Positions 1 through 64,000 of a DNA stretch of 64,000 nt are shown here, in pieces. The translations under genes were made by a program, and so were the position numbers. Under the pieces are notes generated by a model. That model searched no databases. It saw only the letters and a program-made list of their open reading frames with translations, and was not told where the DNA came from. Origin of the DNA: a virus (taxonomy: Duplodnaviria > Heunggongvirae > Uroviricota > Caudoviricetes); the IMG/VR virus record IMGVR_UViG_3300011337_000358. The stretch is one strand, 5' to 3'. Positions within the stretch are counted from its first letter, which is position 1, and every line of letters starts with the position of its first letter.

Positions 1-1
1 G

Positions 2-955
2 GCCGCGGCAATTTCTGCATTAGGCGGTTCAATGGGATCAGCTACAGGCGCGGCTGCAGGAGCAGTTGGCGGTGCCAGTATAATGCAAATTATTAAAAAC
101 TTATTTGCCGCAGACGAGAATAGTATACAAGCAGGAATTAAAAAGTGGGTAGAAAGACAAGTAGGTGACGAAGCCGATGTACAAGAATTTTTACTAACTC
201 ATGCCAAAGCCGCATATGACGGTAAACCTGGTTTCCGTTGGAGGGCTAAAGAGTGGCCTGTTAAATTAAGTAAAGATCAAGCAGAAGCATATTTAGAAAA
301 GAAAGATAAATCTTGGCTTGATTATGAAAAGCAAAAAATAATCGATGCTGAAAAAGCGAAGGCTGAAAAAGATAAAGAAGGTATGATGGAAGAACAACTT
401 GATGAACTAAATTGCTGGTCAGGTTACCATAGAGTTGCCGGCACTAAAGCAGGCTTTCCAGGTAGTTGTGCTAAAAATAAAACAAATGAATCAGAACATA
501 AATGCCCACATTGCGGTGGCGAGATGGTTAGTGAAGAACTAATGAATGAAAAGAAAGATGCTTGCTACTATAAAGTAAAGAGCCGTTATAAAGTATGGCC
601 AAGTGCTTATGCTAGTGGTGCGTTAGTTAAGTGCCGTAAGAGTGGTGCTGATAGCTGGGGCAACGGTGGAAAGAAGAATGAAGGTTCTATACTAGAAGGT
701 ATTAACCGAGCAGACGAAAGTTTGCATGATTGGTTTAATAAAGAAAAGTGGGTTCGCATGGATACTAAAGGAAAGATTAAAGGTCCGTGTGCTAGAGAAC
801 CAGGAGAAGGTAAACCTAAATGTTTACCTCAAGCAAAGGCACATAGTTTAGGCAAAAAAGGTCGTGCAAGCGCGGCTGCTAGAAAACGCAGAGAAGATCC
901 CAATCCAGAACGTAGTGGTAAAGCCATCAATGTTAATACTAAAAAGAAAGACTAA
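2..955 (+). CDS. Hypothetical Gly/Ala-rich, Lys-rich protein with a CxxC…CxxC zinc ribbon; 5'-truncated. Shares Gly-rich and 'EEQLDE(L/I)N' segments with the 593-aa capsid-targeted protein at 30334-32115.
   Basis: Reading frame is open from the window edge ('AAISALGGS' precedes the first Met). It shares 'G(M/T)EEQLDE(L/I)N' and 'GxxGxxG'-type Ala/Gly stretches with ORF 30334-32115(-). 'CPHCGG' is present. Confidence 0.5.
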   Translation, partial: AAAISALGGSMGSATGAAAGAVGGASIMQIIKNLFAADENSIQAGIKKWVERQVGDEADVQEFLLTHAKAAYDGKPGFRWRAKEWPVKLSKDQAEAYLEKKDKSWLDYEKQKIIDAEKAKAEKDKEGMMEEQLDELNCWSGYHRVAGTKAGFPGSCAKNKTNESEHKCPHCGGEMVSEELMNEKKDACYYKVKSRYKVWPSAYASGALVKCRKSGADSWGNGGKKNEGSILEGINRADESLHDWFNKEKWVRMDTKGKIKGPCAREPGEGKPKCLPQAKAHSLGKKGRASAAARKRREDPNPERSGKAINVNTKKKD

Positions 956-964
956 AGGACAATA

Positions 965-1405
965 ATGTTATCAGATAATCTAAAAGTACTTTTAGCTAGT
1001 ACACAAAGTTTTGCTATTAAAACACAAAACTTTCATTGGAATGTTGAGGGGAGTAATTTTCCACAGTATCATGCATTTTTTGATACGTTATACGGTGATG
1101 TAAGTGCTACTATCGATCCTATCGCTGAATATATCAGAATATTAGGTGCTTACACACCCGGCAGTTTACAACGTTATGCTGAACTAAGTATCATTCAAGA
1201 CCAAATCAAAATCCCACGTGCTCAACTAATGTTTGCTGAATCACTACAAGATTGTGAAAAAATGAGTGAATTAGTCGTTGCTATGTTTGACGAAGCAACA
1301 AACGAACGTCAGCAAGGCATTGCTAATTACATGGCTGAACTACAAGACCTATACGGTAAGAAAGCATGGTTCATTCGTTCTACATTGAAAACAGAACGTG
1401 AGTAA
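965..1405 (+). CDS. dps: Dps-like ferritin (DNA-binding protein from starved cells) homolog
   Basis: 'QNFHWNVEGSNF' matches the Dps signature 'HNFHWNVKGPNF'. Size (~146 aa) and the downstream 'ELSIIQD' helix pattern fit the ferritin-like fold. Confidence 0.75.
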   Translation: MLSDNLKVLLASTQSFAIKTQNFHWNVEGSNFPQYHAFFDTLYGDVSATIDPIAEYIRILGAYTPGSLQRYAELSIIQDQIKIPRAQLMFAESLQDCEKMSELVVAMFDEATNERQQGIANYMAELQDLYGKKAWFIRSTLKTERE

Positions 1406-2675
1406 ATTAGAATTTACCCAGAAAGAATGGGAAAAGATAGAAAATAACGGGACTTATTGTCCCGGTTTATTTAACAGCAAATACATAGAAACTGACGGTG
1501 GACTGAGAGCATGTTGTGTTCAAGATTTAAAAGGTGAACATTATACAAATACAGAATCCTATAACACCACTTCGTTAAAACAAGCCAGACAAAATTCATT
1601 ATCAGGGATTAAAGATTCCAGTTGCGCTAGATGTTGGGAAAATGAATCATTAAACACCAGATCATATAGACAAGGTCTAGTAGAGTCTGCTATTCACTGG
1701 AAAAGTAAAATCAAAGATAATATAAATGTTGACTATTCCATCACAGAACCCACCATAGACTACTTAGACATTAGATTTGATAATATCTGTAATTTAAGAT
1801 GTAGATATTGCAGTACTATTTTTAGTTCTAGTTGGAGACACGAAACTGAGTTACTAGAAAAAGAATTACCAATATTTAAATATATAAAAAGAAGATCAGT
1901 AGATACAAAAATATTGAATAGTGTAACCGATATTGACACGATATTAGCTGACCTTAGAACAGTTAAAAAAATATTTTTTGCGGGTGGCGAGCCATTAGTA
2001 AACGATAAACATTATGAAGTGTTAGAATATCTAATAGATAATAATAGAACCAACATTGAAATAACGTATAATACTAATTTTACAAACATTAAAAAAGTTA
2101 TTCCTTATTGGAAAAAGTTTTCAAACATACACGTGGGTGCAAGTTTAGATGCAAATTATAAAAGAGGAGAATACATTCGTAAAAATCTCGTATGGGACCA
2201 GATTGTAGAAAATAGAAAATTAATGATTGCCGAAGTTCCTCATGTTCAATTTGAAATAAATGCGTCAATGAGTATATTGAATGCGTATAATGTAGTAGAT
2301 TTTCATAAAGAATGGATTAATGATAAATTAATTGGACCTTTTGATTTAACTGCATGGAATTTTGTATCTAAACCTGAACATTATGATATTAGGAATTTAC
2401 CTGACCATCATAAGATTAAATTAAAAGAAATATATCAAACTCATATTGATTGGTTAAACTCCCTCACATCAGGCAATGATATTAAGTTTAAAAGTAAAAA
2501 TGATTCTAGTTTTGCTATTCAATCATATCAAGGTATAATTAATAGGTTAAATTTAAGTAGAAATTCATCTTTTGACAAATTTTGGGAATTTGACAAATGG
2601 TTAGATAATAATAGAGATGAAAACTTTTTTGATGTGTTTCCTGAGTATGAGGACTTTGCTAGATATTTTAGCTAA
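1398..2675 (+). CDS. Radical SAM enzyme with an additional N-terminal Cys cluster; substrate unknown
   Basis: 'DIRFDNICNLRCRYCS' is a canonical CxxxCxxC radical-SAM motif. An N-terminal 'YCPG…ACCVQ…SCARCW' extra Cys cluster is present. GTG start overlaps the dps stop. Confidence 0.7.
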   Translation: MSKLEFTQKEWEKIENNGTYCPGLFNSKYIETDGGLRACCVQDLKGEHYTNTESYNTTSLKQARQNSLSGIKDSSCARCWENESLNTRSYRQGLVESAIHWKSKIKDNINVDYSITEPTIDYLDIRFDNICNLRCRYCSTIFSSSWRHETELLEKELPIFKYIKRRSVDTKILNSVTDIDTILADLRTVKKIFFAGGEPLVNDKHYEVLEYLIDNNRTNIEITYNTNFTNIKKVIPYWKKFSNIHVGASLDANYKRGEYIRKNLVWDQIVENRKLMIAEVPHVQFEINASMSILNAYNVVDFHKEWINDKLIGPFDLTAWNFVSKPEHYDIRNLPDHHKIKLKEIYQTHIDWLNSLTSGNDIKFKSKNDSSFAIQSYQGIINRLNLSRNSSFDKFWEFDKWLDNNRDENFFDVFPEYEDFARYFS

Positions 2676-2704
2676 ATATTATTATAAGAACAATAGAGAG
2701 TAAC

Positions 2705-3142
2705 ATGAAAAAAATTATAACAACAATACTATTGGCATTAGCCACTGTAACATATGCACAGAAAACACCTCAAGGTGTTACATACGATGCAAACATCATT
2801 AAAGTAAGTGACGGTGACACTATTGTTATTGCCGCACCTTTTTTACCAGCTCCATTAAAGCCACAGTTAGCAGTTAGAATATTTGGTGTTGACACCCCTG
2901 AAAAAGGATTCAGAGCTAAATGTGAATCAGAAAATCAACGTGGTTTAGCCGCTAGCGAGTTTACTAAGAAACTCGTAGGTGCTAGTCAGAAGCGTCAAGT
3001 GATATTATATGATTGGGATAAGTTTGGCGGCCGTGTCTTGGGTGACATTATATTAGACGGCAAAAGCCTACGACAACAATTGATTGCTAATGGCTTTGCC
3101 CGTGAGTATTTTGGTGAAGCCAAGCAATCTTGGTGTAATTAA
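2705..3142 (+). CDS. Secreted staphylococcal-nuclease (SNase/thermonuclease)-like nuclease with signal peptide
   Basis: N-terminal signal peptide 'MKKIITTILLALATVTYA'. SNase motifs 'VSDGDTIVI' and 'RIFGVDTPE' are present. A C-terminal Cys pair is present. Confidence 0.7.
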   Translation: MKKIITTILLALATVTYAQKTPQGVTYDANIIKVSDGDTIVIAAPFLPAPLKPQLAVRIFGVDTPEKGFRAKCESENQRGLAASEFTKKLVGASQKRQVILYDWDKFGGRVLGDIILDGKSLRQQLIANGFAREYFGEAKQSWCN

Positions 3143-3867
3143 TTCTTAGTATAAACAAAGTATAATCTATCGTTATTGTCTTTCTTAAAGGTATCTAACT
3201 TTAGATTGTATTTCTCAGCAAACTCATTTACAACTTCAAAGCTCCAAGGGAAGATTTCTACATAAGGTCCATTTTTGTGAGGAATTCCTGGATTGGCTCG
3301 TAGATAAAATTTTCCACCTACCTTTAGCAAACTAACACAGTGTTCAAATCGTGTTTCAATCTCATCTTTGCTATTGAAGTTAATTGAACCAAGAGCCAGA
3401 ATTACATCGTGTGATTCTGGTTTTACTTTGTACTCTAATATATCAACTTCATAATCAGCTTGATTATTGTATGGATCAATGCCAATCAGATTCTGAATGC
3501 GACCCTTGAATGGGTGATATCCGCAACCAACATCAAGTACTTTTTCTGGGTTTAGTTTGTTAACTTCATCAGCTAGTTCCCAACCAGTGTGTTCATAGTC
3601 ACCTGTGCGTGGTTTCCAAATCTCACTAAAAAAACGTAAGATATAACGTTCACTTAAGTCATGTACAATTTCTTTTAATGTACCCACATAGTCGCAGGGT
3701 AGACTTAATTCAGCTTCCACCGCGTTTTTAAACTTGCTATATCGTGCAGGAGTCCAGGGTAAGTCTTGGACAATAGTGTTTTCATCAATAGAAATTTTGG
3801 AATACTTAGGTAAATTAAACGCAAGTTCTAAATTTTCCTTGACTAACTTAAAAATTTTTGTGTTCAT
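3139..3867 (-). CDS. Class I SAM-dependent methyltransferase (no DNA-MTase DPPY/NPPY motif, so probably a small-molecule or RNA methyltransferase)
   Basis: Motif I 'VLDVGCGYHPF' followed by 'LIGIDP'. Convergent with the nuclease gene. Confidence 0.65.
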   Translation of the reverse strand: MNTKIFKLVKENLELAFNLPKYSKISIDENTIVQDLPWTPARYSKFKNAVEAELSLPCDYVGTLKEIVHDLSERYILRFFSEIWKPRTGDYEHTGWELADEVNKLNPEKVLDVGCGYHPFKGRIQNLIGIDPYNNQADYEVDILEYKVKPESHDVILALGSINFNSKDEIETRFEHCVSLLKVGGKFYLRANPGIPHKNGPYVEIFPWSFEVVNEFAEKYNLKLDTFKKDNNDRLYFVYTKN

Positions 3868-3947
3868 AGTAATTTTTTCTATATTTTGTAAATTTTTATG
3901 CCAAATGGAATAAATATATGTTCATCATATTTATTATCGGAGGACAG

Positions 3948-4907
3948 ATGAGAAAACTTTTAGTATTATTAGCATTTATACCGTTAGTTGCTTTTGCTTG
4001 GCAACCAACAAAACCTGTAACAGTTATATTCCCAAATGGCCCGGGAGCAGGAAATGAAATATCATTTCGTATTGTAGCAGAGATTGTAGAAAAACAAACT
4101 GGTGCAAAATTTGTACCTGAATATAGGCCGGGAGCTGATGGCAATATAGCTATCAATCACTTTGTAACAGTTCCTACTGATGGGCACACTATCAGTGTTC
4201 CAGCATGTCAGTCAAATTGGGTCACCCCTGAAGTGTGGTATCCAAAGGTAATCAAGTATAACCCAATGGATTTAGAACCCATTGCTAATATTGCACGTAG
4301 TCCATTAGCATTCTGGGCGCATCCTAGCAGTAAGATTAATACTCCCGAAGAACTAGTAGCCGCTATTCGCAAAAAAGAGCGCCCTATTACAATAGCAATA
4401 GGTGGCGGCGGTCATAAGTTAGCAGTTGAATATCTTGCTGCCAAACTAAATGTACCGGGCGGTGATCGAATAGAAACAGCTATGTATAAAGGTCCAGCAC
4501 AAGCGTTATTAGATGTAATGGGAGGTCACGTTGAATTTGGAGTGACCCCGGTTGCTGTTGGATACCCTCACGTACAAACAGGAAAACTAAAGTTAATTGG
4601 TATTGCTGATACTAGACCATTGCCTGGATTAGAAACAGCACCATTGATGAATAAGGCAGCACCTGGATTAAGCATACATGGTTGCTGGAATATAGTTCTA
4701 CCTCCCAATACCCCGCAGGATATACAAAAATGGTATGCTGAACACTTTGTTCCTGCAATACGTAGCGCGGAAGCAGGCGCTAAATTCAAAGAAAACATGA
4801 TGTACATTACACCCGAAGAACATAGCCCAGCAGGTGTTCGTGCTAGTATGTCGAGACTACAGCAAGTTTGGCAACCGATTGCTAGAAGAATAGATCCTAA
4901 TAAATGA
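3948..4907 (+). CDS. Periplasmic TctC/Bug-family (tripartite tricarboxylate transporter substrate-binding) protein homolog
   Basis: Signal peptide 'MRKLLVLLAFIPLVAFA'. 'YRPGADGNIA' and 'PTDGHTISV' match Bug/TctC 'RPGAGG…PDGYTL'. RBS GGAGGA precedes the ATG at 3948. Confidence 0.65.
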   Translation: MRKLLVLLAFIPLVAFAWQPTKPVTVIFPNGPGAGNEISFRIVAEIVEKQTGAKFVPEYRPGADGNIAINHFVTVPTDGHTISVPACQSNWVTPEVWYPKVIKYNPMDLEPIANIARSPLAFWAHPSSKINTPEELVAAIRKKERPITIAIGGGGHKLAVEYLAAKLNVPGGDRIETAMYKGPAQALLDVMGGHVEFGVTPVAVGYPHVQTGKLKLIGIADTRPLPGLETAPLMNKAAPGLSIHGCWNIVLPPNTPQDIQKWYAEHFVPAIRSAEAGAKFKENMMYITPEEHSPAGVRASMSRLQQVWQPIARRIDPNK

Positions 4908-5479
4908 AAATAGGTTTATCAATGGAGATGACCCGCAAGTTGCGTGATACGTGGCATGCGGCTATCAATTACGAATGGTATGACTTTTTATCAGAGCATG
5001 ATACTGTTCCTTTATCCTGTCATGGAAAAGTTCCGCAGACAGATGAGTTTGACTTAATCATATTGGCAGGTGGTAATGACATGCACGGCATTAAAACATG
5101 GCGTGACAATCATTATCCAATACGTGACCACTATGAGCATAGTTTGATTCAACAATGTTTGTTAACTAACACCCCTGTTGCTGGCATATGCAGAGGAGCT
5201 CATTTTATCAATCATGTTATGGGTGGCACACATAAGTTAATGGATCACCCATACGACAATGTTAAAGTTCAATTGCCTCAGTTTGAAGTAACTTGCCATC
5301 ACACAATTCAACTTGATACATTAGCTCCTGGCTTTGAAGTGTTACAACAAGATAAAAATGGTATTGTTGAATTAGCAGTAAATAAATCACAACGTATGTT
5401 AGGTATTGGTTGGCATCCAGAACGTGAAGTTAACAAACATACTAGACAATACATTTTAGATTTGATTAAGGACTTATGA
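4904..5479 (+). CDS. Class I glutamine amidotransferase-like / peptidase C26 (PuuD-type) protein
   Basis: Nucleophile elbow 'GICRGAHF' (GATase1 'G-x-C-x-G'). 'GIGWHPE' matches the His-containing 'QFHPE' block. Confidence 0.6.
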   Translation: MKIGLSMEMTRKLRDTWHAAINYEWYDFLSEHDTVPLSCHGKVPQTDEFDLIILAGGNDMHGIKTWRDNHYPIRDHYEHSLIQQCLLTNTPVAGICRGAHFINHVMGGTHKLMDHPYDNVKVQLPQFEVTCHHTIQLDTLAPGFEVLQQDKNGIVELAVNKSQRMLGIGWHPEREVNKHTRQYILDLIKDL

Positions 5480-6096
5480 AATACATATTTGTAGCAGGTG
5501 CACCGGGCAGTAAGTGGAGTAGTGTGGTAAAGAACATTTACTATAGCCCTAGTGTTGACCAATCAGACTATAGTGATGATAGAACATATTATCACGATGC
5601 CAGTGGTAAGTTGGAGTTGATGCATCTAGGTGCATACTATGATCCTGGTATGGAGTTTGGTAAATTGTTTCACAGACTACCTATGTATGACAAAGAAACA
5701 TTAGAACGTGACTTTGATGAAGCATTTACTGGTGAAGGTGTTCGTATTATTAAGTCACACGTGTTTAGTAATCACATTGACTATATCAAAGAAACATGGC
5801 CTGAATGTCCATTAGTTCTGGTGCATCGTCCCGATGACGCATGTTTAGGATGGTGGGTGAAGTGCGGGCATTTCAACATCACATACCCTGACTATAGTGA
5901 ATATTATCAGAACTTGAAAGTAATGGCTGAAAAGATTAAAGAACAGAATCAGGGTATTATCAAAGCAACATATAAGTATCCAGGTCGAGCACCATTAACT
6001 AATCACATGCTGTGTAAGATGCTAAATATAGAACTACCACCGAGTGAGTATGAACAAAATTACGGTGTATCAAACATAAGGGTAACAGTAATATGA
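5476..6096 (+). CDS. Hypothetical protein with a degenerate P-loop-like N-terminus ('VAGAPGSKWSS')
   Basis: ORF with ATGA overlap to its neighbours. No confident motif. Confidence 0.5.
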   Translation: MKYIFVAGAPGSKWSSVVKNIYYSPSVDQSDYSDDRTYYHDASGKLELMHLGAYYDPGMEFGKLFHRLPMYDKETLERDFDEAFTGEGVRIIKSHVFSNHIDYIKETWPECPLVLVHRPDDACLGWWVKCGHFNITYPDYSEYYQNLKVMAEKIKEQNQGIIKATYKYPGRAPLTNHMLCKMLNIELPPSEYEQNYGVSNIRVTVI

Positions 6097-6779
6097 TAAG
6101 CAGTTGGGAACAAAGTAAGAAAAAAAGTAATTATCATTTTGATAATTTCAAAAATGATTTACAAGTTGACAAAGTAACTAAGTTGGGTAAGATAGTTGCA
6201 GACTACAGTGAGGATGTTAAACATGCAATAGAATCTTCAAAGCCAGCAACATGGCGTACACGTGGTGCAGTGGGTAAAACAAGACCTGAAGAAGAATTAG
6301 CCGCAGAAGACTATGATTTGGAACAATTTGGTTATGGTAAAGATTATCAAATCACTCACTTAAATTGGGAAATAACTCCTAACTTGAAAAAGATTAGTGA
6401 TTTGTTCGGTCTATCAGATTGCATGGAACGTATACATGTTCAAAAGCCCGGTGAAGTTTGGAATCTGCATTTAGATAAATTAGAGAAGTGGGCACCCGAT
6501 TCACCTTGGACAGTCATGCGTGTGCAAGTAGCATTGACTGATTGGGAGCAAGGTCATTTCTGGAGTTATGGTAATTACAATCATCAGCAATGGCATGCAG
6601 GCGATGTGACAACATTTGACTGGCATAATTTACCACATTGTACTGCAAATGCAGGACATAACCCTAGAGTCACGTTTCAATTAACTGGTGTTATTACTGA
6701 AAAAACTACAGAGTTTTTAAGTAGATTAAAGAGATTTGATAATTATACCTTGAATTTGTCAGAGAATTCTTGGTTCTGA
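6093..6779 (+). CDS. Hypothetical His/Trp-rich protein (possible cupin-like metal site)
   Basis: ORF that follows the overlap-coupling pattern. No confident motif. Confidence 0.5.
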   Translation: MISSWEQSKKKSNYHFDNFKNDLQVDKVTKLGKIVADYSEDVKHAIESSKPATWRTRGAVGKTRPEEELAAEDYDLEQFGYGKDYQITHLNWEITPNLKKISDLFGLSDCMERIHVQKPGEVWNLHLDKLEKWAPDSPWTVMRVQVALTDWEQGHFWSYGNYNHQQWHAGDVTTFDWHNLPHCTANAGHNPRVTFQLTGVITEKTTEFLSRLKRFDNYTLNLSENSWF

Positions 6780-6871
6780 ACACACCTTAGGACCGGTACT
6801 TGTTACCGCGGTGTAGCCGGCTGCTGGCTTGACGTATGAATTCGCTACTCAGAAGTCTAAAGTGAGCTTTA
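6780..6871 (+). other. Anomalous GC-rich structured intergenic element
   Basis: ~55% GC in a ~38% GC genome. Hairpin CGGTA-CTTGT-TACCG. Palindrome AGCCGGCT. Contains 'TTACCGCGG', 'CTGCTGGC' and 'TACTTGTTAC', which resemble conserved 16S rRNA primer-site sequences. Confidence 0.3.
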
Positions 6872-7141
6872 ATGATAAATAGTATACAAAGGACATTTAT
6901 TATGAAAGAACATATCTACACATCATCCAAAGGAGAGAGTTTTTTATCATGGGATGATTGGGCACTCCAAACACTAAACGAAAGTGATTTGAGTGTTTAT
7001 CTTAGCCCCCAAGTAGAAGGTTCAACATTATCTGCTGATAAATTGGCTTTATATGCACGTTGGGTAGACGAAGAACAAATATTAACACACGTTGTTAAAG
7101 AAGATGATGTTATAATACAACAATCAAATGCACTCAAGTAA
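6872..7141 (+). CDS. Hypothetical small protein
   Basis: ORF; an alternative start 'MKEHIY' at 6902 is possible. Confidence 0.4.
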   Translation: MINSIQRTFIMKEHIYTSSKGESFLSWDDWALQTLNESDLSVYLSPQVEGSTLSADKLALYARWVDEEQILTHVVKEDDVIIQQSNALK

Positions 7142-7700
7142 TTTTATTACAGAATCTGCCGTAGATGAGTTAGCAAAAAAACTACCCTCATTGACTAAAC
7201 ACGACTATGATACCATTGATACATTAATGAGAAGTATTGCCAGTAGACATAGCATGAGTGGTAATGCATTACATGATTTGTTTGTAAAAAAATATAAAAG
7301 AACACCCGATAACTGGATTAAACATAAATTAGACGAAGGTGATGATTCAGATTTGCAACAAGAAGTTGATAAATTCTGCGATTGGGCATGTAAACGATTG
7401 CATATAAAATCTAAACCTGAAATTGAACTCAGTATGGATACTGAAGAAGCACAAAATAATCATCATACAGGTGGTCATCAAATGGGCGCTGATAGTATTT
7501 GGGTATATGTAAATAATCGTAACCTAGTTGATATACTACGCACAGTATTTCATGAATTGGTTCATGTGCGCCAAGGTGAATTAGATATGATTAAGCCGGG
7601 TGATAGTTACCCAGGTAGCCCAATTGAAGCAATGGCAGATATGCTTGCGGGCAAATACATCAAAATTTATGGTGAACAGAACCATCATATCTTTCAATAA
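7128..7700 (+). CDS. Hypothetical HExxH zinc-metallopeptidase-like protein
   Basis: 'VFHELVHVRQGE' HExxH motif. Confidence 0.45.
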   Translation: MHSSNFITESAVDELAKKLPSLTKHDYDTIDTLMRSIASRHSMSGNALHDLFVKKYKRTPDNWIKHKLDEGDDSDLQQEVDKFCDWACKRLHIKSKPEIELSMDTEEAQNNHHTGGHQMGADSIWVYVNNRNLVDILRTVFHELVHVRQGELDMIKPGDSYPGSPIEAMADMLAGKYIKIYGEQNHHIFQ

Positions 7701-7726
7701 TTGATTATTTGTGCTATAATGCACAG

Positions 7727-8323
7727 ATGATTAAGATTACAGTTCCATTACCCAAACAAATTACTGTTGCATGTAGCGGCGGTGTTGATAGTATGGCTGT
7801 AGTTGACTTTCTAAGTCGCAAACACGATGTAACTATTGCCCATTTTAATCATAGAACACAAAACGGTGAACGTGCCGCCCAATTTGTTTCTGGGTATTGT
7901 GGTGATAATAATATTCCTATGCTATACGGATCACCTCGCAGTGAACGCGGAACAAAAGAATCAATGGAAGAATATTGGCGCAGAGAACGATATGAATTCC
8001 TAAGCGAATTAGGACCGGTCATCACTTGTCATCATCTGGATGACTGTGTTGAGACATATGTTTGGTCTAGTTTACATGGTACAGCCAAAGTTATCCCACT
8101 CACTCGCAAAAATGTATTGCGCCCATTTTTAACTACACGTAAGAGTGAATTTGTTCGATGGTGTGAACAACATAAAGTTCCTTGGATTGAGGACGAATCA
8201 AACAAAGATACCAAATACACAAGAAATTACATTCGCAACGAAATGATGCCACATATATTGAAAGTCAATCCGGGCATTCATACTTTGGTCAAGAAGATTG
8301 TAGAAGGTAAGCAAAATACTTGA
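7727..8323 (+). CDS. tilS: PP-loop ATP pyrophosphatase; matches TilS (tRNA(Ile)-lysidine synthetase) catalytic domain better than QueC
   Basis: 'ACSGGVDSMAV' PP-loop. 'AHFNHR' matches the TilS 'HxNHxLR' block. 'CHHLDDCVETYVW' matches TilS 'HHLDDQAET'. 'WIEDESNKDTKYTRNYIRN' matches TilS 'W.EDESN.D..Y.RN.IR'. The QueC C-terminal CxxC…C zinc cluster is absent. An extended -10 'TGCTATAAT' lies at 7712-7720. Confidence 0.7.
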   Translation: MIKITVPLPKQITVACSGGVDSMAVVDFLSRKHDVTIAHFNHRTQNGERAAQFVSGYCGDNNIPMLYGSPRSERGTKESMEEYWRRERYEFLSELGPVITCHHLDDCVETYVWSSLHGTAKVIPLTRKNVLRPFLTTRKSEFVRWCEQHKVPWIEDESNKDTKYTRNYIRNEMMPHILKVNPGIHTLVKKIVEGKQNT

Positions 8324-8348
8324 CTTCTCTACGCAAGCCAAGTACAAT
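8320..8348 (+). promoter_or_regulatory. Promoter TTGACT-17-TACAAT
   Basis: Hexamers with a 17-nt spacer. Confidence 0.5.
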
Positions 8349-8371
8349 AACTAATTATTTAAGGAGAAACT

Positions 8372-8638
8372 ATGTCAGATTATAACAGAACCTTTAACGG
8401 TGAGGCAAAAATTAAACTAACTCAACTAGTAAATGAGGGCATGACAGTCCTACATGAGATTGATACATTGAATGGTGGATTGAATGACACTATTAAAGCA
8501 GTCGCAGAAGAACTTGAAATCAAGGCTTCTACTTTGAAGAAAGCAATTAAAATTGCTCACAAAGCAAGTCTCGGTCAGACTAACAAAGACCACGATGAAC
8601 TCAACACTATCTTGGAAACTGTGGGCAAAACACTTTGA
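8372..8638 (+). CDS. Hypothetical small protein
   Basis: ORF preceded by TTGACT-17-TACAAT (8320-8348) and RBS AAGGAGA. Confidence 0.55.
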   Translation: MSDYNRTFNGEAKIKLTQLVNEGMTVLHEIDTLNGGLNDTIKAVAEELEIKASTLKKAIKIAHKASLGQTNKDHDELNTILETVGKTL

Positions 8639-11343
8639 GTTACGTTGACGCTATTCATAGTAGGGATGAAGACCGTATCTACGTGGTAGAACGTGATAAG
8701 AATGGCGTACGCCAGTATAAAGAATATCCTACTAACTATGTGTTGTATTACCCTGACCACAAGGGTAAACATCGTAGTATCTATGGCAATCCAGTTAGTC
8801 GTTTCAGTACACGCAAACGCACCGAGTTTGAAAAAGAAAAGCGCATCCACTCAGGTAAAACATTGTTTGAATCTGATATCAATGTAGTCTTTCGTTGTCT
8901 AAGCGAAAACTATCTTAAAGTTGATGCACCTAAACTTCATACTTGCTTCTTTGACATTGAAGTGGACTTTGATCCAGTCAAAGGATTCAGTCCTACAAGT
9001 GATCCATTCAATCCCGTAACTGCTATCAGTTGTTACTTAGATTGGCTTGACCAATGTATTACATTAGTTATTGCTCCTAAGCACATGACCACTGAGACTG
9101 CGTGGGAAATAGTTAGAGAGTTTCCTAATTGTTTTCTTTGCAATAACGAAAAGGAAATGTTTGATACATTCTTTGAATTAATTGAAGATGCTGATGTATT
9201 AACTGGCTGGAACTCAGAAGGATACGATATTCCATATATGGTCAATCGTGTTACTAGAGTAATGAGTAAAGATGATACACGCAAGTTTTGCTTGATGGGT
9301 CAGCTTCCTAAACCTCGTGAGTACGAACGATTTGGTAAGAAAGAAATGACTTACGATTTAGTCGGTAGAATTCACCTTGACTATTTACAACTTTACAAAA
9401 AGTATAACTATGAATCTCGACATTCATATAAGTTAGATGCTATCGGTGAGATGGAAGTTGGTGAAAACAAAACACAATATGAAGGTACTCTTGACCAGTT
9501 GTATAACAAAGACTTTAAAAAGTTCATTGAATACAATAGGCAAGATACAATGTTGTTGGTGAAGATTCACAACAAACTTAAGTTTTTAGAATTAGCTAAT
9601 CAACTTGCACACGAAAATACAGTACTGCTTCCAACAGTAATGGGTTCAGTGGCAATGATTGAGATGGCAATTTTTAATGAGGCCCACGAACGTGGGTTAG
9701 TTGTCCCAGATAAAAAACGAAAGGTTGAAAATGCAGAAGAAATCCAGCAGGCAGCAGGTGCCTATGTTGCTACGCCCAAAAGAGGTATGCACGAATGGGT
9801 CGGCGCCGTCGACATTAACTCGCTCTATCCCTCGGTTATTCGTGCCGTCAACATGGGAGGAGAAACGATTGTCGCACAAGTCAGACAAACATTAACCGAT
9901 CACTACATGAAAGAAAAGGGTCGTAATCTTGCTGAAGGAAAGAAATATTTCAAAGAAGGTGATGAAGATGTGACTGGTGCTATATTATGGGAGAACTTGT
10001 TCGGCTCATTAGAATATACTGCTATTATGAACCAAGAGCGTGGCACAATGCTTACTGTAGATTACGAAGATGGTCGTAGTGAAGAAATGAGTGCGGCAGA
10101 AGTATGGAAGATGATTTTTGATAGTCACAAACCCTGGATGCTCTCTGCAAACGGAACAATCTTCACATATGAAAAAGAAGGTGTTGTTCCTGGTCTACTC
10201 ACACGCTGGTATACAGAACGTAAAGTAATTCAAAAACAAGCAAAAGAAGCATATGGCACAGATATGTATGATTATTACGACAAGCGACAACTAGTTCGTA
10301 AGATTTTATTGAACTCCGCGTATGGTGCATTGTTGAACGAACATTGTCGTTTCTATGATAAGCGCATTGGTCAAAGTGTTACATTGAGTGGGCGTCAAAT
10401 CGTGCGACACATGATGAGTACAATCAATGAATCAGTAACTGGTGATTATAATCACGAAGGTCCTGCAATTGTTTATGGTGATACTGACTCATGTTATTTC
10501 ACAGCATATCCTATTCTTAAACAGCAAATTGAGAGTGGCGAACTAACTTGGGATAAAGAAACTTGTATCGGATTGTATGATGGCATCGCTGACCAAGCTA
10601 ATGAATCGTTCCCTGCATTTATGGAACGTGCATTTCATGCACCTCGCAAGAATGGTGAGATTATTAAAGCTGGTCGTGAACTGATCGGTGATCGTAGTAT
10701 CTTTATCACTAAGAAACGTTATGCTATTAACATCTTTGACAAAGAGGGCAAGCGTAAAGATAAAGACGGTGCTCTTGGTGATATCAAAGCTATGGGTCTT
10801 GACTTGAAACGTGCTGATACACCTAAGTATGTACAAGAATTCTTAATGGATGTGCTTGAGATGGTTCTTCAACGAGGTAAAAATCGTGAGGATGTAATTG
10901 AACGTGTTAAGGAATTTAAACGTGTTATGGTAGCACAGGACAGCTGGACTAAAGGTTCTCCTAAATCAGTTAATAATTTAACTAAGCATACACAAATATT
11001 TGACAAAACAGGTAAGTGTGGTGTTGGTCACGCACGTGCCGCAATCAATTGGAACTATCTACGCAGAATGAATGGGGACAACTACAGTCAACAAATTGTT
11101 GATGGTATGAAAATTATTGTATGTAAACTTAAATCTAACCCATTAGGCTTTAATAGTATTGCTTATCCGGTTGATGAATTACGATTGCCTACATGGTTCA
11201 AAGAATTACCATTTGACGATAGTGCAATGGAATCAACATTGGTTGATGAAAAGATTGACAACTTGCTTGGTGTTCTTAATTGGGACATTAAGAGTAACAT
11301 TGATGTTAAATCTACGTTTGATGACTTATTCAGTTTCGGTTAA
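8635..11343 (+). CDS. Family B DNA polymerase, T4 gp43-like
   Basis: Exonuclease I motif 'FFDIEVDF' and polymerase motif C 'VYGDTDS'. The N-terminus 'RIYVVERDKNGVRQYKEYPTNY' parallels T4 gp43 'NIVERYIDENGKERTREVEYLPTMF'. Length is 902 aa (T4 gp43 is 898 aa). TTG start overlaps the upstream stop. Confidence 0.95.
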   Translation: MSYVDAIHSRDEDRIYVVERDKNGVRQYKEYPTNYVLYYPDHKGKHRSIYGNPVSRFSTRKRTEFEKEKRIHSGKTLFESDINVVFRCLSENYLKVDAPKLHTCFFDIEVDFDPVKGFSPTSDPFNPVTAISCYLDWLDQCITLVIAPKHMTTETAWEIVREFPNCFLCNNEKEMFDTFFELIEDADVLTGWNSEGYDIPYMVNRVTRVMSKDDTRKFCLMGQLPKPREYERFGKKEMTYDLVGRIHLDYLQLYKKYNYESRHSYKLDAIGEMEVGENKTQYEGTLDQLYNKDFKKFIEYNRQDTMLLVKIHNKLKFLELANQLAHENTVLLPTVMGSVAMIEMAIFNEAHERGLVVPDKKRKVENAEEIQQAAGAYVATPKRGMHEWVGAVDINSLYPSVIRAVNMGGETIVAQVRQTLTDHYMKEKGRNLAEGKKYFKEGDEDVTGAILWENLFGSLEYTAIMNQERGTMLTVDYEDGRSEEMSAAEVWKMIFDSHKPWMLSANGTIFTYEKEGVVPGLLTRWYTERKVIQKQAKEAYGTDMYDYYDKRQLVRKILLNSAYGALLNEHCRFYDKRIGQSVTLSGRQIVRHMMSTINESVTGDYNHEGPAIVYGDTDSCYFTAYPILKQQIESGELTWDKETCIGLYDGIADQANESFPAFMERAFHAPRKNGEIIKAGRELIGDRSIFITKKRYAINIFDKEGKRKDKDGALGDIKAMGLDLKRADTPKYVQEFLMDVLEMVLQRGKNREDVIERVKEFKRVMVAQDSWTKGSPKSVNNLTKHTQIFDKTGKCGVGHARAAINWNYLRRMNGDNYSQQIVDGMKIIVCKLKSNPLGFNSIAYPVDELRLPTWFKELPFDDSAMESTLVDEKIDNLLGVLNWDIKSNIDVKSTFDDLFSFG

Positions 11344-11351
11344 ATTGCTCA

Positions 11352-11380
11352 TTGACATTTGCAATAAATGCCATTATAAT
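11352..11380 (+). promoter_or_regulatory. Sigma70-type promoter (TTGACA-17-TATAAT) for 11425-12153
   Basis: Consensus hexamers. Confidence 0.6.
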
Positions 11381-11424
11381 ACACAACATAACTACCTAAA
11401 TAGTACTATACATAAAGGAAAAAC

Positions 11425-12153
11425 ATGAAAGACTATCTTAAAGACTTAATCGACCATACACATGGTCTTGGTATTGATTTGATTAAAATCACAGGTACCG
11501 ACACAGAAACACAATTCAATGCTATTGCAGAAGATAAAAGTGTTATTGTTAGTGGAACATTTAAAAACCCAATTCACGATTTCATCGGTGTATTTGGTAT
11601 GCCTAACTTAAGCAAACTAAAAACAATCGTTGGCTTTGATGAGTATGATGAACATGCTAAAATCAATGTGTCTAAAACACAACGTGACGGTGAAGATGTT
11701 CCCGGAGCAATTCACTTTGAAACAAAGGCAGGTGACTTCATTAATGACTATCGTTTGATGTATAGAACAGTTGTTGAAGAAAAGATTAAATCTGTTGGCT
11801 TTAAAACTCCACCATGGAACGTTAGCTTTGAGCCTACTATTGCTGGCATTCAACGTTTGAAAAAACAAGCAAGTGCTAATAGCGAAGAAGAACATTTTGT
11901 TGCAAAAACTGACGGTGATGACTTGAAATACTATTTTGGTGACCCATCAACACACAGTGGTAGTTTTGTGTTTCATCCACAAGTAGGTGGTACATTATCT
12001 AAGAGTTGGTACTGGCCTGTTAAACAGGTTATTGGCATCATGGATCTAGTCGGTGATAAAATTGTTCGTATCAGTGATGCTGGTGCAACAGAAATTATTG
12101 TTGATAGTGGTTTAGCTACATATTGCTATAGACTCCCAGCACAAGCAAAATGA
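11425..12153 (+). CDS. Hypothetical protein; possible sliding-clamp (gp45-like) by position and size
   Basis: Lies immediately downstream of the polymerase. At 242 aa it is close to T4 gp45 (228 aa), with a loosely similar hydrophobic pattern ('FIGVFGMPNLSKL' vs gp45 'AIYDLNGFLGILSL'). Own promoter at 11352-11380. Confidence 0.35.
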   Translation: MKDYLKDLIDHTHGLGIDLIKITGTDTETQFNAIAEDKSVIVSGTFKNPIHDFIGVFGMPNLSKLKTIVGFDEYDEHAKINVSKTQRDGEDVPGAIHFETKAGDFINDYRLMYRTVVEEKIKSVGFKTPPWNVSFEPTIAGIQRLKKQASANSEEEHFVAKTDGDDLKYYFGDPSTHSGSFVFHPQVGGTLSKSWYWPVKQVIGIMDLVGDKIVRISDAGATEIIVDSGLATYCYRLPAQAK

Positions 12154-12542
12154 TAGACTATATACATGGTGGCGAGTATCTTAATGTTGTTAGTAACAAA
12201 GGTGCTCAGCCTTATATCAATATGAGTAGTACTCAGCCCATGATTGGTGCATTGTCTTATGACCATAGTAGTCAACATATGAAAGTATATGATGGTAATG
12301 GGTGGATGACTATTGGCGGTGGCAGTGCTACTGTCAATCTAGCACCAAATGCTATCAATATTTTAAAGTGGGCTGAACAGAAAATGCTAGAAGAAGCCGA
12401 GCGCAACAAATTAGCAGAAACAACCCCCGCTATTAGAGATTTGATGGACCAGATAAAAGAAAAAGAAGAACAGATAAAAATGGTCATGACTTTAATTAAA
12501 AGTACTGGTAATGATGCAATTAAACCCTCAATGGTACCCTAA
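12150..12542 (+). CDS. Hypothetical protein with C-terminal coiled coil
   Basis: ORF with overlap coupling. Confidence 0.5.
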   Translation: MIDYIHGGEYLNVVSNKGAQPYINMSSTQPMIGALSYDHSSQHMKVYDGNGWMTIGGGSATVNLAPNAINILKWAEQKMLEEAERNKLAETTPAIRDLMDQIKEKEEQIKMVMTLIKSTGNDAIKPSMVP

Positions 12543-14095
12543 TGGAACAAGATAATCTATCAGCAAAACAAAACCCAGAGTGGGCATTGTTCTTACCCGC
12601 AGTTAGTAGTTTTTATATTAGTGGTTTGGGTAAGCAACGTAAAGGTGAGGAGTACTTTGATAAGGCTCGTATCCCTACTCAGTTCAACGGTGATGTTGAG
12701 AAATTAAATTTCTTAAACAGTAGTGAAGGTCTCTATTATTATAAATGGGGCTTGTACAGTGCTGGTCACGCTAACTTAGATACTACTAAAGACGATGCTA
12801 GTGAATCAATCATTAGAGAACGTGAAGAAGGTACATTTATGTTGGGTGACAGTGGTGGATTTCAGATTCTTAAAGGTCAATGGCCAGCAGACTGGAAAGA
12901 TCCTAACTGCCCACGTGCTATGATTAAGCGTAAAGCTGTGTTGAATTGGATGGATACATATATGGATTATGGTATGTGTTTAGATATCCCAAGTCAATCA
13001 CTAACAACGTTTGGCATGAAAGATAAGAATGGTAATAGTCTGCATGGTATCAGTACTATTGAAGAAGCTATTACTGCCACTCACATTAACAACGAATACT
13101 TTATTAAGAATCGTAATGGGAAATGTAAGTTCTTAAATGTACTTCAAGGTCGTAATCATGGTCAGTCGGAAGACTGGTACAATGAAATGAAGAAGTACTG
13201 TGATCCAAACGTATATCCGGACAATCATTTCAATGGCTGGGCATTCGGTGGTCAGAACAAGATTGATGTACACTTGATGTTAACACGTATGGTTGATATT
13301 ATCCATGATGGATTGTTGGTAGAAGGTAAACATGATTTGATTCATTGTTTGGGTACAAGTATCTTAGAGTATGCGGTATTGTTTACTGATATTCAAAAAG
13401 CTATACGTAAATATCATAACTCAAAACTTCAGATTACATTTGACTGTGCTAGTCCATTTTATAGTGCGGCTAAAGGATTAGCATATTTCAATACTAACAT
13501 TGAGCATAATAAAAAATGGTCATACAGTATGGAAAAGACTGCTGAAAAGAAAAGTTATGCTAATGATACACGTAAATACCGTGATGCTGTGTTAGCAGAA
13601 GGCATCCATAAACTCTTTACAGATAGTCCAGTTACTGATAAACTACTACTTAAGGACATGTGTTATCGTGGTCAAGGGTTCATAGGACAACATGGTAAAG
13701 AAACTAAAACTAGTTGGGATACATTAAGTTACACATTGATTCAAAGTCATAATGTTTGGATGCATATGAATGCAGTTCAAGAGGCTAATCGTCAATATGA
13801 AACAGGTATTACTCCTAAAATGCTTATTCATAAATTTGAAGGTAGTAAGTTTTTTGGTGAAATAGTTGATGAAATTTTCTCAAAGAAAACTAAACAAGAA
13901 GCTATTGACTTGATTGATTATCATCGTAGTTATTGGATGCAATTTCAATCAGGTAGTCAGGGTATTAGTGGTAAGCGTACAGTTAATGCTATGACAATGT
14001 TTGACCAATTATTTGAAGTAAATACAGATGAACCGGAAGTTGATGAAGTCATTGAGGACAGTGATGATGAAATTTTCAAAGTACTAGGAGAATAA
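12542..14095 (+). CDS. dpdA: DpdA-like tRNA-guanine transglycosylase (TGT) family protein; likely 7-deazaguanine DNA transglycosylase
   Basis: 'MLGDSGGFQILKG' is the TGT 'DSGGFQ' catalytic-Asp block. 'ITFDCASP' matches TGT 'MFDCV' (second catalytic Asp). No CxCxxC zinc site, as in phage/bacterial DpdA. Confidence 0.8.
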   Translation: MEQDNLSAKQNPEWALFLPAVSSFYISGLGKQRKGEEYFDKARIPTQFNGDVEKLNFLNSSEGLYYYKWGLYSAGHANLDTTKDDASESIIREREEGTFMLGDSGGFQILKGQWPADWKDPNCPRAMIKRKAVLNWMDTYMDYGMCLDIPSQSLTTFGMKDKNGNSLHGISTIEEAITATHINNEYFIKNRNGKCKFLNVLQGRNHGQSEDWYNEMKKYCDPNVYPDNHFNGWAFGGQNKIDVHLMLTRMVDIIHDGLLVEGKHDLIHCLGTSILEYAVLFTDIQKAIRKYHNSKLQITFDCASPFYSAAKGLAYFNTNIEHNKKWSYSMEKTAEKKSYANDTRKYRDAVLAEGIHKLFTDSPVTDKLLLKDMCYRGQGFIGQHGKETKTSWDTLSYTLIQSHNVWMHMNAVQEANRQYETGITPKMLIHKFEGSKFFGEIVDEIFSKKTKQEAIDLIDYHRSYWMQFQSGSQGISGKRTVNAMTMFDQLFEVNTDEPEVDEVIEDSDDEIFKVLGE

Positions 14096-14096
14096 T

Positions 14097-14306
14097 ATGC
14101 CATATAAAAGCCGTATTAAAACATTAGAAGAATCACATAGATTAGTAGAAAATCAACTTTTTCAATTAGAAAAATCAAATGGTGATCCTGAAAAAATTAA
14201 AAAGTTGAGAGAGGCTAAGGAAAAGTATTTCACTGAATTACGTGCAATGAATCGGGCTCAATGGGATCATGACCATGAAACTGTAGATTTGAACGATGAC
14301 CGATGA
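14097..14306 (+). CDS. Hypothetical small coiled-coil protein
   Basis: ORF. Confidence 0.45.
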   Translation: MPYKSRIKTLEESHRLVENQLFQLEKSNGDPEKIKKLREAKEKYFTELRAMNRAQWDHDHETVDLNDDR

Positions 14307-14871
14307 TATTAAATTAATTCCCAATATACTAAAACCAGAGGTAGAGTGGGATATTAATAAACGAGTTATTGTTATTGATAACGCAATTAGCCCGGATATG
14401 TGTGATAGTATTATTAATTTTGCAACTGATAGAGTAGCAAAAGGAGTAAACAAATATCCACATGTATTTGGTATTAGTTTTCATTCATGTCTACTTCAGT
14501 TAGAACATGAAGTTCATCAATTGTTGCAACCAATATGGCAACAATCAATTAATCAATTGGGATTTGATATTGATTTCGTTGAACCATATGAAGTTAAAAA
14601 GTATACTTCTAAAGATTTCTTTGGTAAACACGTAGATAATTACTACAGTTTGACCAAAGACATAGACAGAAAGATAACAATGAGTGTACAATTGACTGAC
14701 AAATCAGAATATACTGGTGGTGAGCTATTAGTGTTAGGTAGAGACATGGGTGCTAAGTCTAAAGGTAGCGTCACTGTGTTTCCTAGCATTTTTTCACATG
14801 AAGTAAAACCCATTACTTTTGGTACACGATGGTCATTAATAAGTTGGGCTTGGGGCCCTTATTGGAAATAA
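14296..14871 (+). CDS. 2OG-Fe(II) oxygenase (prolyl-4-hydroxylase-like fold)
   Basis: HxD 'GKHVDNYY', a second His in 'FSHEVKPI' and a 2OG-binding Arg in 'TRWSLISW'. 'GGELLV' is typical. Confidence 0.65.
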   Translation: MTDDIKLIPNILKPEVEWDINKRVIVIDNAISPDMCDSIINFATDRVAKGVNKYPHVFGISFHSCLLQLEHEVHQLLQPIWQQSINQLGFDIDFVEPYEVKKYTSKDFFGKHVDNYYSLTKDIDRKITMSVQLTDKSEYTGGELLVLGRDMGAKSKGSVTVFPSIFSHEVKPITFGTRWSLISWAWGPYWK

Positions 14872-14872
14872 C

Positions 14873-15325
14873 ATGGAACAACATATTCAAGCAGAAACAG
14901 AAAAACGAGTACGCATTAAGCATCATGCAAAGCGTATGATTTTCGTAACATTTCAAAAAGAGGGTATTCATATGTACCCGGCGGCGGCAACAGATCCAGC
15001 ACTCGCAACGGGTGATGAATATGATGTTCGCTTTTTAGGAACTCCACATCGTCACATCTTTCACTTTAACGTGGCGATTGAAGTATTTCACAACGACAGG
15101 GATATTGAATTCATTCAATTTAAACGCTGGTTAGAGAATCTCTATAAAGGCGGTACACTTGAATTGAATTACAAGAGTTGTGAAATGATTAGTGATGACC
15201 TCTATGAAGTTATTGCTACTCGCTATCCCGATCGTAACATTGAGATTACCGTCAGTGAAGATGGTGAGAACGGTGCTACGATTTATTACAACACAATTAG
15301 ACCTTATCTTTCAACCGCTATTTAA
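14873..15325 (+). CDS. Hypothetical protein
   Basis: ORF. Confidence 0.5.
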   Translation: MEQHIQAETEKRVRIKHHAKRMIFVTFQKEGIHMYPAAATDPALATGDEYDVRFLGTPHRHIFHFNVAIEVFHNDRDIEFIQFKRWLENLYKGGTLELNYKSCEMISDDLYEVIATRYPDRNIEITVSEDGENGATIYYNTIRPYLSTAI

Positions 15326-15337
15326 AGGATTATCAAA

Positions 15338-15544
15338 ATGGCAAAACCAACATTTCAAACTAACCCACGTGTTCATCAAATATTTGAGGACTTGGAAAAG
15401 TATCTTGAATTCTGTCAAGAGTATGGATATAAGTATAATGAGGCAGACCTCTATGACCAACGCAGTTATGTGTTTCGTCAGTTTGCAAAATGCATGACAG
15501 GTAAGCCTGCAAAAAATCAATGGACAGAACACTCACGTCCATGA
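15338..15544 (+). CDS. Hypothetical small protein
   Basis: ORF with RBS. Confidence 0.45.
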   Translation: MAKPTFQTNPRVHQIFEDLEKYLEFCQEYGYKYNEADLYDQRSYVFRQFAKCMTGKPAKNQWTEHSRP

Positions 15545-16293
15545 AGATAGTATTAGTAACTGGTGGATTTGATCCATTACACAGCGGTCATATTGAATAT
15601 TTCAAAGCCGCAAAACAACTCGGTGACAAGTTAGTTGTCGGGGTAAACAGTGATGCATGGTTGGCTCGTAAAAAGGGCCAACCTTTTATGCCTAGCATTG
15701 AGCGTATGTCAATAATTGAAAATTTAAAAATGGTAGATCATTGTGTTATCTTTAATGATGATGATGGTTCTAGTATTGAAGCTATCAATAATGTAAAGAT
15801 GATGTATCCTGATTCTGAAATCATCTTTGCTAATGGAGGGGATAGAACATCAGCCAACATTCCAGAAATGATCTTTGATGATGTAGAATTTGTTTTTGGT
15901 GTAGGTGGCGAGAATAAAATGAACAGTAGTTCATGGATACTACGTGAATGGAAACAACCTAAAACATTGCGGCAATGGGGTTATTATCGTATACTACATG
16001 ATGTGCCCGGGACTAAAGTAAAAGAACTAACAGTAGAATCTGGAAAGAGTTTGAGTTTACAACGACACAAACATAGAGCAGAATACTGGCATGTATCAGA
16101 GGGAAGATGTGCAGTAGAACAAAGAATGCCTAATGGCTATCAACTACCTACTCTAGAATTAGATACACTAAGTCAAATAGTTATTCCTATGAATGATTGG
16201 CATAGGCTATACAATCCGTTTGATGTCCCATGTAGAATTATTGAAGTTCAATATGGTACTATGTGCGAAGAAGAAGATATAGAACGCAAATGA
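15541..16293 (+). CDS. Bifunctional nucleotidyltransferase (RfaE-domain-II / TagD-like HIGH cytidylyl/adenylyltransferase) fused to a C-terminal cupin domain
   Basis: 'VLVTGGFDPLHSGHIEYF' is the HxGH nucleotidyltransferase signature (compare RfaE 'GCFDILHAGHVSYL'). The C-terminal 'QRHKHRAEYWHVSEG' is a cupin G(X)5HXH(X)3-4E(X)6G motif. Confidence 0.7.
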   Translation: MKIVLVTGGFDPLHSGHIEYFKAAKQLGDKLVVGVNSDAWLARKKGQPFMPSIERMSIIENLKMVDHCVIFNDDDGSSIEAINNVKMMYPDSEIIFANGGDRTSANIPEMIFDDVEFVFGVGGENKMNSSSWILREWKQPKTLRQWGYYRILHDVPGTKVKELTVESGKSLSLQRHKHRAEYWHVSEGRCAVEQRMPNGYQLPTLELDTLSQIVIPMNDWHRLYNPFDVPCRIIEVQYGTMCEEEDIERK

Positions 16294-17018
16294 ATCGTGC
16301 TATCTGTGCCCCGTGCGGTGGTTTAATGAATCATGTCAGATGGTTAACATTAATGTCATCTGAATTTAAACTTCCTTTTAAAGGTAAGTTAGAATTTATG
16401 AAGGGTGTTTACGCTACCAACAGATCGCCATTTGTATGGTTAAAAAATGAATATTTTTATAGGGAACGACCTTTTATAAAGGATTTGGTATTTGGAACTC
16501 ATCACATTGAAGACTGCCTAACATTAGAAAGTCCTAGAAAAATTTTAATATTGGTTCCTTCCCCTGAATTAAGTTTCACCCATTATTTAAAGTTTAATCC
16601 ATCATTGAATGGATTATTAAAACTACGAATCAATCAGCCCTACCTTACAGTAGAAGATATAAAAAATCTGTATTTGCTTGGCATTTCGGATCACAATTAC
16701 CGTAATAAGTTGCATGATACCTCAACTAATGATATAATTACTTCAAATATTGATAAATTATATACTAATAGAGAATTAGATGTGGACACGTATCGTACTA
16801 TAACTGATTTTTTTGAGATATCAAATGAATACAACTTAGCAAATGAAGTTCACAATATGTGGTTTGATTTACAAGAACATGGTAAAAAATTAATGCTAAC
16901 ACTCTCAGAAAACGCAAAAGATGTAGAGAATTATTGGAGATTGAATCATATTGAAGCAATCAACCAATCTGATTATAATATTGCACTTAAACTTATTAAA
17001 GAGACATACGGAGAATAA
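16290..17018 (+). CDS. Hypothetical protein
   Basis: ORF; ATGA overlap. Confidence 0.5.
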   Translation: MNRAICAPCGGLMNHVRWLTLMSSEFKLPFKGKLEFMKGVYATNRSPFVWLKNEYFYRERPFIKDLVFGTHHIEDCLTLESPRKILILVPSPELSFTHYLKFNPSLNGLLKLRINQPYLTVEDIKNLYLLGISDHNYRNKLHDTSTNDIITSNIDKLYTNRELDVDTYRTITDFFEISNEYNLANEVHNMWFDLQEHGKKLMLTLSENAKDVENYWRLNHIEAINQSDYNIALKLIKETYGE

Positions 17019-18218
17019 ATGAAAACATTATATTATATGGGACTAGAACCCTACAAAGCACGTTACACTCTACAGTTACAAGAGTGGAATGAACGGGTCT
17101 TTAAACAACGTGGTATTAACTATGTCATTGTACCCGGTGAAACACTAACTAATGACCAAGCTATTGTAACTGGTCAAGTACTAGATGCACATGGTCGTAC
17201 ATACTTTGGTATGAGTCAACTTATGAATCTAGTTAAGATGATGAAGCAAGGTGAAGTAGGTGCAGGTGATATCGTATACTTTGAAGATATGTTTCAGCCG
17301 GGCATTGAGTCATTGCCATACATTATGAAACAGATTCCGATCACAAGTCGTCCTAAGATTTTTGTTCGCTGTTTAGCACAAAGTATTGACCCAGATGACT
17401 TTGTTCATGTCTGGGGTATGAGTGAATTCATGGGTCACTATGAGAAGATGGTTGATTCGTTTGTTGATGGTGTGCTTGCTAGTAACGAAGAAATGGTAAT
17501 GCACATGAAGATTGCGGGTTGGAAAGCTCCTATCTATAATATATCAGGTCTAGCATTTGGTAAAGATGAAGTTCGTAGTCGTATTAATAATAATATTAAA
17601 CCCTTTGATGAACGTAAAATGCGTATTGCTTTTAGTGCAAGATGGGACCAAGAGAAACAACCTGACTTCTACATGGATGTGATTGAAGAATTCTTTAATC
17701 GGTATGGTGAGAAGGATCGTCACGGTATATATCGTGGTGTAGAATTTTGTGTATTCAGTGGTAGCAAATTAAAAAGCAATAACGATAGTTATATGAAACG
17801 CACACACGACTTTCAAGGTCGTGGATTGTTGACAGTTTATGAAGACTTGGACAAGAATGCATATTATGAATTATTAAATGATACCAGAGTATTGTTTAAT
17901 TGTGCATTACAAGATTGGGTAAGTAATACAGTTAGTGAAGCAGATAGTTTGGGTTGTAATGTGTTGTATCCAGCATATCGCAGTTTTCCAGAAACGTTTG
18001 CAAACGACTATACAAGAATGTATGCGCCCTGGTCAGTTGAAGATGCGGCAATAAAGTTGTATAATATGTTACATCAGCCACATATAAATCAAGGAAAGAT
18101 TAGTGATTGGACTGATGGTACTATTGATAGAATCTGTGATATCTTAGAAGGTAAGGGACAACAATGGTTGCGTATGGACAAAGATTATCGCAAACATACT
18201 AGAGAAAATAAATACTAA
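17019..18218 (+). CDS. Hypothetical 399-aa protein; candidate (unsupported) glycosyltransferase by context and size
   Basis: Large ORF inside the sugar-metabolism cluster. No motif identified by eye. Confidence 0.5.
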   Translation: MKTLYYMGLEPYKARYTLQLQEWNERVFKQRGINYVIVPGETLTNDQAIVTGQVLDAHGRTYFGMSQLMNLVKMMKQGEVGAGDIVYFEDMFQPGIESLPYIMKQIPITSRPKIFVRCLAQSIDPDDFVHVWGMSEFMGHYEKMVDSFVDGVLASNEEMVMHMKIAGWKAPIYNISGLAFGKDEVRSRINNNIKPFDERKMRIAFSARWDQEKQPDFYMDVIEEFFNRYGEKDRHGIYRGVEFCVFSGSKLKSNNDSYMKRTHDFQGRGLLTVYEDLDKNAYYELLNDTRVLFNCALQDWVSNTVSEADSLGCNVLYPAYRSFPETFANDYTRMYAPWSVEDAAIKLYNMLHQPHINQGKISDWTDGTIDRICDILEGKGQQWLRMDKDYRKHTRENKY

Positions 18219-18230
18219 AAGGAGAAAATT

Positions 18231-18920
18231 ATGTTTGAAACAACTTATACAGATAATGTAAATTACCGTTCTGCTAGCGAAATTAACTCAGCAATGGGCC
18301 GTGTTTATGGTCACATGAGTCTAGCTGTCATTGTATCAATGTTAGTTAGCTATTTTGTAGGCTCTAGTCCAGAGTTACTACAATTCTTTTTTACAGGTGT
18401 ATTGAAATGGATTGTGATCTTTGCCCCATTAGCGGCAATATTTGGTGTTGCTATGGTCCTAGGTAACAACCCTAGTAAGGGCGTAGCACAACTATGTTTA
18501 CATGGATTTGCCGCACTAATGGGATTAAGTTTTGCTACAATCTTTGCTGTATTCAACATGGGTAGTATTGTAAGCTCATTTATGGGAGCAGCCATATTGT
18601 TTGGCGTTATGAGTGGCTATGGTTATTTTACTAAACAAAGTTTAGACAGTCTTGGCAAGTTTATGTTTGTTGGATTGATTGCAATAGTTATTGCCAGCAT
18701 TGTCAATATCTTTATCGGCAGTACCGTAATGCAAATGGTTATCAGTGCGTTGGCTATCATTATCTTTTTAGGATTGACTGCTTACGACACACAAAAGATT
18801 CGTGAAGAATTAAGTCTAGAAACCAGTGATAGTGCAGAAGTACGCGGTGCATTAACATTGTACATGGACTTCATTAATTTGTTTATTAACCTCTTACAAC
18901 TATTTGGTGATAGGAAATAA
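18231..18920 (+). CDS. Bax-inhibitor-1/YccA family membrane protein (FtsH modulator homolog)
   Basis: Seven-TM-like hydrophobic profile. C-terminal 'ALTLYMDFINLFINLLQLFG' matches the BI-1/YccA C-terminal signature. Strong RBS AAGGAGAAA. Confidence 0.7.
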   Translation: MFETTYTDNVNYRSASEINSAMGRVYGHMSLAVIVSMLVSYFVGSSPELLQFFFTGVLKWIVIFAPLAAIFGVAMVLGNNPSKGVAQLCLHGFAALMGLSFATIFAVFNMGSIVSSFMGAAILFGVMSGYGYFTKQSLDSLGKFMFVGLIAIVIASIVNIFIGSTVMQMVISALAIIIFLGLTAYDTQKIREELSLETSDSAEVRGALTLYMDFINLFINLLQLFGDRK

Positions 18921-18922
18921 TC

Positions 18923-19339
18923 ATGGCAACATGGATATTAAAAACACTGCACAAAAAGAGTGCATATGAAAGACAGCATTGGTACAAAGATGGTAAAGAA
19001 ATCATCCGTGAAGAAGGTTACCGTTGGGGCACATTTTACTGTGAAAGTGATGAGAAACCTGATATTGACCTAACTAATGATGATGGTTATGAAATTGGTC
19101 AAGATGAGTATGAGTGGGAGCTTGATAGCCTCGATGACGGTTGTTGGGCTGATTGGGAATTCCCCGATGACATGAGTGAAGAAGAACAAGAAGAAATTCA
19201 AAATGCTTGGGATGAAAATTATTTTGAAGGCATGGAAGAATTAGGTTGGAGTTGCGATGATACAGATTATATCTTGCAAGGTCCGTTAGAATTATCAGAT
19301 GAAGATGGTAATGTAGTAGGTTCTGGTGATACAGAATAA
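18923..19339 (+). CDS. Acidic Trp-rich protein, 'WEF.DD' family member 1 (DNA-mimic candidate)
   Basis: 'EYEWELDSLDDGCWADWEFPDDMSEEEQEEI' is paralogous to 19735-20220 and 50887-52254. Confidence 0.55.
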   Translation: MATWILKTLHKKSAYERQHWYKDGKEIIREEGYRWGTFYCESDEKPDIDLTNDDGYEIGQDEYEWELDSLDDGCWADWEFPDDMSEEEQEEIQNAWDENYFEGMEELGWSCDDTDYILQGPLELSDEDGNVVGSGDTE

Positions 19340-19362
19340 GTTCATTTCAAATAGGAGAAAAC

Positions 19363-19557
19363 ATGAGCGCACAAAATGATATCGAAACAAGTTTGGCAGC
19401 ATACAACGCTGAAAACGATAAGTTTAACAAAGGCAATGCAGCCGCAGGTACACGTGCCCGCAAAGCATTAGCAGAACTAGCTAAAGCAGTTAAGGCTCGC
19501 CGTAACGAAATTACAGCAGAAAAAGCCGCACGTGCTGAAGCAAAGGTAAAGGCTTAA
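19363..19557 (+). CDS. Small basic Ala/Lys-rich DNA-binding-like protein (histone H1/HU-tail-like)
   Basis: 'KARRNEITAEKAARAEAKVKA'; strong RBS AGGAGAAAAC. Confidence 0.5.
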   Translation: MSAQNDIETSLAAYNAENDKFNKGNAAAGTRARKALAELAKAVKARRNEITAEKAARAEAKVKA

Positions 19558-19558
19558 T

Positions 19559-19732
19559 ATGACCTGCAGAGGCTATGATAGCAGGGCAATTAAATTGCCA
19601 AAAGAGATAAAATGCAGAGCGGCAACTATTTTAGATAATCATCAGCGAGGTGAATTTATACGTAGTTGGGTAGCAATATATAAAGAGGCCGCACATTCAA
19701 GGGGCTCCAATAAAAAACATTCTAAGGATTAA
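19559..19732 (+). CDS. Hypothetical small protein (57 aa)
   Basis: ATG overlaps the upstream stop (TAATATG); below the 60-aa track cutoff. Confidence 0.3.
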   Translation: MTCRGYDSRAIKLPKEIKCRAATILDNHQRGEFIRSWVAIYKEAAHSRGSNKKHSKD

Positions 19733-19734
19733 TA

Positions 19735-20220
19735 ATGGCTAATGTCTACTGTATTAAACCACTAGAGAAGAAAAGTATTAGCTGGCGGGTAGAAATGTAC
19801 CGTGAGAATAGTGACGGATCTTTCAGTTGGTTTAATATGGAAGAATTATATCGTTGGGGTCAGGGTTTTATTGAAGAAGACCTTGATTGCAACCTGCCTT
19901 GGAAAGGTTCTAACTCTGCACATTGCAAAACAGATGCAGGTTGGGGATGTGAGTTTGAAGATTCTATCAGTATTGACTGGGAATTTTCAGACGATATCAC
20001 AGAATTGGAACAACAAGAAATTAAAGAATCATACTATGATGGTGGCGCGGCTTGGTTGTTTGACGGTGAACATGATTGGCAAACTGAAGATGATTATGTC
20101 ATAGTCTTGGCGCCCTTTAGTGTTGACTATGCTAGTGACAACGGTGATATAATCACTGAGAACGTAGAATTAAAAGAACGTCCACCATTAGACCCAAATG
20201 CGGCATGGCCTTTTTCTTAA
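19735..20220 (+). CDS. Acidic Trp-rich protein, 'WEF.DD' family member 2
   Basis: 'GWGCEFEDSISIDWEFSDDITELEQQEIKESY' is a paralog of 18923-19339. Confidence 0.55.
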   Translation: MANVYCIKPLEKKSISWRVEMYRENSDGSFSWFNMEELYRWGQGFIEEDLDCNLPWKGSNSAHCKTDAGWGCEFEDSISIDWEFSDDITELEQQEIKESYYDGGAAWLFDGEHDWQTEDDYVIVLAPFSVDYASDNGDIITENVELKERPPLDPNAAWPFS

Positions 20221-20304
20221 ACAAACACACACTAAGATAAATAAAGATGTAACACAAAGGTTACAAAATTTCAAAACAAAAACCATCACAAAGGAAGGTT
20301 ATCT

Positions 20305-20985
20305 ATGAGTTATAATAAAACAAAAACAGATCCAGAGTTGGGTCAACGAGTACACGAACATCTAGTTAAGATGGGTGTTGAAACTCCCACTAATCCAAAC
20401 AACTATGACCGTAAAGAAAAGATAGATCATATTGAAGCGCATTTTACACACATTATGCGTATCTTGGGTCTTGACTTAACAGACGATAGTTTGATTGAAA
20501 CCCCTAAGCGTGTTGCCAAGATGTATGTCAACGAAATCTTTTGGGGACTTGACTATGACGCATTCCCTAAATGTACAACAGTTGACAACAAGATGCAATA
20601 CAACGAAATGGTTGTAGAGCGTAATGTTAACGTTCAATCTAACTGCGAACATCATTTTGTAGTCATCGATGGACTAGCTACTGTAGCTTATGTCCCTAAA
20701 CAAAAAGTTCTAGGGCTTAGTAAGATAAACCGTATCGTAGAATATTTTAGCAAAAGGCCTCAAATCCAAGAGAGGTTAACAGAGCAAATTTTTCACACCT
20801 TACAGTTCATCCTTGAAACAGAAGATGTTGCAGTTATGATTGATGCACAACACTATTGTGTAAAATCACGTGGTGTAGAAGATACGGGATCTAGTACTGT
20901 TACTTGTCGTTTAGGTGGCGGTTTCAAATCAGATCCTGCGGCAAGACAAGAGTTTTTACAGATTGCTAACAAAGGTTGCAAATGA
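20305..20985 (+). CDS. folE: GTP cyclohydrolase I (FolE)
   Basis: 'QSNCEHHFVVIDG' matches FolE 'CEHHLVPF'. 'GLSKINRIVEYFSKRPQIQERLTEQI' matches the FolE C-terminal block. Confidence 0.9.
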   Translation: MSYNKTKTDPELGQRVHEHLVKMGVETPTNPNNYDRKEKIDHIEAHFTHIMRILGLDLTDDSLIETPKRVAKMYVNEIFWGLDYDAFPKCTTVDNKMQYNEMVVERNVNVQSNCEHHFVVIDGLATVAYVPKQKVLGLSKINRIVEYFSKRPQIQERLTEQIFHTLQFILETEDVAVMIDAQHYCVKSRGVEDTGSSTVTCRLGGGFKSDPAARQEFLQIANKGCK

Positions 20986-21113
20986 TTATTACAATATTAG
21001 TTACAATAGCAGTAATAATAGCTATTGTTATAATGATTGCTACGATGCCAAATGCTAGTAGATGTAACGGAGACTGCAATCAAGGTCGTAACTGTACTTG
21101 TAGGGAGCAATAA
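20982..21113 (+). CDS. Small hydrophobic Cys-rich membrane peptide (43 aa)
   Basis: 'MIITILVTIAVIIAIVIMIA…CNGDCNQGRNCTC'; ATGA-coupled to folE. Confidence 0.35.
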   Translation: MIITILVTIAVIIAIVIMIATMPNASRCNGDCNQGRNCTCREQ

Positions 21114-21331
21114 TGGCACTGATATATAAAGAAGTAGAAGTTGATATTGATCTGAGCGATTTTGATACTGACGAATTAGTTGAAGAATTGGAAAACCGTG
21201 GCTCAGGTGTTATGGACTACGATGACGGCAAGGAAGTACTACAGTCGATTTACGAAAAACGTAGACTTGGACAAGACTATCAGCAAGAACTAGACCAATT
21301 AATTTGGTTAGGATTAGGGAGAGTTGTATGA
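21113..21331 (+). CDS. Hypothetical small acidic protein
   Basis: ORF. Confidence 0.45.
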
Positions 21332-21522
21332 TGAAATTTAAATTAGGTGACATGGTTAAAAAAGTGTCTGGTTCACAATGGCATGGAAAAGTAGTTGGTA
21401 CATACTCAACTGAGTTAACGCCTGAAGGATATGCAGTTGAGAGTCATACAGAAAAAGGTTCTGTACAAATATACCCTGCAAAGGCTCTTGAGTTATGGGA
21501 GTTGAATAATGGGATTTCGTAA
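21328..21522 (+). CDS. Hypothetical small protein
   Basis: ORF with ATGA overlap. Confidence 0.45.
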
Positions 21523-21745
21523 ACAAATGGACTACAATGCAGTACATCATCAAATCTATATGAGTGGTGTAGAATTACATAGTAATTACAATGATGGTTA
21601 CAATCAGTTTGAAATCAAAAAAGATTTACATCGTATCAAGTGGTTGTTAGATGAGATTATGGCTGACAGCCCTACATTTGCAGGGGAAGACGAATTCTTA
21701 AAAGAACATGAACAAACTAAGATGTGGAGAACTCTTTCAAAATGA
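21509..21745 (+). CDS. Hypothetical small protein
   Basis: ORF. Confidence 0.45.
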
Positions 21746-22215
21746 TTTTCAATCACATTAAAAAACTCAAACAAGATGGAAAGAAGATAGGTATTACTTT
21801 TAGTACATTCGACCTACTTCACGCAGGTCATATTGCTATGTTAAGTGAAGCAAAAAATCATTGTGATTATCTTATTTGTGGATTACAAACTGACCCCACG
21901 ATTGATCGACCTGAAACAAAGAATAAACCCATTCAAAGTATCGTAGAACGACAGATTCAACTTGCGGCTTGCCGCTATGTCGATGAAGTTGTTGTTTATC
22001 AAACTGAACAGGACCTTATTGACTTGTTACTTATTCTACCACTAGATGTTCGCATTTTGGGTGTAGAGTATGCAGATAAAGACTTTACCGGAAGATATGA
22101 AGGTAGTGAGCGTGGCATTGAAATTGTATTCAATGGTCGTGACCACAGTTTCAGCAGTAGTAGTTTACGAAAACGGGTAGCTGATGCCCAGATTATTAAC
22201 GTTCTTAATAAATAA
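21742..22215 (+). CDS. Cytidylyltransferase-like nucleotidyltransferase (TagD / glycerol-3-phosphate cytidylyltransferase-like)
   Basis: 'GITFSTFDLLHAGHIAMLSEAK' matches TagD 'VITYGTFDLLHWGHIKLLERAK'. Confidence 0.75.
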   Translation: MIFNHIKKLKQDGKKIGITFSTFDLLHAGHIAMLSEAKNHCDYLICGLQTDPTIDRPETKNKPIQSIVERQIQLAACRYVDEVVVYQTEQDLIDLLLILPLDVRILGVEYADKDFTGRYEGSERGIEIVFNGRDHSFSSSSLRKRVADAQIINVLNK

Positions 22216-22243
22216 CTATAGCGGTCTTTGGACATCATCCCGC

Positions 22244-22271
22244 TTTACAAATTCTGCTGCCTATGCTATAA
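22244..22271 (+). promoter_or_regulatory. Promoter TTTACA-16-TATAAT for queD
   Basis: Hexamers. Confidence 0.5.
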
Positions 22272-22289
22272 TCAACATAGGAGAAATTC

Positions 22290-22772
22290 ATGGCAAACAA
22301 AAAATTCTTTTCAACAAAGACATACAGACAAATAGGTCCTGTCGCTTATCGTCAATGGCGTGCTGACAGTCATTGTAACTTAATTCATGGCTATGCTATG
22401 AGTTTTCACTTTGAGTTTGAGGCTGATACGTTAGACGCACGTAACTGGGTAACTGACTTCGGTGGATTACGACCTCTCAAAGATAAACTAGAAGAATGGT
22501 TTGACCATACATTACTAGTTGCACAAGATGACCCAATGCGTGAACATCTATTAGAACTAGGTCGTTTAAAGCTAGCTAAAATTACAGAAGTAGAACGTAC
22601 TGGGTGTGAAGGTATTTCTGACTTTTTATATGAATACATTAACACAATTTTTTTGCCTAACTGCGGTAGTGAAGAAGCTAAACGTGTATGGTGCTGTAGA
22701 GTAGAAGTCCGCGAGACTGATAGTAACATGGCAGGACGTAGTGGTCATAGGGAAGATAGAGAGTTTGAATAA
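22290..22772 (+). CDS. queD: QueD / 6-pyruvoyl-tetrahydropterin synthase family protein (CPH4 synthase-like), variant metal site
   Basis: 'HCNLIHGYAMSFHFEFE' matches QueD 'CGRLHGHSFMVRLE' (C-x3-H-G-[HY]). Own promoter TTTACA-16-TATAAT at 22244-22271. Confidence 0.7.
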   Translation: MANKKFFSTKTYRQIGPVAYRQWRADSHCNLIHGYAMSFHFEFEADTLDARNWVTDFGGLRPLKDKLEEWFDHTLLVAQDDPMREHLLELGRLKLAKITEVERTGCEGISDFLYEYINTIFLPNCGSEEAKRVWCCRVEVRETDSNMAGRSGHREDREFE

Positions 22773-23395
22773 TGTTAGAAACAATTTGCGATACATTAGT
22801 TGAAGCATATAAACGCAACTGGATTACCAGTCGTGATGGCAATGTAAGTATTCGTCATCATGATCGGGATCATTTTTACATCACACCCAGTGGTGTGCGT
22901 AAGCAGACAATGCAACCGGATCAGTTTAAGAAGATTCGTATTGTTGGTAGTATGTTATGGGAAGAGCAACCATACACTGATATCAGTGCTAATCTTAAAC
23001 CGTCAGGTGAGCTACCACTACACCTCGGACTACAGCGAAAAATGGGACAGCACAATAATGATGTTAGAGTAGTAGTACATTTACATCCCACATACTGTGT
23101 TGCCGCTATGCACCGCGGCATTGAGTTGAGTAGTCTGGCTAATGACTTTCCTGAACTCAGTCGCTATACTAGCGTGGCACCCAATGTGGGTGATGTGCCT
23201 CCTATTAGCCAGGAACTTGCAGACCGCTGTCATGAAAATTTGGGACTAGATAAGAATGGTACTATTGCTTATGACATTGTAGGTATCAAAGGTCACGGTG
23301 TGGTCGCTATAGATACTAGCCCATGGAGGGCTTTTGAACATATTGAACGATTAGAACATATTTGTCAAATCGTATTAGCATCAGGGAAATATTAA
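22772..23395 (+). CDS. Class II aldolase/adducin-family protein (fuculose-1-phosphate aldolase-like)
   Basis: 'GELPLHLGL' and 'VVHLHPTYCVAAM' match the class II aldolase metal-binding blocks. Confidence 0.55.
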   Translation: MLETICDTLVEAYKRNWITSRDGNVSIRHHDRDHFYITPSGVRKQTMQPDQFKKIRIVGSMLWEEQPYTDISANLKPSGELPLHLGLQRKMGQHNNDVRVVVHLHPTYCVAAMHRGIELSSLANDFPELSRYTSVAPNVGDVPPISQELADRCHENLGLDKNGTIAYDIVGIKGHGVVAIDTSPWRAFEHIERLEHICQIVLASGKY

Positions 23396-23396
23396 A

Positions 23397-23810
23397 ATGT
23401 TAGACTGTATAATTATAGGTGATAGCATTGCAGTTGGTACAGCTATGGCTCGTCCAGAGTGTGTAAGTTATTCAAAAGGCGGCTGGAACAGTTGGCAATG
23501 GAACAAGGATTACTTAGCCAAAGCCTCTGCTCAACCTGCTCAAACTATAATCATTAGTCTTGGAGCCAACGACCACAAGGGTGTTAAGACTGAGCTTGAG
23601 TTACGTAAAATGCGAGAAGCAGTTAAGGGCCAGCGTGTGTTTTGGATCGATCCAGGTCAAGACCGTAAACCTATTCCACACGATGCAATTATTCGCATTG
23701 CTAAAGAATATGGTGATACAGTATTGCCTAGGCCAAAGAATCATATGAGTGCTGACGGAGTACATCCAACTGGTCGAGGTTATAAGATTTTAGGAGAGAT
23801 GGCAAAATGA
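23397..23810 (+). CDS. SGNH/GDSL-family hydrolase (short)
   Basis: Block I 'IIGDSIAVG', block III 'GANDH' and block V 'DGVHPT'. Confidence 0.6.
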   Translation: MLDCIIIGDSIAVGTAMARPECVSYSKGGWNSWQWNKDYLAKASAQPAQTIIISLGANDHKGVKTELELRKMREAVKGQRVFWIDPGQDRKPIPHDAIIRIAKEYGDTVLPRPKNHMSADGVHPTGRGYKILGEMAK

Positions 23811-24442
23811 GTTATATTGTAGGATCATTACCTCCTATTAAGTGTTGGATAAAACGTGAATTTCTTTACAACTTTGAAAAAGGTCACGGAGAATTAGAAC
23901 CTGCCATATGGGTAAGTCTTAAAGCATTACGTGGACAAGTGTTTCGTATTGAATCATTATTACCCAATTACGGAGCACTCTACGATAAACTGCCCATTCA
24001 TGCCTATGTATGGCAAGACAACTACACAGGCAATCTACCTATAGATACTTTACAACTCTGGGACTGCATGGGTTATCGCTTTACTATCATTGAAAAAATA
24101 GGTTTACGTAATCTAGGCGTTAAGTTCTTGGGCAAAGATAAAGAATGGCATCACGGAACTTATTTATTTACAGTAGATTTTTGTGCTGATGGAATGGATG
24201 TAGATACAGGTTTTACTGAAGTAGCAGAAGAACACAAGTCGTTTAATTTTATTAGATTAGAAAATGGACAGTTTGCTTGTCAACCCAATAATCGATGTTT
24301 GTGGTACGACCAAAGTTTGATTTCAGGTACAGTGAAATTTCCAGACTTTAAAGCCGCACAGACCATATTTACAGTAGATGGTACTCGCAAGTGGAGTGCA
24401 GGAGATGATTGGTTTTATTCTATTGAGGAAAAAAATGAATAG
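23807..24442 (+). CDS. Hypothetical protein
   Basis: ORF. Confidence 0.5.
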   Translation: MSYIVGSLPPIKCWIKREFLYNFEKGHGELEPAIWVSLKALRGQVFRIESLLPNYGALYDKLPIHAYVWQDNYTGNLPIDTLQLWDCMGYRFTIIEKIGLRNLGVKFLGKDKEWHHGTYLFTVDFCADGMDVDTGFTEVAEEHKSFNFIRLENGQFACQPNNRCLWYDQSLISGTVKFPDFKAAQTIFTVDGTRKWSAGDDWFYSIEEKNE

Positions 24443-24626
24443 TTTAGAAAAAATATGGGCTAGAGCAACTGGTCATTTAATGGGTAACACTGATGATGAT
24501 AGACCCGATGTACCTATTCTTACTTTACGAGAAGCAAGAATTGCATTGTTCCTAAAAACTTTCTGGATTATACTACATGTGATAACATGTTGTTTCATCA
24601 TAGCAAATACATTACGTCATTGGTAA
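24435..24626 (+). CDS. Hypothetical small membrane protein
   Basis: C-terminal TM 'FWIILHVITCCFIIANTL'. Confidence 0.35.
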   Translation: MNSLEKIWARATGHLMGNTDDDRPDVPILTLREARIALFLKTFWIILHVITCCFIIANTLRHW

Positions 24627-24629
24627 AAT

Positions 24630-24827
24630 ATGAACAAAAAAATTACAGAACTATGGGAACAGGCCGCTCAACGAGATGACTTACTAGACGAAAAACGGTA
24701 TGAGCATTTTGCTGAATTATTAATTAGAGATTGTGCAAAACAAGTTAATCATCTGGCTAAACAAGGTGGCGGAACTTGGGGCGAAGTCATTCTAGAAAAC
24801 TACAATATAAGTGTATATAAAAAATGA
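24630..24827 (+). CDS. Hypothetical small protein
   Basis: ORF. Confidence 0.4.
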   Translation: MNKKITELWEQAAQRDDLLDEKRYEHFAELLIRDCAKQVNHLAKQGGGTWGEVILENYNISVYKK

Positions 24828-25672
24828 GTCATTTAAAAGTATCAGAATTATTTTACAGTATCCAGGGAGAAGGTCGCTATATGGGAGTGCCAAGTATTTT
24901 CCTAAGAACATATGGATGCAATTTTACATGCGGTGGCTTCGGTATGCCTAAGGGAGAAATGAGTAATGAGAGAGATGTTATCGCAATTAAAGCAGAAGAT
25001 TATACAGATTATAAATCCTTACCACTTGTCAGTACTGGATGTGATAGTTACGCATCTTGGGACCCTCGCTTTAAACATCTTAGTCCTGTTATCTCTACCG
25101 ATTCTATTGCTGACAGTATTATGGATATACTTCCTCACAAGCGTTGGATGGATGAACATCTTGTTATTACAGGTGGTGAACCTTTGCTTGGATGGCAAAG
25201 AGCGTATCCAGACTTACTTTCAAACGAGAAAATGAGAGCATTGAAAGAGATTACATTTGAAACTAATGGCACACAAGAACTAAGTAAAGACCTTACTAAC
25301 TATCTTCATCAATGGAAGATCAGCCGTGAAAATAACGCACTTACATTCAGTGTGAGTCCTAAACTTAGTATCAGCGGTGAGAAGTGGGAAGAAGCAATAT
25401 GTCCACAAGTTGTTCGTCAATATGAAAGTGTTGGCTTTGTATATCTTAAATTTGTTATTGCTACTAAAGAAGATGCGATTGAGGCAGATAAAGCAGTTAA
25501 AGAATTTCGTACAGCTGGATTCAGAGGTCCAATATACTTCATGCCATGCGGTGGTGTAGAAAGTATCTATAATTTAAATGCTAGAAATGTTGCTATTGAA
25601 GCAATGAATCGTGGCTATCGCTATAGTGATAGATTACAGGTGCCTCTATTTAAAAATGAATGGGGGACATAA
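24824..25672 (+). CDS. queE: QueE-family radical SAM 7-carboxy-7-deazaguanine synthase
   Basis: 'ELFYSIQGEGRYMGVPSIFLRTYGCN' matches QueE 'EMFQTLQGEGYFTGVPAIFIRLQGC'. The Cys cluster 'GCNFTCGG' is atypical. Confidence 0.8.
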   Translation: MSHLKVSELFYSIQGEGRYMGVPSIFLRTYGCNFTCGGFGMPKGEMSNERDVIAIKAEDYTDYKSLPLVSTGCDSYASWDPRFKHLSPVISTDSIADSIMDILPHKRWMDEHLVITGGEPLLGWQRAYPDLLSNEKMRALKEITFETNGTQELSKDLTNYLHQWKISRENNALTFSVSPKLSISGEKWEEAICPQVVRQYESVGFVYLKFVIATKEDAIEADKAVKEFRTAGFRGPIYFMPCGGVESIYNLNARNVAIEAMNRGYRYSDRLQVPLFKNEWGT

Positions 25673-25875
25673 TGACAGAAACAAAAAAACGCACAGTGGT
25701 AAGGATGCTTACCTATAGATTGACAGCATGGTTATTCACAATCTTTTGGACTTATCTGTTTACAGGTAATCTAGGTAACTCAGCCGGCTTTGCTACTGCA
25801 TTACATATATTATTAAGTATAGACTATTACATTCACGAACGCATTTGGTTGAGAATCAAATGGGGTAAGGAATAA
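25672..25875 (+). CDS. Hypothetical small membrane protein
   Basis: Two hydrophobic segments. Confidence 0.4.
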   Translation: MTETKKRTVVRMLTYRLTAWLFTIFWTYLFTGNLGNSAGFATALHILLSIDYYIHERIWLRIKWGKE

Positions 25876-25876
25876 T

Positions 25877-26101
25877 ATGCCATTAGATCAAGTCCAATCA
25901 TATGATTACTTTTATGACAAATTGATAGGTACTGAACTTAAGTTTACTTGGCTACCCCAAACTTGTGACATATCAGGTAAGCGTATTTGGTTAAAGTATG
26001 GGTATAGGATGACTAGGATGATTACTGGACCGGGCACACCTGTCTTTGAGTATAGATGGCACGATAAGAATACCCATATTATATGGAAACTAAAAAGGTA
26101 A
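25877..26101 (+). CDS. Hypothetical small protein
   Basis: ORF. Confidence 0.4.
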   Translation: MPLDQVQSYDYFYDKLIGTELKFTWLPQTCDISGKRIWLKYGYRMTRMITGPGTPVFEYRWHDKNTHIIWKLKR

Positions 26102-26105
26102 ATAT

Positions 26106-26285
26106 ATGTATGAATTAAGATATCTTGTCCGAAACGGTTGGGATGGACCTGAACAAGTGTTACAATATAGAACTCAACATGAAGTAACAGACTATAGTGG
26201 CACAGATCCTAAAACAGGTGGATTCATTAGAAAAATAGAATGGACTGAATGGAAGTATGTCCCCACCGTAGATGAAACAAAATGA
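26106..26285 (+). CDS. Hypothetical small protein (59 aa)
   Basis: ORF coupled to neighbours. Confidence 0.3.
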   Translation: MYELRYLVRNGWDGPEQVLQYRTQHEVTDYSGTDPKTGGFIRKIEWTEWKYVPTVDETK

Positions 26286-27631
26286 AATTATACGATAAAC
26301 GAATTGCTTTTTTGATTAGTGACCAACATTTTATACCGCATGGTGGTATAGGTAGTTTTGCTAAAGGCTTTACTGAGATGTGTGGTCGTATCGGGTGGAA
26401 GGTTGATATTATATTAGACAAAGCACCTACTAATTTATTCAGTGATTTAATTATTAGTCTAGGTGCTAACATTGTTTACCCTGATGAACCACTACGATAC
26501 AGTGACCATACTGCTACGTTTGCATTTAGCGATACTATCAACTTTGAAAAGATTATCAACTTCCGTAAAGCAATATTAAAAGCATTTGAAACAAATGTAT
26601 ACGACATGATTGTGTGTAATACACAAGAGGCAATGACTGCTAGTTATGCCATGACGGTTAACAAGTATATACCTGTTGTATTCTATACTCATTTGCACAG
26701 TATGATTTTTCGTGAAAGTCAAGGTAGTGATGTATTTTTAGACAGCTATCACAATTTCTATAACAAACATATGGAGTTTACTGATATCATTATAGGCACA
26801 CAAAGTCAAAAGAACATTGACGAACTAACTAAGTTTGGTGCAACTAACTGTCAGTTATTGCGTATGCCAATGAGTGAACGTGGTCTATTAGAACGATACA
26901 ATGGATCTAAGAAGGGTGTACTATTCATTGGACGATGGGAAGAAGGTAAGAACCCTGAAGCATATATTCGTGTAATGAAAGAATGTAAATTACCATGTAA
27001 GGTAATGACAAATAGTAACGGTGCAAAAAAGTTTGAGAAGGCATTCAGTGACGCAGGTATTACTGATTATGAAATCAAAGCCGGTATTACTGGACAAGAG
27101 AAAGTAGATTTTGTTCGTGGTGCTAATGTATTCTTTATGCCCAGCCTTCGTGAAAACTATCCATTTGCATTTTTAGAATGTCTTGGTCATATGCCTTGTG
27201 TTGTGCTTGATAATCAAGATTGGTCAGACAACTTTGAGCGAGAATACTATCATCAAGTTTCAATTGGTTCAGCAGCCGACATGATTAAAACATTGTATGG
27301 CACAAATCAATTATCTTCAGTATTAGACTATGTGAAACAATTAGATGATGAGGTAGCTCAAGGTTGGATTACATTCTTAGATAATTTTGCAGGCAAGCGT
27401 AGCAACACAAATGCCGCAAAGATTAATACATATGATACAGTTAAGTATAGTGATTATATCAAGGATTTAAATCGTACACATTTAGCACGTGAGGACTTTG
27501 AAAGCGTACTCGCAAACAAATATAAGTTTTTAAATGTCTGCTACACAGATAGTGACACTTACCTAAGCAAAGACCCAACATATAAACCAGTCGAGGAAGA
27601 AACAGCATTAAGTCTGTTTGAAGGATTATGA
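26282..27631 (+). CDS. GT-B glycosyltransferase, family 4-like
   Basis: N-terminal 'ISDQHFIPHGGIGSF' (GT4 N-domain) and C-terminal 'FMPSLRENYPFAFLECLGHMPCVV' (E-x7-E motif). Confidence 0.7.
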   Translation: MKLYDKRIAFLISDQHFIPHGGIGSFAKGFTEMCGRIGWKVDIILDKAPTNLFSDLIISLGANIVYPDEPLRYSDHTATFAFSDTINFEKIINFRKAILKAFETNVYDMIVCNTQEAMTASYAMTVNKYIPVVFYTHLHSMIFRESQGSDVFLDSYHNFYNKHMEFTDIIIGTQSQKNIDELTKFGATNCQLLRMPMSERGLLERYNGSKKGVLFIGRWEEGKNPEAYIRVMKECKLPCKVMTNSNGAKKFEKAFSDAGITDYEIKAGITGQEKVDFVRGANVFFMPSLRENYPFAFLECLGHMPCVVLDNQDWSDNFEREYYHQVSIGSAADMIKTLYGTNQLSSVLDYVKQLDDEVAQGWITFLDNFAGKRSNTNAAKINTYDTVKYSDYIKDLNRTHLAREDFESVLANKYKFLNVCYTDSDTYLSKDPTYKPVEEETALSLFEGL

Positions 27632-28458
27632 AAAAAGTTTTAATTACAGGTAACTCAGGTTACATTGGCAGTCATCTAAGTAAGATGTTAATGGATACAA
27701 TGAAATATGAAGTTCATGGATTAGATATCCGTGACCCGCAATATGCATTGAATAGATTTTATCGTCAAGATATCAATAGACAATTTTCATTAGATGAAGA
27801 ATTTGATGCAGTCATTCACTTAGCCGCATTAGTTAATGTAGGTGAAAGTGAACAGATACCCATTCAATATTATATCACTAACTTAAATGGCACAATGAAT
27901 GTCATTAACAAAGTAAAGACTAAAAACTTTATATTTGCAAGTACGGGTGCCGCAGTTGGTTGCGAAAGTGCTTATGGTATCAGTAAACGTGCCGCAGAAG
28001 ATGTAGTCAAAGAATACTGCACACATCACAATAAAAAAGATTATACTATCTTTAGATTTTATAATGTGATTGGTACTACCGTTGTTCCACCTACAAATCC
28101 AGATGGATTAATGTATAACTTAATGAAAGCACGTGAAACAGGTGAGTTTACTATCTTCGGTAATGACTATGACGTTAGTGATGACGGTACATGTGTGCGT
28201 GATTATGTACATGTGAATGAAATTTGTGACTCATTAGCACAGGCTATCGAAAAGCCTAGTAACCAAATTGAATCATTGGGTCACGGAGTGGGATGGACAG
28301 TTAAAGAGATTGTCGATGAGTTTCAAAAAGTCAATCACGTTGACTTTGAAGTAAAATACGGCCCAAGAAGAAAGGGTGATCTTGCTAGTTCTGTACTAGA
28401 AGATGTTTCACCCTATATGCGTAATCTATATACTATGGATGAGTTGCTTAAGGTTTAA
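27628..28458 (+). CDS. NAD-dependent epimerase/dehydratase (extended SDR; UDP-sugar 4-epimerase-like)
   Basis: Rossmann 'ITGNSGYIGSHL' and catalytic 'YGISK' (YxxxK). Confidence 0.75.
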   Translation: MKKVLITGNSGYIGSHLSKMLMDTMKYEVHGLDIRDPQYALNRFYRQDINRQFSLDEEFDAVIHLAALVNVGESEQIPIQYYITNLNGTMNVINKVKTKNFIFASTGAAVGCESAYGISKRAAEDVVKEYCTHHNKKDYTIFRFYNVIGTTVVPPTNPDGLMYNLMKARETGEFTIFGNDYDVSDDGTCVRDYVHVNEICDSLAQAIEKPSNQIESLGHGVGWTVKEIVDEFQKVNHVDFEVKYGPRRKGDLASSVLEDVSPYMRNLYTMDELLKV

Positions 28459-28459
28459 T

Positions 28460-28933
28460 TTATAGACCAATCTTGGGTGGATACATTGGGCCAGACTTTA
28501 TTCGTTCACCACCGTCAAAGTAACTAATTTCTACTGGTAATTCTTTCCAGCCTAATCTATGTGCAGCCATGATACGATGATTACCTTCGTTTACCCAGGC
28601 ACTGCCATCATAGGCCACATTGATAAAAGGTTTGTATTCTTCACTAGAGTGTGAATGTAATGGTAGCTTGCCGGTGTCCTTCATTATTTTCATAATTGCA
28701 ATAAGATCACCTTGACGCACATTTTGTTGTTCGTTTCGCATACCGGGTATTTGTCTTAGTAAGTTAACAGGAATTTCAACTTTTCTGACAGTAGCAGTTG
28801 TCTTTCCCATGTAGGGCAAACCATTACGATCAGGACTTTTTTGCTTGGCATACGCAATAGCATCGTTTAGCCATTCCTCATTAGGCACATCAACACTAAG
28901 TGTTCCTTCAGTTATAAATTCTTTTGCTCTCAC
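28460..28933 (-). CDS. ParB/sulfiredoxin-superfamily protein with T4-type capsid-targeting N-terminus
   Basis: 'GNHRIMAAHRLGWKELP' matches ParB 'GERRWRAAKLAGL'. N-terminus 'MRAKEFITE|G' resembles the T4 capsid-targeting sequence / gp21 cleavage site. Confidence 0.55.
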   Translation of the reverse strand: MRAKEFITEGTLSVDVPNEEWLNDAIAYAKQKSPDRNGLPYMGKTTATVRKVEIPVNLLRQIPGMRNEQQNVRQGDLIAIMKIMKDTGKLPLHSHSSEEYKPFINVAYDGSAWVNEGNHRIMAAHRLGWKELPVEISYFDGGERIKSGPMYPPKIGL

Positions 28934-29604
28934 ATTGATCCTTTAGAATTAACAAACCAGGGGTCAACTATAACTAATTCTCCATTACTACGTTGCATGA
29001 CATTTTCGGTGTGCAAGTCCCAACCAAATTTGTTTATTCTACCCGATTGATATAATAGTTTCATTACACTAAACAAGGTAGCATACGTCTTATAAAAAGT
29101 AACACCTTGCTGTGTCATTGCATTATCTATAAGTTTAGCCATTTTAGATGATATTGGGCTAGAGAAGAATTTCCAAGTTTCAGGATCAGTTAGTGAAGGT
29201 AAGATTTGTTGCCAAGTCTCACCTGTAACAGCATAGTCACTTAATATCCAGACCATTGCTTCTTCAACACTGTTCTTTTTAATAGGCTGAAGATGTTCCA
29301 TGTCAATTTGTATGTAATCCTCACCGGCAATATCGATTGTATTCATTTCATTAAATATAGGTAAACAAGAAATCTCAGGATGATTTTCACAGAATTCGTA
29401 AAACTTTTTAAATACTTTTTCAGCGTGACCACTAGGATCATCTGGCATTAATATTTTAATCACATGACTAGTATCTTTAGCCCATACTCTTGCATCAGCT
29501 CCGCTACCAATATGTTTGTAACCTAGTGATTTTAAATGCGCGGCAATTTCTTTGAAGGCTGGTCCTGTTGCAGCCTCATCTACTGCAAATTCATTGGCTC
29601 TCAT
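28930..29604 (-). CDS. Protein-kinase-like fold protein with capsid-targeting N-terminus (candidate injected kinase)
   Basis: Gly-rich loop 'IGSGADARVW'. Catalytic-loop-like 'WDLHTENVM' (D-L-H-x-x-N). 'LVIVDPWF' is DFG-like. N-terminus 'MRANEFAVDE|A'. Confidence 0.55.
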   Translation of the reverse strand: MRANEFAVDEAATGPAFKEIAAHLKSLGYKHIGSGADARVWAKDTSHVIKILMPDDPSGHAEKVFKKFYEFCENHPEISCLPIFNEMNTIDIAGEDYIQIDMEHLQPIKKNSVEEAMVWILSDYAVTGETWQQILPSLTDPETWKFFSSPISSKMAKLIDNAMTQQGVTFYKTYATLFSVMKLLYQSGRINKFGWDLHTENVMQRSNGELVIVDPWFVNSKGSM

Positions 29605-29783
29605 TTCTTGCGACCCCTAAACCCTACTGGCATCTGCAAATCATTAACGGGAAACATTGCTTTGAACCACTCATCAGTACCAGGCTTAGCAGTAATTTTG
29701 CTACGGTCTATAGGCACAGAAGATGTAGGTTTTCCTCTATGGTCGGTAACTCCTGCAAGTCTTTTAAGTTGATCTATGTTCAT
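29601..29783 (-). CDS. Hypothetical small protein
   Basis: ORF coupled within the minus-strand operon. Confidence 0.4.
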   Translation of the reverse strand: MNIDQLKRLAGVTDHRGKPTSSVPIDRSKITAKPGTDEWFKAMFPVNDLQMPVGFRGRKK

Positions 29784-30334
29784 AGACTCTTACCCCAGCG
29801 TGTGTTAATCACATTCCAGTTGATAATCTTCCACTGTTCAGCCAAATACTTTTTCTTATCAGCACCGTAGTCTAATATCCACGCATGTTCCCACCAATCA
29901 ACTAATAACAATATATCATTGCGTACTTCATGGTTCTTAATTGTTTTAATTTTACCATCAGTTGCTAAATATACCCACCCACTACCTTGTATCTTCATTG
30001 CTTCAGTTTCAAACTGTGACTTCATATTATCGTATGAGCCAAAATGTTTGTTAATAAAGCCCATCATGGGGCCGTTTGGATTGTTTTTATTTCTTACTTC
30101 ACGGAACTGAGGGAACAATGTATTATGTAAGAATGCACCTGCATAGTTAAATTCTTTATCTCCGATATCTTTGTTATATCTTTCAGCATAGCCATGTGCT
30201 AACTTGCCATAGTGTAAGTCTATAGTGTCTACCGACAAAACCGGACTTAGTTCTTTTGGCTCAAAATTAAGCTGAATGATTTCTATATCTTGAGGTTTTG
30301 ACTTATCCTCAAGTAACTGAATTAAATCACGCAT
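29780..30334 (-). CDS. Fe/Mn superoxide dismutase-like protein
   Basis: C-terminal 'VDWWEHAWILDYGADKKKYLAEQWKIINW' matches SOD 'DVWEHAYYL…Y……INW' (Asp/His metal ligands). 'HYGKLAHGYAERYNK' and 'AFLHNTLF' resemble the SOD N-terminal His blocks. Length is 184 aa. Confidence 0.6.
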   Translation of the reverse strand: MRDLIQLLEDKSKPQDIEIIQLNFEPKELSPVLSVDTIDLHYGKLAHGYAERYNKDIGDKEFNYAGAFLHNTLFPQFREVRNKNNPNGPMMGFINKHFGSYDNMKSQFETEAMKIQGSGWVYLATDGKIKTIKNHEVRNDILLLVDWWEHAWILDYGADKKKYLAEQWKIINWNVINTRWGKSL

Positions 30335-32115
30335 CAGTGTTTCAATAATAATGTAGAAATGATGTTAGGATCGTTAGCACTGATATCACCTTCACCGGGT
30401 GCAACGATAACATTGTACTTCATACCGGCTGGTATTGATTTACGTTTAGCCATGTACTGATTATAGTCTAATATAGAGTTGGCACTTAATCCATACTCTT
30501 TTGCAAGACGATTCTTTAGTTCAGGTAACTTATCAGGTTGTACTTGCCATTGGCCTTCTGACCCCTTAACTAAGTTTTTCTTTTCGTCCTTAACTAATAA
30601 ATCTTGGAACAAGTCATCTGGAACAATACGACTATTCTTAGTTTTATCTAAGTTAGCATCACTTGCCTTAACTTGTTTCTCTTGTGATGTATGAGCACCT
30701 TCACTCCAATTGATAATAAAGTTAGGTGGCTTCTGACCTAATGCGGCACCAGCCATCTTTGTGTAAGCATAGAACTTAGTATCAGGATGCTTTGCAGCCA
30801 TCTTTAATGCCAAGTCTAAATATTCTGGGCTGAAGAAGTCACCAGCATCATGCCAACGAATAGTAGTTTGCCAACCTTTAGGGAATTTCTTATCACCCTT
30901 TTGACCAGCTTGTTCTTCTTTGCTAATCTCACTACTTAATTGATTGAAGAACCCGTCTGGATCATTCAATAGATATGTTAATATTCTTCCGTCACTTTGC
31001 CATGCGTTCTTAAACTGAATTTTTCCGCCCTTCATAGCAAAACAATCTATTTTACATGAGCCTGCGCCCGGGCATGTATTAACAATGATTAGTTTATTTG
31101 TTTGTTCGTCTAGTGCAATACCAGTCAATGCCGCAAAGCCAACGTTGAAGAATTGTTCAAACTCTCCGTTACTATGCTTCATCTTTTCGTTTTGCTTTAG
31201 TAATGATTTAGGGCGTTGTGACAATGTTTTCTTAACTGCATCCTCATCATATGTTGCACCATCTGGACCTAAGTATTCAACTACACTACTACGGTGGATA
31301 TAAGGCATTTTGTATCTATCTGTTTTTGTTTTACCAGATACATATTTTTCATTACCCTTTTTATCTACCTTAACATTACCTGCTTTGTCTGTATCAGGAG
31401 TACCAACAATACGTTTCATGTAATCTTGGAACTCATCGCCACCAAACTCACGGCTACTTGCTGGCAGTTTAGTTGCTTCTTCTAAGCCAGATAGTTTGCG
31501 AATTCTATCTAAGCCTTCCGCCACACCTTCATTTGCACTTTGACTAGCCAATTTATAAATATACGCAGTACCGTTGGGTAATAGATACGTAGTATAATTT
31601 CCTATACCCCTCTCACCCATTTGAGCCTGTTGAATTTTTATCATTTTTGCGCCGCGCGGCGTTGGGCCATCTTTAGGTACCAGCATACCTTTATATTCTT
31701 TGCCTCCATGGTGCACAACTATACCAGTGTCGCTTCGTTCTACTTTTTCTGCTGTATCAACATTTTGATTTGGCATCTGACCACCAGATTTTTCTGCACT
31801 GGCTTGAAATCCTTGTTGAGCCATTTGTTGTGCGGCACTAGGTGACATTTGGCCATCAGCACCAAGACTAACTCTTGCGTGTGCAGAGCCAGCTGACCCT
31901 AACGCACCCATTGCACCTAATGCCATTGCACCTGTTGCGGCTGCTTTTTTCCAATTAATTTCGTCAAGTTGCTCTTCCGTCATACCTTCTTCTGATTCTT
32001 CATCGGGCATATCACCCGCTTTAGTAACGAATTGCTGAGGTGTCATAATTTGGATGCCACTAGGTGCTCCAGGCATTTTTGGCTCTACGCCTTCGAATAG
32101 TTCTTTGAAATTCAT
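30334..32115 (-). CDS. Large internal-protein-like protein (593 aa) with capsid-targeting N-terminus; Alt-like by architecture only
   Basis: N-terminus 'MNFKELFE|GV' (compare T4 Alt 'MELITELFDE'). Gly/Ala-rich linker. Shares 'EEQLDEIN' with ORF 2-955. Confidence 0.5.
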   Translation of the reverse strand: MNFKELFEGVEPKMPGAPSGIQIMTPQQFVTKAGDMPDEESEEGMTEEQLDEINWKKAAATGAMALGAMGALGSAGSAHARVSLGADGQMSPSAAQQMAQQGFQASAEKSGGQMPNQNVDTAEKVERSDTGIVVHHGGKEYKGMLVPKDGPTPRGAKMIKIQQAQMGERGIGNYTTYLLPNGTAYIYKLASQSANEGVAEGLDRIRKLSGLEEATKLPASSREFGGDEFQDYMKRIVGTPDTDKAGNVKVDKKGNEKYVSGKTKTDRYKMPYIHRSSVVEYLGPDGATYDEDAVKKTLSQRPKSLLKQNEKMKHSNGEFEQFFNVGFAALTGIALDEQTNKLIIVNTCPGAGSCKIDCFAMKGGKIQFKNAWQSDGRILTYLLNDPDGFFNQLSSEISKEEQAGQKGDKKFPKGWQTTIRWHDAGDFFSPEYLDLALKMAAKHPDTKFYAYTKMAGAALGQKPPNFIINWSEGAHTSQEKQVKASDANLDKTKNSRIVPDDLFQDLLVKDEKKNLVKGSEGQWQVQPDKLPELKNRLAKEYGLSANSILDYNQYMAKRKSIPAGMKYNVIVAPGEGDISANDPNIISTLLLKH

Positions 32116-32804
32116 TTCTTGTGGTTCCTAATAAATTGTTCTGCTAGCATTACTAATTCTTGCATTTGCTCAATAGATTCACAATGCCATCTACGTAAAC
32201 TCTTATTAATATTGCTGTTTGGATCACGTGCTGTTTTAGCACTTGTACGATGTTTCTTCATACCGCGCATTCTAGCGCAAAAACTAGCACGGCGCTTTGC
32301 GTCCTTGCTACCCTTTTTAATCTTGCTTGGCTTTTTAGTAACTGCTGTTTGAATCTTGCTACCAGGATGACTACGGCGATAACTACTTACAGATTTTTTA
32401 CTCATCCCACCTACACGTTTGTTATTGTGCTTTGACCAATTCTCGCCTTCCGCCACACCTTGACTTAATAATTTTTTAACAGATATTGGACCTGATTGAT
32501 TTTCTGCACCGGTTAAAAATTCATTTCCCCATGGGGTTATCCAACCATCAAATTCAATATCATTGCCTTGAACCATAATATCATTATTACCATCAAGGTT
32601 TTGATATCCATTCAACTCTTTGTACCATTTTCTTAATGATTGTAACTTGTATGGACCTTTGTAGCCTTGTTTTTTCAAAATAGAAATAATTTCCGGAGTA
32701 AATCCAACTGGTTGACCCTCAGATACTTTCTCTTTTTTGCTAATAGCAATAGCGGCTTGTTGTGCTGGATTTGCGGCTTCTGTTAAAATTTCTGTTATTC
32801 TCAT
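32112..32804 (-). CDS. Basic internal-protein-like protein with capsid-targeting N-terminus
   Basis: N-terminus 'MRITEILTE|A'. Very basic C-terminal half. First gene of the minus-strand operon. Upstream 'GATAAATA' (rc of 32860-32867) is T4 late-promoter-like. Confidence 0.5.
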   Translation of the reverse strand: MRITEILTEAANPAQQAAIAISKKEKVSEGQPVGFTPEIISILKKQGYKGPYKLQSLRKWYKELNGYQNLDGNNDIMVQGNDIEFDGWITPWGNEFLTGAENQSGPISVKKLLSQGVAEGENWSKHNNKRVGGMSKKSVSSYRRSHPGSKIQTAVTKKPSKIKKGSKDAKRRASFCARMRGMKKHRTSAKTARDPNSNINKSLRRWHCESIEQMQELVMLAEQFIRNHKK

Positions 32805-32822
32805 AATGGTATCCGTAAATAG

Positions 32823-32851
32823 TTGACTTTATTGCGTAGTTGTGCTACACT
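32823..32851 (+). promoter_or_regulatory. Promoter TTGACT-17-TACACT for uvdE. The divergent region also carries rc 'GATAAATA' (32860-32867) for the minus-strand late operon.
   Basis: Hexamers; T4 late promoter consensus is TATAAATA. Confidence 0.5.
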
Positions 32852-32880
32852 GTATATATTATTTATCACTTTGGGCTTTT

Positions 32881-33909
32881 ATGTACACAAATCAATCAGT
32901 CAAACGTATCGGCTTTGCTTGCAAATGGGCAGAAATCAACAAGAAAGGTGAAATTGCTTCAGCCGAAGGTCTTAACACTGGCGGCACAACTCATGCTTGG
33001 GCAAAGCGTAATAGTCGTAATGTAGTAGAAGAAAAGATTATGGATGTTGCAAAACGCAATATTATGAATACACATGCACTAGTTAAACGTGTCGCTACAC
33101 TAGAACCACAATTACGTATGTTGCGTCTTACTAGCGATATGCTGAGTTTTTACACACTAGATGAATATAAAGGCTTTTGGCAAAGTAGTGATGTACAAAA
33201 CAGCTTGGCTCGATGGTTTGCCCCGATCGGGGAAACAGCACGTGCCAATGATGTTCGTCTTAGTTTTCACCCTGACCAGTTTGTAGTTTTAGCAAGCGAC
33301 CGTGAAGAAGTAGTAAATAAGAGTATTGAAGAATTTGAATATCATTGTGACATGGTTCGTTGGATGGGCTATGGCAAAGAGTTTCAAGACTTCAAAGTAA
33401 ATGTACATATCTCGGGACGTAAAGGCCCACAAGGCATCAGGGATGTGTACAACAGATTGTCGCCAGAAGCGAGAAACACACTAACACTAGAGAATGAGGA
33501 ATACACACATGGACTTACTGACTGCTTATCATTATCTGACCTCGTACCTACGGTCATGGACATACATCACAATTGGATTCGTGAGGGAGAATATATTTCC
33601 CCCAATGATGACAACGTTAAAAAGGTTATTGATAGTTGGCGCGGTATTAGGCCTACTTTACATTACTCCGTCAGCCGTGAAGATGTACTTGTCGGGCATT
33701 CCGGATCACAGTTACCCGATCATGGTGCGTTGATTGAATCTGGATACAGTAAGCAAAAACTTCGGGCACATAGTGATTACTATTGGAACGAAGCTGTGAA
33801 CGATTGGGCATTGACATTCATTGATAAATTTGATATGATGTGTGAATCGAAGGCAAAGAATCTTGCCAGCTTTAAATTATTAGAGAGATATAAATGTTTG
33901 ACAAAATAA
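32881..33909 (+). CDS. uvsE: UV DNA damage endonuclease (UvdE/UvsE) homolog
   Basis: The ordered blocks match B. subtilis UvsE: 'RIGFACKW' / 'RFGFVSNA', 'VRLSFHPDQFVVLAS' / 'LRTSFHPNQFTLFTS', 'VNVHISG' / 'INIHIGG', 'TLTLENEE' / 'RMTLENDD', 'DIHHNW' / 'DFHHF', 'RAHSDYV' / 'RSHADYV'. Promoter TTGACT-17-TACACT at 32823-32851. Confidence 0.8.
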   Translation: MYTNQSVKRIGFACKWAEINKKGEIASAEGLNTGGTTHAWAKRNSRNVVEEKIMDVAKRNIMNTHALVKRVATLEPQLRMLRLTSDMLSFYTLDEYKGFWQSSDVQNSLARWFAPIGETARANDVRLSFHPDQFVVLASDREEVVNKSIEEFEYHCDMVRWMGYGKEFQDFKVNVHISGRKGPQGIRDVYNRLSPEARNTLTLENEEYTHGLTDCLSLSDLVPTVMDIHHNWIREGEYISPNDDNVKKVIDSWRGIRPTLHYSVSREDVLVGHSGSQLPDHGALIESGYSKQKLRAHSDYYWNEAVNDWALTFIDKFDMMCESKAKNLASFKLLERYKCLTK

Positions 33910-34325
33910 AAAACTTATTTAAAAAGCCAGAACCTGTAAAGCCTGTACAGCAAAAGAAACCACGACAGCCTAAAAAGAAGAAGGAAGATACACCTCTTTC
34001 AGAAAAAGAAAAAGCTACAATGGAAGGCATGCCCTATGTTAATATTCTTAAAATGGAACTAGATCCATACGATATTAATACAGGTGCATTTGAATTAGAT
34101 TGGAACGATAAGTTTGTATTGAACTTAATCAAATCTGGATTTAAGATTCGTGAGGATGATACTGATACAATGATTGTTGAACGTTGGTTTCAAACAGTAT
34201 GCCGCAATGTCGCACTAGAACTCTATGAACAGCAACAAGCTGATCCAGAGAATCGTACAATGGCTAGTGAAATGCGTGTGGTCCGTGCTAAAGATTTGGG
34301 CGATGGCCGTACTGAGGTAAGCTAA
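33894..34325 (+). CDS. Hypothetical protein with basic Lys/Pro-rich N-terminus
   Basis: ORF. Confidence 0.5.
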   Translation: MFDKIKNLFKKPEPVKPVQQKKPRQPKKKKEDTPLSEKEKATMEGMPYVNILKMELDPYDINTGAFELDWNDKFVLNLIKSGFKIREDDTDTMIVERWFQTVCRNVALELYEQQQADPENRTMASEMRVVRAKDLGDGRTEVS

Positions 34326-34351
34326 TTTACCCAAAATCTTAACGAATAAAG

Positions 34352-34380
34352 TTGACATATATTCCATTTAACTGTATAAT
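34352..34380 (+). promoter_or_regulatory. Promoter TTGACA-17-TATAAT
   Basis: Consensus. Confidence 0.65.
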
Positions 34381-34415
34381 ACTATTTCTTTCAACAACTC
34401 TTAAGGGGTAAACAA

Positions 34416-35600
34416 ATGGCTTATTTCTATAAATGGAAAAACAATAGTCAAAAACGCAAACTTGTCCCAATCGACAATAAACTCAAACGTGAGAAGAATA
34501 CCTTTAAGGTTAAGGATGTTGTTGGATTAGCAAAAGAATTGAATGATCCTTCCAATACAGGATGGCATGACAACATTGCACACTATACTGCAAACAATAT
34601 TTATTTTGAACTTAACAAGCGTCCTAAGCATGACCAAATTGAATTGCGTCTGTTACTTAGTGACGAGGACATTCAACGGTTGTTAGATGGTGGACACTGT
34701 GCTGACATTTCGGCCCCGGGAGTATTTGATGAGCGCAGACTTAATCCCATTTTTGCTGTAAAATTACCTAACGAAGATTATTTTCACGTTACTGATGGCC
34801 AACACACTCTTGCAGTTATTGCTGGATTAGCACTAGCAGGTAGATTGAAACTTAATGGTAAAATCATTGAGTCAAAAGATTGGTTGAGCGTTAAGGTTGA
34901 TGTGATGTATGTAGAAAGTGATAGCCTAAGTTTTGCACGTAAACACTTCCTATATATCAATGGTGAAGGTAAGAAACCAATTGAAGAATATGATACTCAT
35001 GCAGTTAATACATTATGTGTTCGTTTAGATAGTGATACTGATCCAGATTCTCTCAAAGCAGAAGAATTGCAGGCTATTGCAGAAGAATATGGTATTACTA
35101 CATTACCTAAAAATCATTCTCAATCAGAAGAACCAAACGCAGTAACTCACATTAGTGGTATGAATAAGATGACTGCTGAGGCATGGCGCTTCTTATGTGC
35201 AAATCACGCAAAATATTGGTCAAGCGAGAAAGTTGACAATGCTGAATTTGGTTTGTTTGGTGGACTGTATGAACATTGTACTAAAACTAAATCTGGAATA
35301 CGTACTGATACTAAAGCATTCACTGAATTTCTCCGTGATTTTAATGCTACAGTAAAAGAAGTTTTTGTAAATCCAAATGGATTAAAGGAAGCTACTACTG
35401 AAGCATATAAAAAGTATTCACTGCAAACAGTTAAGTATGAAAAAAGTCCTGATAAAACAGTTGCATTGGCAATCGTACTAAAGATTTACAAAAAAGCAGG
35501 TGGCACACATATTGTTCCCGGAGTTATTATGGCTCACGCACAAGATGGGTACGATGTTACTGATTTTCTTTCTGATGAAATTAAGGCAAAGTTACCATGA
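34416..35600 (+). CDS. Hypothetical protein (394 aa)
   Basis: Strong promoter at 34352-34380 and RBS AAGGGGTAAACAAATG. Confidence 0.6.
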   Translation: MAYFYKWKNNSQKRKLVPIDNKLKREKNTFKVKDVVGLAKELNDPSNTGWHDNIAHYTANNIYFELNKRPKHDQIELRLLLSDEDIQRLLDGGHCADISAPGVFDERRLNPIFAVKLPNEDYFHVTDGQHTLAVIAGLALAGRLKLNGKIIESKDWLSVKVDVMYVESDSLSFARKHFLYINGEGKKPIEEYDTHAVNTLCVRLDSDTDPDSLKAEELQAIAEEYGITTLPKNHSQSEEPNAVTHISGMNKMTAEAWRFLCANHAKYWSSEKVDNAEFGLFGGLYEHCTKTKSGIRTDTKAFTEFLRDFNATVKEVFVNPNGLKEATTEAYKKYSLQTVKYEKSPDKTVALAIVLKIYKKAGGTHIVPGVIMAHAQDGYDVTDFLSDEIKAKLP

Positions 35601-36019
35601 AATGGTTCTATGTTATTAAAACAAGTCACAATGACACACTAGGATTTGGAATTACTATTCATTTGTCTAAACGATTAGTTGATGGTTATTGTAATCCTAG
35701 TGCGGCAAAACAACAATTTTCAAAATTGTATTATGGAGAAAATCTCCATATCAATCAATTAGAAAAATATATCAAACAGGTATATAGTAATAAACGATTA
35801 AACTTTACTAACACACGTACCCGTAAATTAGAATGGATAGATCCAAAATATGACATTTCAATTGAGGATTTGATTGATACTGTTGAGGATCGTATTTTGG
35901 GCTACCCATTACCTATCAAACGTATCAGGGATAAATTCTTACCATACACCCTTGATAATCCGGATATCTTTAAAACAATCAATGAGAATCCTGATTTGTT
36001 TTTGGAACAACTCGGTTGA
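35597..36019 (+). CDS. Hypothetical protein
   Basis: ORF. Confidence 0.5.
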   Translation: MKWFYVIKTSHNDTLGFGITIHLSKRLVDGYCNPSAAKQQFSKLYYGENLHINQLEKYIKQVYSNKRLNFTNTRTRKLEWIDPKYDISIEDLIDTVEDRILGYPLPIKRIRDKFLPYTLDNPDIFKTINENPDLFLEQLG

Positions 36020-36044
36020 CAACATCTAAATAGTAGTATATAAT
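36016..36044 (+). promoter_or_regulatory. Promoter TTGACA-17-TATAAT for the rnh-like gene
   Basis: Consensus. Confidence 0.65.
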
Positions 36045-36050
36045 AGACAC

Positions 36051-37049
36051 ATGAAATACGCACTCATTGACACAGCAAATACATTCTTCCGTGCCCGTCA
36101 CATTGCATCACGTAATAGTGATACATGGGAAAAGATCGGCATGGCCCTACACTTGACATTGGCAAGTACTAATCAAATTGTTCGCAAGTTTGGTGTGGAT
36201 CACGTTGTGTTTTGTTTAGAGGGTCGTAGCTGGCGCAAAAGTTTCTACGAGCCATACAAGAAAAATCGCATTGTTGATACACTATCACAAACAGAAGCCG
36301 AGATTGAAGAAAATAAAATGTTCTGGGAGACGTATGAAGTATTTACAAATTTTTTACGTGAGAAAACTAATGTTAGTGTCCTTCGTCATGCTGAGGCTGA
36401 GGCTGATGACTTAATTGCACGTTTCATTCACTTGCATCCCGATGATGAACATTTTATTATCAGTAGCGATAGCGACTATGTGCAATTGATTACCGAAAAT
36501 GTAAAACAATATAATGGGGTAGCTAATCAACTGATTACGTTAGATGGTTACTTTGATGACAAGGGTAAGATTGTCAAAGATAAGAAAACTAAAGAACCCA
36601 AGCTACTAGAAGATCCACAATATTTGCTATTTAAAAAATGTATGCGGGGTGATGGTACTGACAATGTGTTTAGTGCTTATCCTGGTGTGCGTGAGAAAGG
36701 TAGCAAGAATAAAGTTGGCTTGATGGAAGCATATGCTGATAGAGAAAAACAGGGCTACCAGTGGAACAATCTACTACTTCAACGCTGGCTAGACCATAAT
36801 GGAGTAGAACATCGTGTACGTGAGGATTATGAACGTAATCGTATACTAATTGATTTGACTGCACAACCTCAGGATATCAAAGACAAGGTTGATGCTAGTA
36901 TCATTGAGGGTGTTCGTACAACTACTACCCCTCAAGTTGGTATTCACTTTATGCGATTCTGTGGCAAATATGAGTTGACTAAGATTAGTGAACAAGCAGA
37001 AACATATGCGAAATGGTTGAATAGTCCTTACATGGGAAGTTTAGTATGA
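36051..37049 (+). CDS. rnh: 5'-3' exonuclease / flap endonuclease (T4 RNase H-like)
   Basis: 'LIDTANTFFRARHI' matches the FEN 'LLVDGSSLAFRAFYA' block. 'ISSDSDYVQLI' matches 'GDKDLLQLV'. Promoter at 36016-36044. Confidence 0.8.
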   Translation: MKYALIDTANTFFRARHIASRNSDTWEKIGMALHLTLASTNQIVRKFGVDHVVFCLEGRSWRKSFYEPYKKNRIVDTLSQTEAEIEENKMFWETYEVFTNFLREKTNVSVLRHAEAEADDLIARFIHLHPDDEHFIISSDSDYVQLITENVKQYNGVANQLITLDGYFDDKGKIVKDKKTKEPKLLEDPQYLLFKKCMRGDGTDNVFSAYPGVREKGSKNKVGLMEAYADREKQGYQWNNLLLQRWLDHNGVEHRVREDYERNRILIDLTAQPQDIKDKVDASIIEGVRTTTTPQVGIHFMRFCGKYELTKISEQAETYAKWLNSPYMGSLV

Positions 37050-37252
37050 ATGAAATAATTAAAGAACTAATGAAACATGCCGGTACTGATACTAGTGGTA
37101 AATGGATGGGTGTAGAACACGCTGAAAAGTTCACCGAATTGATTGTGCAGGAATGTGCTGATGTTCTATTAAAGTGGAAGGGTGAACCCTTTCCATTTGA
37201 TGAAGACCTTGCGGCAAGTCTAATTAAAGAACATTTCGGAGTTGGATCGTGA
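37046..37252 (+). CDS. Small protein, 'MNERI…FAELIVREC…KEHFGV' family member
   Basis: 'FTELIVQECADV…IKEHFGVGS'. Confidence 0.5.
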   Translation: MNEIIKELMKHAGTDTSGKWMGVEHAEKFTELIVQECADVLLKWKGEPFPFDEDLAASLIKEHFGVGS

Positions 37253-37452
37253 ACGAACGAATTAAACAGATTGCAGATGACTGCGGATTGTATATTGCCT
37301 ACGACAATAGAGAAGTGACTAACAAAGAGTTATCATTTTTTGCCGAGACAATCGTGCGAGAATGTATGGATGTTGTTAGTAAAGCCACTGCCAGTCCAAA
37401 CGGATATCAGGCTCTTATGAAACATTTCGGAGTTGATAATGTGGGCACGTGA
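37249..37452 (+). CDS. Small protein, same family
   Basis: 'MNERIKQIADD…FAETIVRECMDV…MKHFGVDN'. Confidence 0.5.
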   Translation: MNERIKQIADDCGLYIAYDNREVTNKELSFFAETIVRECMDVVSKATASPNGYQALMKHFGVDNVGT

Positions 37453-37639
37453 ACAAAGTATACACTATCTCAAACAGTATATTCATGCCAGGAAAACAAC
37501 ACCATGGGTTGTGAGTATGTGTCCCAATAGTGAAGAACGTGCTAGATGTGCTATACAATACTTAGGTGGCATGGCCGGAGATTGGTATGGTAACCGAAAT
37601 GACTGTCACTACTATTATTCTCAACAGGTAAAAGAATGA
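37439..37639 (+). CDS. Hypothetical small Cys/His-containing protein
   Basis: ORF; the track start 37433 is a TTG. Confidence 0.4.
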   Translation: MWAREQSIHYLKQYIHARKTTPWVVSMCPNSEERARCAIQYLGGMAGDWYGNRNDCHYYYSQQVKE

Positions 37640-37779
37640 AACTATACAAACACAGCAACGGTAAGTCAAGTCTCTTCCCCGAGCATATCCCTAAGGGTTG
37701 GGAAGTTATGTTGAAGCCAACTACATTCGAAATTGTATGGCGTAGAATTAAATCAGGCCTACTGCATATCAAGCGTTAA
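37636..37779 (+). CDS. Hypothetical small protein (47 aa)
   Basis: ATGA-coupled ORF. Confidence 0.3.
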   Translation: MKLYKHSNGKSSLFPEHIPKGWEVMLKPTTFEIVWRRIKSGLLHIKR

Positions 37780-37801
37780 TGGAACATTGGAGTATTGAAG
37801 A

Positions 37802-38029
37802 ATGAACTACTCATTCCCTGACAAAATTATCAAAACGATTAGGAAAGATGATCCAGACTTTCATATTGTTAATGGCATCACTATGGCACCACGTGCAGGG
37901 TTTGAGATTAGTAACAAATGTCCGAGTCAATATAAATTTATGATTATAGAAGCTATTAACAATGGTTGGCTCAAACCCATAGCATACATGAAAGATTCTG
38001 AATATATGTGGGAAAAACTAGGAGAATAA
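37802..38029 (+). CDS. Hypothetical small protein
   Basis: ORF. Confidence 0.45.
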   Translation: MNYSFPDKIIKTIRKDDPDFHIVNGITMAPRAGFEISNKCPSQYKFMIIEAINNGWLKPIAYMKDSEYMWEKLGE

Positions 38030-38030
38030 T

Positions 38031-38273
38031 ATGAATGATGAAGGACGAGAATACATTATCAATGGATTAACCTCAGCAGAAGTTAAAATGCTTGAAATAA
38101 TGTGGAATATCCAATCGTCTGACGATATGGAAGATTGGTTAATGAGCCTTAGTCGTAAAAAACGTGTAATGGCGCATCGTCTTAAAATGTTGTTGCTCAT
38201 TGAAATGATTGATTATGATGCAATAAAAGATTTGTCTATAGCCAAAACTTACTTGAAAAAGTTTCAATTATGA
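38031..38273 (+). CDS. Hypothetical small protein
   Basis: ORF. Confidence 0.45.
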   Translation: MNDEGREYIINGLTSAEVKMLEIMWNIQSSDDMEDWLMSLSRKKRVMAHRLKMLLLIEMIDYDAIKDLSIAKTYLKKFQL

Positions 38274-38734
38274 AAAAAATATTTTATGAAAAGGTAGGTC
38301 GTAGATACGTACCAGTGTACGAATACGACCAAACCATGATGGATGCTTTTCCCAAAGGTAATCACATTGTGATGTGCTACCCAGGGGGACAAAGCCGTCG
38401 GTACAATATTGATCCCAACTATGCGGCTATGATTGCCGCAGGGCGTGTAGCTGAGGATGCTATTAGCAGTGCTATTCACAAAGCAAGCGAACTAAGTCCA
38501 CAACGAACACCACTAACTAAGAGTCAACTTAAGGCTTGGCAGAACTTGGCTAAAGAGTTTGGTGAAGAGCTTTGCACCTTGCAAGGGGCAAGCACCCGAG
38601 ACATTGCGGAAGCAGGCGTAAAGGCTATGATGGAAGAGGCTAATAAATTGATGTCAAATCCAGCCGCTAAAAAAGCATTCGAACATTTTCTTTTAGTGTG
38701 TGAATTAACTAAAGAACAACATGAACCTAGCTGA
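38270..38734 (+). CDS. Hypothetical protein
   Basis: ORF. Confidence 0.5.
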   Translation: MKKIFYEKVGRRYVPVYEYDQTMMDAFPKGNHIVMCYPGGQSRRYNIDPNYAAMIAAGRVAEDAISSAIHKASELSPQRTPLTKSQLKAWQNLAKEFGEELCTLQGASTRDIAEAGVKAMMEEANKLMSNPAAKKAFEHFLLVCELTKEQHEPS

Positions 38735-38999
38735 TTACTTTGATAAACATCGGTACAAGCCCAAATATGAGTTTATGGCTAGGGTAACCGGAATGCACGG
38801 AAAAATCAGATGGATTGGTAGTGTGGGTAATGACACTGTTATAAGTGAACAGCGTGGACCCGAATTACATATCCATCTAGATTTACCATTAAAGATTGAC
38901 AATAGATACACAAATGTGTTAGTATGTACACATAAGGGCGTAACAAGATTAACTAATTTTGATGACGAGCCTTCAACAAAGAAAAGAAAAAAATTATGA
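38721..38999 (+). CDS. Hypothetical small protein
   Basis: ORF. Confidence 0.45.
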   Translation: MNLADYFDKHRYKPKYEFMARVTGMHGKIRWIGSVGNDTVISEQRGPELHIHLDLPLKIDNRYTNVLVCTHKGVTRLTNFDDEPSTKKRKKL

Positions 39000-39457
39000 C
39001 TAATAAAATACTAATTGCAAAACCAGTAGTACAGAACCAGTTCTGGATAGTAACAGACGGAAACGAAAAAGTCGGTAACGTATTAGCTGATGGTTCCGGG
39101 TTTGAAGTTAAACTGAATGGTAACAAAACTCATTTTAAAAATACAAATGCTATTGAGAAGCAAACTAAAATTGAATTCCAGAAGGTTAAGAAAGAAAAAG
39201 TTAAAAAAGATATTCCTTTCAGTGAATACCCAACAACTAAAAAGGTATATAATTCTATCTTAGATATCAAACGTAAGATTCACTTGTTTACAAAGACACC
39301 AAAAAGTAAGTGTTATTATGCCGCAGGATGGTATATTGTTAGTCAGGGTAGTGAACCTACTATAGAATTTTGCCCTAAATATATCTTTATTCAGCGTTAT
39401 GACTACGTTGGTCCATTTAAAACAGAAGATGAAGCAAAAGACTTGATAAATATCTAA
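38996..39457 (+). CDS. Hypothetical protein
   Basis: ORF. Confidence 0.5.
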   Translation: MTNKILIAKPVVQNQFWIVTDGNEKVGNVLADGSGFEVKLNGNKTHFKNTNAIEKQTKIEFQKVKKEKVKKDIPFSEYPTTKKVYNSILDIKRKIHLFTKTPKSKCYYAAGWYIVSQGSEPTIEFCPKYIFIQRYDYVGPFKTEDEAKDLINI

Positions 39458-39654
39458 TGATTCAAATTAAGCGGTTTATTGAGAGAGTATCGTTAATTGA
39501 GGGGCGCCAAGGTAAGGATGTGGTTATTCCAGTATCTGACGCTAGAGGCCTACGTGATGAATTATCTAAGCTATTAGCAGACCACTATGAAATGAAAAAG
39601 GATTCCCCGAATGAGGTAATTCAAGTTCAAGTAACCGGGGGAACATTTAAATGA
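39457..39654 (+). CDS. Hypothetical small protein
   Basis: ORF. Confidence 0.4.
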   Translation: MIQIKRFIERVSLIEGRQGKDVVIPVSDARGLRDELSKLLADHYEMKKDSPNEVIQVQVTGGTFK

Positions 39655-39944
39655 GTAGAACACAACCAAAAGTCTTACTAGAATTAGTAGATAAAGTAAC
39701 ATACAAGTGCGATCAGATTGTTGAAGCAAGTGGCATCTGGGCTGTATTCTATGATGGACAACCAATTAATCTAAAATCACAACATTACTTAGATAACGAG
39801 GCTACACCCAAGTATAAGAAGACAAGTTTTAGTAATCCCGGTCACGCAAGAAACTTATGTAGAAAATTAAACGCACAATTTAAATCTGATAAATTTACTG
39901 TCGTGTTTATGAATAATGGTACTATTGTGTACCCCAATGAGTGA
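39651..39944 (+). CDS. Hypothetical small protein
   Basis: ORF. Confidence 0.45.
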   Translation: MSRTQPKVLLELVDKVTYKCDQIVEASGIWAVFYDGQPINLKSQHYLDNEATPKYKKTSFSNPGHARNLCRKLNAQFKSDKFTVVFMNNGTIVYPNE

Positions 39945-40329
39945 TAGCAAATCAAATAAGCAACGTATCACTGAGGCTGTACTTAAACAGTTGCCGCCCA
40001 CAGATCAACCTATAGATAAAATAATTAACGAATGGTGGTTCACTAGATCCAGTGAGGGACTACGATTATCTGCCATTGGTGATTTAAGTTTTCGTCACGC
40101 ACAAATAGAATTCTTTAATCTCCCATTAAAAATTACTCAGGACAATTGGCATAAGTTTATAGTTGATTGTAGTAAGAAGATTAAATGTCCATATTACTTT
40201 GGTGTCAATAAAAATGAATTAAAAGAAAAAGAGGCATACATAAGATTGTATGACAGTAAAATTGCTATGATGATACAATTATATGGGGATATACACAGTT
40301 ATTTAGAATCAGTAAAGGCAAGAAAATGA
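39937..40329 (+). CDS. Hypothetical protein
   Basis: ATGA-coupled start at 39937. Confidence 0.45.
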   Translation: MSDSKSNKQRITEAVLKQLPPTDQPIDKIINEWWFTRSSEGLRLSAIGDLSFRHAQIEFFNLPLKITQDNWHKFIVDCSKKIKCPYYFGVNKNELKEKEAYIRLYDSKIAMMIQLYGDIHSYLESVKARK

Positions 40330-40493
40330 CAGAAGAAAAGAAAAGTAAAAATCCGTTTATTAATTTAGCTAATGCCGCTAAGAAAGATAGTAAGCATCCT
40401 GGATTAGGTAAAGCTCCTAAATCACAAGGACCTAAACCAACTAAGGGTAACGGTGGTGCAACGGTTGTTCGTAGAAGCGGTCGCGGTGGTTAA
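40326..40493 (+). CDS. Small basic Gly/Lys-rich protein (55 aa)
   Basis: '…KAPKSQGPKPTKGNGGATVVRRSGRGG'; below the track cutoff. Confidence 0.3.
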   Translation: MTEEKKSKNPFINLANAAKKDSKHPGLGKAPKSQGPKPTKGNGGATVVRRSGRGG

Positions 40494-40978
40494 TACCATC
40501 TACCTTCATTACGCATACGTTTAATGAGAGTTAGATAAGTGCTACATACACCATAGCATTTTAATTGCACAGTACTAAACAAACTACGGTCATCTATTTC
40601 GGGAAGAAAGATAATACTAGTATTGTTTATAGCAACAGTACCCGGAGTGATTAGTTTCCCACTACTTGTAGTAACTGGGGTACTCTCAGTAGCATCGGGA
40701 AACCAAAAGTAATTAGGATATAATTTACTCGGTTGAGTAGTTAACCAAGTTTGCATGTCTGTATTTCTAGCGTTGATCCAAAAACGTACACCTTGTAGAT
40801 ATTTTTCGGTCACTTCAGTAGTTGGTTCAAAACTACCCAAATATAGTTTTCCATCTACTCTCCAAACATCTACCATGCAGGAATATCCGGCGTTGAATGC
40901 TTTTCCTATTTGTGCTGGGGTATTAGCATCTTCAAAATTTTGGCTATCAAAGATACCCTGGTAAGATATATATAACAT
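40490..40978 (-). CDS. Hypothetical protein (lone minus-strand gene)
   Basis: 162-aa ORF, convergent with the upstream + strand genes. Confidence 0.45.
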   Translation of the reverse strand: MLYISYQGIFDSQNFEDANTPAQIGKAFNAGYSCMVDVWRVDGKLYLGSFEPTTEVTEKYLQGVRFWINARNTDMQTWLTTQPSKLYPNYFWFPDATESTPVTTSSGKLITPGTVAINNTSIIFLPEIDDRSLFSTVQLKCYGVCSTYLTLIKRMRNEGRWY

Positions 40979-41076
40979 AATATGTATTTATGTCAACGGA
41001 ATACATAGCTGCCGCGTTATATATATGTAGACACAAAAAATGTTGTTCTACTTTCATTAACATAAAGGAAATCAAA

Positions 41077-41397
41077 ATGAAACAACTTATCGCTCTATTT
41101 GCCGCTGTTGCAGTTGGCACCGCTTTTGCTCAAGCTCCTGCTAAAAAGGAAGAAGCCAAGCCAGCCGCGGCTGCTCCTGCTAAAAAGGAAGAAGCCAAGC
41201 CAGCCGCGGCTGCTCCTGCTCCAGCTAAAGCAACAGCGCCGGCTGCACCTGCTAAAGCAGAAGCACCAAAAGAAGAAATGAAATTAGCTAAGAAGAAAGA
41301 AGACAAAAAAGCTGATGCCACTAAAAGTGAAGCAAAGCCTGCTAGTCCAGCGCCAGCAAAAGCTGACGATAAAAAAGCCGAAGCTCCTAAGAAGTAA
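41077..41397 (+). CDS. Secreted low-complexity Ala/Lys/Pro-rich repeat protein
   Basis: Signal peptide 'MKQLIALFAAVAVGTAFA'. Tandem 'APAKKEEAKPAAAA' repeats (42-bp direct DNA repeat at 41136-41219). RBS AAAGGAAATC. Confidence 0.6.
   Translation: MKQLIALFAAVAVGTAFAQAPAKKEEAKPAAAAPAKKEEAKPAAAAPAPAKATAPAAPAKAEAPKEEMKLAKKKEDKKADATKSEAKPASPAPAKADDKKAEAPKK
41136..41219 (+). repeat. 42-bp perfect tandem duplication inside the AKP-rich gene
   Basis: 'GCTCCTGCTAAAAAGGAAGAAGCCAAGCCAGCCGCGGCT' ×2. Confidence 0.8.
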
Positions 41398-41614
41398 TCC
41401 ATATAGGCTCACTGCAATTAGAATCTGGGGTTTCGATCCCAATAAGGTTCTAGTTGATGATGAGGATATATTAGTTAATTCCCGTCGTATCATATTAAAG
41501 ATTAAAACTTCTTTAGATAATGATGTGGAATTAACTGATTATGTCAAGTTAAGATTGTTTCTGGCCAGAGAAATGGCTATGTCAAAATATAGAGAAATCT
41601 ATCAGACGGCATAA
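41315..41614 (+). CDS. Overlapping/+1-frame ORF. The C-terminal 72 codons (41399-41614) look protein-like but have no canonical start.
   Basis: Frame-2 ORF overlaps the 3' end of 41077-41397. A6 runs lie in the overlap. A terminator-like hairpin follows at 41631-41657. Confidence 0.25.
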   Translation: MPLKVKQSLLVQRQQKLTIKKPKLLRSNPYRLTAIRIWGFDPNKVLVDDEDILVNSRRIILKIKTSLDNDVELTDYVKLRLFLAREMAMSKYREIYQTA

Positions 41615-41630
41615 ATATACATGAAGTTAT

Positions 41631-41657
41631 GAGTTCTTCATAAAAACTCAATTTTTA
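41631..41657 (+). terminator. Terminator-like hairpin GAGTT-N9-AACTC followed by AATTTTT
   Basis: Hairpin plus T-run. Confidence 0.4.
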
Positions 41658-41680
41658 AACACACACATAGGAGATATAAA

Positions 41681-41956
41681 ATGTTTAACACAGCAACTTA
41701 CGCCTTTATTGACGGCGTTTCAGACTTCAAAAAGAAATTCGTAGAACAAACAGTTCAACACGATGGCATCAAAACAGCATTAAACGGTTTTGTTGATGCA
41801 CAATCAAAATACACAAAAGCAGCCGCAGATGCAGGAATGCAATCTATGATGGCTATGGGTATGATTTTTAGTAGCAAAGAATTCTACACACAATTAGCTG
41901 ACCAGTATAAAGCAATGGTTCCTGCTTTCAACGCTAAAAAAGCTAAGGCTAAGTAA
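41681..41956 (+). CDS. Hypothetical small abundant-looking protein
   Basis: Strong RBS TAGGAGATATAAAATG. Confidence 0.55.
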   Translation: MFNTATYAFIDGVSDFKKKFVEQTVQHDGIKTALNGFVDAQSKYTKAAADAGMQSMMAMGMIFSSKEFYTQLADQYKAMVPAFNAKKAKAK

Positions 41957-42329
41957 TTATGAAACTTTTAGGAATGCTAATAGCGTTCCTAGGTTTCTCT
42001 ACAGACACCTACGGAACTGAGTTGGAAAAATATATAGTCGGCCGAAATCCACAAGATGTAGGTGACATTGAACGATTAACATACGAGTTCCATCGCAAAC
42101 AATCTGATTGGAGATTTCTATGAACACACTTAAACAACTTTTTAACAGCCTACTAGAGGCAATACAATCTATCAAAGACTACAAAGCGAGTAAAATGAAA
42201 TGAATCAATGGCAACCTATGACTGACGAAGATTGGGAATGGGTTAATCATGGTACATTACCAAAACCGGTTGACATCCCAGTCAAAACAAACTATAATTA
42301 ACACACATACACTTTTTTAAGGAAATAAA

Positions 42330-42605
42330 ATGACAGACTTTACACCAAAATTGCCAGAAGTTAAATTTAACAAAAATGGCTACGAACTACGTACAGATAT
42401 TTTAGCTATGGCTAAAGATGTTGTTCAACAAGAATATCAAATGAAATTTCAAGGTTGGGAACTAACAGCAAAACGTGATGAGAAAACAGGTCAACTAGTA
42501 ACAACAGTTGGTATGCCTGAGTTTCCAGGTCTAGATAAGGTCCTTGAAACTGCTGAAAAAATGTACGGCTTTGTAAATCAAGGTCAAACACAATCTAAGA
42601 AGTAA
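42330..42605 (+). CDS. Hypothetical small protein
   Basis: RBS AAGGAAATAAAATG. Confidence 0.55.
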   Translation: MTDFTPKLPEVKFNKNGYELRTDILAMAKDVVQQEYQMKFQGWELTAKRDEKTGQLVTTVGMPEFPGLDKVLETAEKMYGFVNQGQTQSKK

Positions 42606-42613
42606 TTCTTAAC

Positions 42614-43282
42614 ATGAAGGCTCTTTGTGAGCCTTCCTTTACGGCTATAAATAATTTTATGAAATATCATATTTTAGGAAGACCGGGCGGAAGCAGACCA
42701 CTAGTATCAACTATTTTTAATATGATGGGATACAATTCGTATTACGGCTCTTTAGATAAACCCAATGACAATGATACAGCAATATTAATAACATATCAAT
42801 ACGATATGTTCGCATGGGTAATGACCTCTAGATACGTTGAAGATATATTATACAATTATAATTTAGGTAATAAAGAAAACTTTAATCATTGGCTTACTCA
42901 CTATGTGGGTCCAGGCACACCGTCAACCCCAGATGATATCAGCATGAGTGATTGGGCGGCGCACGTAGTGAACAGTTATAAACACATAGGAATGTTTGCT
43001 CCTTTAAACGGTATCTATGAAGATTTAGAATTATATTGTAAAGATTCAAAATGTATGCGACACGAATTGCCGTTAGAATTAATTGTAGATAGTCCAAATC
43101 AGGCTATAATTAGGATAGAAGAAATTACAGAAAAAGTTATGGATCAACAAATTAAGAATTTTTTCTTAAAAGAAGTTGAGAAACAAAAAATATTACTTTC
43201 TCCATGGATGGATGATTACTATAAAGCAAAAGAAAAATCCACAGACAGTTATCTGTGGCTTAAAAAGCAATCCTCAATTTGA
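42614..43282 (+). CDS. Hypothetical protein
   Basis: ORF; start uncertain (42614 or 42659). Confidence 0.45.
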   Translation: MKALCEPSFTAINNFMKYHILGRPGGSRPLVSTIFNMMGYNSYYGSLDKPNDNDTAILITYQYDMFAWVMTSRYVEDILYNYNLGNKENFNHWLTHYVGPGTPSTPDDISMSDWAAHVVNSYKHIGMFAPLNGIYEDLELYCKDSKCMRHELPLELIVDSPNQAIIRIEEITEKVMDQQIKNFFLKEVEKQKILLSPWMDDYYKAKEKSTDSYLWLKKQSSI

Positions 43283-43307
43283 CATAAATTCCAAATAGTG
43301 TTACAAT
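43279..43307 (+). promoter_or_regulatory. Promoter TTGACA-17-TACAAT for the lipoprotein
   Basis: Consensus. Confidence 0.6.
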
Positions 43308-43313
43308 AAGGGT

Positions 43314-44615
43314 ATGAAAAAATTTATACTCATACTATCTATTGTTCTATCCGGTTGTGGGGGCGGTGGTGGCACCAGTACTGGCGATAGTTCGCAGGCA
43401 GTATCAGTAAAATCAACGTGTACCCTTGCTGTAAATTCAAATACAGTTCCACAATCATATTATGGCACTAATTCAATACCCACACCATTATCAAAATTTG
43501 ATAATACTATTCTAAGAGGTATTGGTCTTAAAGATTATCATCCTAGATTTAATCTGGCAAATACAAATTGCACTCAAGATGAACATTCCAGATTACTATA
43601 TCAAAAAACACTAGACAGATTAAAACTATTAAACGTAGATTATGTTGAAGTATATCAATATGGCCCGGTAGTTGATTTTAATGCTACTACTTGGGTAGTA
43701 GATAAATCTACATGGCAAATACCAGAAAGTGAATTGATCTGGTTTATTAAAGAGGCTAATAGTAGAAACATTAAAGTAAATATTATTTGGCAATTATGGC
43801 CAACTGATAGTAAAGGTAATACTATAAATTCAAGTTATGATATGTCAGAAGCGGAAATGTTAAAAGTATTGCGGGGATGGCATAATATTATTGTAGATTT
43901 AGCTAAGTTTGGTGGTAGTAATGGTTTGAATATATTAACCGTACATTGGAATGCATTTCATTTTCCAGTAACTAACAAATATAAAGAATCTGCCACCTTA
44001 GAATTTTTATCAATCATTAATGATGTGCGACAACATTTTAATGGTAAATTATTTATGGGAGCATCGCCTGTATTTTTTGATAAGAGAATTGTTGAAAAGG
44101 TCGATGGTATTATTATTCCATTAACTCCTAGTAATTGGTCTAGAAATGATGATATTAATATATCTGTCAGTTTGTTAAAAAGCCGATATTTAGATAATAT
44201 ATTAGGAAAAGCATTAGAACTTTCTATGGCTACTGGATTAGATTTAAAAAGTATTCCGGTTATCTGGGATTTTAATATTCAGAGCAGAGATAAAGCATTG
44301 AGTGAAGGTTGGGTAGAAGATGGATTTTGTATTAAAGAAGGTGGCGATGGTGCCCCTGTAAGTTGGGGTAATCCTGAATGTGCCAAACAAATGAATTATA
44401 TAACCGATTTTAGTATTCAAGCATTAGCTATTGAAGGTGCATTTCAGGCTATTAAAGAACAAACATTAATTAAAACATATGGTATTAACTTTAGTACTAG
44501 TTATTGGCATACTGATACGTTAGTACCCGGGCAAGAAGGCTTTCCCAACTTGTCGCAATCTATTCGAGGAAAACCTGCTGAGAATGTAGTCAAACATTGG
44601 TTCTCCAAAAATTGA
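43314..44615 (+). CDS. Lipoprotein (433 aa), unknown function
   Basis: Lipobox 'LSIVLSGCGGGGG'. Promoter TTGACA-17-TACAAT at 43279-43307. Confidence 0.6.
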   Translation: MKKFILILSIVLSGCGGGGGTSTGDSSQAVSVKSTCTLAVNSNTVPQSYYGTNSIPTPLSKFDNTILRGIGLKDYHPRFNLANTNCTQDEHSRLLYQKTLDRLKLLNVDYVEVYQYGPVVDFNATTWVVDKSTWQIPESELIWFIKEANSRNIKVNIIWQLWPTDSKGNTINSSYDMSEAEMLKVLRGWHNIIVDLAKFGGSNGLNILTVHWNAFHFPVTNKYKESATLEFLSIINDVRQHFNGKLFMGASPVFFDKRIVEKVDGIIIPLTPSNWSRNDDINISVSLLKSRYLDNILGKALELSMATGLDLKSIPVIWDFNIQSRDKALSEGWVEDGFCIKEGGDGAPVSWGNPECAKQMNYITDFSIQALAIEGAFQAIKEQTLIKTYGINFSTSYWHTDTLVPGQEGFPNLSQSIRGKPAENVVKHWFSKN

Positions 44616-44640
44616 CAATAAATGGGTATTGTGCTATAAT
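44612..44640 (+). promoter_or_regulatory. Sigma70-type early promoter cassette, copy 1 (TTGACA-17-TATAAT) with conserved UTR 'AGAATCTTAAACAGTAAAGAAAAGGA'
   Basis: Exact consensus hexamers with a 17-nt spacer. Confidence 0.7.
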
Positions 44641-44672
44641 AGAATCTTAAACAGTAAAGAAAAGGAAACGAA

Positions 44673-44945
44673 ATGTCAGCACTCACAGAATACACATTGG
44701 AAATTTACAAAACTGACAAGCGTACCAAAGAAGGTAAGCGTTTGGTTTCAAAGCAAGATTTTGCACCAGTAACAGTAGACTACATTAATGCCGTTGCAGA
44801 CGGTAAGCGTAGGTTGGGTTTTGTTGTTGAAGTGTTCGAAACCTTTGTTACCCGCAAAAACTTGATGGCAGGTAAGTCATTCCAAGAACGTTATGACACC
44901 CCTTACTTTTGTTCACCAAGTTCCGAATCTTACTGGTCAATGTAA
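44673..44945 (+). CDS. Hypothetical small protein (promoter-cassette gene)
   Basis: Cassette promoter at 44612-44640 plus the conserved UTR. Confidence 0.55.
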   Translation: MSALTEYTLEIYKTDKRTKEGKRLVSKQDFAPVTVDYINAVADGKRRLGFVVEVFETFVTRKNLMAGKSFQERYDTPYFCSPSSESYWSM

Positions 44946-44948
44946 AGG

Positions 44949-44977
44949 TTGACAGTAATTGGATTTGGGTATATAAT
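44949..44977 (+). promoter_or_regulatory. Promoter cassette copy 2 (TTGACA-17-TATAAT)
   Basis: Spacer '…ATTGGATTTGGGTA' is shared. Confidence 0.7.
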
Positions 44978-45008
44978 ACTTGTATTGACTTGATTAAAGG
45001 ACTACAAA

Positions 45009-45275
45009 ATGGCTAAGAAAATCTCTATCAAAGTGTTTGCAGACCCCGGACATGCTTGGGCACGTTTTCCCAAAGCAAAATTGGTCAGTCTCGGTATTGC
45101 TGACAAAATTAGTACTTATAGTTACATGAATGGTTCCAATGCATTCTTGGAAGAGGACTGTGATTTGTCTGTATTGCTGGTTGCTCTCCGTAATCGTGGC
45201 TATGAGATTAAATTTAACGAAAGTCACACAAACCGTCAAAGCAAAATCCGCAATTATTTTACCTACAAGGCTTGA
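45009..45275 (+). CDS. Hypothetical small protein (promoter-cassette gene)
   Basis: Cassette promoter at 44949-44977. Confidence 0.55.
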   Translation: MAKKISIKVFADPGHAWARFPKAKLVSLGIADKISTYSYMNGSNAFLEEDCDLSVLLVALRNRGYEIKFNESHTNRQSKIRNYFTYKA

Positions 45276-45300
45276 CAATAAATCACTTTGGGTATATAAT
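45272..45300 (+). promoter_or_regulatory. Promoter cassette copy 3 (TTGACA-17-TATAAT), UTR subtype 2
   Basis: Consensus. Confidence 0.7.
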
Positions 45301-45334
45301 AGAGTCTTATTCAGTCAAACAACAGGAGTTAAAA

Positions 45335-45538
45335 ATGGGTCTCGAAAAAGACGTTCTCGCTAAGGTTGCTAGTGTTATCGGTGATGACAAATCTGCCGCG
45401 TTTGAATATGGTACTTTGTTTGTTATGTGTGAAGAAAGTCAGGCCCGTTCAGTGTTTCACAAACTGAGCAAAGACTACGGTTTTGGTAAAGTACGTGTTT
45501 CTAAAACCCCCTTTGAATATGCTTTTGATTTTGTTTAA
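45335..45538 (+). CDS. Hypothetical small protein (promoter-cassette gene)
   Basis: Cassette promoter at 45272-45300; RBS AGGAG. Confidence 0.55.
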   Translation: MGLEKDVLAKVASVIGDDKSAAFEYGTLFVMCEESQARSVFHKLSKDYGFGKVRVSKTPFEYAFDFV

Positions 45539-45547
45539 GGAGTAATC

Positions 45548-46201
45548 ATGGCTCGCTATCAAAAACCCGTTCTCAATATCCCTGCTGAAAACGTCTGGGG
45601 TGCGGCATGTCAGGCACAACGCATTAACGGTGCCTATGTTAAACTGAGTGTGTTGACAGAGGCTGACAAGACAGAGAACAAATTGTCCAATCGTCAACTG
45701 GTCGAAAGTTTCATGGTTGACCCTAGCTTGATTACCGAAGAAGATATGGAGCAAGGTAAAAAAGTTCGTGCATTTTATCAGGCATTCACTTTCAAAATCT
45801 TGCAAGGCAAACGATTGAATGAATTTGACAACACCGCAATGTTGCTTGCCAATCGTGATGTTATTACTGGTAGTTATGATGTTGCGGTTATTGCTAGTTT
45901 GCCAAGTTGCTATGAGCGTGGTATGAAACGTCAAACAGCAGACCAACGTGTTAATTTTGCTAGCGGTGGATTTGTGGGTTCAGTTGGTGATAAAGTTTCA
46001 ACTACTATTGAAGTATTGAAATCTGTATTCTCAATGAAATGGGGCACACACTATGTTACCGGCATCACTAGTGATGACCAAGTAGTGTTCTTTGCTTACA
46101 AAAGTGAATTACCAATTGGTAAGATATATGATATTTATGGTACTGTTAAAGCACACCGAGATAACACTACCCAACTTAATCGTGTAAAGGTTATTGTATG
46201 A
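45548..46201 (+). CDS. Hypothetical protein
   Basis: RBS AAGGAG. Confidence 0.55.
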   Translation: MARYQKPVLNIPAENVWGAACQAQRINGAYVKLSVLTEADKTENKLSNRQLVESFMVDPSLITEEDMEQGKKVRAFYQAFTFKILQGKRLNEFDNTAMLLANRDVITGSYDVAVIASLPSCYERGMKRQTADQRVNFASGGFVGSVGDKVSTTIEVLKSVFSMKWGTHYVTGITSDDQVVFFAYKSELPIGKIYDIYGTVKAHRDNTTQLNRVKVIV

Positions 46202-46485
46202 ACGAACGAATTCGACAACTGGCTCTACAGGCTGATGAATATGCTGAACAAACTGTTCATTATTATATGGGTCAGTTTGATGGATTGACTTGGGAAGGCA
46301 AAATCAAACAAACAAGAGATACAAAGTTCGCCGAGTTGATTGTTAGGGAATGTATTGACAAGATTACAACTTATGATTTGGTTCCAGGTCATTCAGCCAA
46401 ATGGGAAGATATCTACGATATCCATACTAGGCTGCTACAAGACTTAGGTGAAGAATTGAAAGAACATTTCGGAGTTGAAGAATGA
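46198..46485 (+). CDS. Small protein, 'MNERIRQL…FAELIVREC…KEHFGVEE' family
   Basis: Paralog motifs present. Confidence 0.5.
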   Translation: MNERIRQLALQADEYAEQTVHYYMGQFDGLTWEGKIKQTRDTKFAELIVRECIDKITTYDLVPGHSAKWEDIYDIHTRLLQDLGEELKEHFGVEE

Positions 46486-46709
46486 ATACAGAATTGATTC
46501 AGAAATTGAAGTCACAATGTATCTTCCGTGAAATGCGTGGTACTACTGCGTTTAACAGTTATATGGTAGATCGGTTTGATAGTGAAAAGTTTGCAGAACT
46601 GATTGTACGAGAGTGTGACCGTTATGCCCGTAGTGTATGGGAACATGGTCCATTGTTAGGTAAGGATTTGTTAATACATTTTGGAATTGAGGAGATGAGT
46701 GATGAGTAA
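46482..46709 (+). CDS. Small protein, same family
   Basis: 'FAELIVRECDRY…IHFGIEE'. Confidence 0.5.
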   Translation: MNTELIQKLKSQCIFREMRGTTAFNSYMVDRFDSEKFAELIVRECDRYARSVWEHGPLLGKDLLIHFGIEEMSDE

Positions 46710-46830
46710 ATTAATTATTGGTTTTATTCTTGGTATTGTTGTATCAACGGTTGGCTTTAGTGGCATCGCTAGAATGGCTGATAAAGGCGTAGACAAGGTT
46801 AAAGAAGTAACCATCGAACAAGCAAAGTGA
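46702..46830 (+). CDS. Small single-TM membrane peptide (42 aa)
   Basis: 'MSKLIIGFILGIVVSTVGFSGIA'. Confidence 0.3.
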   Translation: MSKLIIGFILGIVVSTVGFSGIARMADKGVDKVKEVTIEQAK

Positions 46831-46859
46831 AATTTAAACGTAAACAGGTGGAGGATAAA

Positions 46860-47282
46860 ATGGGACTAGATATGTATGCTTATGTTGCCAGCAGAAAAGG
46901 TCAGTATGATGAATTCCATGAAAAGGCTGAATGGGATGAGACTATAAAAGATTTTACCTCTCCTATCAGTAAGCCATTGGAGATTGCTTATTGGCGTAAG
47001 CATCCTAACTTGCATGGTTGGATGGAACAACTATGGGAACGCAAAGGCAAACCCGGTGCAGGCCCTAAAGAAATATTCAATGGCATTGAATTGGAACTGA
47101 CATGGGATGATTTGGATGAGCTTGAACGAGCTATTCTCCGTGGTCAACTCCCGGATACTCAAGGTTTCTTTTTTGGTAAACCAGCAGATAATCGTTATTA
47201 TGAACAAGACCTAGAGTTTGTAGACAACGCTAAGGCGGAAGTGTTTTTGGGATTGAAAGTATTTTACAACAGTAGTTGGTAA
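46860..47282 (+). CDS. Hypothetical protein
   Basis: RBS GGTGGAGG 7 nt upstream of the ATG at 46860. Confidence 0.5.
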   Translation: MGLDMYAYVASRKGQYDEFHEKAEWDETIKDFTSPISKPLEIAYWRKHPNLHGWMEQLWERKGKPGAGPKEIFNGIELELTWDDLDELERAILRGQLPDTQGFFFGKPADNRYYEQDLEFVDNAKAEVFLGLKVFYNSSW

Positions 47283-47385
47283 TGTATATTACAAATAAAT
47301 ATCATTCAATTAAGTTGCCATATAGTGAAGATTTATTAGAATGGCTGATTGAAACATATCCTAAATCAGAATATAGAGTAGTAAA

Positions 47386-47724
47386 ATGAACGAAAATATT
47401 AAAGCAGGTGGAGACATTCACGCAGGTGATGGTGGTTACTCTATTGGCACCAAAGAAAAATATGATGAATTTGTGAAGAATAGGAATCGTATGAACGACC
47501 GAATTCGACAACTTATAGAGCAAGCTACGGATACTATAGAAATTGTTAATCCAGATACTGGAATCACTCATTATCGTGAGTTTTTTGATAAGGAAAAATT
47601 TGCCGAGTTGATTGTGTGGGAATGTATGGAACAGGTTTGGTATAGTCGTGAAGATAGTATCAACGGCAATGTTTCCGAAGTTATCAAAGACAGGATTAAG
47701 AAACATTTCGGAGTTGAAGAATGA
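47386..47724 (+). CDS. Small protein of the MNERIRQ family (alternative start at 47491 'MNDRIRQL' matches the paralogs)
   Basis: 'MNDRIRQLIEQ…FAELIVWECMEQ…KKHFGVEE'. Confidence 0.45.
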   Translation: MNENIKAGGDIHAGDGGYSIGTKEKYDEFVKNRNRMNDRIRQLIEQATDTIEIVNPDTGITHYREFFDKEKFAELIVWECMEQVWYSREDSINGNVSEVIKDRIKKHFGVEE

Positions 47725-48116
47725 ACTTAACAAAATACAGTAAAAACAAAATGTTGCAAACATTTGCACGTTGGGAAGTTCCCAAAGAGTTTGTTGAACC
47801 TTTCTATAACTATCTAGTCTGGGGATTTAGGCCAGGTAGTTGTTTTGAAGCAATACTGGCTAATGATTTTGCCAAGGCAATCTCACGTAGTCATCCTAGT
47901 AATACTATAGAAGCGTACAAAGCCTTGGTAGGTTGGATTGACAGCACAGTACCGAAAGTAGCACGTGGCAGTCATAAACAGATTCTGCTTTGGTCTAGTA
48001 TTGATGAAGAACAACGTAGAAGTATTTTAGAAGAACATCGCTTGATCTTCACCAGCAAGGAAGAAGTTATGTTGATTCTAAAAGATGAACGTATAGTTGA
48101 ACCACACTTATATTAA
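47721..48116 (+). CDS. Hypothetical protein
   Basis: ORF. Confidence 0.5.
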   Translation: MNLTKYSKNKMLQTFARWEVPKEFVEPFYNYLVWGFRPGSCFEAILANDFAKAISRSHPSNTIEAYKALVGWIDSTVPKVARGSHKQILLWSSIDEEQRRSILEEHRLIFTSKEEVMLILKDERIVEPHLY

Positions 48117-48156
48117 GGTAACATAATCACTAACTAAATATGCTACTAGGTGTAGT

Positions 48157-48390
48157 ATGTTCCACAAATTGTTTAAAGATGTAATTATAATAATATTATC
48201 AATATTAGCAATATACTTTTGGTTGGGAAATGAAACAGAATATTATGAATATGATAACTCCGATGATGTTACCATTGAATATAAATGTAGTGTAATTAAA
48301 GAATACCAACATGTTCCAGCCGAAGTTCTTAAGGAATGTAGGAAACGGAAAAACGTACCCGAAGATATTGACGATAAAACAGCAGTGTGA
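48157..48390 (+). CDS. Hypothetical small membrane protein
   Basis: N-terminal TM segment. Confidence 0.4.
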   Translation: MFHKLFKDVIIIILSILAIYFWLGNETEYYEYDNSDDVTIEYKCSVIKEYQHVPAEVLKECRKRKNVPEDIDDKTAV

Positions 48391-48396
48391 TATAAT
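48368..48396 (+). promoter_or_regulatory. Promoter TTGACG-17-TATAAT (extended TGTGATATAAT) for the ligase
   Basis: Hexamers. Confidence 0.55.
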
Positions 48397-48425
48397 ATAA
48401 CATATTATTAACTTAAGGAATTTTC

Positions 48426-49763
48426 ATGTCAGCATCGTGGATTCGTAAACTAAATGAATCAGACAGCCGCCTTCACAAGGAAGACGTAATCAAACAAGCA
48501 TTAGAGGCAAGTGTCCTTGGTAGCACAAATGCTATTAATTTCCTCTCATTCACTAAAGCCTGTTATAACCCGTATGTAACATTTGGTGTTCGTCAAATAC
48601 CAGAACTGGTAGGGATCACTAACGCAGAAAATCCCTGGGAAGAATTTAATGAGTTGATGTTACAACTTAGTCAACGTAGATTGACTGGTCATGCCGCACG
48701 TGATGCTATTCAAAGTATGGCTGAACGTTTTGATAGTGACGAATGGAATACATTCTTAGCACCTGTATTGCGTAGAGACTTACGTGCAGGCATTAGCGAC
48801 AAAACAATCAATAAAATTTGTAAGAAAACAGATTATGAAATTCCAATCTTTGGTTGTCAATTAGCGACCAACAGTGAAGGTCGTCCTGAGATGAAAGGCA
48901 TCAAACGTCTTGAACCTAAGTTAGACGGTGTTCGCATGTTGATGATGGTCATCCCAAGCGATTTTGGTGATGTGACTATTATCTGTTTTAGTCGCAATGG
49001 CAAACAGTTTGATAACTTCATTGACATTGAAAAACAAGTGCGTGATAATTGGGTCAAGATGGTTCGCAAGGCCGCAACGTCAAACTTGAGTATGGGATTT
49101 GTACTTGATGGTGAAGTGATTGGTAATAGTTTCCAAGAACTAATGCGACAAGCCCGCCGCAAGACTGATGTACGAGCAGAAGATAGTGTCTATAATGTGT
49201 TTGACATTTTACCTCTAGATGCTTTCCGTGAAGGTCATTGGAATGCTCAACTTGAAAAGCGCATCAAAATCTTAGATGACATGCGCCCGATCATTGATAC
49301 TATGCCTAATGTCGAATTGCTTCCGCACATCATGGTTGACCTTGATACGGCCGCAGGTAAGGATCAACTTGAACGCTATGCCAAAGATAATGTGAACGCA
49401 GGGTTTGAGGGCATTATGATTAAAGAATTAGAAGCACCATATATCTGTAAGCGTAGTACAGATTGGATGAAATGGAAACCTACGATTACAGTAGACTTGG
49501 AGGTAGTAGGTGTTGAAGAAGGAACTGGTAGAAATTTGGGAAGACTTGGAGCACTTGTTTGTCATGGAGTTGACGACGGGAAAGAAATTACAGTCAATGT
49601 GGGTAGTGGCTTTAGTGATACTGATAGAGATGACTATTGGACTAACCGTAATTTGGTCATTGGTCGTACTGCTGAAGTCCTGTGTGATGTGATTACACAG
49701 AACCAAGATGGAACATACAGTTTACGTTTTCCTCGATTTGTTAGATTTAGGGATGACAAATGA
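48426..49763 (+). CDS. ATP-dependent DNA ligase, T4 gp30-like
   Basis: Motif I 'LEPKLDGVRMLM' (KxDG). 'LTGHAARDAI' and 'VLRRDLRAGISDKT' parallel T4 ligase 'LTGNAAIEEL' and 'VMMRDLECGASVS'. Promoter TTGACG-17-TATAAT at 48368-48396. Confidence 0.85.
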   Translation: MSASWIRKLNESDSRLHKEDVIKQALEASVLGSTNAINFLSFTKACYNPYVTFGVRQIPELVGITNAENPWEEFNELMLQLSQRRLTGHAARDAIQSMAERFDSDEWNTFLAPVLRRDLRAGISDKTINKICKKTDYEIPIFGCQLATNSEGRPEMKGIKRLEPKLDGVRMLMMVIPSDFGDVTIICFSRNGKQFDNFIDIEKQVRDNWVKMVRKAATSNLSMGFVLDGEVIGNSFQELMRQARRKTDVRAEDSVYNVFDILPLDAFREGHWNAQLEKRIKILDDMRPIIDTMPNVELLPHIMVDLDTAAGKDQLERYAKDNVNAGFEGIMIKELEAPYICKRSTDWMKWKPTITVDLEVVGVEEGTGRNLGRLGALVCHGVDDGKEITVNVGSGFSDTDRDDYWTNRNLVIGRTAEVLCDVITQNQDGTYSLRFPRFVRFRDDK

Positions 49764-49936
49764 TTAAAGTAGTATTTGCATTCATTGTTATTTTTGCACT
49801 ATTCTTTTTGGGCATCAAAACTATCAGAAATATGTCCGGTAAAGATGCATTGGCATTGACAAAAATAGTAGGTTATAGTATACTATGTTCACTACTGACG
49901 ATTGCGATATTAATTTCAATCGTTGTTATTTTTTAA
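49760..49936 (+). CDS. Small two-TM membrane protein (58 aa)
   Basis: 'MIKVVFAFIVIFALFFLGI…ILCSLLTIAILISIVVIF'. Confidence 0.35.
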   Translation: MIKVVFAFIVIFALFFLGIKTIRNMSGKDALALTKIVGYSILCSLLTIAILISIVVIF

Positions 49937-49946
49937 GGACTATAAT

Positions 49947-50033
49947 ATGTTTCCTGACTTTCTTATTAGACCTTTGTATTTTATACTTGGGTTTGTTTTT
50001 TGTTTTTTTCTTTTTGTAAAAGGTATTATCTAA
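49947..50033 (+). CDS. Tiny hydrophobic peptide (28 aa)
   Basis: 'MFPDFLIRPLYFILGFVFCFFLFVKGII'. Confidence 0.2.
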   Translation: MFPDFLIRPLYFILGFVFCFFLFVKGII

Positions 50034-50034
50034 A

Positions 50035-50832
50035 ATGATTCGCTCTATTAAAATTGGTTTTGTTCTCACCGCAGTTGCACTGGTTAGTGCATGTACTCGC
50101 ATTGAGACTGGTGAGGTTGGTGTACGTGTTGGTTTTGATAAACAAGTGCAAAGTGGTGAACTCTTACCCGGCTCATTTAATCAAACCTTTATTGGTGACG
50201 TTCTTACATTTCCAATCAAAGACGTTAATGTTAAACTGGATGATATGACTCCAGTTGCTAAAGATAACAGCACCATGAAAGACTTTGATGCTGTGGTTAT
50301 CTATAACATCAATCAAGCACAGGTTGCTGAATTGTACTCAACTAAGAGTCAAGCATTCCACGCTCGGCATAACGGTGATATTTACTTGATGTACAACTAT
50401 ATTGTTCAAGCCACACGTAATGCTATCTACAAAGAAGCACGTAAGTATGAAGCACTGGATATGGCAGACAATCGCCAGGCTATGGAACAGGCAATTAAAG
50501 AACAAGTTCAAAAGTCACTAGCTGATGAAAAACTTGACGGTAGTTTAATTATTGGACAGGTATTGATTCGAAATATTGTACCTGCAGATTCAGTTGTTGC
50601 TAGTGCAAATGAGTTGGTTCGTGCTAAGAATGAATTGAAACAAAAAGAAGTTGAAGTTAAGACAGCAAAGATGGAAGCTGAACGTATGCAAGCATTGAGT
50701 AATCAAGGTGCTCAAAGTATTGCTTACATGCAAGCGCAGGCCATGATGAATATTTCTGAAGGTATTAAGAACGGCAAGGTGCAGACTATTGTTGTTCCAA
50801 GTAACTTCAATGCATTGATGATGAGCAGGTAA
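50035..50832 (+). CDS. SPFH/band-7 (HflC/prohibitin-like) domain lipoprotein
   Basis: Lipobox 'ALVSAC'. 'IETGEVGVRVGFDKQV' matches the SPFH N-terminal block. Long C-terminal coiled coil. A terminator follows. Confidence 0.65.
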   Translation: MIRSIKIGFVLTAVALVSACTRIETGEVGVRVGFDKQVQSGELLPGSFNQTFIGDVLTFPIKDVNVKLDDMTPVAKDNSTMKDFDAVVIYNINQAQVAELYSTKSQAFHARHNGDIYLMYNYIVQATRNAIYKEARKYEALDMADNRQAMEQAIKEQVQKSLADEKLDGSLIIGQVLIRNIVPADSVVASANELVRAKNELKQKEVEVKTAKMEAERMQALSNQGAQSIAYMQAQAMMNISEGIKNGKVQTIVVPSNFNALMMSR

Positions 50833-50840
50833 TAAAAATA

Positions 50841-50875
50841 GGGGAGATTCTCTCCCTTATTCCTTAATTTTTGAA
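50841..50875 (+). terminator. Rho-independent terminator after the SPFH gene
   Basis: 'GGGGAGATTCTCTCCC' hairpin followed by 'TTATTCCTTAATTTTT'. Confidence 0.6.
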
Positions 50876-50886
50876 AGGACCATATT

Positions 50887-52254
50887 ATGGTAACAATCGT
50901 TAAACATGAATGGCATCAACATGATAGACAATATGCTATTGAACTTGATGAAGCACTATTGAGTGAGATTTATCCCGACAAGGAAGAAGATGAGATTAAA
51001 GTAATACTAGATGGTATTGCTGATGGCACATATGATTATGAAGATGTTATTAATGATGCCTATGAGAATGACGTAGAGATTGAATGGGAGTTTCAGTATG
51101 ATGATTGTTGGACTGACCGCAAAGGTGGGTACGATGTTACATACGAACTAGGTGATGAAGATAGTTGGCATAGTGACCCGCCTCCACCAGAGCCTACTCA
51201 TAAGTGCACCAAATGTAAGTGGACTGGTCAGAGTTATGATGCTGAATGGGTGTGGCCCGATGAAGATGCTCCCGGCAAGCATGAGGCAAAGAAAGTCTGT
51301 CCTTACTGTGAAAGTGATGTTGAACTAACAGAAGCCGGTGTCATAGCAGAAAAAGAAAGTGCTGAACGTACAGCACGATGGGCTAAAGAAGCCAGTGATG
51401 CTGAGGAAGAAGTTCCTTGTTTCAGTTGTGGTGCAATGCACAAAGAAAGTGAACTACCTGAAATCAAAGAGAGTGGTTACTACTGTCCTGATTGCCATGA
51501 AGGTTGGGTTATGATGGAAGATCGGCCGACAGATGAAGAACCGGTTGATGAGGTTGAATTGGAACGAGCATTAGAAGAACTCAAAGCAGAGTTTGAAACA
51601 TTGACTGCGGATGATGATTCATTAAAAGAAAGTTATCCTGAAGATACATATACAATTCGTATCTGGGGTCGCACCCGTGAGATTGGTGTACATAAGATTA
51701 AGAAACAACAATACGACCATTGGAGTAGTGAAGAACACGAAGATGATTTGAGTGATGCTCTTAATGAGAACTATGACTATGATGAGAATGGTACTCCCAA
51801 AGCGGCAAGATTTGATTCTGCTTATTACGAGTACCAAGATAAGATTTCGTTCTGGGGTTTTGACCAAGATGATACACACATGACTATTGAAAATAGTGAA
51901 GGTGAAACAATATATGATGGTGATTTGGAATCATTCTTTGGCGAAGCACATGGTGAAGAAGATAGTCTATATGATACTACCGAAGAACAAGAAGAACTAT
52001 ATCCAGAATATCTTGGTAAAGGTTACTGGTTGATGTGGACACAAGGTGGTAAAGGATCTTGTATTCAAACTACTATTGAGGGTGTGTTTGAACCTAAGAA
52101 ACTTAAAGCACTTAACTGGGATATTCAGGGCACAAGTGTAGTTACACGATTAGTATATGACGGTGAAGAATTAAGTGATGATGGTATGGACAGTGAACAT
52201 GACAACTGGCGTGGTCAGTGGTCACAGTTTGATGTATATCATAATACAAAATGA
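50887..52254 (+). CDS. Acidic protein with two zinc ribbons, 'WEF.DD' family member 3
   Basis: 'VEIEWEFQYDDCW'; 'CTKCKW…CPYCESD'; 'CFSCGAMH…CPDCHEG'. Confidence 0.55.
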   Translation: MVTIVKHEWHQHDRQYAIELDEALLSEIYPDKEEDEIKVILDGIADGTYDYEDVINDAYENDVEIEWEFQYDDCWTDRKGGYDVTYELGDEDSWHSDPPPPEPTHKCTKCKWTGQSYDAEWVWPDEDAPGKHEAKKVCPYCESDVELTEAGVIAEKESAERTARWAKEASDAEEEVPCFSCGAMHKESELPEIKESGYYCPDCHEGWVMMEDRPTDEEPVDEVELERALEELKAEFETLTADDDSLKESYPEDTYTIRIWGRTREIGVHKIKKQQYDHWSSEEHEDDLSDALNENYDYDENGTPKAARFDSAYYEYQDKISFWGFDQDDTHMTIENSEGETIYDGDLESFFGEAHGEEDSLYDTTEEQEELYPEYLGKGYWLMWTQGGKGSCIQTTIEGVFEPKKLKALNWDIQGTSVVTRLVYDGEELSDDGMDSEHDNWRGQWSQFDVYHNTK

Positions 52255-52472
52255 CACCAGAACAATTAATACCCGGATTAAGCTATACGTTTGAAGATGG
52301 TAATAAGATTGAAATCATTCAAGTAAGAATGGTTGATGAACAAAGAGGTGGCCCATCAGTCACTTACTTTACTCATCAAGGTCGTGGCATACCTCAAAAG
52401 TTAATTATGCCTATGGAACCCTTCCTTGAATTGTATGGCCATCTATTCGAAGATAATCCACCCATAGAATAG
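52251..52472 (+). CDS. Hypothetical small protein
   Basis: ORF. Confidence 0.45.
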   Translation: MTPEQLIPGLSYTFEDGNKIEIIQVRMVDEQRGGPSVTYFTHQGRGIPQKLIMPMEPFLELYGHLFEDNPPIE

Positions 52473-52485
52473 ACTAAATACATAG

Positions 52486-54096
52486 ATGTTAAATAGAATA
52501 TTAAATTTTTCCAACCTCACATTATTAGTAGCACTGTCACTTAGTTCAGTAGCTGCCTGGTATAGTATCATAGGTCTAACTGCTATCTTTGCAGGTGCAG
52601 TTATTCCTGTTATCATCATGGGTAGTATCCTAGAAATAGGTAAGATTACTACTACAGTATGGCTACGTAAATACTGGCATCGTGCTGGATGGCTACTAAA
52701 ACTATACTTGGTTCCCGCCGTTATAGCATTGGCATTATTAACCAGCATGGGTATCTTTGGCTTCTTAAGCAAAGCACACATGGATCAAGGTATGATATCA
52801 GGTGACGTAATAGCTAAGATTGCAATATATGATGAAAAAATCAAAACCGAAAAAGAGAATATTGAAGCAAACCGTAAGGCACTTAAACAGATGGATGAGG
52901 GAGTGGACCAAGTACTGGGCCGCTCAACAACAGAAACGGGTGCAGAAAGAGCTGTGGCTATGCGAAAGTCCCAGCAGAAAGAGCGTACTCGACTTCAAAA
53001 TGAAATACTACAGTCGCAAAAGTCTATCGCGGAACTTAACGATGCACGTGCGCCTATTGCCGCCGAGGTACGTAAAGTCGAAGCAGAAGTTGGGCCAATT
53101 AAGTATATCGCCGCATTAATATACGGTGACAATACTGATGCGAACATGTTGGAAGCCGCAGTTCGTTGGGTTATTATTTTACTTGTTATTGTATTTGATC
53201 CATTAGCTATTGCACTTGTACTTGCGGCAAATGCAAGCAGAGAATGGGACGATGAAGAACCTAATAAAGAAGAACCGGCATATGAACCAGATGACGGACC
53301 ATTAACAGAAAATCAAATTGAACAAATAAAACAAAATGTTAATGATCTTGAGGTAACAACAGAAGAGGAAGAAGCGTTTAAATCGCTTGAACCAAAAGGT
53401 AGTGACCCTACAAATAACTGTTATTTGTGTGGTACTGAGTTAATCAATGCTCCCGGTATAGGTCCATTCTGTCCCAATAAGTCATGTAAGGTGATGGATA
53501 ATACAATGGGGGCAAACTGGGAAGTTATTAAACCGGAACCTGAAAAATCTTTATTAGAACAACATCCTTACTTAAATAAAGGATTTGACCATTTCAAAAA
53601 TCTAAAGCCAATGGTTACGTCAACTAATAAGATAGTTCCAGAAATAACGGAACTTACAGTTGACTCAACTAAGCCAATTGATGTTGTAACTGAGGGTGTT
53701 ACTATTCCCAAACCGTTTAAAGAATTAGAAGGTGGTTATGTAACATTTGAAGGTAAACACATGCACCGTGATGTGTTAATGGGTAATCATCCCGAAGTAT
53801 TTAAATTAGTAGCAGATTCCGCAAGATCAGCTAATACTAGTTTTGGAACTGAATTCCCAAAAATAGCAGAAAAAGGTGATTCTTTTGTTCGGGTAGATGT
53901 ATTGCCAAACCGTGTGTATAAGTTTGATGGAACTAGATGGATTATCGTAAATAAGGATGTATCCAAAAGTTATTTACATGACCAAGAATATATAAAATAT
54001 CTCATAACTAAAATAGACAATGGTGAGTATGATATTGAATTATTGAGTGATTCCGAAAAACAGCAAATTGAAGAACACTTGACCAAAAAGTCTTGA
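52486..54096 (+). CDS. Membrane protein (N-terminal multi-TM) with coiled coil and zinc ribbon
   Basis: Hydrophobic N-terminal 110 aa plus 'IILLVIVFDPLAIALVLAA'; 'CYLCG…CPNKSC'. Confidence 0.55.
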   Translation: MLNRILNFSNLTLLVALSLSSVAAWYSIIGLTAIFAGAVIPVIIMGSILEIGKITTTVWLRKYWHRAGWLLKLYLVPAVIALALLTSMGIFGFLSKAHMDQGMISGDVIAKIAIYDEKIKTEKENIEANRKALKQMDEGVDQVLGRSTTETGAERAVAMRKSQQKERTRLQNEILQSQKSIAELNDARAPIAAEVRKVEAEVGPIKYIAALIYGDNTDANMLEAAVRWVIILLVIVFDPLAIALVLAANASREWDDEEPNKEEPAYEPDDGPLTENQIEQIKQNVNDLEVTTEEEEAFKSLEPKGSDPTNNCYLCGTELINAPGIGPFCPNKSCKVMDNTMGANWEVIKPEPEKSLLEQHPYLNKGFDHFKNLKPMVTSTNKIVPEITELTVDSTKPIDVVTEGVTIPKPFKELEGGYVTFEGKHMHRDVLMGNHPEVFKLVADSARSANTSFGTEFPKIAEKGDSFVRVDVLPNRVYKFDGTRWIIVNKDVSKSYLHDQEYIKYLITKIDNGEYDIELLSDSEKQQIEEHLTKKS

Positions 54097-54121
54097 ACAA
54101 AACTCCAGTTTAGTATATAAT
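54093..54121 (+). promoter_or_regulatory. Promoter TTGAAC-17-TATAAT for the lipoprotein
   Basis: Hexamers. Confidence 0.5.
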
Positions 54122-54151
54122 AATAACATTATTAACTAACTGGAGTTTCCA

Positions 54152-54784
54152 ATGAAAAAACTAATTGTTTGTGCAACTGTACTAGCCTTAACTGGTTGCG
54201 GCAATTTTGGTAAAAAATCTGATGAGCATGAACCAATTCGCAATCAGAAACTTTCAACCTCTTTTAAAAATGATACAATCCGTATTGAAACAGATTGTGT
54301 TTGGTATAAGCCATGGAAAAGTGATTGTGATGTGACTTCAATCGAAGCTACCGCAACTGCTAGTGCTAACGGCAATACTGATTCAAATCGCCGTACTGCG
54401 TTGATTCGTGCAGGTGATCGTGCTAGGGCTAGTGTTCGTCATTTTATTCAAGAAGACTTGAATAGTACCCGAACTCAGTCTACACTTGCCAAGAATGTAG
54501 AGAAAGCAAGTGATAGAATGAAATCATCTACTGTCAATGGCGAGACGGTAGCAATTAGTGATACTGATGCTGAAAAGGATTCAAGCCATAGTATTCGCAC
54601 TAATAGCAATGATACTGCATATCAATTACAAGAATCTATTCGTGTTAATGCAAGTGGCATTTTGCGTGGATTCAGGGTAGTAAAACAAGAAGTTATTGGT
54701 GGGCAAGAAGTTAGTGTAACGATTCGCTGGGATAAAGATTCCGAAAATACTGCTAATCTTTTGCGTAAAAAATTCGGTAATTAA
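54152..54784 (+). CDS. Lipoprotein (210 aa)
   Basis: Lipobox 'LALTGCG'. Promoter TTGAAC-17-TATAAT at 54093-54121. Confidence 0.6.
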   Translation: MKKLIVCATVLALTGCGNFGKKSDEHEPIRNQKLSTSFKNDTIRIETDCVWYKPWKSDCDVTSIEATATASANGNTDSNRRTALIRAGDRARASVRHFIQEDLNSTRTQSTLAKNVEKASDRMKSSTVNGETVAISDTDAEKDSSHSIRTNSNDTAYQLQESIRVNASGILRGFRVVKQEVIGGQEVSVTIRWDKDSENTANLLRKKFGN

Positions 54785-54787
54785 AAA

Positions 54788-55753
54788 ATGAGACTGCTGT
54801 TAATAGCGGTTTGTTTATTCTTTACAAATGCATTTGCTGGTGACTATACTAGAGTGGTAGGGCACGGGCCTAACATTGAGACTGCAAAAGAAAATGCATT
54901 TCGTGAAGCAATAATGATTCGTGTAGGTACCGTTGTACTTAGTGAGCGTGAATCTACTATAAACAATCTAAAACGTGATGACATTTCTGTGTACAGCGCC
55001 GGCTATGTTAATGATTACAAAATCATTTCAGTAGAAAGATATGGATCAACAGTTAAAGTAACAGTTGATGTGTTAGTTGCTGATAGTAAACTTGTCAATC
55101 AACGATTAAATTCAGGTACTACAATTAATACTATCAACGGTGATAATGCATTTACCAATTACAAAACCTTTATTGACCAAAAACTTAAAGCTGATAGATT
55201 AATCAAATCAGTCTTATCATCCTATCCCAACAATGCTTATATAGTAGAGCAATCACCTTATCAAATAGGTGTTGATTCTTTTCGCAATGCTATACTAACA
55301 GTTCAATATAAGTTAAAGTGGAACTATGATTATATCATTGCCTTTAATGAATTAATGTCATTAGTAGAAGATAGTAAGTATGGCATGCTAGAACATGCAC
55401 CTAGTAATGTCATCATTCTAGGTAAAAATCCCAAAGATTTTGTTTTAGGTGAAAAGAAGCATTATAAATTTAGTGATATCCTTTTGTTAGATAGAATTAA
55501 AGACTCAATGACATACGGGAGAGAAGTAAAGTTAAAATTGTCAATGAGTGATATTAATTTTAACAATTTAATTTCTCAATGTTTTAACGTGAACAAAACT
55601 TATTTTTCAGTTGGCAATCCTAGAAGTCTGGTGTTATACGGGAATACTAAAGAAGAAGGGGTATTGCAATTACGTATCCCAGTAGAGTATAATAACGTTA
55701 TACAACGAGCAAGCAACATACAAGTATCGGTTGTTCCATACAATCAATGTTAA
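54788..55753 (+). CDS. Secreted protein (signal peptide)
   Basis: 'MRLLLIAVCLFFTNAFA'. Confidence 0.55.
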   Translation: MRLLLIAVCLFFTNAFAGDYTRVVGHGPNIETAKENAFREAIMIRVGTVVLSERESTINNLKRDDISVYSAGYVNDYKIISVERYGSTVKVTVDVLVADSKLVNQRLNSGTTINTINGDNAFTNYKTFIDQKLKADRLIKSVLSSYPNNAYIVEQSPYQIGVDSFRNAILTVQYKLKWNYDYIIAFNELMSLVEDSKYGMLEHAPSNVIILGKNPKDFVLGEKKHYKFSDILLLDRIKDSMTYGREVKLKLSMSDINFNNLISQCFNVNKTYFSVGNPRSLVLYGNTKEEGVLQLRIPVEYNNVIQRASNIQVSVVPYNQC

Positions 55754-55789
55754 AAAATATTAGTGAAAATAAAAACGATAAATTAAAGT

Positions 55790-56995
55790 ATGACCTCTGA
55801 ATCTAAACTAAACCATTGTTCCTTTTGTGGCAATCACAAAGATAAAGTTACTAAACTTATCGTAAGCGAAGATGTTGCTATTTGTAGTGACTGTATTGAA
55901 TTATGCAACCAATTAGTTATTGATGAACTTGTAACCAGTGAATCGGCTAATGTAAAAGAAAACACCATTAATGACCCTCATTTAATTAAAGAGTACCTGG
56001 ATGAGCATGTAATTGGACAAGATTCTGCTAAAACAGTACTGAGTGTGGCTATTGCTAATCATTATAAACGCATTACCTATCCACCAAAAGACTTAGAAAT
56101 TTCTAAAGGTAATGTCTTAATTATTGGGCCTACTGGATCAGGTAAAACACTATTAGCTAAAACAGTAGCAAAATACTTAAATGTACCTTTCATTGTTGCT
56201 GATGCTACTAGTTTAACTGAAGCAGGGTATGTGGGTGATGATGTTGAATCAATGATTAGTATGCTTGTTAATGCCGCAGGTGGAGATCCTAAACTAGCAG
56301 AACGTGGTATTGTGTTTGTTGATGAAATTGATAAGATTGCACGTAAGAGTGAGGGTACTAGTATTACCCGTGACGTATCAGGTGAGGGTGTTCAACAGGC
56401 GTTATTGAAATTAGTTGAAGGCACCGTGTGTCGTATTCCAGCTAGTGGCGGACGCAAACATCCCGGTGGTGATATGCTAGAAATTAATACAAAAAATATA
56501 TTGTTCATTGCAGGTGGGGCATTTGTTGGATTAAAAGAAATTATTTCTAATCGTAAAAACGGTACCAGTATTGGATTTGGGGCAAATATTAAAGAAAATA
56601 AAAAAGAAGGTGAACTAAGCCAAGTAACTCCTGACGATTTGACTAAGTTTGGTATGATTCCTGAGTTTATCGGCCGCTTTACTACTACAGTTAGCATTGG
56701 TGAATTGGGGAAAGATGAGTTAAAACAAATATTAACTTCCGTTAAAAACAATTACATCAAGCAATATCAATATCTATTAAGTATTGATGGTATTGAATTG
56801 AACTTTGAAGATGGTGCTTTGAATCAAATTGTAGATAATTGCTTGAAATTAAAGACCGGAGCACGTGGATTACATACTGAAATTGAACGTGTATTGATGC
56901 CACATATGTTTAATGTCAACAAGTATAAGGAAAATAACGTAAAAGTGATAAATATAAGTCAGGACGCAGTTATAGAACCAAAAATTATGTTATGA
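55790..56995 (+). CDS. clpX: ClpX ATP-dependent protease unfoldase subunit
   Basis: N-terminal C4 zinc-binding domain 'CSFCGN…CSDCIELC'. Walker A '[11 protein letters not shown]'. Length 401 aa. Confidence 0.9.
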
Positions 56996-57213
56996 GTATT
57001 AAAGGAAGACGAGTTATTGTACAAGACGGGAATTTTGAAAAAGCATTACGCAAATTCAAAAAGAAGATATCCGACCTGGATTTATTACAAGAAGTTCGTG
57101 ACCGTCAACAATATGTTAAACCTACTGTTAAACGCAAACTAGCAAAAAGCCAAGCTAAACGTAGATGGCAAAAATATCTACGTGACCAAAGTCTACCCAA
57201 GAAACTTTTTTAA
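56992..57213 (+). CDS. rpsU: Ribosomal protein bS21 (RpsU) homolog
   Basis: '[41 protein letters not shown]' matches E. coli S21 '[41 protein letters not shown]'. Length 73 aa. Confidence 0.85.
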
Positions 57214-57261
57214 CCTAAATATTATAATTTATTGCGTATTAGTAGTATAATAAATACATAC

Positions 57262-57313
57262 GTAGATGCCGATAATCGGGTCTACATATAGTCATCTTGC
57301 TTAATAAAGGAGA
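57262..57313 (+). promoter_or_regulatory. Candidate ROSE-like RNA thermometer in the Hsp20 5'UTR
   Basis: Nested hairpin 'GTAGATGCCGATAATCGGGTCTAC' followed by 'UUGCU' (57297-57301) positioned to pair with SD 'AGGAG' (57308-57312), with the G·G mismatch typical of ROSE elements. Confidence 0.4.
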
Positions 57314-57319
57314 AAACAA

Positions 57320-57772
57320 ATGACAAAAACTTTAACCCTTCGTTCCCTCGACATTCCGTCGCTTCATAAATTTGGTATCGGTTTCGATTCAATGTTTGAT
57401 GAATTGCACAGAATTCATTCTCAACAATCCAACACAAACTATCCCCCATATAACATAGTCCAAATTAATGAGGACGAGTATATGATTAGTGTAGCTGTAG
57501 CTGGATTTGGTCTTGATAATCTTTCAATAACAAAAGACAAAAACTTTTTGATTATTGAAGGGAAGGAATATCAATCTGATAGCGAAGAAATCATACCAAA
57601 CTATCTACACAAAGGTATTAGCAACAGAGACTTCCGTCGTGAATTCAAACTTGCAGACCACGTAGAGATAGTGGATGCAAATTTAGAATTGGGTATCCTC
57701 AACGTTCATTTAAAACGTGAAGTTCCTGAAGAACAAAAGCCCAAGTCTATTGCAATTACTTATACTAAGTGA
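57320..57772 (+). CDS. Small heat-shock protein Hsp20/alpha-crystallin family (IbpA-like)
   Basis: 'FRREFKLADHVEIVDANLELGILNVHLKRE' is the alpha-crystallin domain C-terminal block. Confidence 0.85.
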   Translation: MTKTLTLRSLDIPSLHKFGIGFDSMFDELHRIHSQQSNTNYPPYNIVQINEDEYMISVAVAGFGLDNLSITKDKNFLIIEGKEYQSDSEEIIPNYLHKGISNRDFRREFKLADHVEIVDANLELGILNVHLKREVPEEQKPKSIAITYTK

Positions 57773-57795
57773 TATAATAGAATTTCAATAAATAA

Positions 57796-57817
57796 GTGTG
57801 CGGGGTAACTCGCACAC
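57796..57817 (+). promoter_or_regulatory. Stem-loop (GTGTGCG-N8-CGCACAC) in the clpS leader, after a TGATATAAT extended -10
   Basis: 7-bp perfect inverted repeat. Confidence 0.35.
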
Positions 57818-57832
57818 AACTTAAATAAAATT

Positions 57833-58138
57833 ATGTCCAAAACTGATACTAAAGTAAAAATCAAACCTAATCTCGCTTTAAGAGAGCCGCCCTTGTTTAA
57901 AATCATTTATTTCAATGATGATGTTACAAGTCTGGAATTTGTTGTGGGAAGTTTAATTGATTATTTTAATTATAATCAGGATACTGCTACTTCTATTAGT
58001 GAAAATATTCATCATCAAGGAAGTGCTGTGGTTGCAGTACTACCTTATGAAATTGCAGAGCAAAAAGGCATCGAAGTTACACTAGAAGCTAGAAGCCAAG
58101 GTTACCCGCTTCAAGTTAAGATTGAAGCTGAAGTTTAA
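57833..58138 (+). CDS. clpS: ClpS adaptor protein
   Basis: 'PLFKIIYFNDDVTSLEFVVGSL' matches E. coli ClpS '[23 protein letters not shown]'. Confidence 0.85.
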   Translation: MSKTDTKVKIKPNLALREPPLFKIIYFNDDVTSLEFVVGSLIDYFNYNQDTATSISENIHHQGSAVVAVLPYEIAEQKGIEVTLEARSQGYPLQVKIEAEV

Positions 58139-58836
58139 ATAGTTATTTCAATTCGTTTAGCCCAATAAGGGTTTCGATTGTAATATGAATTGTTGATGTA
58201 GTTGATACCATTAATAGTGGTATCAACTACTTTTCCATATGTGCCATAGACCCAATTAGTTACTTTACTTTCGGTATCATATGTTAAAGTAATTCCCAAA
58301 CTTAGTTGATTTTTTACTGATTCCGGTTGTTCTTTAAAATACAAATCTACACTAGGCACAGAGTTAGATACTAATATAATTTTTTTAACATCTAAGTGTT
58401 TTTGTAATCGTTCAACCGTATTTTTAAGATATAGTATATCTTCATTCCTGTGTTGTTCAATTAATGCTTCTGTCGTTGCATCAGATGGTATAGTATTTCC
58501 GTACCATCCATTTGCTCCAGCTAATGCAATGCCATCAACAATTACCACATGATGGTGCATCACTGCAACATTTTTTATGGTTTGACATAGTTTATGAATT
58601 TCGTTGGTTCGTGCTTCTATATCAGACGTTTGATGATATTCAGTAGAACCTAAGGTATAGAAAATACCCTGATAAAACCTAGACAGATGCAATAGAGTTT
58701 GCCTAATTGTGCGTAAATCACTACTAATATTACCTGCAATAATGAGGTATAAACTAGTTGCTTTGCCTTCCCAATTAAAACTACTTTCGGGTGACAAATT
58801 TAAGTCACTGATTACGTCAAACCCTATTGTTGTCAT
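58135..58836 (-). CDS. Hypothetical protein, possibly a degenerate calcineurin-like metallophosphoesterase
   Basis: 'VISDLNL' (DxH-like with H→N), 'IIAGN', 'MHHHVVIVDG'. Weak. Confidence 0.35.
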   Translation of the reverse strand: MTTIGFDVISDLNLSPESSFNWEGKATSLYLIIAGNISSDLRTIRQTLLHLSRFYQGIFYTLGSTEYHQTSDIEARTNEIHKLCQTIKNVAVMHHHVVIVDGIALAGANGWYGNTIPSDATTEALIEQHRNEDILYLKNTVERLQKHLDVKKIILVSNSVPSVDLYFKEQPESVKNQLSLGITLTYDTESKVTNWVYGTYGKVVDTTINGINYINNSYYNRNPYWAKRIEITI

Positions 58837-58839
58837 CAG

Positions 58840-59094
58840 TTATTTTGCTACGCTAATTTTTGGCTTTCTTGGTGCCTTTGGCTTAGCAGGTGCTTTAGCT
58901 TTTGGGGCAGCCGGTCCTCGGGCGGCGGCTGTGCGAGCCGGAGCTTTTGGCTTAGCTGGTGCTTTTTCAGCAACCGGGGCAGGTGTTTCCACTTTTGCCG
59001 GTTCAACCGCTTTTGGTGCTTCTACTTTGTACGGGGCGGGCGCCTCGACTGGTTTAGCTGAAAAGCCAAATAAACGCTTGATAAAGTCTATCAT
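58840..59094 (-). CDS. Small basic Ala/Lys/Pro-rich histone-H1-tail-like protein
   Basis: 'APKAVEPAKVETPAPVAEKAPAKPKAPARTAAARGPAAPKAKAPAKPKAPRKPK'. Confidence 0.5.
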   Translation of the reverse strand: MIDFIKRLFGFSAKPVEAPAPYKVEAPKAVEPAKVETPAPVAEKAPAKPKAPARTAAARGPAAPKAKAPAKPKAPRKPKISVAK

Positions 59095-59175
59095 TTCTAT
59101 CTCCTAAACATATATTTACTCGGGTTTGAACCATAAACATTTTTTCCTTAAGTATATGAAGTTTCCAAAAGTTAA

Positions 59176-59685
59176 GTGTATCATAAATACATGATGTTCA
59201 GAAAAGCCAATCTTGCCGAACTTATGCGTGAGGAGTTGCCTCCGATAGCATACCAAAAACGCCTTTGTTACAGGACCGACCGTGACGAAGTTGTAATGCT
59301 TTATCGTCTAATTAATAAGACAATTTTTGACAACAAATTAAAGATGCCAGAGATTGAAGTTATGGCACGATGCCGTAAATATTGGGGAATGTGCTATGGG
59401 TCATACGAAACACCCACAAAAAACAAAAGCTCCTGCAAGATTAGAATGATGGACAAATGGTACTGTCGGCAATGGCTTATTACAGTATTAGCACACGAAA
59501 TGTGCCATCAATATCAATGGGATGTGCAGGGTATAGAACGTAGAAAGATCGGAAAAGATCCTATTATGAGTCATGGTCCTAGCTTCTTTGTATTCAGAGA
59601 TAAATTAAAGAAGAATGGAATCTCATTAAAAAGCGCACATGGCCGCAAACGTTGGTTCAAACATCAAAACTTCTTTAAGTGCTAA
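59176..59685 (+). CDS. SprT-like zinc metalloprotease domain protein
   Basis: 'VLAHEMCHQYQW' matches the SprT 'HEMCH' signature. Confidence 0.6.
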   Translation: MYHKYMMFRKANLAELMREELPPIAYQKRLCYRTDRDEVVMLYRLINKTIFDNKLKMPEIEVMARCRKYWGMCYGSYETPTKNKSSCKIRMMDKWYCRQWLITVLAHEMCHQYQWDVQGIERRKIGKDPIMSHGPSFFVFRDKLKKNGISLKSAHGRKRWFKHQNFFKC

Positions 59686-59689
59686 CATT

Positions 59690-59697
59690 GATAAATA
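59690..59697 (+). promoter_or_regulatory. T4 late-promoter-like motif 'GATAAATA' ~20 nt upstream of the capsid-targeted protein gene
   Basis: 7/8 match to TATAAATA. Same motif in front of the minus-strand capsid-targeted operon. Confidence 0.4.
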
Positions 59698-59715
59698 CTT
59701 CATAGGTATATTATT

Positions 59716-61140
59716 ATGAGAGCACTAGAATTTTTAACTGAAGCCCCACTTACACCAGGAAACTTATTTGACCCTCGTCACTTAAACTGGAGACCACAAA
59801 ACTTTCTTAAAAAGTTAGAAGCAGGGACACCGTTCGTAGATAAATCCGGTAATAAGTATTACCCGGAAGATGGAGAATTTGAAAGAATTACTCCTATCGT
59901 TACTCAAATATTACAACAGTTAGAAAAACAACCTAACGCCCCTCTACCAAGTATCAGCATCAATATGAAAGATGTTGGTCCTGTTTCATTGAGCAAATTA
60001 GAAAAAGCAGATTTGCAAACAGCAGGTGGACAGTTTACTAGTGACGTTAATGTACAACCATTAGGTATTGGTATTGCGGCTGATCCTATCAATAAACCCG
60101 GCACAAAGCCTGCTGATAAAATAACAATGACAACTGATGAAGAAATTCAGGCTGCATTGGACAAACATCAAGAAATTAAAGCTGGTCAATTGTATGAGGT
60201 TATCATGTCTAATAAGACACTTGACCAAGCAGGAGAGTTGGGTAAAGCAATCAAGCAAGCCGCAACTGAAATGAATAATAATCAAGTACCTATTATTAAA
60301 CAGTATGCGGAATCAGTACAAAAGAAAATCGCAATTGATGCAGGTGAATATTTAGGTGTATTGGCAATGGTCAAAGATGTTGCTGACTTTCCCAAAAAAG
60401 CCGCATTCTTAAACTTTCTACGTGCAAATGATTTTGAAAATTTATCAATTATTTTTCCCGGAGAACAGAACTCTCCATTAGGTGACAGTTACGGTGTACA
60501 AAATGCAGAAACTGGTCATAATATTGTTATCAGTAGCAAAGGTGGTAAGGGTAGTACGGCATCTGGCGCCGCCCCTAGCCTAGGAGGTTTAAAGACTTCT
60601 GTTGACAAACGTGCATCGAAGATTAGAAAAGGTAACGGACTCGATTTTATTAATCATATTATTCAAGTTAGTCCAACTTCAGCGCAAGGCTTTGCAGGTA
60701 TTAATTGGATTGCAAATAATTATCCAGAATCAGTGCCAGACAAATATAAAAATTTAGTTCCATTCTACAGCGAAGATGTGAAACAAATATTGAAAAACAT
60801 TCGCACAAAGGGCGCAGAACCTATTCCAGAAAAGTTCTTATCATTAATCAGTGCTCCTAGTATTCAAGCAAGTAAAGGTACTGATGGTGGTAAGTTAGTA
60901 TATGTTGTAACTAAAGATTTGGTGAGTGCCATCAATGCAGGTATCATTAAAAACTTTAGAACTACTGTGTTAGAACTATTAGATGAGAACTTTGTTCAAA
61001 TCTTCTCACGCATTATTGGTGGCAAACTTGTTACCAAAGTATTGTGGCCAGGTAAAGTTGATGGCAATGTATCGTTGCATACTAAGATTTCTCCGGGAGA
61101 TCCAGGTGGTGCAGGATTAAGTTTCAAGGTTACCGATTAA
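59716..61140 (+). CDS. Internal-protein-like protein (474 aa) with capsid-targeting N-terminus
   Basis: N-terminus 'MRALEFLTE|A', paralogous to the minus-strand block N-termini. Upstream 'GATAAATA' at 59690-59697 is late-promoter-like. Confidence 0.55.
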   Translation: MRALEFLTEAPLTPGNLFDPRHLNWRPQNFLKKLEAGTPFVDKSGNKYYPEDGEFERITPIVTQILQQLEKQPNAPLPSISINMKDVGPVSLSKLEKADLQTAGGQFTSDVNVQPLGIGIAADPINKPGTKPADKITMTTDEEIQAALDKHQEIKAGQLYEVIMSNKTLDQAGELGKAIKQAATEMNNNQVPIIKQYAESVQKKIAIDAGEYLGVLAMVKDVADFPKKAAFLNFLRANDFENLSIIFPGEQNSPLGDSYGVQNAETGHNIVISSKGGKGSTASGAAPSLGGLKTSVDKRASKIRKGNGLDFINHIIQVSPTSAQGFAGINWIANNYPESVPDKYKNLVPFYSEDVKQILKNIRTKGAEPIPEKFLSLISAPSIQASKGTDGGKLVYVVTKDLVSAINAGIIKNFRTTVLELLDENFVQIFSRIIGGKLVTKVLWPGKVDGNVSLHTKISPGDPGGAGLSFKVTD

Positions 61141-61152
61141 CACTAAAATCAA

Positions 61153-61181
61153 TTGACTTTGACATAAACTTCCGTTATAAT
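61153..61181 (+). promoter_or_regulatory. Promoter TTGACT-17-TATAAT for clpP
   Basis: Hexamers. Confidence 0.6.
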
Positions 61182-61209
61182 AGTGGAAACATTTATATAA
61201 AGGAAGTTT

Positions 61210-61797
61210 ATGTCTCTAGTCCCAATGGTTCTTGAACAAACAGCAAAAGGTGAGCGTAGCTATGATATCTACAGCCGCCTATTACGTGACCGTGTTATTT
61301 TACTTGAAGGTGAAGTGCATGACCAAATGGCAAATCTTATCGTTGCCCAATTGCTTTACTTAGAAAGTGAAAGCGACAAAGATATCTCAATGTACATCAA
61401 TAGCCCAGGTGGTAGTGTGACTGCTGGTATGGCAATATATGATTGTATGCAATTTGTTAAACCTGACATTCACACTATTGTAATGGGTCAAGCCTGTTCA
61501 ATGGGGTCATTACTTGCACAAGCAGGCAGTGCAGGCAAACGATTTATGTTGCCCAATGCACGACATATGATTCACCAACCAAGTGGTGGCGCACGTGGTA
61601 TGCAAAGTGACATTGAAATCAGTTACAAAGAAATCACATACTTGAAAAAACGTCTAACTGAAATTTATGTTAAGCATAACTCAGCCGGCAAATCATACGA
61701 AGATTTTGAACGTGACATGGATCGTGATAAGTTTATGAGTGCTGAGGAAGCTTTGGCCTACGGACTTATTGACAAGATTGTTGAAAAGCGCCAGTGA
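61210..61797 (+). CDS. clpP: ClpP protease proteolytic subunit
   Basis: '[17 protein letters not shown]', catalytic Ser '[10 protein letters not shown]', His 'MIHQPSGG'. Promoter TTGACT-17-TATAAT at 61153-61181. Confidence 0.9.
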
Positions 61798-62465
61798 TTA
61801 AATTTATCCCCGTACCTGTAAATGAGCATGATGCAATATTGGGTAGTAACTTTAATCAATTATTTGCCCAAGAAATGCAGTCATACTATTCACCTTTCGT
61901 TGCCAAGAACAGAGATATTCAGGTAGCAAAAGAGACATGGGAGTATGCTGTTGCTGATAGCATACTTAACTCTGAGTGGTGCGGGGCAGGAAAAAACGTA
62001 GTAGATGTTAAAGCACCTATAGCAGACCTAGATGTTAAGGGTATTAGTATCGGGGTGATTACTGACAGCCAAACGACAGAAGCCAGTTTCTTACAGAATA
62101 ACAAACAAGAAAACGATGGTTTTAGTAAATTGTTTGAGAACAAAGATTTTTTAGCATTAAAGCAAATGTTTGTCGATCCAATGGATGACAAAATAAAGGG
62201 CACTAACAATTTACATTTGCTTAGTATCATCAGAGAAAAATCCACTAGGAAAGTATATTATTGTTTACTTAAGGTGGAATCCAGCACAATATCCGATATT
62301 GATTTTCTATCACAAATGACTATCGATGGAAAACGTAGCGTGACATTACCTATGATCGATCCTACACACGGAAAAACATACATCTACATAGCCAAACGAA
62401 GACTGGAAATTCGGTTGAACGGGGAGGGCCTGACACCGTTCTTGGTCTATTCCCATAGCTACTGA
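61794..62465 (+). CDS. Hypothetical protein
   Basis: ORF coupled to clpP. Confidence 0.5.
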
Positions 62466-62467
62466 CG

Positions 62468-62496
62468 GTTGACAATAAATGGATTTGGGTTTATAA
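62468..62496 (+). promoter_or_regulatory. Promoter cassette copy 4
   Basis: 'TTGACAATAAATGGATTTGGGTTTATAAT'. Confidence 0.7.
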
Positions 62497-62528
62497 TACA
62501 TGTATTGAATCGATAAAAGGAGCTAGTA

Positions 62529-62816
62529 ATGAGTAACGTAGATTTTGACATTCGTGTAGCAGTCGGTAACGATATGCAACAAAAACGTGAAATTCGTATG
62601 TATGGTTGCACAGAAGCCCAAATGCGTGAGGCTGTAGAACAAAGTCTTACTTTACGTCATTCAGGTCCTGCAATGATGGCCGCTAGTCTCATGTCCGATG
62701 CCCAAGAGATGATTAACACCGAATACGGTGACATTGACTACATGCGAGCCGAGGACGCCCGTCAATGTCTGAACCGTGCTAAGTGGATCCTGTTTGAGTA
62801 TTGCGATAAAAAGTAA
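62529..62816 (+). CDS. Hypothetical small protein (promoter-cassette gene)
   Basis: Cassette promoter at 62468-62496; RBS AAAGGAG. Confidence 0.55.
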   Translation: MSNVDFDIRVAVGNDMQQKREIRMYGCTEAQMREAVEQSLTLRHSGPAMMAASLMSDAQEMINTEYGDIDYMRAEDARQCLNRAKWILFEYCDKK

Positions 62817-62840
62817 TACTTAGTACTACATATCCAAAAT

Positions 62841-62869
62841 TTGACAATAAATGGCTTTGGGTATATAAT
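62841..62869 (+). promoter_or_regulatory. Promoter cassette copy 5 with conserved UTR 'AGAATCTTAGACAGTAAAGAAAAGGA'
   Basis: Consensus. Confidence 0.7.
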
Positions 62870-62902
62870 AGAATCTTAGACAGTAAAGAAAAGGAACACA
62901 AA

Positions 62903-63394
62903 ATGAATTGCAACCCCACTCTGACAGCCGATGAATTCAAGACCATTCACAATGCATTGTGTGAATTGGATTATGTCAAGCGAAGATTGGAAGATATCCT
63001 GAGCAAGGATCTATACATTAAATTGGTTAAAGCCTCTAATGATATCCGTAAGGGTCTGGAAGGTGCTTACGAGCAGGACAGCAAGGCTTTTGATACTAAG
63101 ATGGACTATTACGATAGCGTCCGTAAAGAACTTGGTTTGAGTGCTACTTGGTCTATGTACGAGGTTGACAATCTTAGCGACCGTCATCCGTTTGAAGGTG
63201 TGACAAAAGTGGTATATCGTGCTTATGGCTCCGGCGATCATGAGGTTGCTATCAATGGTGCTACTTGGGCGGCATTGTATGTTGCGGCCAATGCACTTAT
63301 CCGCGATAGCGGTGACGATCACCATTCATTCATTGAGGGTTTTACTCAGTCCTCTATTGACCCCACAATTCTTTTCTTGTCAACTGGATCCTAA
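62903..63394 (+). CDS. Hypothetical protein (promoter-cassette gene)
   Basis: Cassette promoter at 62841-62869 plus the conserved UTR. Confidence 0.55.
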   Translation: MNCNPTLTADEFKTIHNALCELDYVKRRLEDILSKDLYIKLVKASNDIRKGLEGAYEQDSKAFDTKMDYYDSVRKELGLSATWSMYEVDNLSDRHPFEGVTKVVYRAYGSGDHEVAINGATWAALYVAANALIRDSGDDHHSFIEGFTQSSIDPTILFLSTGS

Positions 63395-63395
63395 A

Positions 63396-63617
63396 ATGAC
63401 TAAATTTGAAAACCTCCAAGAATTGGTATCTTTGCTTAACGAAGCACAGGATATGATTGAAGAAATTTTTGGTGATGCTGACGAGGCTTTTGACATGTCC
63501 ATCAACCTTAGCAATGTCATCTCTGATGCGGAAAACTTGATGGAATTCCAAGAGTTTGTCGATAACCAAAACTTGACAATAAATGGTGTTTCTGTTACAA
63601 TAGAATCTAGACAGTAA
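63396..63617 (+). CDS. Hypothetical small acidic protein
   Basis: ATG at 63396 directly follows the upstream stop. Confidence 0.45.
   Translation: MTKFENLQELVSLLNEAQDMIEEIFGDADEAFDMSINLSNVISDAENLMEFQEFVDNQNLTINGVSVTIESRQ
63574..63602 (+). promoter_or_regulatory. Promoter cassette copy 6 (TTGACA-17-TACAAT) with conserved UTR
   Basis: Consensus. Confidence 0.65.
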
Positions 63618-63632
63618 AGAAAAGGACTTGAA

Positions 63633-63905
63633 ATGCGTACAAAAACTATCATCGAAGGTTTCAAAAATTCACAAAAATTCCGTGTAATTTTTAAGGGTGA
63701 CGGATCCGAAAACGATATCGGCATGTACTTGACCATCAAGCAAATGTCCGAGCAATTTGCTACTGTTAACGCTAGGGCTACTTGCTGGGATGCTATGATT
63801 AAATTGTCATACCTGCGTTATGAGGCCAAGCGCAAAAACGAGACAGTCCCAACAGGTCTAGGCACTACGATCCGCAACAAACAAGTCCAAGTTGACTTGG
63901 TGTAA
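63633..63905 (+). CDS. Hypothetical small protein, 'MRTKTIIEGF' family (promoter-cassette gene)
   Basis: Cassette promoter at 63574-63602. Confidence 0.55.
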   Translation: MRTKTIIEGFKNSQKFRVIFKGDGSENDIGMYLTIKQMSEQFATVNARATCWDAMIKLSYLRYEAKRKNETVPTGLGTTIRNKQVQVDLV

Positions 63906-63909
63906 AAGG

Positions 63910-63938
63910 TTGACAATAAATGGATTTGGGTATATAAT
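63910..63938 (+). promoter_or_regulatory. Promoter cassette copy 7, UTR subtype 2
   Basis: Consensus. Confidence 0.7.
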
Positions 63939-63972
63939 AGAGTCTTAGATAGTTAAACAACGGAGCAAACAA

Positions 63973-64000
63973 ATGCGTAGGAAAACAATCATCGAAGGTT
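63973..64000 (+). CDS. 3'-truncated paralog of 63633-63905 ('MRRKTIIEG…')
   Basis: Cassette promoter at 63910-63938. The N-terminus is near-identical to the previous gene. Confidence 0.45.

Follow-up and report, generated by a model that had tools for sequence, protein, structure and literature searches.

Introduction

bS21 is the commonest of the ribosomal proteins encoded by viruses and accounts for 88% of those detected in uncultivated ones (PMC6375957). Mizuno et al. (2019, PMC6375957) found that it is the exchangeable ribosomal proteins that occur in viruses, and by mass spectrometry they detected the bS21 of the Pelagibacter phage HTVC008M within 70S ribosomes of E. coli. Function has been tested for a phage bS21 once, and the E. 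coli ribosomes proved nearly inactive, with ∼5% activity (PMC6375957). S21 homologues of huge phages (Al-Shayeb et al. 2020, via Watson et al. 2020, PMC7550191) carry a basic-Leu-aromatic motif as their very last residues and have been typed as K-L-Y-like; within the 30S head this RLY/KLY tail is packed into h37 with a stacking contact to A1167, and its occurrence among phage S21 homologues follows Gamma- and Betaproteobacterial hosts (Watson et al. 2020, PMC7550191). The bS21 phages of freshwater Bacteroidetes are jumbo phages of lakes, myovirus-like and ∼300 kb in size, in which the surroundings of bS21 and its C-terminus are conserved (Chen et al. 2022, PMC9723584). The same study surveyed what lies beside 900 published phage bS21 genes and counted Hsp20 127 times and Clp protease 50 and 47 times; phage bS21 and its Hsp20/Clp neighbourhood have both already been published. 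S21 has also been reported, together with L7/L12, IF-3, ClpX, Clp proteins and Hsp20, in Atu_ph07-like jumbo phages (PMC11242549), which include Agrobacterium phage Atu_ph07, Sinorhizobium phage AP-J-162/Phosso and the Lake Biwa phage LBVG_1, a 318-kb freshwater phage with S21 whose polymerase is 43.8% identical to that of Atu_ph07. Here a bS21 gene carried on 64 kb of viral DNA (the window, meaning the whole stretch analysed) is compared with these systems.

Results

The ORF at 56992..57213 on the plus strand runs from ATG to TAA and, as a sequence-only reading of the window had described, encodes a strongly basic protein of 73 aa (23 K/R vs 7 D/E). That reading had taken it for a phage bS21 and had named the lack of an S21 HMM hit as the outcome that would speak against this. 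The search with Pfam PF01165 that it called for gave 57.6 bits (E 1e-15; gathering score 27), with residues 8-58 aligned to profile positions 2-53 of 55. The equivalog model TIGR00030 scored 58.4 bits against a cut-off of 28.95 and was covered from position 2 to 58 of 58, and PHROG 21469 (phrog_21469, 'ribosomal protein S21') matched with E 4e-12. When solved chains in the PDB were searched with HMMER, all 33 matches were bS21 or its mitochondrial counterpart bS21m, the best at E 2.5e-8 over query residues 12-66. E. coli-type chains fell between 2.5e-8 and 6.6e-8, and the blocks said to be alignable to E. coli S21 did pair with ALRKFKK and RKLAKS of these chains. Solved bacterial bS21 chains are 51-88 aa long and mitochondrial ones 85-87 aa. 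An AlphaFold2 model of moderate confidence (pLDDT 69.8, pTM 0.33) placed helices at residues 15-28, 31-38 and 46-67, and a Foldseek search of the PDB with this model returned no matches, which is to be expected since bS21 folds on rRNA and makes the model uninformative. Profile and chain matches together identify the ORF as a bS21 homologue.

Since ClpX, ClpP, ClpS, an IbpA-like Hsp20 and bS21, all encoded here, are typically cellular, the window might instead be bacterial and the ORF a cell's own rpsU. Several findings make this extremely unlikely. The window encodes a T4-type family-B DNA polymerase most similar to those of the jumbo phages Phosso, Atu_ph07 and RaK2/121Q (49-44% identity), and its phage-type ATP-dependent DNA ligase and nucleases match PHROG families. 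The tsaD-rpsU context of Klebsiella and Legionella is missing; no tRNA or rRNA was detected in the 64 kb and no other ribosomal protein gene among its scanned ORFs. Coding density is 94%, and 85 of the 100 genes lie on one strand. More than 100 relatives were found on viral contigs of IMG/VR, the longest of 364 kb; the contigs of 300-364 kb include at least one from a freshwater lake. A search of species-representative genomes with the phage bS21 protein found no close relative and two weak partial matches alone, in MAGs labelled 'Bacteroides sp.' (490 kb) and Planctomycetia, and so named no donor. The gene can therefore be assigned to a virus from its surroundings and relatives, as the sequence-only reading had it. 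Nucleotide comparison of 52000..62000 with 50,697 phage records gave no matches. The nearest full-length relative that lacks the N-terminal extension (P0139, 58% identity) was considered as a possible cellular protein and rejected, its closely packed, co-directional neighbours (CsgF, CsgG, FecR, an NS-type endonuclease and NifU) being unlike the cellular rpsU context; it supplies no host anchor.

All 67 distinct nucleotide versions of the phage bS21 gene keep the reading frame, and pairwise dN/dS had a median of 0.084 (over the 973 pairs with dS > 0.1) and a maximum of 0.26, values that demonstrate strong purifying selection. Among 21 cluster representatives, 40 of the 73 positions are invariant, including almost the whole C-terminal tail, which in the present protein ends ...SLPKKLF. 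Of 120 close clusters, 86 end in KLF, 19 in KLY and 15 in another K-x-F/Y. The tail aligns end to end with those of Burkholderia (...IRSQTLPKKLY) and Neisseria (...LRSQQLPPKMY), and by this alignment it is of the betaproteobacterial KLY type. In blastp comparisons the phage protein scored 58.5 and 57.8 bits against these beta sequences (Neisseria, Burkholderia), vs 45.4 against Klebsiella, 48.9 against Rhizobium and 42.7 against pelagiphage HTVC008M, and the canonical cellular-type bS21 sequences in the best 150 of 1.84 billion cluster representatives were of beta type only. This signal sits almost wholly in the tail: once the last 14 alignment columns were removed, the nearest sequence in identity bootstraps was alpha in 271 and beta in 191 of 500 resamplings, and the core alone does not part alpha from beta donors.

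The earlier proposal that bS21 hints at the host clade, with aquatic Alpha- and Betaproteobacteria and Bacteroidetes in view, stands insofar as the tail carries host information. Aquatic Betaproteobacteria are its best reading, and, to judge from these sequence comparisons, a freshwater betaproteobacterium (of the Burkholderiales as GTDB defines them) is the most likely host. The assignment of LBVG_1, a comparable jumbo phage, to the alphaproteobacterium LD12 counts against a beta host. A Shine-Dalgarno (SD) core of at least 5 nt precedes 32 of the 100 window genes, vs ∼7 expected, and 44 lack any SD-like match; since SD cores are in such excess and the hsp20 leader described below is predicted to mask its SD, the host appears to use SD. 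The Bacteroidetes part of the proposal did not hold up, in view of this SD usage, the weak match of the Flavobacterium johnsoniae bS21 (chain 7jil, 22.5 bits vs 35-37 for proteobacterial chains) and a differing gene context.

Comparison with the described systems gave a mixed picture. Like the HTVC008M protein (Mizuno et al. 2019, PMC6375957), the present one is a short, basic PF01165 protein of a large, lytic-type aquatic phage under purifying selection, and hsp20 lies near bS21 here as a heat-shock protein gene lies two genes from bS21 there. The match between them, however, is limited to ∼41% identity over residues 8-57; HTVC008M bS21 has an alpha-type C-terminus (...KKLREREQ) without the K-L-F/Y tail, and the phage itself, a member of the Kyanoviridae with 147 kb, lacks the clpX coupling found here. 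The basic-Leu-aromatic ending of the huge-phage homologues is shared, mostly as K-L-F. The phages of Chen et al. (2022, PMC9723584) carry a Flavobacteriia-like bS21 on the reverse strand in a structural (late) module with TerL, portal, protease and MCP, whereas bS21 here runs in the same direction as clpX, to which it is coupled, within a block of chaperone and protease genes close to those for replication. By strand, module and the type of its nearest cellular relatives, the present bS21 is placed outside Bacteroidetes-phage clades a-e. Atu_ph07-like phages have the closest DNA polymerases (45.6-49.2% identity), but their hosts are Alphaproteobacteria, and none of their S21 genes appeared among the listed tblastn matches at E <= 10 (60 of 63 records), which suggests that the present bS21 belongs to another type or has diverged strongly. 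Neisseria and Burkholderia bS21, which match best among named cellular proteins, stop at the same position as the phage protein and have the tail pattern [LI]R-x-Q-x-LP-x-K-[LM]-[YF] in common with it, yet identity is just 47-49% over residues 15-73, and the phage protein has three additional N-terminal residues. Its N-terminal strand and helix are nearer to alpha or phage style (VIV.D.N.E.A.RK.KKK) than to Neisseria and Burkholderia, and its genomic context is unrelated to that of cellular rpsU.

Directly 5′ of bS21, in this and all close-family loci, lies clpX (55790..56995, plus strand), which encodes a 401-aa phage ClpX with a zinc finger and an AAA+ unfoldase domain (NF003745, 524 bits vs a cut-off of 359; Pfam zf-C4_ClpX and AAA_2). 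The TGA stop of clpX and the ATG start of bS21 share an ATGA at 56992..56995 (plus strand), an overlap of 4 nt kept in 85 of 88 related loci. No Shine-Dalgarno of its own was seen upstream of bS21, and together with the overlap this implies that its translation is coupled to that of clpX. Two ORFs on the same strand precede clpX and are syntenic across the close family: the function-unassigned p210 (54152..54784) and p321 (54788..55753), which has a signal-peptide-like N-terminus; neither matched a Pfam or PHROG family. Ahead of them is a sigma-70-type promoter-like site, TTGAAC-17 nt-TATAAT (54093..54121, plus strand), with a 10/12 match to the consensus. Sigma-70 consensus matches across the region were not above shuffles (36 vs 33). 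Both hexamers of this site are retained in divergent relatives while the flanks drift, and the site is a putative promoter that would start a p210-p321-clpX-bS21 transcription unit.

A wider block surrounds these genes, in the order p536, (clpX), bS21, hsp20, clpS, then clpP, all on the plus strand. The conserved protein p536 (52486..54096) has weak DUF4407 and tetraspanin-like matches only. Downstream of bS21 are genes for a 150-aa Hsp20/IbpA-like small heat-shock protein (57320..57772; PF00011, 53.8 bits; phrog_432), for which the nearest NCBIfam model was IbpA (NF008013, 123.9 bits, under the cut-off of 212), a 101-aa ClpS adaptor (57833..58138; PF02617, 79.8 bits), a protein with a SprT-like metalloprotease domain (59176..59685; PF10263, 34.1 bits), placed in the same conserved block by synteny, and a 195-aa ClpP protease subunit (61210..61797; PF00574, 265 bits), also supported by synteny and preceded by a promoter-like site, TTGACT-17-TATAAT (61153..61181, plus strand). 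The block is maintained in bS21 clades of just 42-65% identity: in 127 distant loci, counted from single-protein scans of viral contigs, a p536 homologue lay upstream of bS21 in 121, making it the most constant upstream partner, and hsp20 and clpS lay downstream in 82 and 79, respectively. The block that contains bS21 is old and conserved.

These neighbours raise the question whether the S21 fold has been reused, with the protein acting in the Clp system as a partner, adaptor, decoy or substrate of ClpX, or as a general RNA-binding protein. The nearly universal ATGA coupling to clpX and the constancy of hsp20, clpS and clpP nearby would fit such a role, as would the finding that the bS21 of HTVC008M has a heat-shock protein close by and that of Vibrio phage 2.275.O an L7/L12/ClpS-like protein. 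It is nonetheless very unlikely. In 101 of the 127 distant loci bS21 is retained where no adjoining clpX was detected, the most conserved part of the protein is the tail, whose E. coli counterpart touches 16S rRNA, and another phage bS21 is known to enter ribosomes.

The spacer between bS21 and hsp20 (57214..57319, plus strand) is itself conserved, as judged from an alignment of 39 distinct spacers; in it a TATAAT box, rich in AT, precedes a ROSE-like element of two hairpins. The distance between the two genes ranges from ∼0.1 to ∼2.8 kb, with extra ORFs inserted there in some relatives. The predicted RNA thermometer (57260..57325, plus strand) would mask the hsp20 SD. In a search of 201 nt, the Rfam model ROSE_3 (RF02523) matched the hsp20 leader over its full length (1-69 of 69) with E 1e-4 and 30 bits, below the gathering score of 43, and a scan of the whole window at gathering thresholds gave no Rfam matches. 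Compensatory changes were found in 7 of 10 pairs of hairpin I, and the second predicted hairpin sets CUUGCUU opposite AAGGAG; in the ROSE motif the second hairpin pairs the SD with U(U/C)GCU (PMC3669281). The leader is thus a candidate ROSE-like, SD-masking thermometer. The conserved AATAAATA box ahead of hsp20 was also considered as a T4-type late promoter reused across the window; no further copies precede other genes, and the box is left without an assignment.

Discussion

Taken as a whole, the evidence makes it probable that the ORF is a functional, vertically inherited 30S protein bS21 of freshwater, myovirus-like jumbo phages of ∼300-360 kb. It is most likely made early and swapped into the platform of the host 30S subunit. 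Host RNA polymerase would transcribe p210-p321-clpX-bS21 from the sigma-70-like promoter, implying early expression, and ribosomes fresh from finishing clpX would go on to translate bS21. As a loosely held, exchangeable protein of the 30S platform, the phage bS21 could then maintain or enlarge the pool of initiation-competent 30S subunits, and initiation may tilt towards phage mRNAs. Such a bias of translation is an inference, and it is in this sense that the protein can fairly be called, as in the earlier description, a candidate for ribosome specialisation.

What the exchange would achieve can be read in more than one way. Replacement of the host bS21 might shift the choice of mRNAs by the 30S subunit to phage leaders, including SD-less ones such as that of clpX; this is offered tentatively, as a refinement of the best explanation and not an exclusion of it. 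Cellular bS21 adjoins the anti-SD and the mRNA path according to the literature, bS21 paralogues of Francisella are reported to govern the expression of specific genes (PMC9578407), and bS21 loss is reported to alter SD use in Flavobacterium (PMC9976891). The N-terminal helix region of the phage protein is unlike the cellular RVKENEPFEVAMRRFKR, as Chen et al. also saw in their phages, and the 44 window genes without an SD-like match would offer suitable leaders. However, the type of phage S21 was found to be unrelated to the consensus of the ribosome-binding site (Watson et al., PMC7550191).

Alternatively, bS21 might be limiting or sub-stoichiometric in slow-growing oligotrophic hosts, so that the phage would top it up and activate idle 30S subunits with mRNA preference unchanged. 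bS21 is exchangeable and needed for binding of natural mRNAs, and aquatic samples yield 90% of viral bS21 genes (PMC6375957). The conservation of core and tail is that of an ordinary bS21, and the gene is apparently expressed early beside chaperone and protease genes that also resemble boosters of capacity. This reading is doubtful, since it leaves unexplained why a copy ∼47-49% identical to the closest cellular type is kept rather than a host-like one.

Beyond replacement of the host protein on the 30S platform, bS21 could be the translation arm of a single co-evolving takeover module formed by p536, clpX, bS21, hsp20 with its RNA thermometer, clpS, the sprT-like gene and clpP. The phage ClpXP/ClpS machinery would clear the platform of host bS21 or of other factors bound there, making room for the co-translated phage protein. 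This extension is unlikely to hold; if true, proteolysis and the re-equipment of ribosomes would be mechanistically linked during infection. The clade is a clean test case, with hundreds of natural alleles and a fixed link to phage ClpX. Its invariant tail is useful in that the site contacted on the 30S head by the corresponding E. coli tail is known from structures, and the likely host group, freshwater Betaproteobacteria, includes cultivable genera. The clade reveals no new principle, and what it yields for these phages is a set of testable predictions on how they may take over the ribosomes of their hosts.

Identity of the bS21 gene and viral nature of the window

The ORF at 56992..57213 (+), 73 codons from ATG to TAA, encodes a basic protein with 23 K/R against 7 D/E. 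The sequence-only reading had taken it for a phage ribosomal protein bS21, and searches at these coordinates confirmed this. Pfam Ribosomal_S21 (PF01165) was matched over almost the whole profile (E 1e-15, 57.6 bits; gathering 27), the NCBIfam equivalog TIGR00030 gave 58.4 bits (cut-off 28.95), and PHROG 21469, 'ribosomal protein S21', was also matched. All 33 matches in a search of PDB chains were bS21 or mitochondrial bS21m, the best being proteobacterial chains (E 2.5e-8 to 6.6e-8). The blocks said to be alignable with E. coli S21 can be seen in the printed PDB alignments, which pair ALRRFKR with ALRKFKK and RKRAKA with RKLAKS and likewise align EVRRRE.YEKPT. A lack of S21 HMM hits, which would have refuted the assignment, was not seen. 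By its sequence, the phage bS21 gene is genuine and looks functional.

The window is phage DNA and the protein is thus phage-encoded, as had been proposed: a T4-type DNA polymerase and phage-family enzymes are present, and IMG/VR viral contigs, several of them 211-364 kb, carry more than 100 relatives. The window is 94% coding with 85 of its ~100 genes on one strand, and neither a tRNA search nor an Rfam scan of the 64 kb, rRNA included, found any tRNA or family. The 902-aa family-B DNA polymerase (8635..11343; phrog_262, E 3e-197) has its best relatives in jumbo phages, namely Sinorhizobium phage Phosso (49.2% identity), Agrobacterium phage Atu_ph07 (45.6%), and Klebsiella RaK2/K64-1 and Escherichia 121Q (~44%). 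Phage families were also matched by nucleases, an ATP-dependent DNA ligase and a QueE-like enzyme. When 52 more ORFs were searched against Pfam, the hits comprised the 7-deazaguanine pathway set FolE, QueD and QueC, together with SOD, ferritin, Bax1-I, Band_7, UvdE and phage GP88, with no cellular core genes among them. None of 50,697 deposited phage records matched 52000..62000 at the nucleotide level; the exact bS21 protein was found on 50 metagenomic contigs, and an identical one lies on a contig from IMG sample 3300009164, the freshwater Lake Simoncouche (PMC10960955).

The queuosine-precursor set within 1..50900 comprises GTP cyclohydrolase I, PTPS/QueD, QueE (24824..25672) and a PP-loop QueC-like protein. 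The same region encodes Fe/Mn superoxide dismutase, ferritin, a Bax1-I/YccA-like protein, UvdE, TctC, sugar-nucleotide enzymes and a Band_7/SPFH protein (50035..50832); FtsH modulators are known from the Bax1-I and Band_7 families, and these proteins would strengthen a proteostasis theme. On L001, a related contig with proteins 100% identical to the window's over the common stretch, a 129-aa ORF with an L7/L12 C-terminal domain (15538..15924; PF00542, 26.2 bits, cut-off 25.9) lies ~860 nt past the window's 3′ end. Besides bS21, this phage probably has a second gene for a ribosome-related protein, ~8 kb downstream.

Gene order and conservation

The bS21 ATG overlaps the TGA stop of the upstream clpX (ATGA, 56992..56995), and no SD was found ahead of it. 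The clpX product is a full ClpX with zinc finger and AAA+ domain (NF003745, 524 bits; cut-off 359). Upstream lie p321, p210 and p536, named by length in amino acids and without family assignment, p321 having a signal-peptide-like N-terminus. Directly 3′ of bS21, a 106-nt spacer precedes genes for an IbpA-like Hsp20 (57320..57772) and ClpS (57833..58138), followed by p233, a 233-aa gene of no known function on the opposite strand, an SprT-like protein (59176..59685), a 474-aa gene of no known function and ClpP (61210..61797; 265 bits). The best promoter-like site ahead of p210-p321-clpX-bS21, TTGAAC-17-TATAAT, is at 54093..54121; aligned relatives retain both hexamers, as well as a GGAG ribosome-binding site, amid variable flanks. 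We infer that these genes form one host-polymerase (early-type) transcription unit. The clpX leader (55754..55789) has no SD and is A-rich, a character kept in divergent relatives as AAAA(C/A)GATAAATTAA(A/T)(G/A)nATG, which suggests SD-independent initiation for clpX, the gene coupled to bS21.

The order p536, p210, p321, clpX, bS21, hsp20, clpS, p233(-), sprT, clpP was essentially universal among ~90 related loci in which bS21 is 72-100% identical to the window's. Exceptions were sprT, undetected in some loci, and p210/p321, absent in a few; end genes were missing where contigs break off. The ATGA overlap of clpX and bS21 was found in 85 of 88 loci, the other 3 overlapping by more. Only the bS21-hsp20 spacer varied, the distance ranging from ~0.1 to ~2.8 kb through inserted ORFs. 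This insertion hot spot (57214..57319; ~0.1 kb here) reaches ~0.75, 1.4, 2.1 and 2.8 kb elsewhere, with insertions in loci L002, L003, L036, L060-L063, L074, L077 and others; the ORFs gained there encode 216 and 221 aa and show no convincing family.

Among 67 distinct nucleotide versions of the bS21 gene, median dS was 1.6 and median dN 0.15, with a median dN/dS of 0.084 (maximum 0.26), which indicates strong purifying selection. Across 21 cluster representatives 40 of the 73 residues are invariant, among them, in the tail, A55, R57-R58-W59, K61, L63-R64-D65-Q66-S67-L68-P69 and K71. Three further scans seeded with distant bS21 representatives yielded 127 viral loci whose bS21 is 42-65% identical to the window's; a p536 homologue lies upstream in 121, hsp20 downstream in 82, clpS downstream in 79, and clpX directly upstream in 26. 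Since the p536, hsp20 and clpS neighbours persist at such divergence, bS21 is, on comparative grounds, no recent pick-up but has long been inherited vertically, as part of a conserved block, within a large freshwater-phage radiation.

Two contigs carry the block twice. In L010/L011 (ENA KRAE22-1 scaffold_63, 71.5 kb) the Band_7...clpX-bS21-hsp20-clpS...clpP block recurs 13.6 kb apart, the result of a true tandem duplication or of faulty assembly. L028 and L062 are different bS21 blocks of one contig, IMGVR_UViG_3300027749_002876 (524,565 bp), ~400 kb apart in opposite orientation, with bS21 copies 81% and 78% identical to the window protein; this contig probably joins two related phages, by chimerism or concatenation, instead of representing a single 525-kb genome.

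The hsp20 leader

The hsp20 5′ leader (57214..57325) resembles a short ROSE-like RNA thermometer of two hairpins. The ROSE_3 model aligned over its full length at 30 bits, below the gathering score of 43. Predicted hairpin I (GUAGAUGCCGAUAAUCGGGUCUAC) is close to the ROSE_3 family consensus, with compensatory changes in 7 of its 10 pairs among the relatives compared, and the AAGGAG SD of hsp20 is faced by CUUGCUU. The Rfam motif 'freshwater-2' scored 23.4 bits at 57243..57322, below its threshold of 49.9, and its 3′ consensus UAAAGGAGAAAACAAAUG is matched exactly by the ribosome-binding region of hsp20; leaders of related genes in freshwater phages may be the source of this orphan motif from metagenomic data.

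The C-terminal tail and the host

The C-terminal R-L-Y of E. coli bS21 packs into 16S h37 and stacks on A1167 in the head of the 30S subunit; RLY is found in Gammaproteobacteria and KLY in Betaproteobacteria, other phyla have no extension, and the tails of phage homologues follow predicted hosts (Watson et al. 2020, PMC7550191). Because of this structural role, the tail is the part of bS21 most likely tuned to the host. The window protein ends in ...SLPKKLF, and close bS21 clusters end in KLF (86/120) or KLY (19/120). The best named cellular matches in a plasmid collection search were two betaproteobacterial chromosomes, those of Neisseria gonorrhoeae (bS21 tail ...LRSQQLPPKMY) and Burkholderia stagnalis (...IRSQTLPKKLY). 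By blastp, Neisseria (58.5 bits) and Burkholderia (57.8) were followed by a Vibrio jumbo phage (52.8), Methylophilales phage Melnitz (50.1), Rhizobium (48.9), Klebsiella (45.4), Pelagibacter phage HTVC008M (42.7) and Legionella (42.0). An exhaustive phmmer search covered 1.84 billion cluster representatives; among the best 150 matches, which were inspected, canonical cellular-type bS21 (M[PT].IRVKENEPFE...) was of beta type only, one such match containing the Neisseria protein with a single substitution, and 48 ended in LPxKx[YFH].

With all alignment columns, 414 of 500 resamplings placed a beta sequence closest among the labelled ones; with the last 14 columns removed alpha was nearest in 271 and beta in 191. 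The beta assignment thus rests on the tail, the N-terminal half being more like alpha or phage sequences. These comparisons point tentatively to a host in the Betaproteobacteria. The phage's GC of 34-40% is nearer to that of Ca. Methylopumilus than to the rival candidate, the alphaproteobacterium LD12, with genomes near 30% GC. LD12 was the host assigned by Okazaki et al. to LBVG_1, a 318-kb phage of Lake Biwa that carries S21 and a polymerase like that of Atu_ph07. The bS21 of pelagiphage HTVC008M, a proxy for that of LD12, has no tail and matches the window protein weakly. The HTVC008M protein is 54% identical to that of its own host (PMC6375957). The sequence-only reading is supported, and of the clades at which bS21 had been thought to hint, Betaproteobacteria are tentatively favoured; a Bacteroidetes host is unlikely given the weak match to the F. 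johnsoniae chain 7jil (22.5 bits), an SD core of at least 5 nt in 32 of 100 window genes against ~7 expected, and an hsp20 leader predicted to mask an SD.

Loci L228-L230, relatives of P0139 (a full-length bS21 of 58% identity), represent another viral-looking bS21 clade with the tail LPPKLY, in an array of CsgF, autotransporter, CsgG, FecR, NS-type endonuclease, bS21, NifU and IscA-like genes. As this array differs from the clpX block, beta-type-tailed bS21 has more than one gene context. An S21-like protein in L008 (CP063811.1, 'MAG: Bacteroides sp. isolate cpbc052018 chromosome', 489,825 bp) is 51% identical to the window protein over residues 9-49; its length of 490 kb points to a huge phage, or to a reduced symbiont, deposited under the name Bacteroides.

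Relation to known phage bS21 and possible function

Phage bS21 is the commonest viral ribosomal protein, with 88% of detections in uncultivated viruses and 90% aquatic (PMC6375957), and KLY-like tails have been described in huge-phage S21 (PMC7550191). In the freshwater jumbo phages of Chen et al. 2022 (PMC9723584), bS21 is antisense in the structural module, Flavobacteriia-like and late-expressed, whereas the window clade has neither of the two features that define that group. For 900 published phage bS21 genes the same authors tallied the neighbours, which include Hsp20 in 127 genomes and two families of Clp protease (50 and 47), so the association seen here had been counted before, not analysed. 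Atu_ph07-like phages carry S21, L7/L12, IF-3, ClpX and Hsp20 (PMC11242549); HTVC008M has S21, a hypothetical gene and then a heat-shock protein, and Vibrio phage 2.275.O has IF-3, RpsU3 and then an L7/L12/ClpS-like protein. To this the analysis adds details: the near-universal predicted translational coupling of bS21 to clpX, the depth of synteny, the beta-type tail and the predicted thermometer on the neighbouring hsp20.

bS21 adjoins the 16S rRNA 3′ end on the platform of the 30S subunit and is among the loosely bound, exchangeable ribosomal proteins. Binding of natural mRNAs requires it, and a phage bS21 produced in E. coli was found in 70S ribosomes (PMC6375957). The phage protein would be made early, together with ClpX, and would enter host 30S subunits, there either topping up or replacing the host protein. 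An extraribosomal, Clp-linked role is possible but unlikely, since the best-conserved part is the tail, which contacts rRNA in E. coli bS21, and most of the distant clades retain bS21 although no clpX was detected beside it. That the phage's Clp machinery and the re-equipment of ribosomes are mechanistically linked is improbable. Within the ribosome, the divergent N-terminal helix and the many phage genes without SD speak rather for specialisation, in which phage bS21 may alter mRNA choice, as the sequence-only reading had suggested; the canonical core and tail speak rather for a dosage effect, in which it may alter translation capacity only.

Follow-up and report, generated by a model that had tools for sequence, protein, structure and literature searches.

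The stretch of viral DNA analyzed here (64 kb, hereafter the window) contains a gene for a 150-residue small heat-shock protein of the IbpA type, and the candidate leader lies directly 5' of it, as is typical of ROSE-like elements (Table 1). The preliminary description of this DNA had labeled the product of the ORF at 57320 as Hsp20, and a match to the Pfam HSP20 family bears this out. The protein is 41% identical to E. coli IbpA, and it possesses the YPPYN and AVAGF sequences along with R103, the equivalent of Arg93 of IbpA. A check of the sequence likewise confirmed the positions previously given for UUGCU (57297-57301), for AGGAG (57308-57312), which follows it after 6 nt, and for the ATG at 57320. 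In a nucleotide search of cultured phages the window recovered only distant clpX matches, so this large phage is without a close cultured relative; no tRNA genes were found in the window. The GC-rich hairpin found 3' of hsp20 has no U-tract on the + strand and resembles a terminator on the - strand only, and a promoter-like site (57750-57778) lies 5' of it. It may close the hsp20 transcript at its 3' end or, alternatively, open the clpS transcript as a 5' hairpin, and its membership in the unit is uncertain.

Table 1. The hsp20 gene, its leader and adjacent features, with positions in the window
Feature	Position	Strand	Basis or remark
Promoter-like -10 region TATAATAAATA (TATAAT overlapping T4-late-like AATAAATA)	57246..57256	+	Conserved in relatives
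Hairpin I, GUAGAU-[G57268 unpaired]-CCGA-UAA-UCGG-GUCUAC	57262..57285	+	Predicted fold, ROSE_3 core match, covariation
Linker AUAUA, single-stranded	57286..57290	+	Unpaired in MFE fold; differs in length and sequence among relatives
Outer helix, 5' arm GUCA	57291..57294	+	MFE fold; partner is UGAC of the start region
Anti-SD strand UCUUGCUU	57295..57302	+	Contains the ROSE motif UUGCU (57297-57301); G57299 unpaired
Hairpin II loop AAUA	57303..57306	+	MFE fold; variable among relatives
Shine-Dalgarno strand AAGGAGA	57307..57313	+	AGGAG at 57308-57312; aligns with SD of ROSE_3 consensus
Start codon AUG and following AC	57320..57324	+	UGAC (57321-57324) is the 3' arm of the outer helix
hsp20, IbpA-type small heat-shock protein, 150 aa	57320..57772	+	Pfam HSP20, E=2e-14
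GC-rich hairpin 3' of hsp20	57796..57817	+	-16.4 kcal/mol, z=-4.4

The MFE fold of the leader at 37 C consists of two hairpins (-14.8 kcal/mol, z=-2.9), which gives the two-hairpin 5' UTR of about 60 nt seen in Pseudomonas-type thermometers, with the 5' end placed by reference to the promoter-like element. Hairpin I begins 58 nt before the ATG in the window (57262-57319), against a clade median of 62 nt. A GC-containing upstream hairpin had been placed at 57265-57290 in the preliminary description; such a hairpin exists, at 57262-57285. Its core, GAUGCCGA..UCGGGUC, is that of the ROSE_3 consensus. With predicted energies of -9.3 kcal/mol at 37 C and -4.0 kcal/mol at 60 C, it corresponds to the stable, conserved and G+C-rich hairpin I of the Pseudomonas type; it is not expected to melt within the physiological range and stays folded up to 60 C in the model. 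In hairpin II, UCUU[G]CUU pairs with AAGGAGA, with G57299 bulged, and the outer helix pairs GUCA with UGAC of the start region. The fold thus contains the SD-occluding hairpin anticipated earlier and has the general ROSE signature, namely U(U/C)GCU imperfectly paired with the SD and an unpaired or mismatched G, here in the form of UUGCU opposite AGGAG. The pairing of this motif with the SD had previously been proposed to involve a G·G mismatch; the pairing itself holds, but in both the fold and the ROSE_3 consensus the G is bulged, and the two registers have only the pairs C57300-G57309 and U57301-A57308 in common.

Transcription probably starts at about 57258-57263, at the foot of hairpin I, judging from the promoter-like element and its retention in relatives, which keep TATAAT/ATAAATA a few nucleotides 5' of hairpin I. 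The relatives also show an upstream element, TATAAATA, and in some of them TTGACA-N17-TATAAA is seen. A -10-like hexamer ends -1 to 6 nt from hairpin I in 49 of 51 window-clade leaders, a tally blurred by the tendency of RNAfold to lengthen hairpin I with A/U pairs and by the frequency of such hexamers in AT-rich DNA. No enrichment of TATAATAAATA was seen in the window, a sigma-70 consensus scan of the window found nothing for hsp20, and inspection by eye upstream of the leader found no sigma-32 consensus (CTTGAA-N13-18-CNCCATAT) of the kind that belongs to the Pseudomonas type. A role for hairpin I as the terminator of the upstream S21 gene was considered and rejected, given the absence of a U-tract after it and the conserved promoter-like element before it.

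Among 4227 Rfam families the top match in the window is ROSE_3 (RF02523), which aligns over its full length (model positions 1-69), ATG to ATG, with 30.0 bits (E=0.033 for 64 kb and all families; 1.8e-4 locally). Of the two Rfam models named in the preliminary description, this one therefore recovers the leader in register, though below its gathering cut-off of 43 bits, and classical ROSE (RF00435) has no match in the window; at gathering thresholds no Rfam family matches anywhere in the window. The relatives score 27.1-38.2 bits in the same register (Melnitz 34.1), and none of the phage copies tested against ROSE_3 attains 43 bits, the highest value being 38.2. The positive controls from P. 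putida and Azotobacter score 66.3 and 56.6 bits, respectively, and the cut-off is likewise missed by alphaproteobacterial leaders of small heat-shock genes that share this hairpin I core (Shinella 32.9, Breoghania 29.2). A weak match to the Rfam freshwater-2 family has the ribosome-binding-site sequence in common. The pattern TYGCT-N2-10-AGGAG occurs three times in the window against 0.98 expected, and at least three occurrences were obtained in 16 of 200 simulations, so the bare motif alone is not significant. What makes the leader significant is its match to the ROSE_3 covariance model, its place directly 5' of an IbpA-type gene, and the fact that relatives conserve it and show covariation. 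Of the window's 16 AGGAG-ATG sites, just one has the motif. A model derived from the phage leaders has a single match within the window, and in the reciprocal test it recovers the Pseudomonas ibpA thermometers at 17-31 bits.

Examination of related viruses indicates that this is a real and conserved ROSE-like leader that is borne by phages. It lies directly 5' of hsp20 at 77 of the 78 related viral loci with sufficient upstream sequence and, among close homologs, in 51 of 52 distinct upstream regions. In the structure counts for the close relatives 97% of cells are paired, against 39-50% in slid controls, and changes on both sides are found at 11 of 21 pairs, a level reached in 0 of 500 shuffles; in the broad set covariation is seen at 19 of the 21 pairs. 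Compensatory changes affect 8 of the 10 pairs of hairpin I in the close relatives and all 10 in the broad set. The outer helix has moderate support (81% of cells paired in the broad set), and GUCA(U) is conserved in non-coding sequence throughout the window clade. CUUGCUU is nearly invariant among 51 distinct leaders; UCGCU replaces the usual motif in L018/L019 and in cyanophages, where CUCGCUU converts a U.G pair to C-G (45 to 17 rows). The SD helix itself shows almost no covariation, as expected from the constraint that the ribosome places on the SD, and consequently rests on conservation and analogy.

Homologs of hsp20 occur in more than 460 cultured-phage records, including those of T4-like cyanophages. 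Syn9-type cyanophage hsp20 genes, sampled without bias, gave 62 distinct upstream regions, every one of them with hairpin I, CUCGCUU and AGGAG, and the best match of the phage-derived model fell directly 5' of hsp20 in all six cultured phages of different clades that were tested (Syn9, P-SSM4, Melnitz, HTVC104P, Phosso and PA5oct). The same leader also precedes phage dnaK at 65 of 80 loci; in one of these (L034) the outer helix arms UAAU and AUUA(UG) take the place of the GUCA pairing, some dnaK leaders have an A in place of the motif G, and some have a third hairpin. Among the matches listed in a viral scan, 29 also fitted the model and were translated, and in about 25 of these the downstream gene encodes an IbpA-type small heat-shock protein or DnaK. 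The dnaK association, the single model match in the window and the rarity of the motif among its AGGAG-ATG sites together indicate that the leader is tied to chaperone genes rather than being a general ribosome-binding-site feature. A scan of genome contigs, which provides examples and not a taxonomic census, gave at least 120 matches; among those listed, 52 have an Hsp20 homolog downstream by a simple gene-finding rule, and many of the rest fall in high-GC genomes.

The phage leader resembles in several ways the short ROSE-like thermometers of Pseudomonas ibpA, which have been validated experimentally (ROSE_3, RF02523; Krajewski et al. 2013, PMC3669281). Both fit two hairpins into about 60 nt; the 5' hairpin is stable and has an identical core, the 3' hairpin joins U(U/C)GCU to the SD by imperfect pairing around an unpaired G, and an IbpA-type gene follows. 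The phage leader differs from its Pseudomonas counterparts in being encoded by a phage, in being without a sigma-32 promoter and in its score below the gathering threshold. Further, hairpin II lacks the upper G-C clamp, with two U-A pairs above C57300-G57309, and is about 4 kcal/mol weaker (median at 37 C of -1.4 kcal/mol in phages versus -5.1 in Pseudomonas), whereas the start codon, open in Pseudomonas, is predicted to be paired through GUCA:UGAC. Unlike the Pseudomonas system, the phage relatives also place the leader on dnaK. With classical ROSE elements (RF00435), known from rhizobia and other alphaproteobacteria and first established in Bradyrhizobium, it has in common the U(U/C)GCU/SD hairpin, the critical unpaired or mismatched G and the small heat-shock gene; those elements have three or four hairpins, sigma-70-type promoters and high-GC genomes, whereas the window element has two hairpins. 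The GAUGCCGA..UCGGGUC hairpin is also shared with leaders of small heat-shock genes in Caulobacter, Shinella and Breoghania, and the Caulobacter leader has CUUGCUUGAUAAGAAGGA, which is close to phage hairpin II.

To our knowledge, lambda cIII is the one phage RNA structure that is generally called a thermometer; it switches between two alternative structures and favors translation of a lysis-lysogeny factor at moderate temperatures. Both it and the hsp20 leader are phage-encoded mRNA structures over a ribosome-binding site that respond to temperature, the response of the latter being a prediction, but they are unrelated in sequence and logic, and the target of the former is not a chaperone. 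The E. coli ibpA 5' UTR (PMC10474464; PMC10410725) is likewise a ROSE-type leader of an IbpA-type gene whose product has the Arg93 position in common with the phage protein, but at about 100 nt it exceeds the phage leader in length and also in number of stems. The Synechocystis hsp17 thermometer also serves a small heat-shock gene, in cyanobacteria, the host group of many leader-bearing phages; as cited in PMC3669281, it is a single short hairpin that occludes the SD and lacks the ROSE motif. The cyanophage leaders are of the proteobacterial ROSE type and not of this host type.

The predicted thermal behavior of the leader is less uniform than its architecture. Hairpin II of the window copy has -0.9 kcal/mol at 37 C alone and -3.0 kcal/mol with the outer helix, its core has -3.2 kcal/mol at 20 C, and two alternative registers compete. 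The mean unpaired probability per SD base is nearly flat, at about 0.33-0.38 from 4 to 50 C, for which reason we expressed opening as the chance of finding all five SD bases open together, benchmarked on Pseudomonas and E. coli leaders. By this measure a nearest-neighbor model gives the window copy a 2.4-fold rise in opening from 10 to 30 C, with the site 3-14% open and changing little with temperature. For the AUG the modeled unpaired probability goes from 0.06 at 4 C to 0.24 by 37 C and 0.44 at 50 C. Between 10 and 30 C the median predicted rise amounts to 5.3-fold for leaders of the window clade, 70-fold for those of the Syn9 clade and 28-fold for the Pseudomonas leaders, and the modeling is thus suggestive of a thermal response for the phage leader family. 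In opening energy the hsp20 ribosome-binding site ranks 20 among 46 window genes, so thermodynamics alone does not make this leader stand out. Deletion of G57299 in silico lowers the predicted SD opening more than 10,000-fold, and equivalent deletions in Pseudomonas lock the SD experimentally (PMC3669281).

On balance, we favor the view that the segment 57262-57324 is the 5' leader of the hsp20 mRNA and acts as a short, two-hairpin ROSE-like element of translational control that is opened by temperature. The most likely mechanism would be temperature-dependent occlusion of the SD and, in this case, of the AUG as well. Transcription would start a few bases 5' of hairpin I, and the promoter would be of the phage or sigma-70 type, not of the sigma-32 type. 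The first hairpin would form a stable 5' stem that, by analogy with Pseudomonas, may help hairpin II to fold or protect the mRNA. In hairpin II the strand UCUU[G]CUU would sequester the SD, the GUCA:UGAC helix would additionally hold the start codon in the window clade, and the conserved unpaired G would keep the stability of the helix marginal. The ribosome-binding site would then be mostly closed at low temperature, and we infer that rising temperature would open it gradually, such that more Hsp20 is translated.

Three other accounts of the leader have to be weighed against this. That its likeness to ROSE arose by chance, in an AT-rich intergenic region beside a strong ribosome-binding site, is suggested by the lack of significant enrichment of the bare motif in the window and by the Rfam score below the curated threshold. 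Such an origin is exceedingly improbable: the match is full-length, in register and the best of all families, compensatory changes extend across dozens of distinct leaders, and the leader was independently recovered 5' of divergent hsp20 genes in each of the six cultured phages; together with its presence in every one of the 62 Syn9-type upstream regions and the single model match in the window, these findings effectively refute coincidence. The leader might instead be a constitutive cassette, in which hairpin I stabilizes the 5' end of the mRNA and partial pairing of the SD fixes the level of translation, with no meaningful temperature response in the cool, thermally stable waters that seem to be the source of these phages. 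We regard this as distinctly unlikely. It accords with the persistence of hairpin I to 60 C in the model and the role in mRNA stability that the Pseudomonas authors suggested for it (PMC3669281), with the small modeled change in the opening of the window copy, with a degree of ribosome-binding-site occlusion that is ordinary for this genome and with promoters that are not of the heat-shock type. However, a fixed attenuator would need neither the exact ROSE motif nor the unpaired G, both of which are kept across clades whose Hsp20s are about 35% identical, and since removal of the G gives a much tighter stem, selection keeps the helix marginal. Nor would such a cassette be expected to show the bias to chaperone genes (about 25 of 29 among the viral matches listed, and 65 of 80 dnaK loci), and other clades are predicted to be as responsive as the validated Pseudomonas thermometers.

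A more serious rival, to which we assign a lesser but real chance, is that the leader is mainly an operator for phage Hsp20: by attaching to the 5' UTR of its own mRNA, and to the similar leader of dnaK, the protein would keep translation repressed until aggregating proteins titrate it away, so that the system would sense folding load in infection and not temperature. There is precedent in the IbpAs of E. coli, Cedecea and Vibrio, which repress their own translation via the ibpA 5' UTR; Arg93 is essential for this self-repression and, as its authors note, occurs commonly in IbpAs from alpha- and gammaproteobacteria, whose small heat-shock genes use RNA thermometers (PMC10474464). The window protein has an arginine at the corresponding position (R103), and so have 6 of 7 aligned phage Hsp20s, whereas E. 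coli IbpB, which is devoid of self-repressing activity, has Q at this position. This arginine is among the most conserved residues of alpha-crystallin domains generally, and on account of that wide conservation in small heat-shock proteins its presence in the phage protein is weak evidence for an operator. The use of one leader on both hsp20 and dnaK fits a common trans-acting regulator, and the thermal response predicted for the window copy is weak enough for a protein partner to contribute. The UGCC..GGG core of hairpin I is also conserved far beyond the needs of a mere stem. Against this, PA5oct has K at the Arg93 position and nonetheless keeps the leader, and IbpA binding has no defined RNA determinants against which the leader could be scored. 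Such an operator could also coexist with thermosensing as an added layer.

A wider proposal, which we hold to be rather unlikely, is that large aquatic phages and T4-like cyanophages have their own post-transcriptional heat-shock regulon, built on one ROSE-like module with inputs from temperature and folding load. The module would sit on phage hsp20 and dnaK, and possibly as a remnant upstream of groES-groEL, downstream of ordinary phage or host-sigma-70 promoters, which would make the regulon independent of host sigma-32. Temperature would be sensed by melting of the SD helix, and folding load by the binding of the phage IbpA-like Hsp20 to the common leader. The stability of the leader may have been tuned about 25 C below that of Pseudomonas, matching hosts from cool waters.

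A literature search of full texts available without subscription found no report of a ROSE element or RNA thermometer on phage hsp20, and a 2024 review merely speculates on viral RNAs behaving like bacterial thermometers (PMC10884466). As the curated Rfam thresholds miss all the phage copies, current annotation pipelines would not report these leaders. We know of no ROSE-controlled dnaK in bacteria. If the phage leaders work like those of Pseudomonas, they would represent a bacterial cis-regulatory module that was captured along with the gene it controls, retained in widely divergent phages and hosts, among them cyanobacteria with their other, hsp17 type of thermometer, and extended to dnaK. 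In that event temperature would directly set the supply of chaperones during infection by some of the most abundant phages of oceans and lakes, T4-like cyanophages among them, and the leader would provide a concrete molecular handle on the effect of temperature on phage productivity.

The 150-aa ORF that starts with the ATG at 57320 encodes a member of the Hsp20/alpha-crystallin family (Pfam E=2e-14). The protein is of the IbpA type known from proteobacteria, with 41% identity to E. coli IbpA and both the YPPYN and AVAGF motifs. The preliminary description proposed that a ROSE-like RNA thermometer at 57262-57319 gates this gene by temperature, and its TTGCT (57297-57301), AGGAG (57308-57312) and start codon lie where it placed them. 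The upstream hairpin it described also exists, but ends at 57262 and 57285 rather than at 57265 and 57290. Folding at 37 C yields an MFE structure of -14.8 kcal/mol (z=-2.9) composed of hairpin I, an outer helix and the anticipated SD-pairing hairpin II.

Coordinates of the leader elements and of the genes around hsp20
Feature	Position	Strand	Remark
clpX	55790-56995		hsp20 neighbourhood
ribosomal protein S21 (bS21)	56992-57213		overlaps clpX stop codon; ends 107 nt before hsp20
-10-like TATAATAAATA	57246-57256		5 nt upstream of hairpin I
hairpin I	57262-57285	+	GUAGAU-G-CCGA-UAA-UCGG-GUCUAC; MFE fold
outer helix	57291-57294 : 57321-57324	+	GUCA : UGAC; MFE fold; start codon held in pairing
hairpin II	57295-57302 : 57307-57313	+	UCUU[G]CUU : AAGGAGA; MFE fold, G57299 bulged
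clpS	57833-58138		hsp20 neighbourhood

The bare motif TYGCT-N2-10-AGGAG is not beyond chance in the window (3 occurrences against about 1 expected). The Rfam model ROSE_3 (RF02523), which represents the short Pseudomonas ibpA thermometers, matches 57260-57325 over its full length with its ATG on the phage ATG, and is the top match of all 4227 Rfam families in the 64-kb window (E=0.033; local search E=1.8e-4). An Rfam search of the window at gathering thresholds reports no match because the ROSE_3 score of 30.0 bits is under the curated cut-off of 43 bits, and by that threshold the leader is not a ROSE_3 member. In the hairpin I core, GAUGCCGA..UCGGGUC, the leader agrees exactly with the ROSE_3 consensus at the positions conserved in that consensus, and hairpin II shares the consensus pairing register, including the bulged G. 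Chance resemblance to ROSE is effectively excluded.

Among close relatives, 78 loci with enough upstream sequence reduced to 52 distinct upstream regions, and the leader is present in 51; in the sole exception (locus L050) hsp20 directly follows dnaK, which has the leader instead. R1, a covariance model made from these leaders, has a single match in the window (93.5 bits) and one ahead of every hsp20. Paired cells make up 97.4% of the close-relative alignment and 39-50% of the controls with slid partners, both-side changes occur in 11 of 21 pairs and none of 500 shuffles reaches the observed values; the alignment was fitted to the model and hence favours the structure, and the slid controls and raw sequences agree. 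Compensatory changes affect 8 of the 10 hairpin I pairs (CCGA/UCGG to CCCA/UGGG to CUGA/UCAG; GUAGA/UCUAC to GUGGA/UCCAC to GUGAG/CUCAC). The SD helix is nearly invariant, as expected because one strand must pair with 16S rRNA as well, and its support is therefore conservation, not covariation.

A scan of bacterial genomes with the pattern GATGCCGA..TCGGGTC..TYGCT gave at least 120 matches. By a simple gene-finding rule an Hsp20 homologue lies downstream in 52 among the 120 listed, mostly from Pseudomonas but also from Azotobacter, Caulobacter, Shinella, Breoghania and an alphaproteobacterial MAG; many of the listed matches without one are from high-GC genomes. ROSE_3 scores the Pseudomonas and Azotobacter leaders at 57-66 bits and alphaproteobacterial leaders with the same hairpin at 29-33 bits, the range of the phage copies, so that a sub-threshold score is typical of a relative outside the model's seed clade. 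In the reverse direction, the Pseudomonas thermometers score 17-31 bits with the phage-derived model.

The leader extends beyond the window clade. An IMG/VR scan for CTTGCTT..AGGAG..ATG(not A), with hairpin I left out of the pattern, returned among the matches listed dozens of divergent contigs with a GCC..GGG hairpin before the motif and an IbpA-type sHSP after it. In cultured phages tblastn found Hsp20 homologues in 509 records, all <41% identical, over 460 of them cyanophages (organism names starting Synechococcus, Cyanophage or Prochlorococcus). R1 was also applied to six cultured phages that differ in clade and host (Syn9, P-SSM4, Methylophilales phage Melnitz, Pelagibacter phage HTVC104P, Sinorhizobium phage Phosso and Pseudomonas phage PA5oct). 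In each, its best match immediately precedes hsp20 and contains hairpin I, U(U/C)GCU and an SD, which is AGGAU in HTVC104P and AGGAG in the other five; none of these records has an annotation there, and the Melnitz leader also matches ROSE_3 (34.1 bits). In an unbiased sample of Syn9-type hsp20 genes, all 62 distinct upstream regions carry GGUUGCCUUCGGGGACC (its stem covarying), CUCGCUU and AGGAG. Across the broad alignment 19 of 21 pairs, including all ten of hairpin I, show both-side changes, and opposite the SD U.G and C-G pairs replace each other (45 rows to 17). Of 80 phage dnaK loci (Pfam HSP70), 65 likewise have the ROSE motif; in some (L407-L486) the bulged G is replaced by A, giving CUUACUU or CUCACUU, and in some hairpins I and II are separated by a third one, GGGC..GCCC, an arrangement that resembles the multi-hairpin classical ROSE.

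Several related elements were also observed. In L066 (774-839; also L069 and L074) a shorter ROSE-like leader (R1 39.7 bits) precedes only a 14-aa ORF, beyond which lie groES-groEL behind a TTGACA-type promoter; a displaced gene may have left this remnant, or the ORF may be a leader peptide. Two-hairpin leaders matching the phage model precede two small ORFs without a Pfam match (L126 1293-1364; L089 2795-2865, minus strand). The leader of an ORF for a 95-aa acidic protein has no U(U/C)GCU motif (R1 43.4 bits); that of an ORF for a 90-aa protein has CUUGCUU (25.7 bits), and this second ORF shares a viral contig with hsp20 locus L015. The Rfam freshwater-2 RNA (RF02980) weakly matches 57243-57322 (23.4 bits; cut-off 49.9), its 3' end AAGGAGAAAACAAAUG being identical to the window's hsp20 ribosome-binding site; this metagenomic motif may originate in related phages.

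The window also encodes a family-B DNA polymerase, an ATP-dependent ligase, a GP88-like protein and a radical-SAM protein. Its Hsp20 has 594 confirmed IMG/VR relatives, the best 80 of which are 73-97% identical and come from viral contigs, the longest 353 kb; assignment to a phage is justified, probably a jumbo phage, and a nucleotide search for cultured relatives found no close one. The order clpX - S21 - hsp20 - clpS constitutes a "proteostasis island" (55790-58138), in which relatives insert dnaK (L034, L050) or groES-groEL (L066 957-2900) between clpX and hsp20; in the Pseudomonas jumbo phage PA5oct clpS directly follows hsp20 too. S21 has a part in SD-dependent initiation, and the phage bS21 could affect the reading of SD-occluded leaders. 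At 57750-57778, overlapping the end of hsp20, there is a promoter-like site, TTGCAA-17-TATAAT with an upstream TG; a GC hairpin (57796-57817; -16.4 kcal/mol, z=-4.4) follows it before clpS, whose start is without an obvious SD. ORF 61210-61797 has its SD and AUG buried in a very strong hairpin at 61147-61230 (13-bp perfect stem; -30.4 kcal/mol, z=-5.5). The 5' arm and loop of that hairpin contain a promoter-like TTGACT-N17-TATAAT, so that transcripts from this promoter would be without the occluding arm, and read-through ones closed.

Hairpin I is predicted to be stable (-9.3 kcal/mol at 37 C, -4.0 at 60 C) and the hairpin II core marginal, going from -3.2 kcal/mol at 20 C through -0.9 at 37 C to 0 at 45 C; including the outer helix brings the 37 C value to -3.0. 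In the window clade hairpin II has a median of -1.4 kcal/mol at 37 C, versus -5.1 in Pseudomonas, and on cooling to 10 C the phage figure (-4.9) comes to match that of Pseudomonas at about 37 C. In the window copy a competing register (UUG:CAA plus CUU:GAG) is predicted at low temperature.

Modelled effect of warming on the probability of a fully open SD (all five bases)
Leader	Temperature range	Predicted rise
P. putida ibpA	25 to 42 C	30-fold
E. coli ibpA	25 to 42 C	3.6-fold
Syn9 hsp20	15 to 30 C	17-fold
Melnitz hsp20	10 to 30 C	18-fold
window copy	10 to 30 C	2.4-fold
window clade, median	10 to 30 C	5.3-fold
Syn9 clade, median	10 to 30 C	70-fold
phage dnaK, median	10 to 30 C	2.7-fold

In silico, the window copy appears only partly thermometer-like, and its ribosome-binding site is not unusually closed (20th of 46 genes in the window). 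Deleting the bulged G in silico creates seven continuous pairs and reduces predicted opening by >4 orders of magnitude, in agreement with the repression given by single-nucleotide deletions in Pseudomonas (PMC3669281). In these models the conserved bulged G is what keeps the SD helix marginal, which is the design logic of ROSE elements.

No sigma-32 promoter was found upstream of hsp20 in the window, nor did a sigma-70 consensus scan of it return a promoter for hsp20. Relatives retain TATAAT or ATAAATA at the -10-like position, and some also TTGACA-N17. Transcription is predicted to start at about 57258-57263, which would make the 5' UTR about 58-62 nt long; its Pseudomonas counterpart measures 61-62 nt.

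The best-supported reading, which we hold to be somewhat favoured, is that the leader is a ROSE-like translational thermosensor; a non-heat-shock promoter would drive hsp20 and the RNA would be the only heat-responsive layer. The main rival, or an added layer, is autoregulation of the IbpA type, since E. coli IbpA binds its own 5' UTR via Arg93 and represses its own translation (PMC10474464). That arginine is kept as R103 in the phage Hsp20, and a leader common to hsp20 and dnaK would suit a common trans-acting regulator; however, the residue is widely conserved and hence weak evidence, and we regard autoregulation as a rather unlikely explanation. For the weak window copy, a constitutive stabiliser-plus-attenuator appears less probable still.

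By architecture and motif, the leader would work like a ROSE-type thermometer. Its closest likeness is the Pseudomonas short form, from which it differs in promoter, G-C clamps, start-codon pairing and stability. A full-text search of openly accessible papers found no report of a ROSE element or RNA thermometer on phage or cyanophage hsp20, and a 2024 review raised viral RNAs of such kind only as speculation (PMC10884466). The phage-borne form of the ROSE-type leader appears to be new; it is widespread in ecologically important phages, occurs also on dnaK, and is directly testable in cultured systems.
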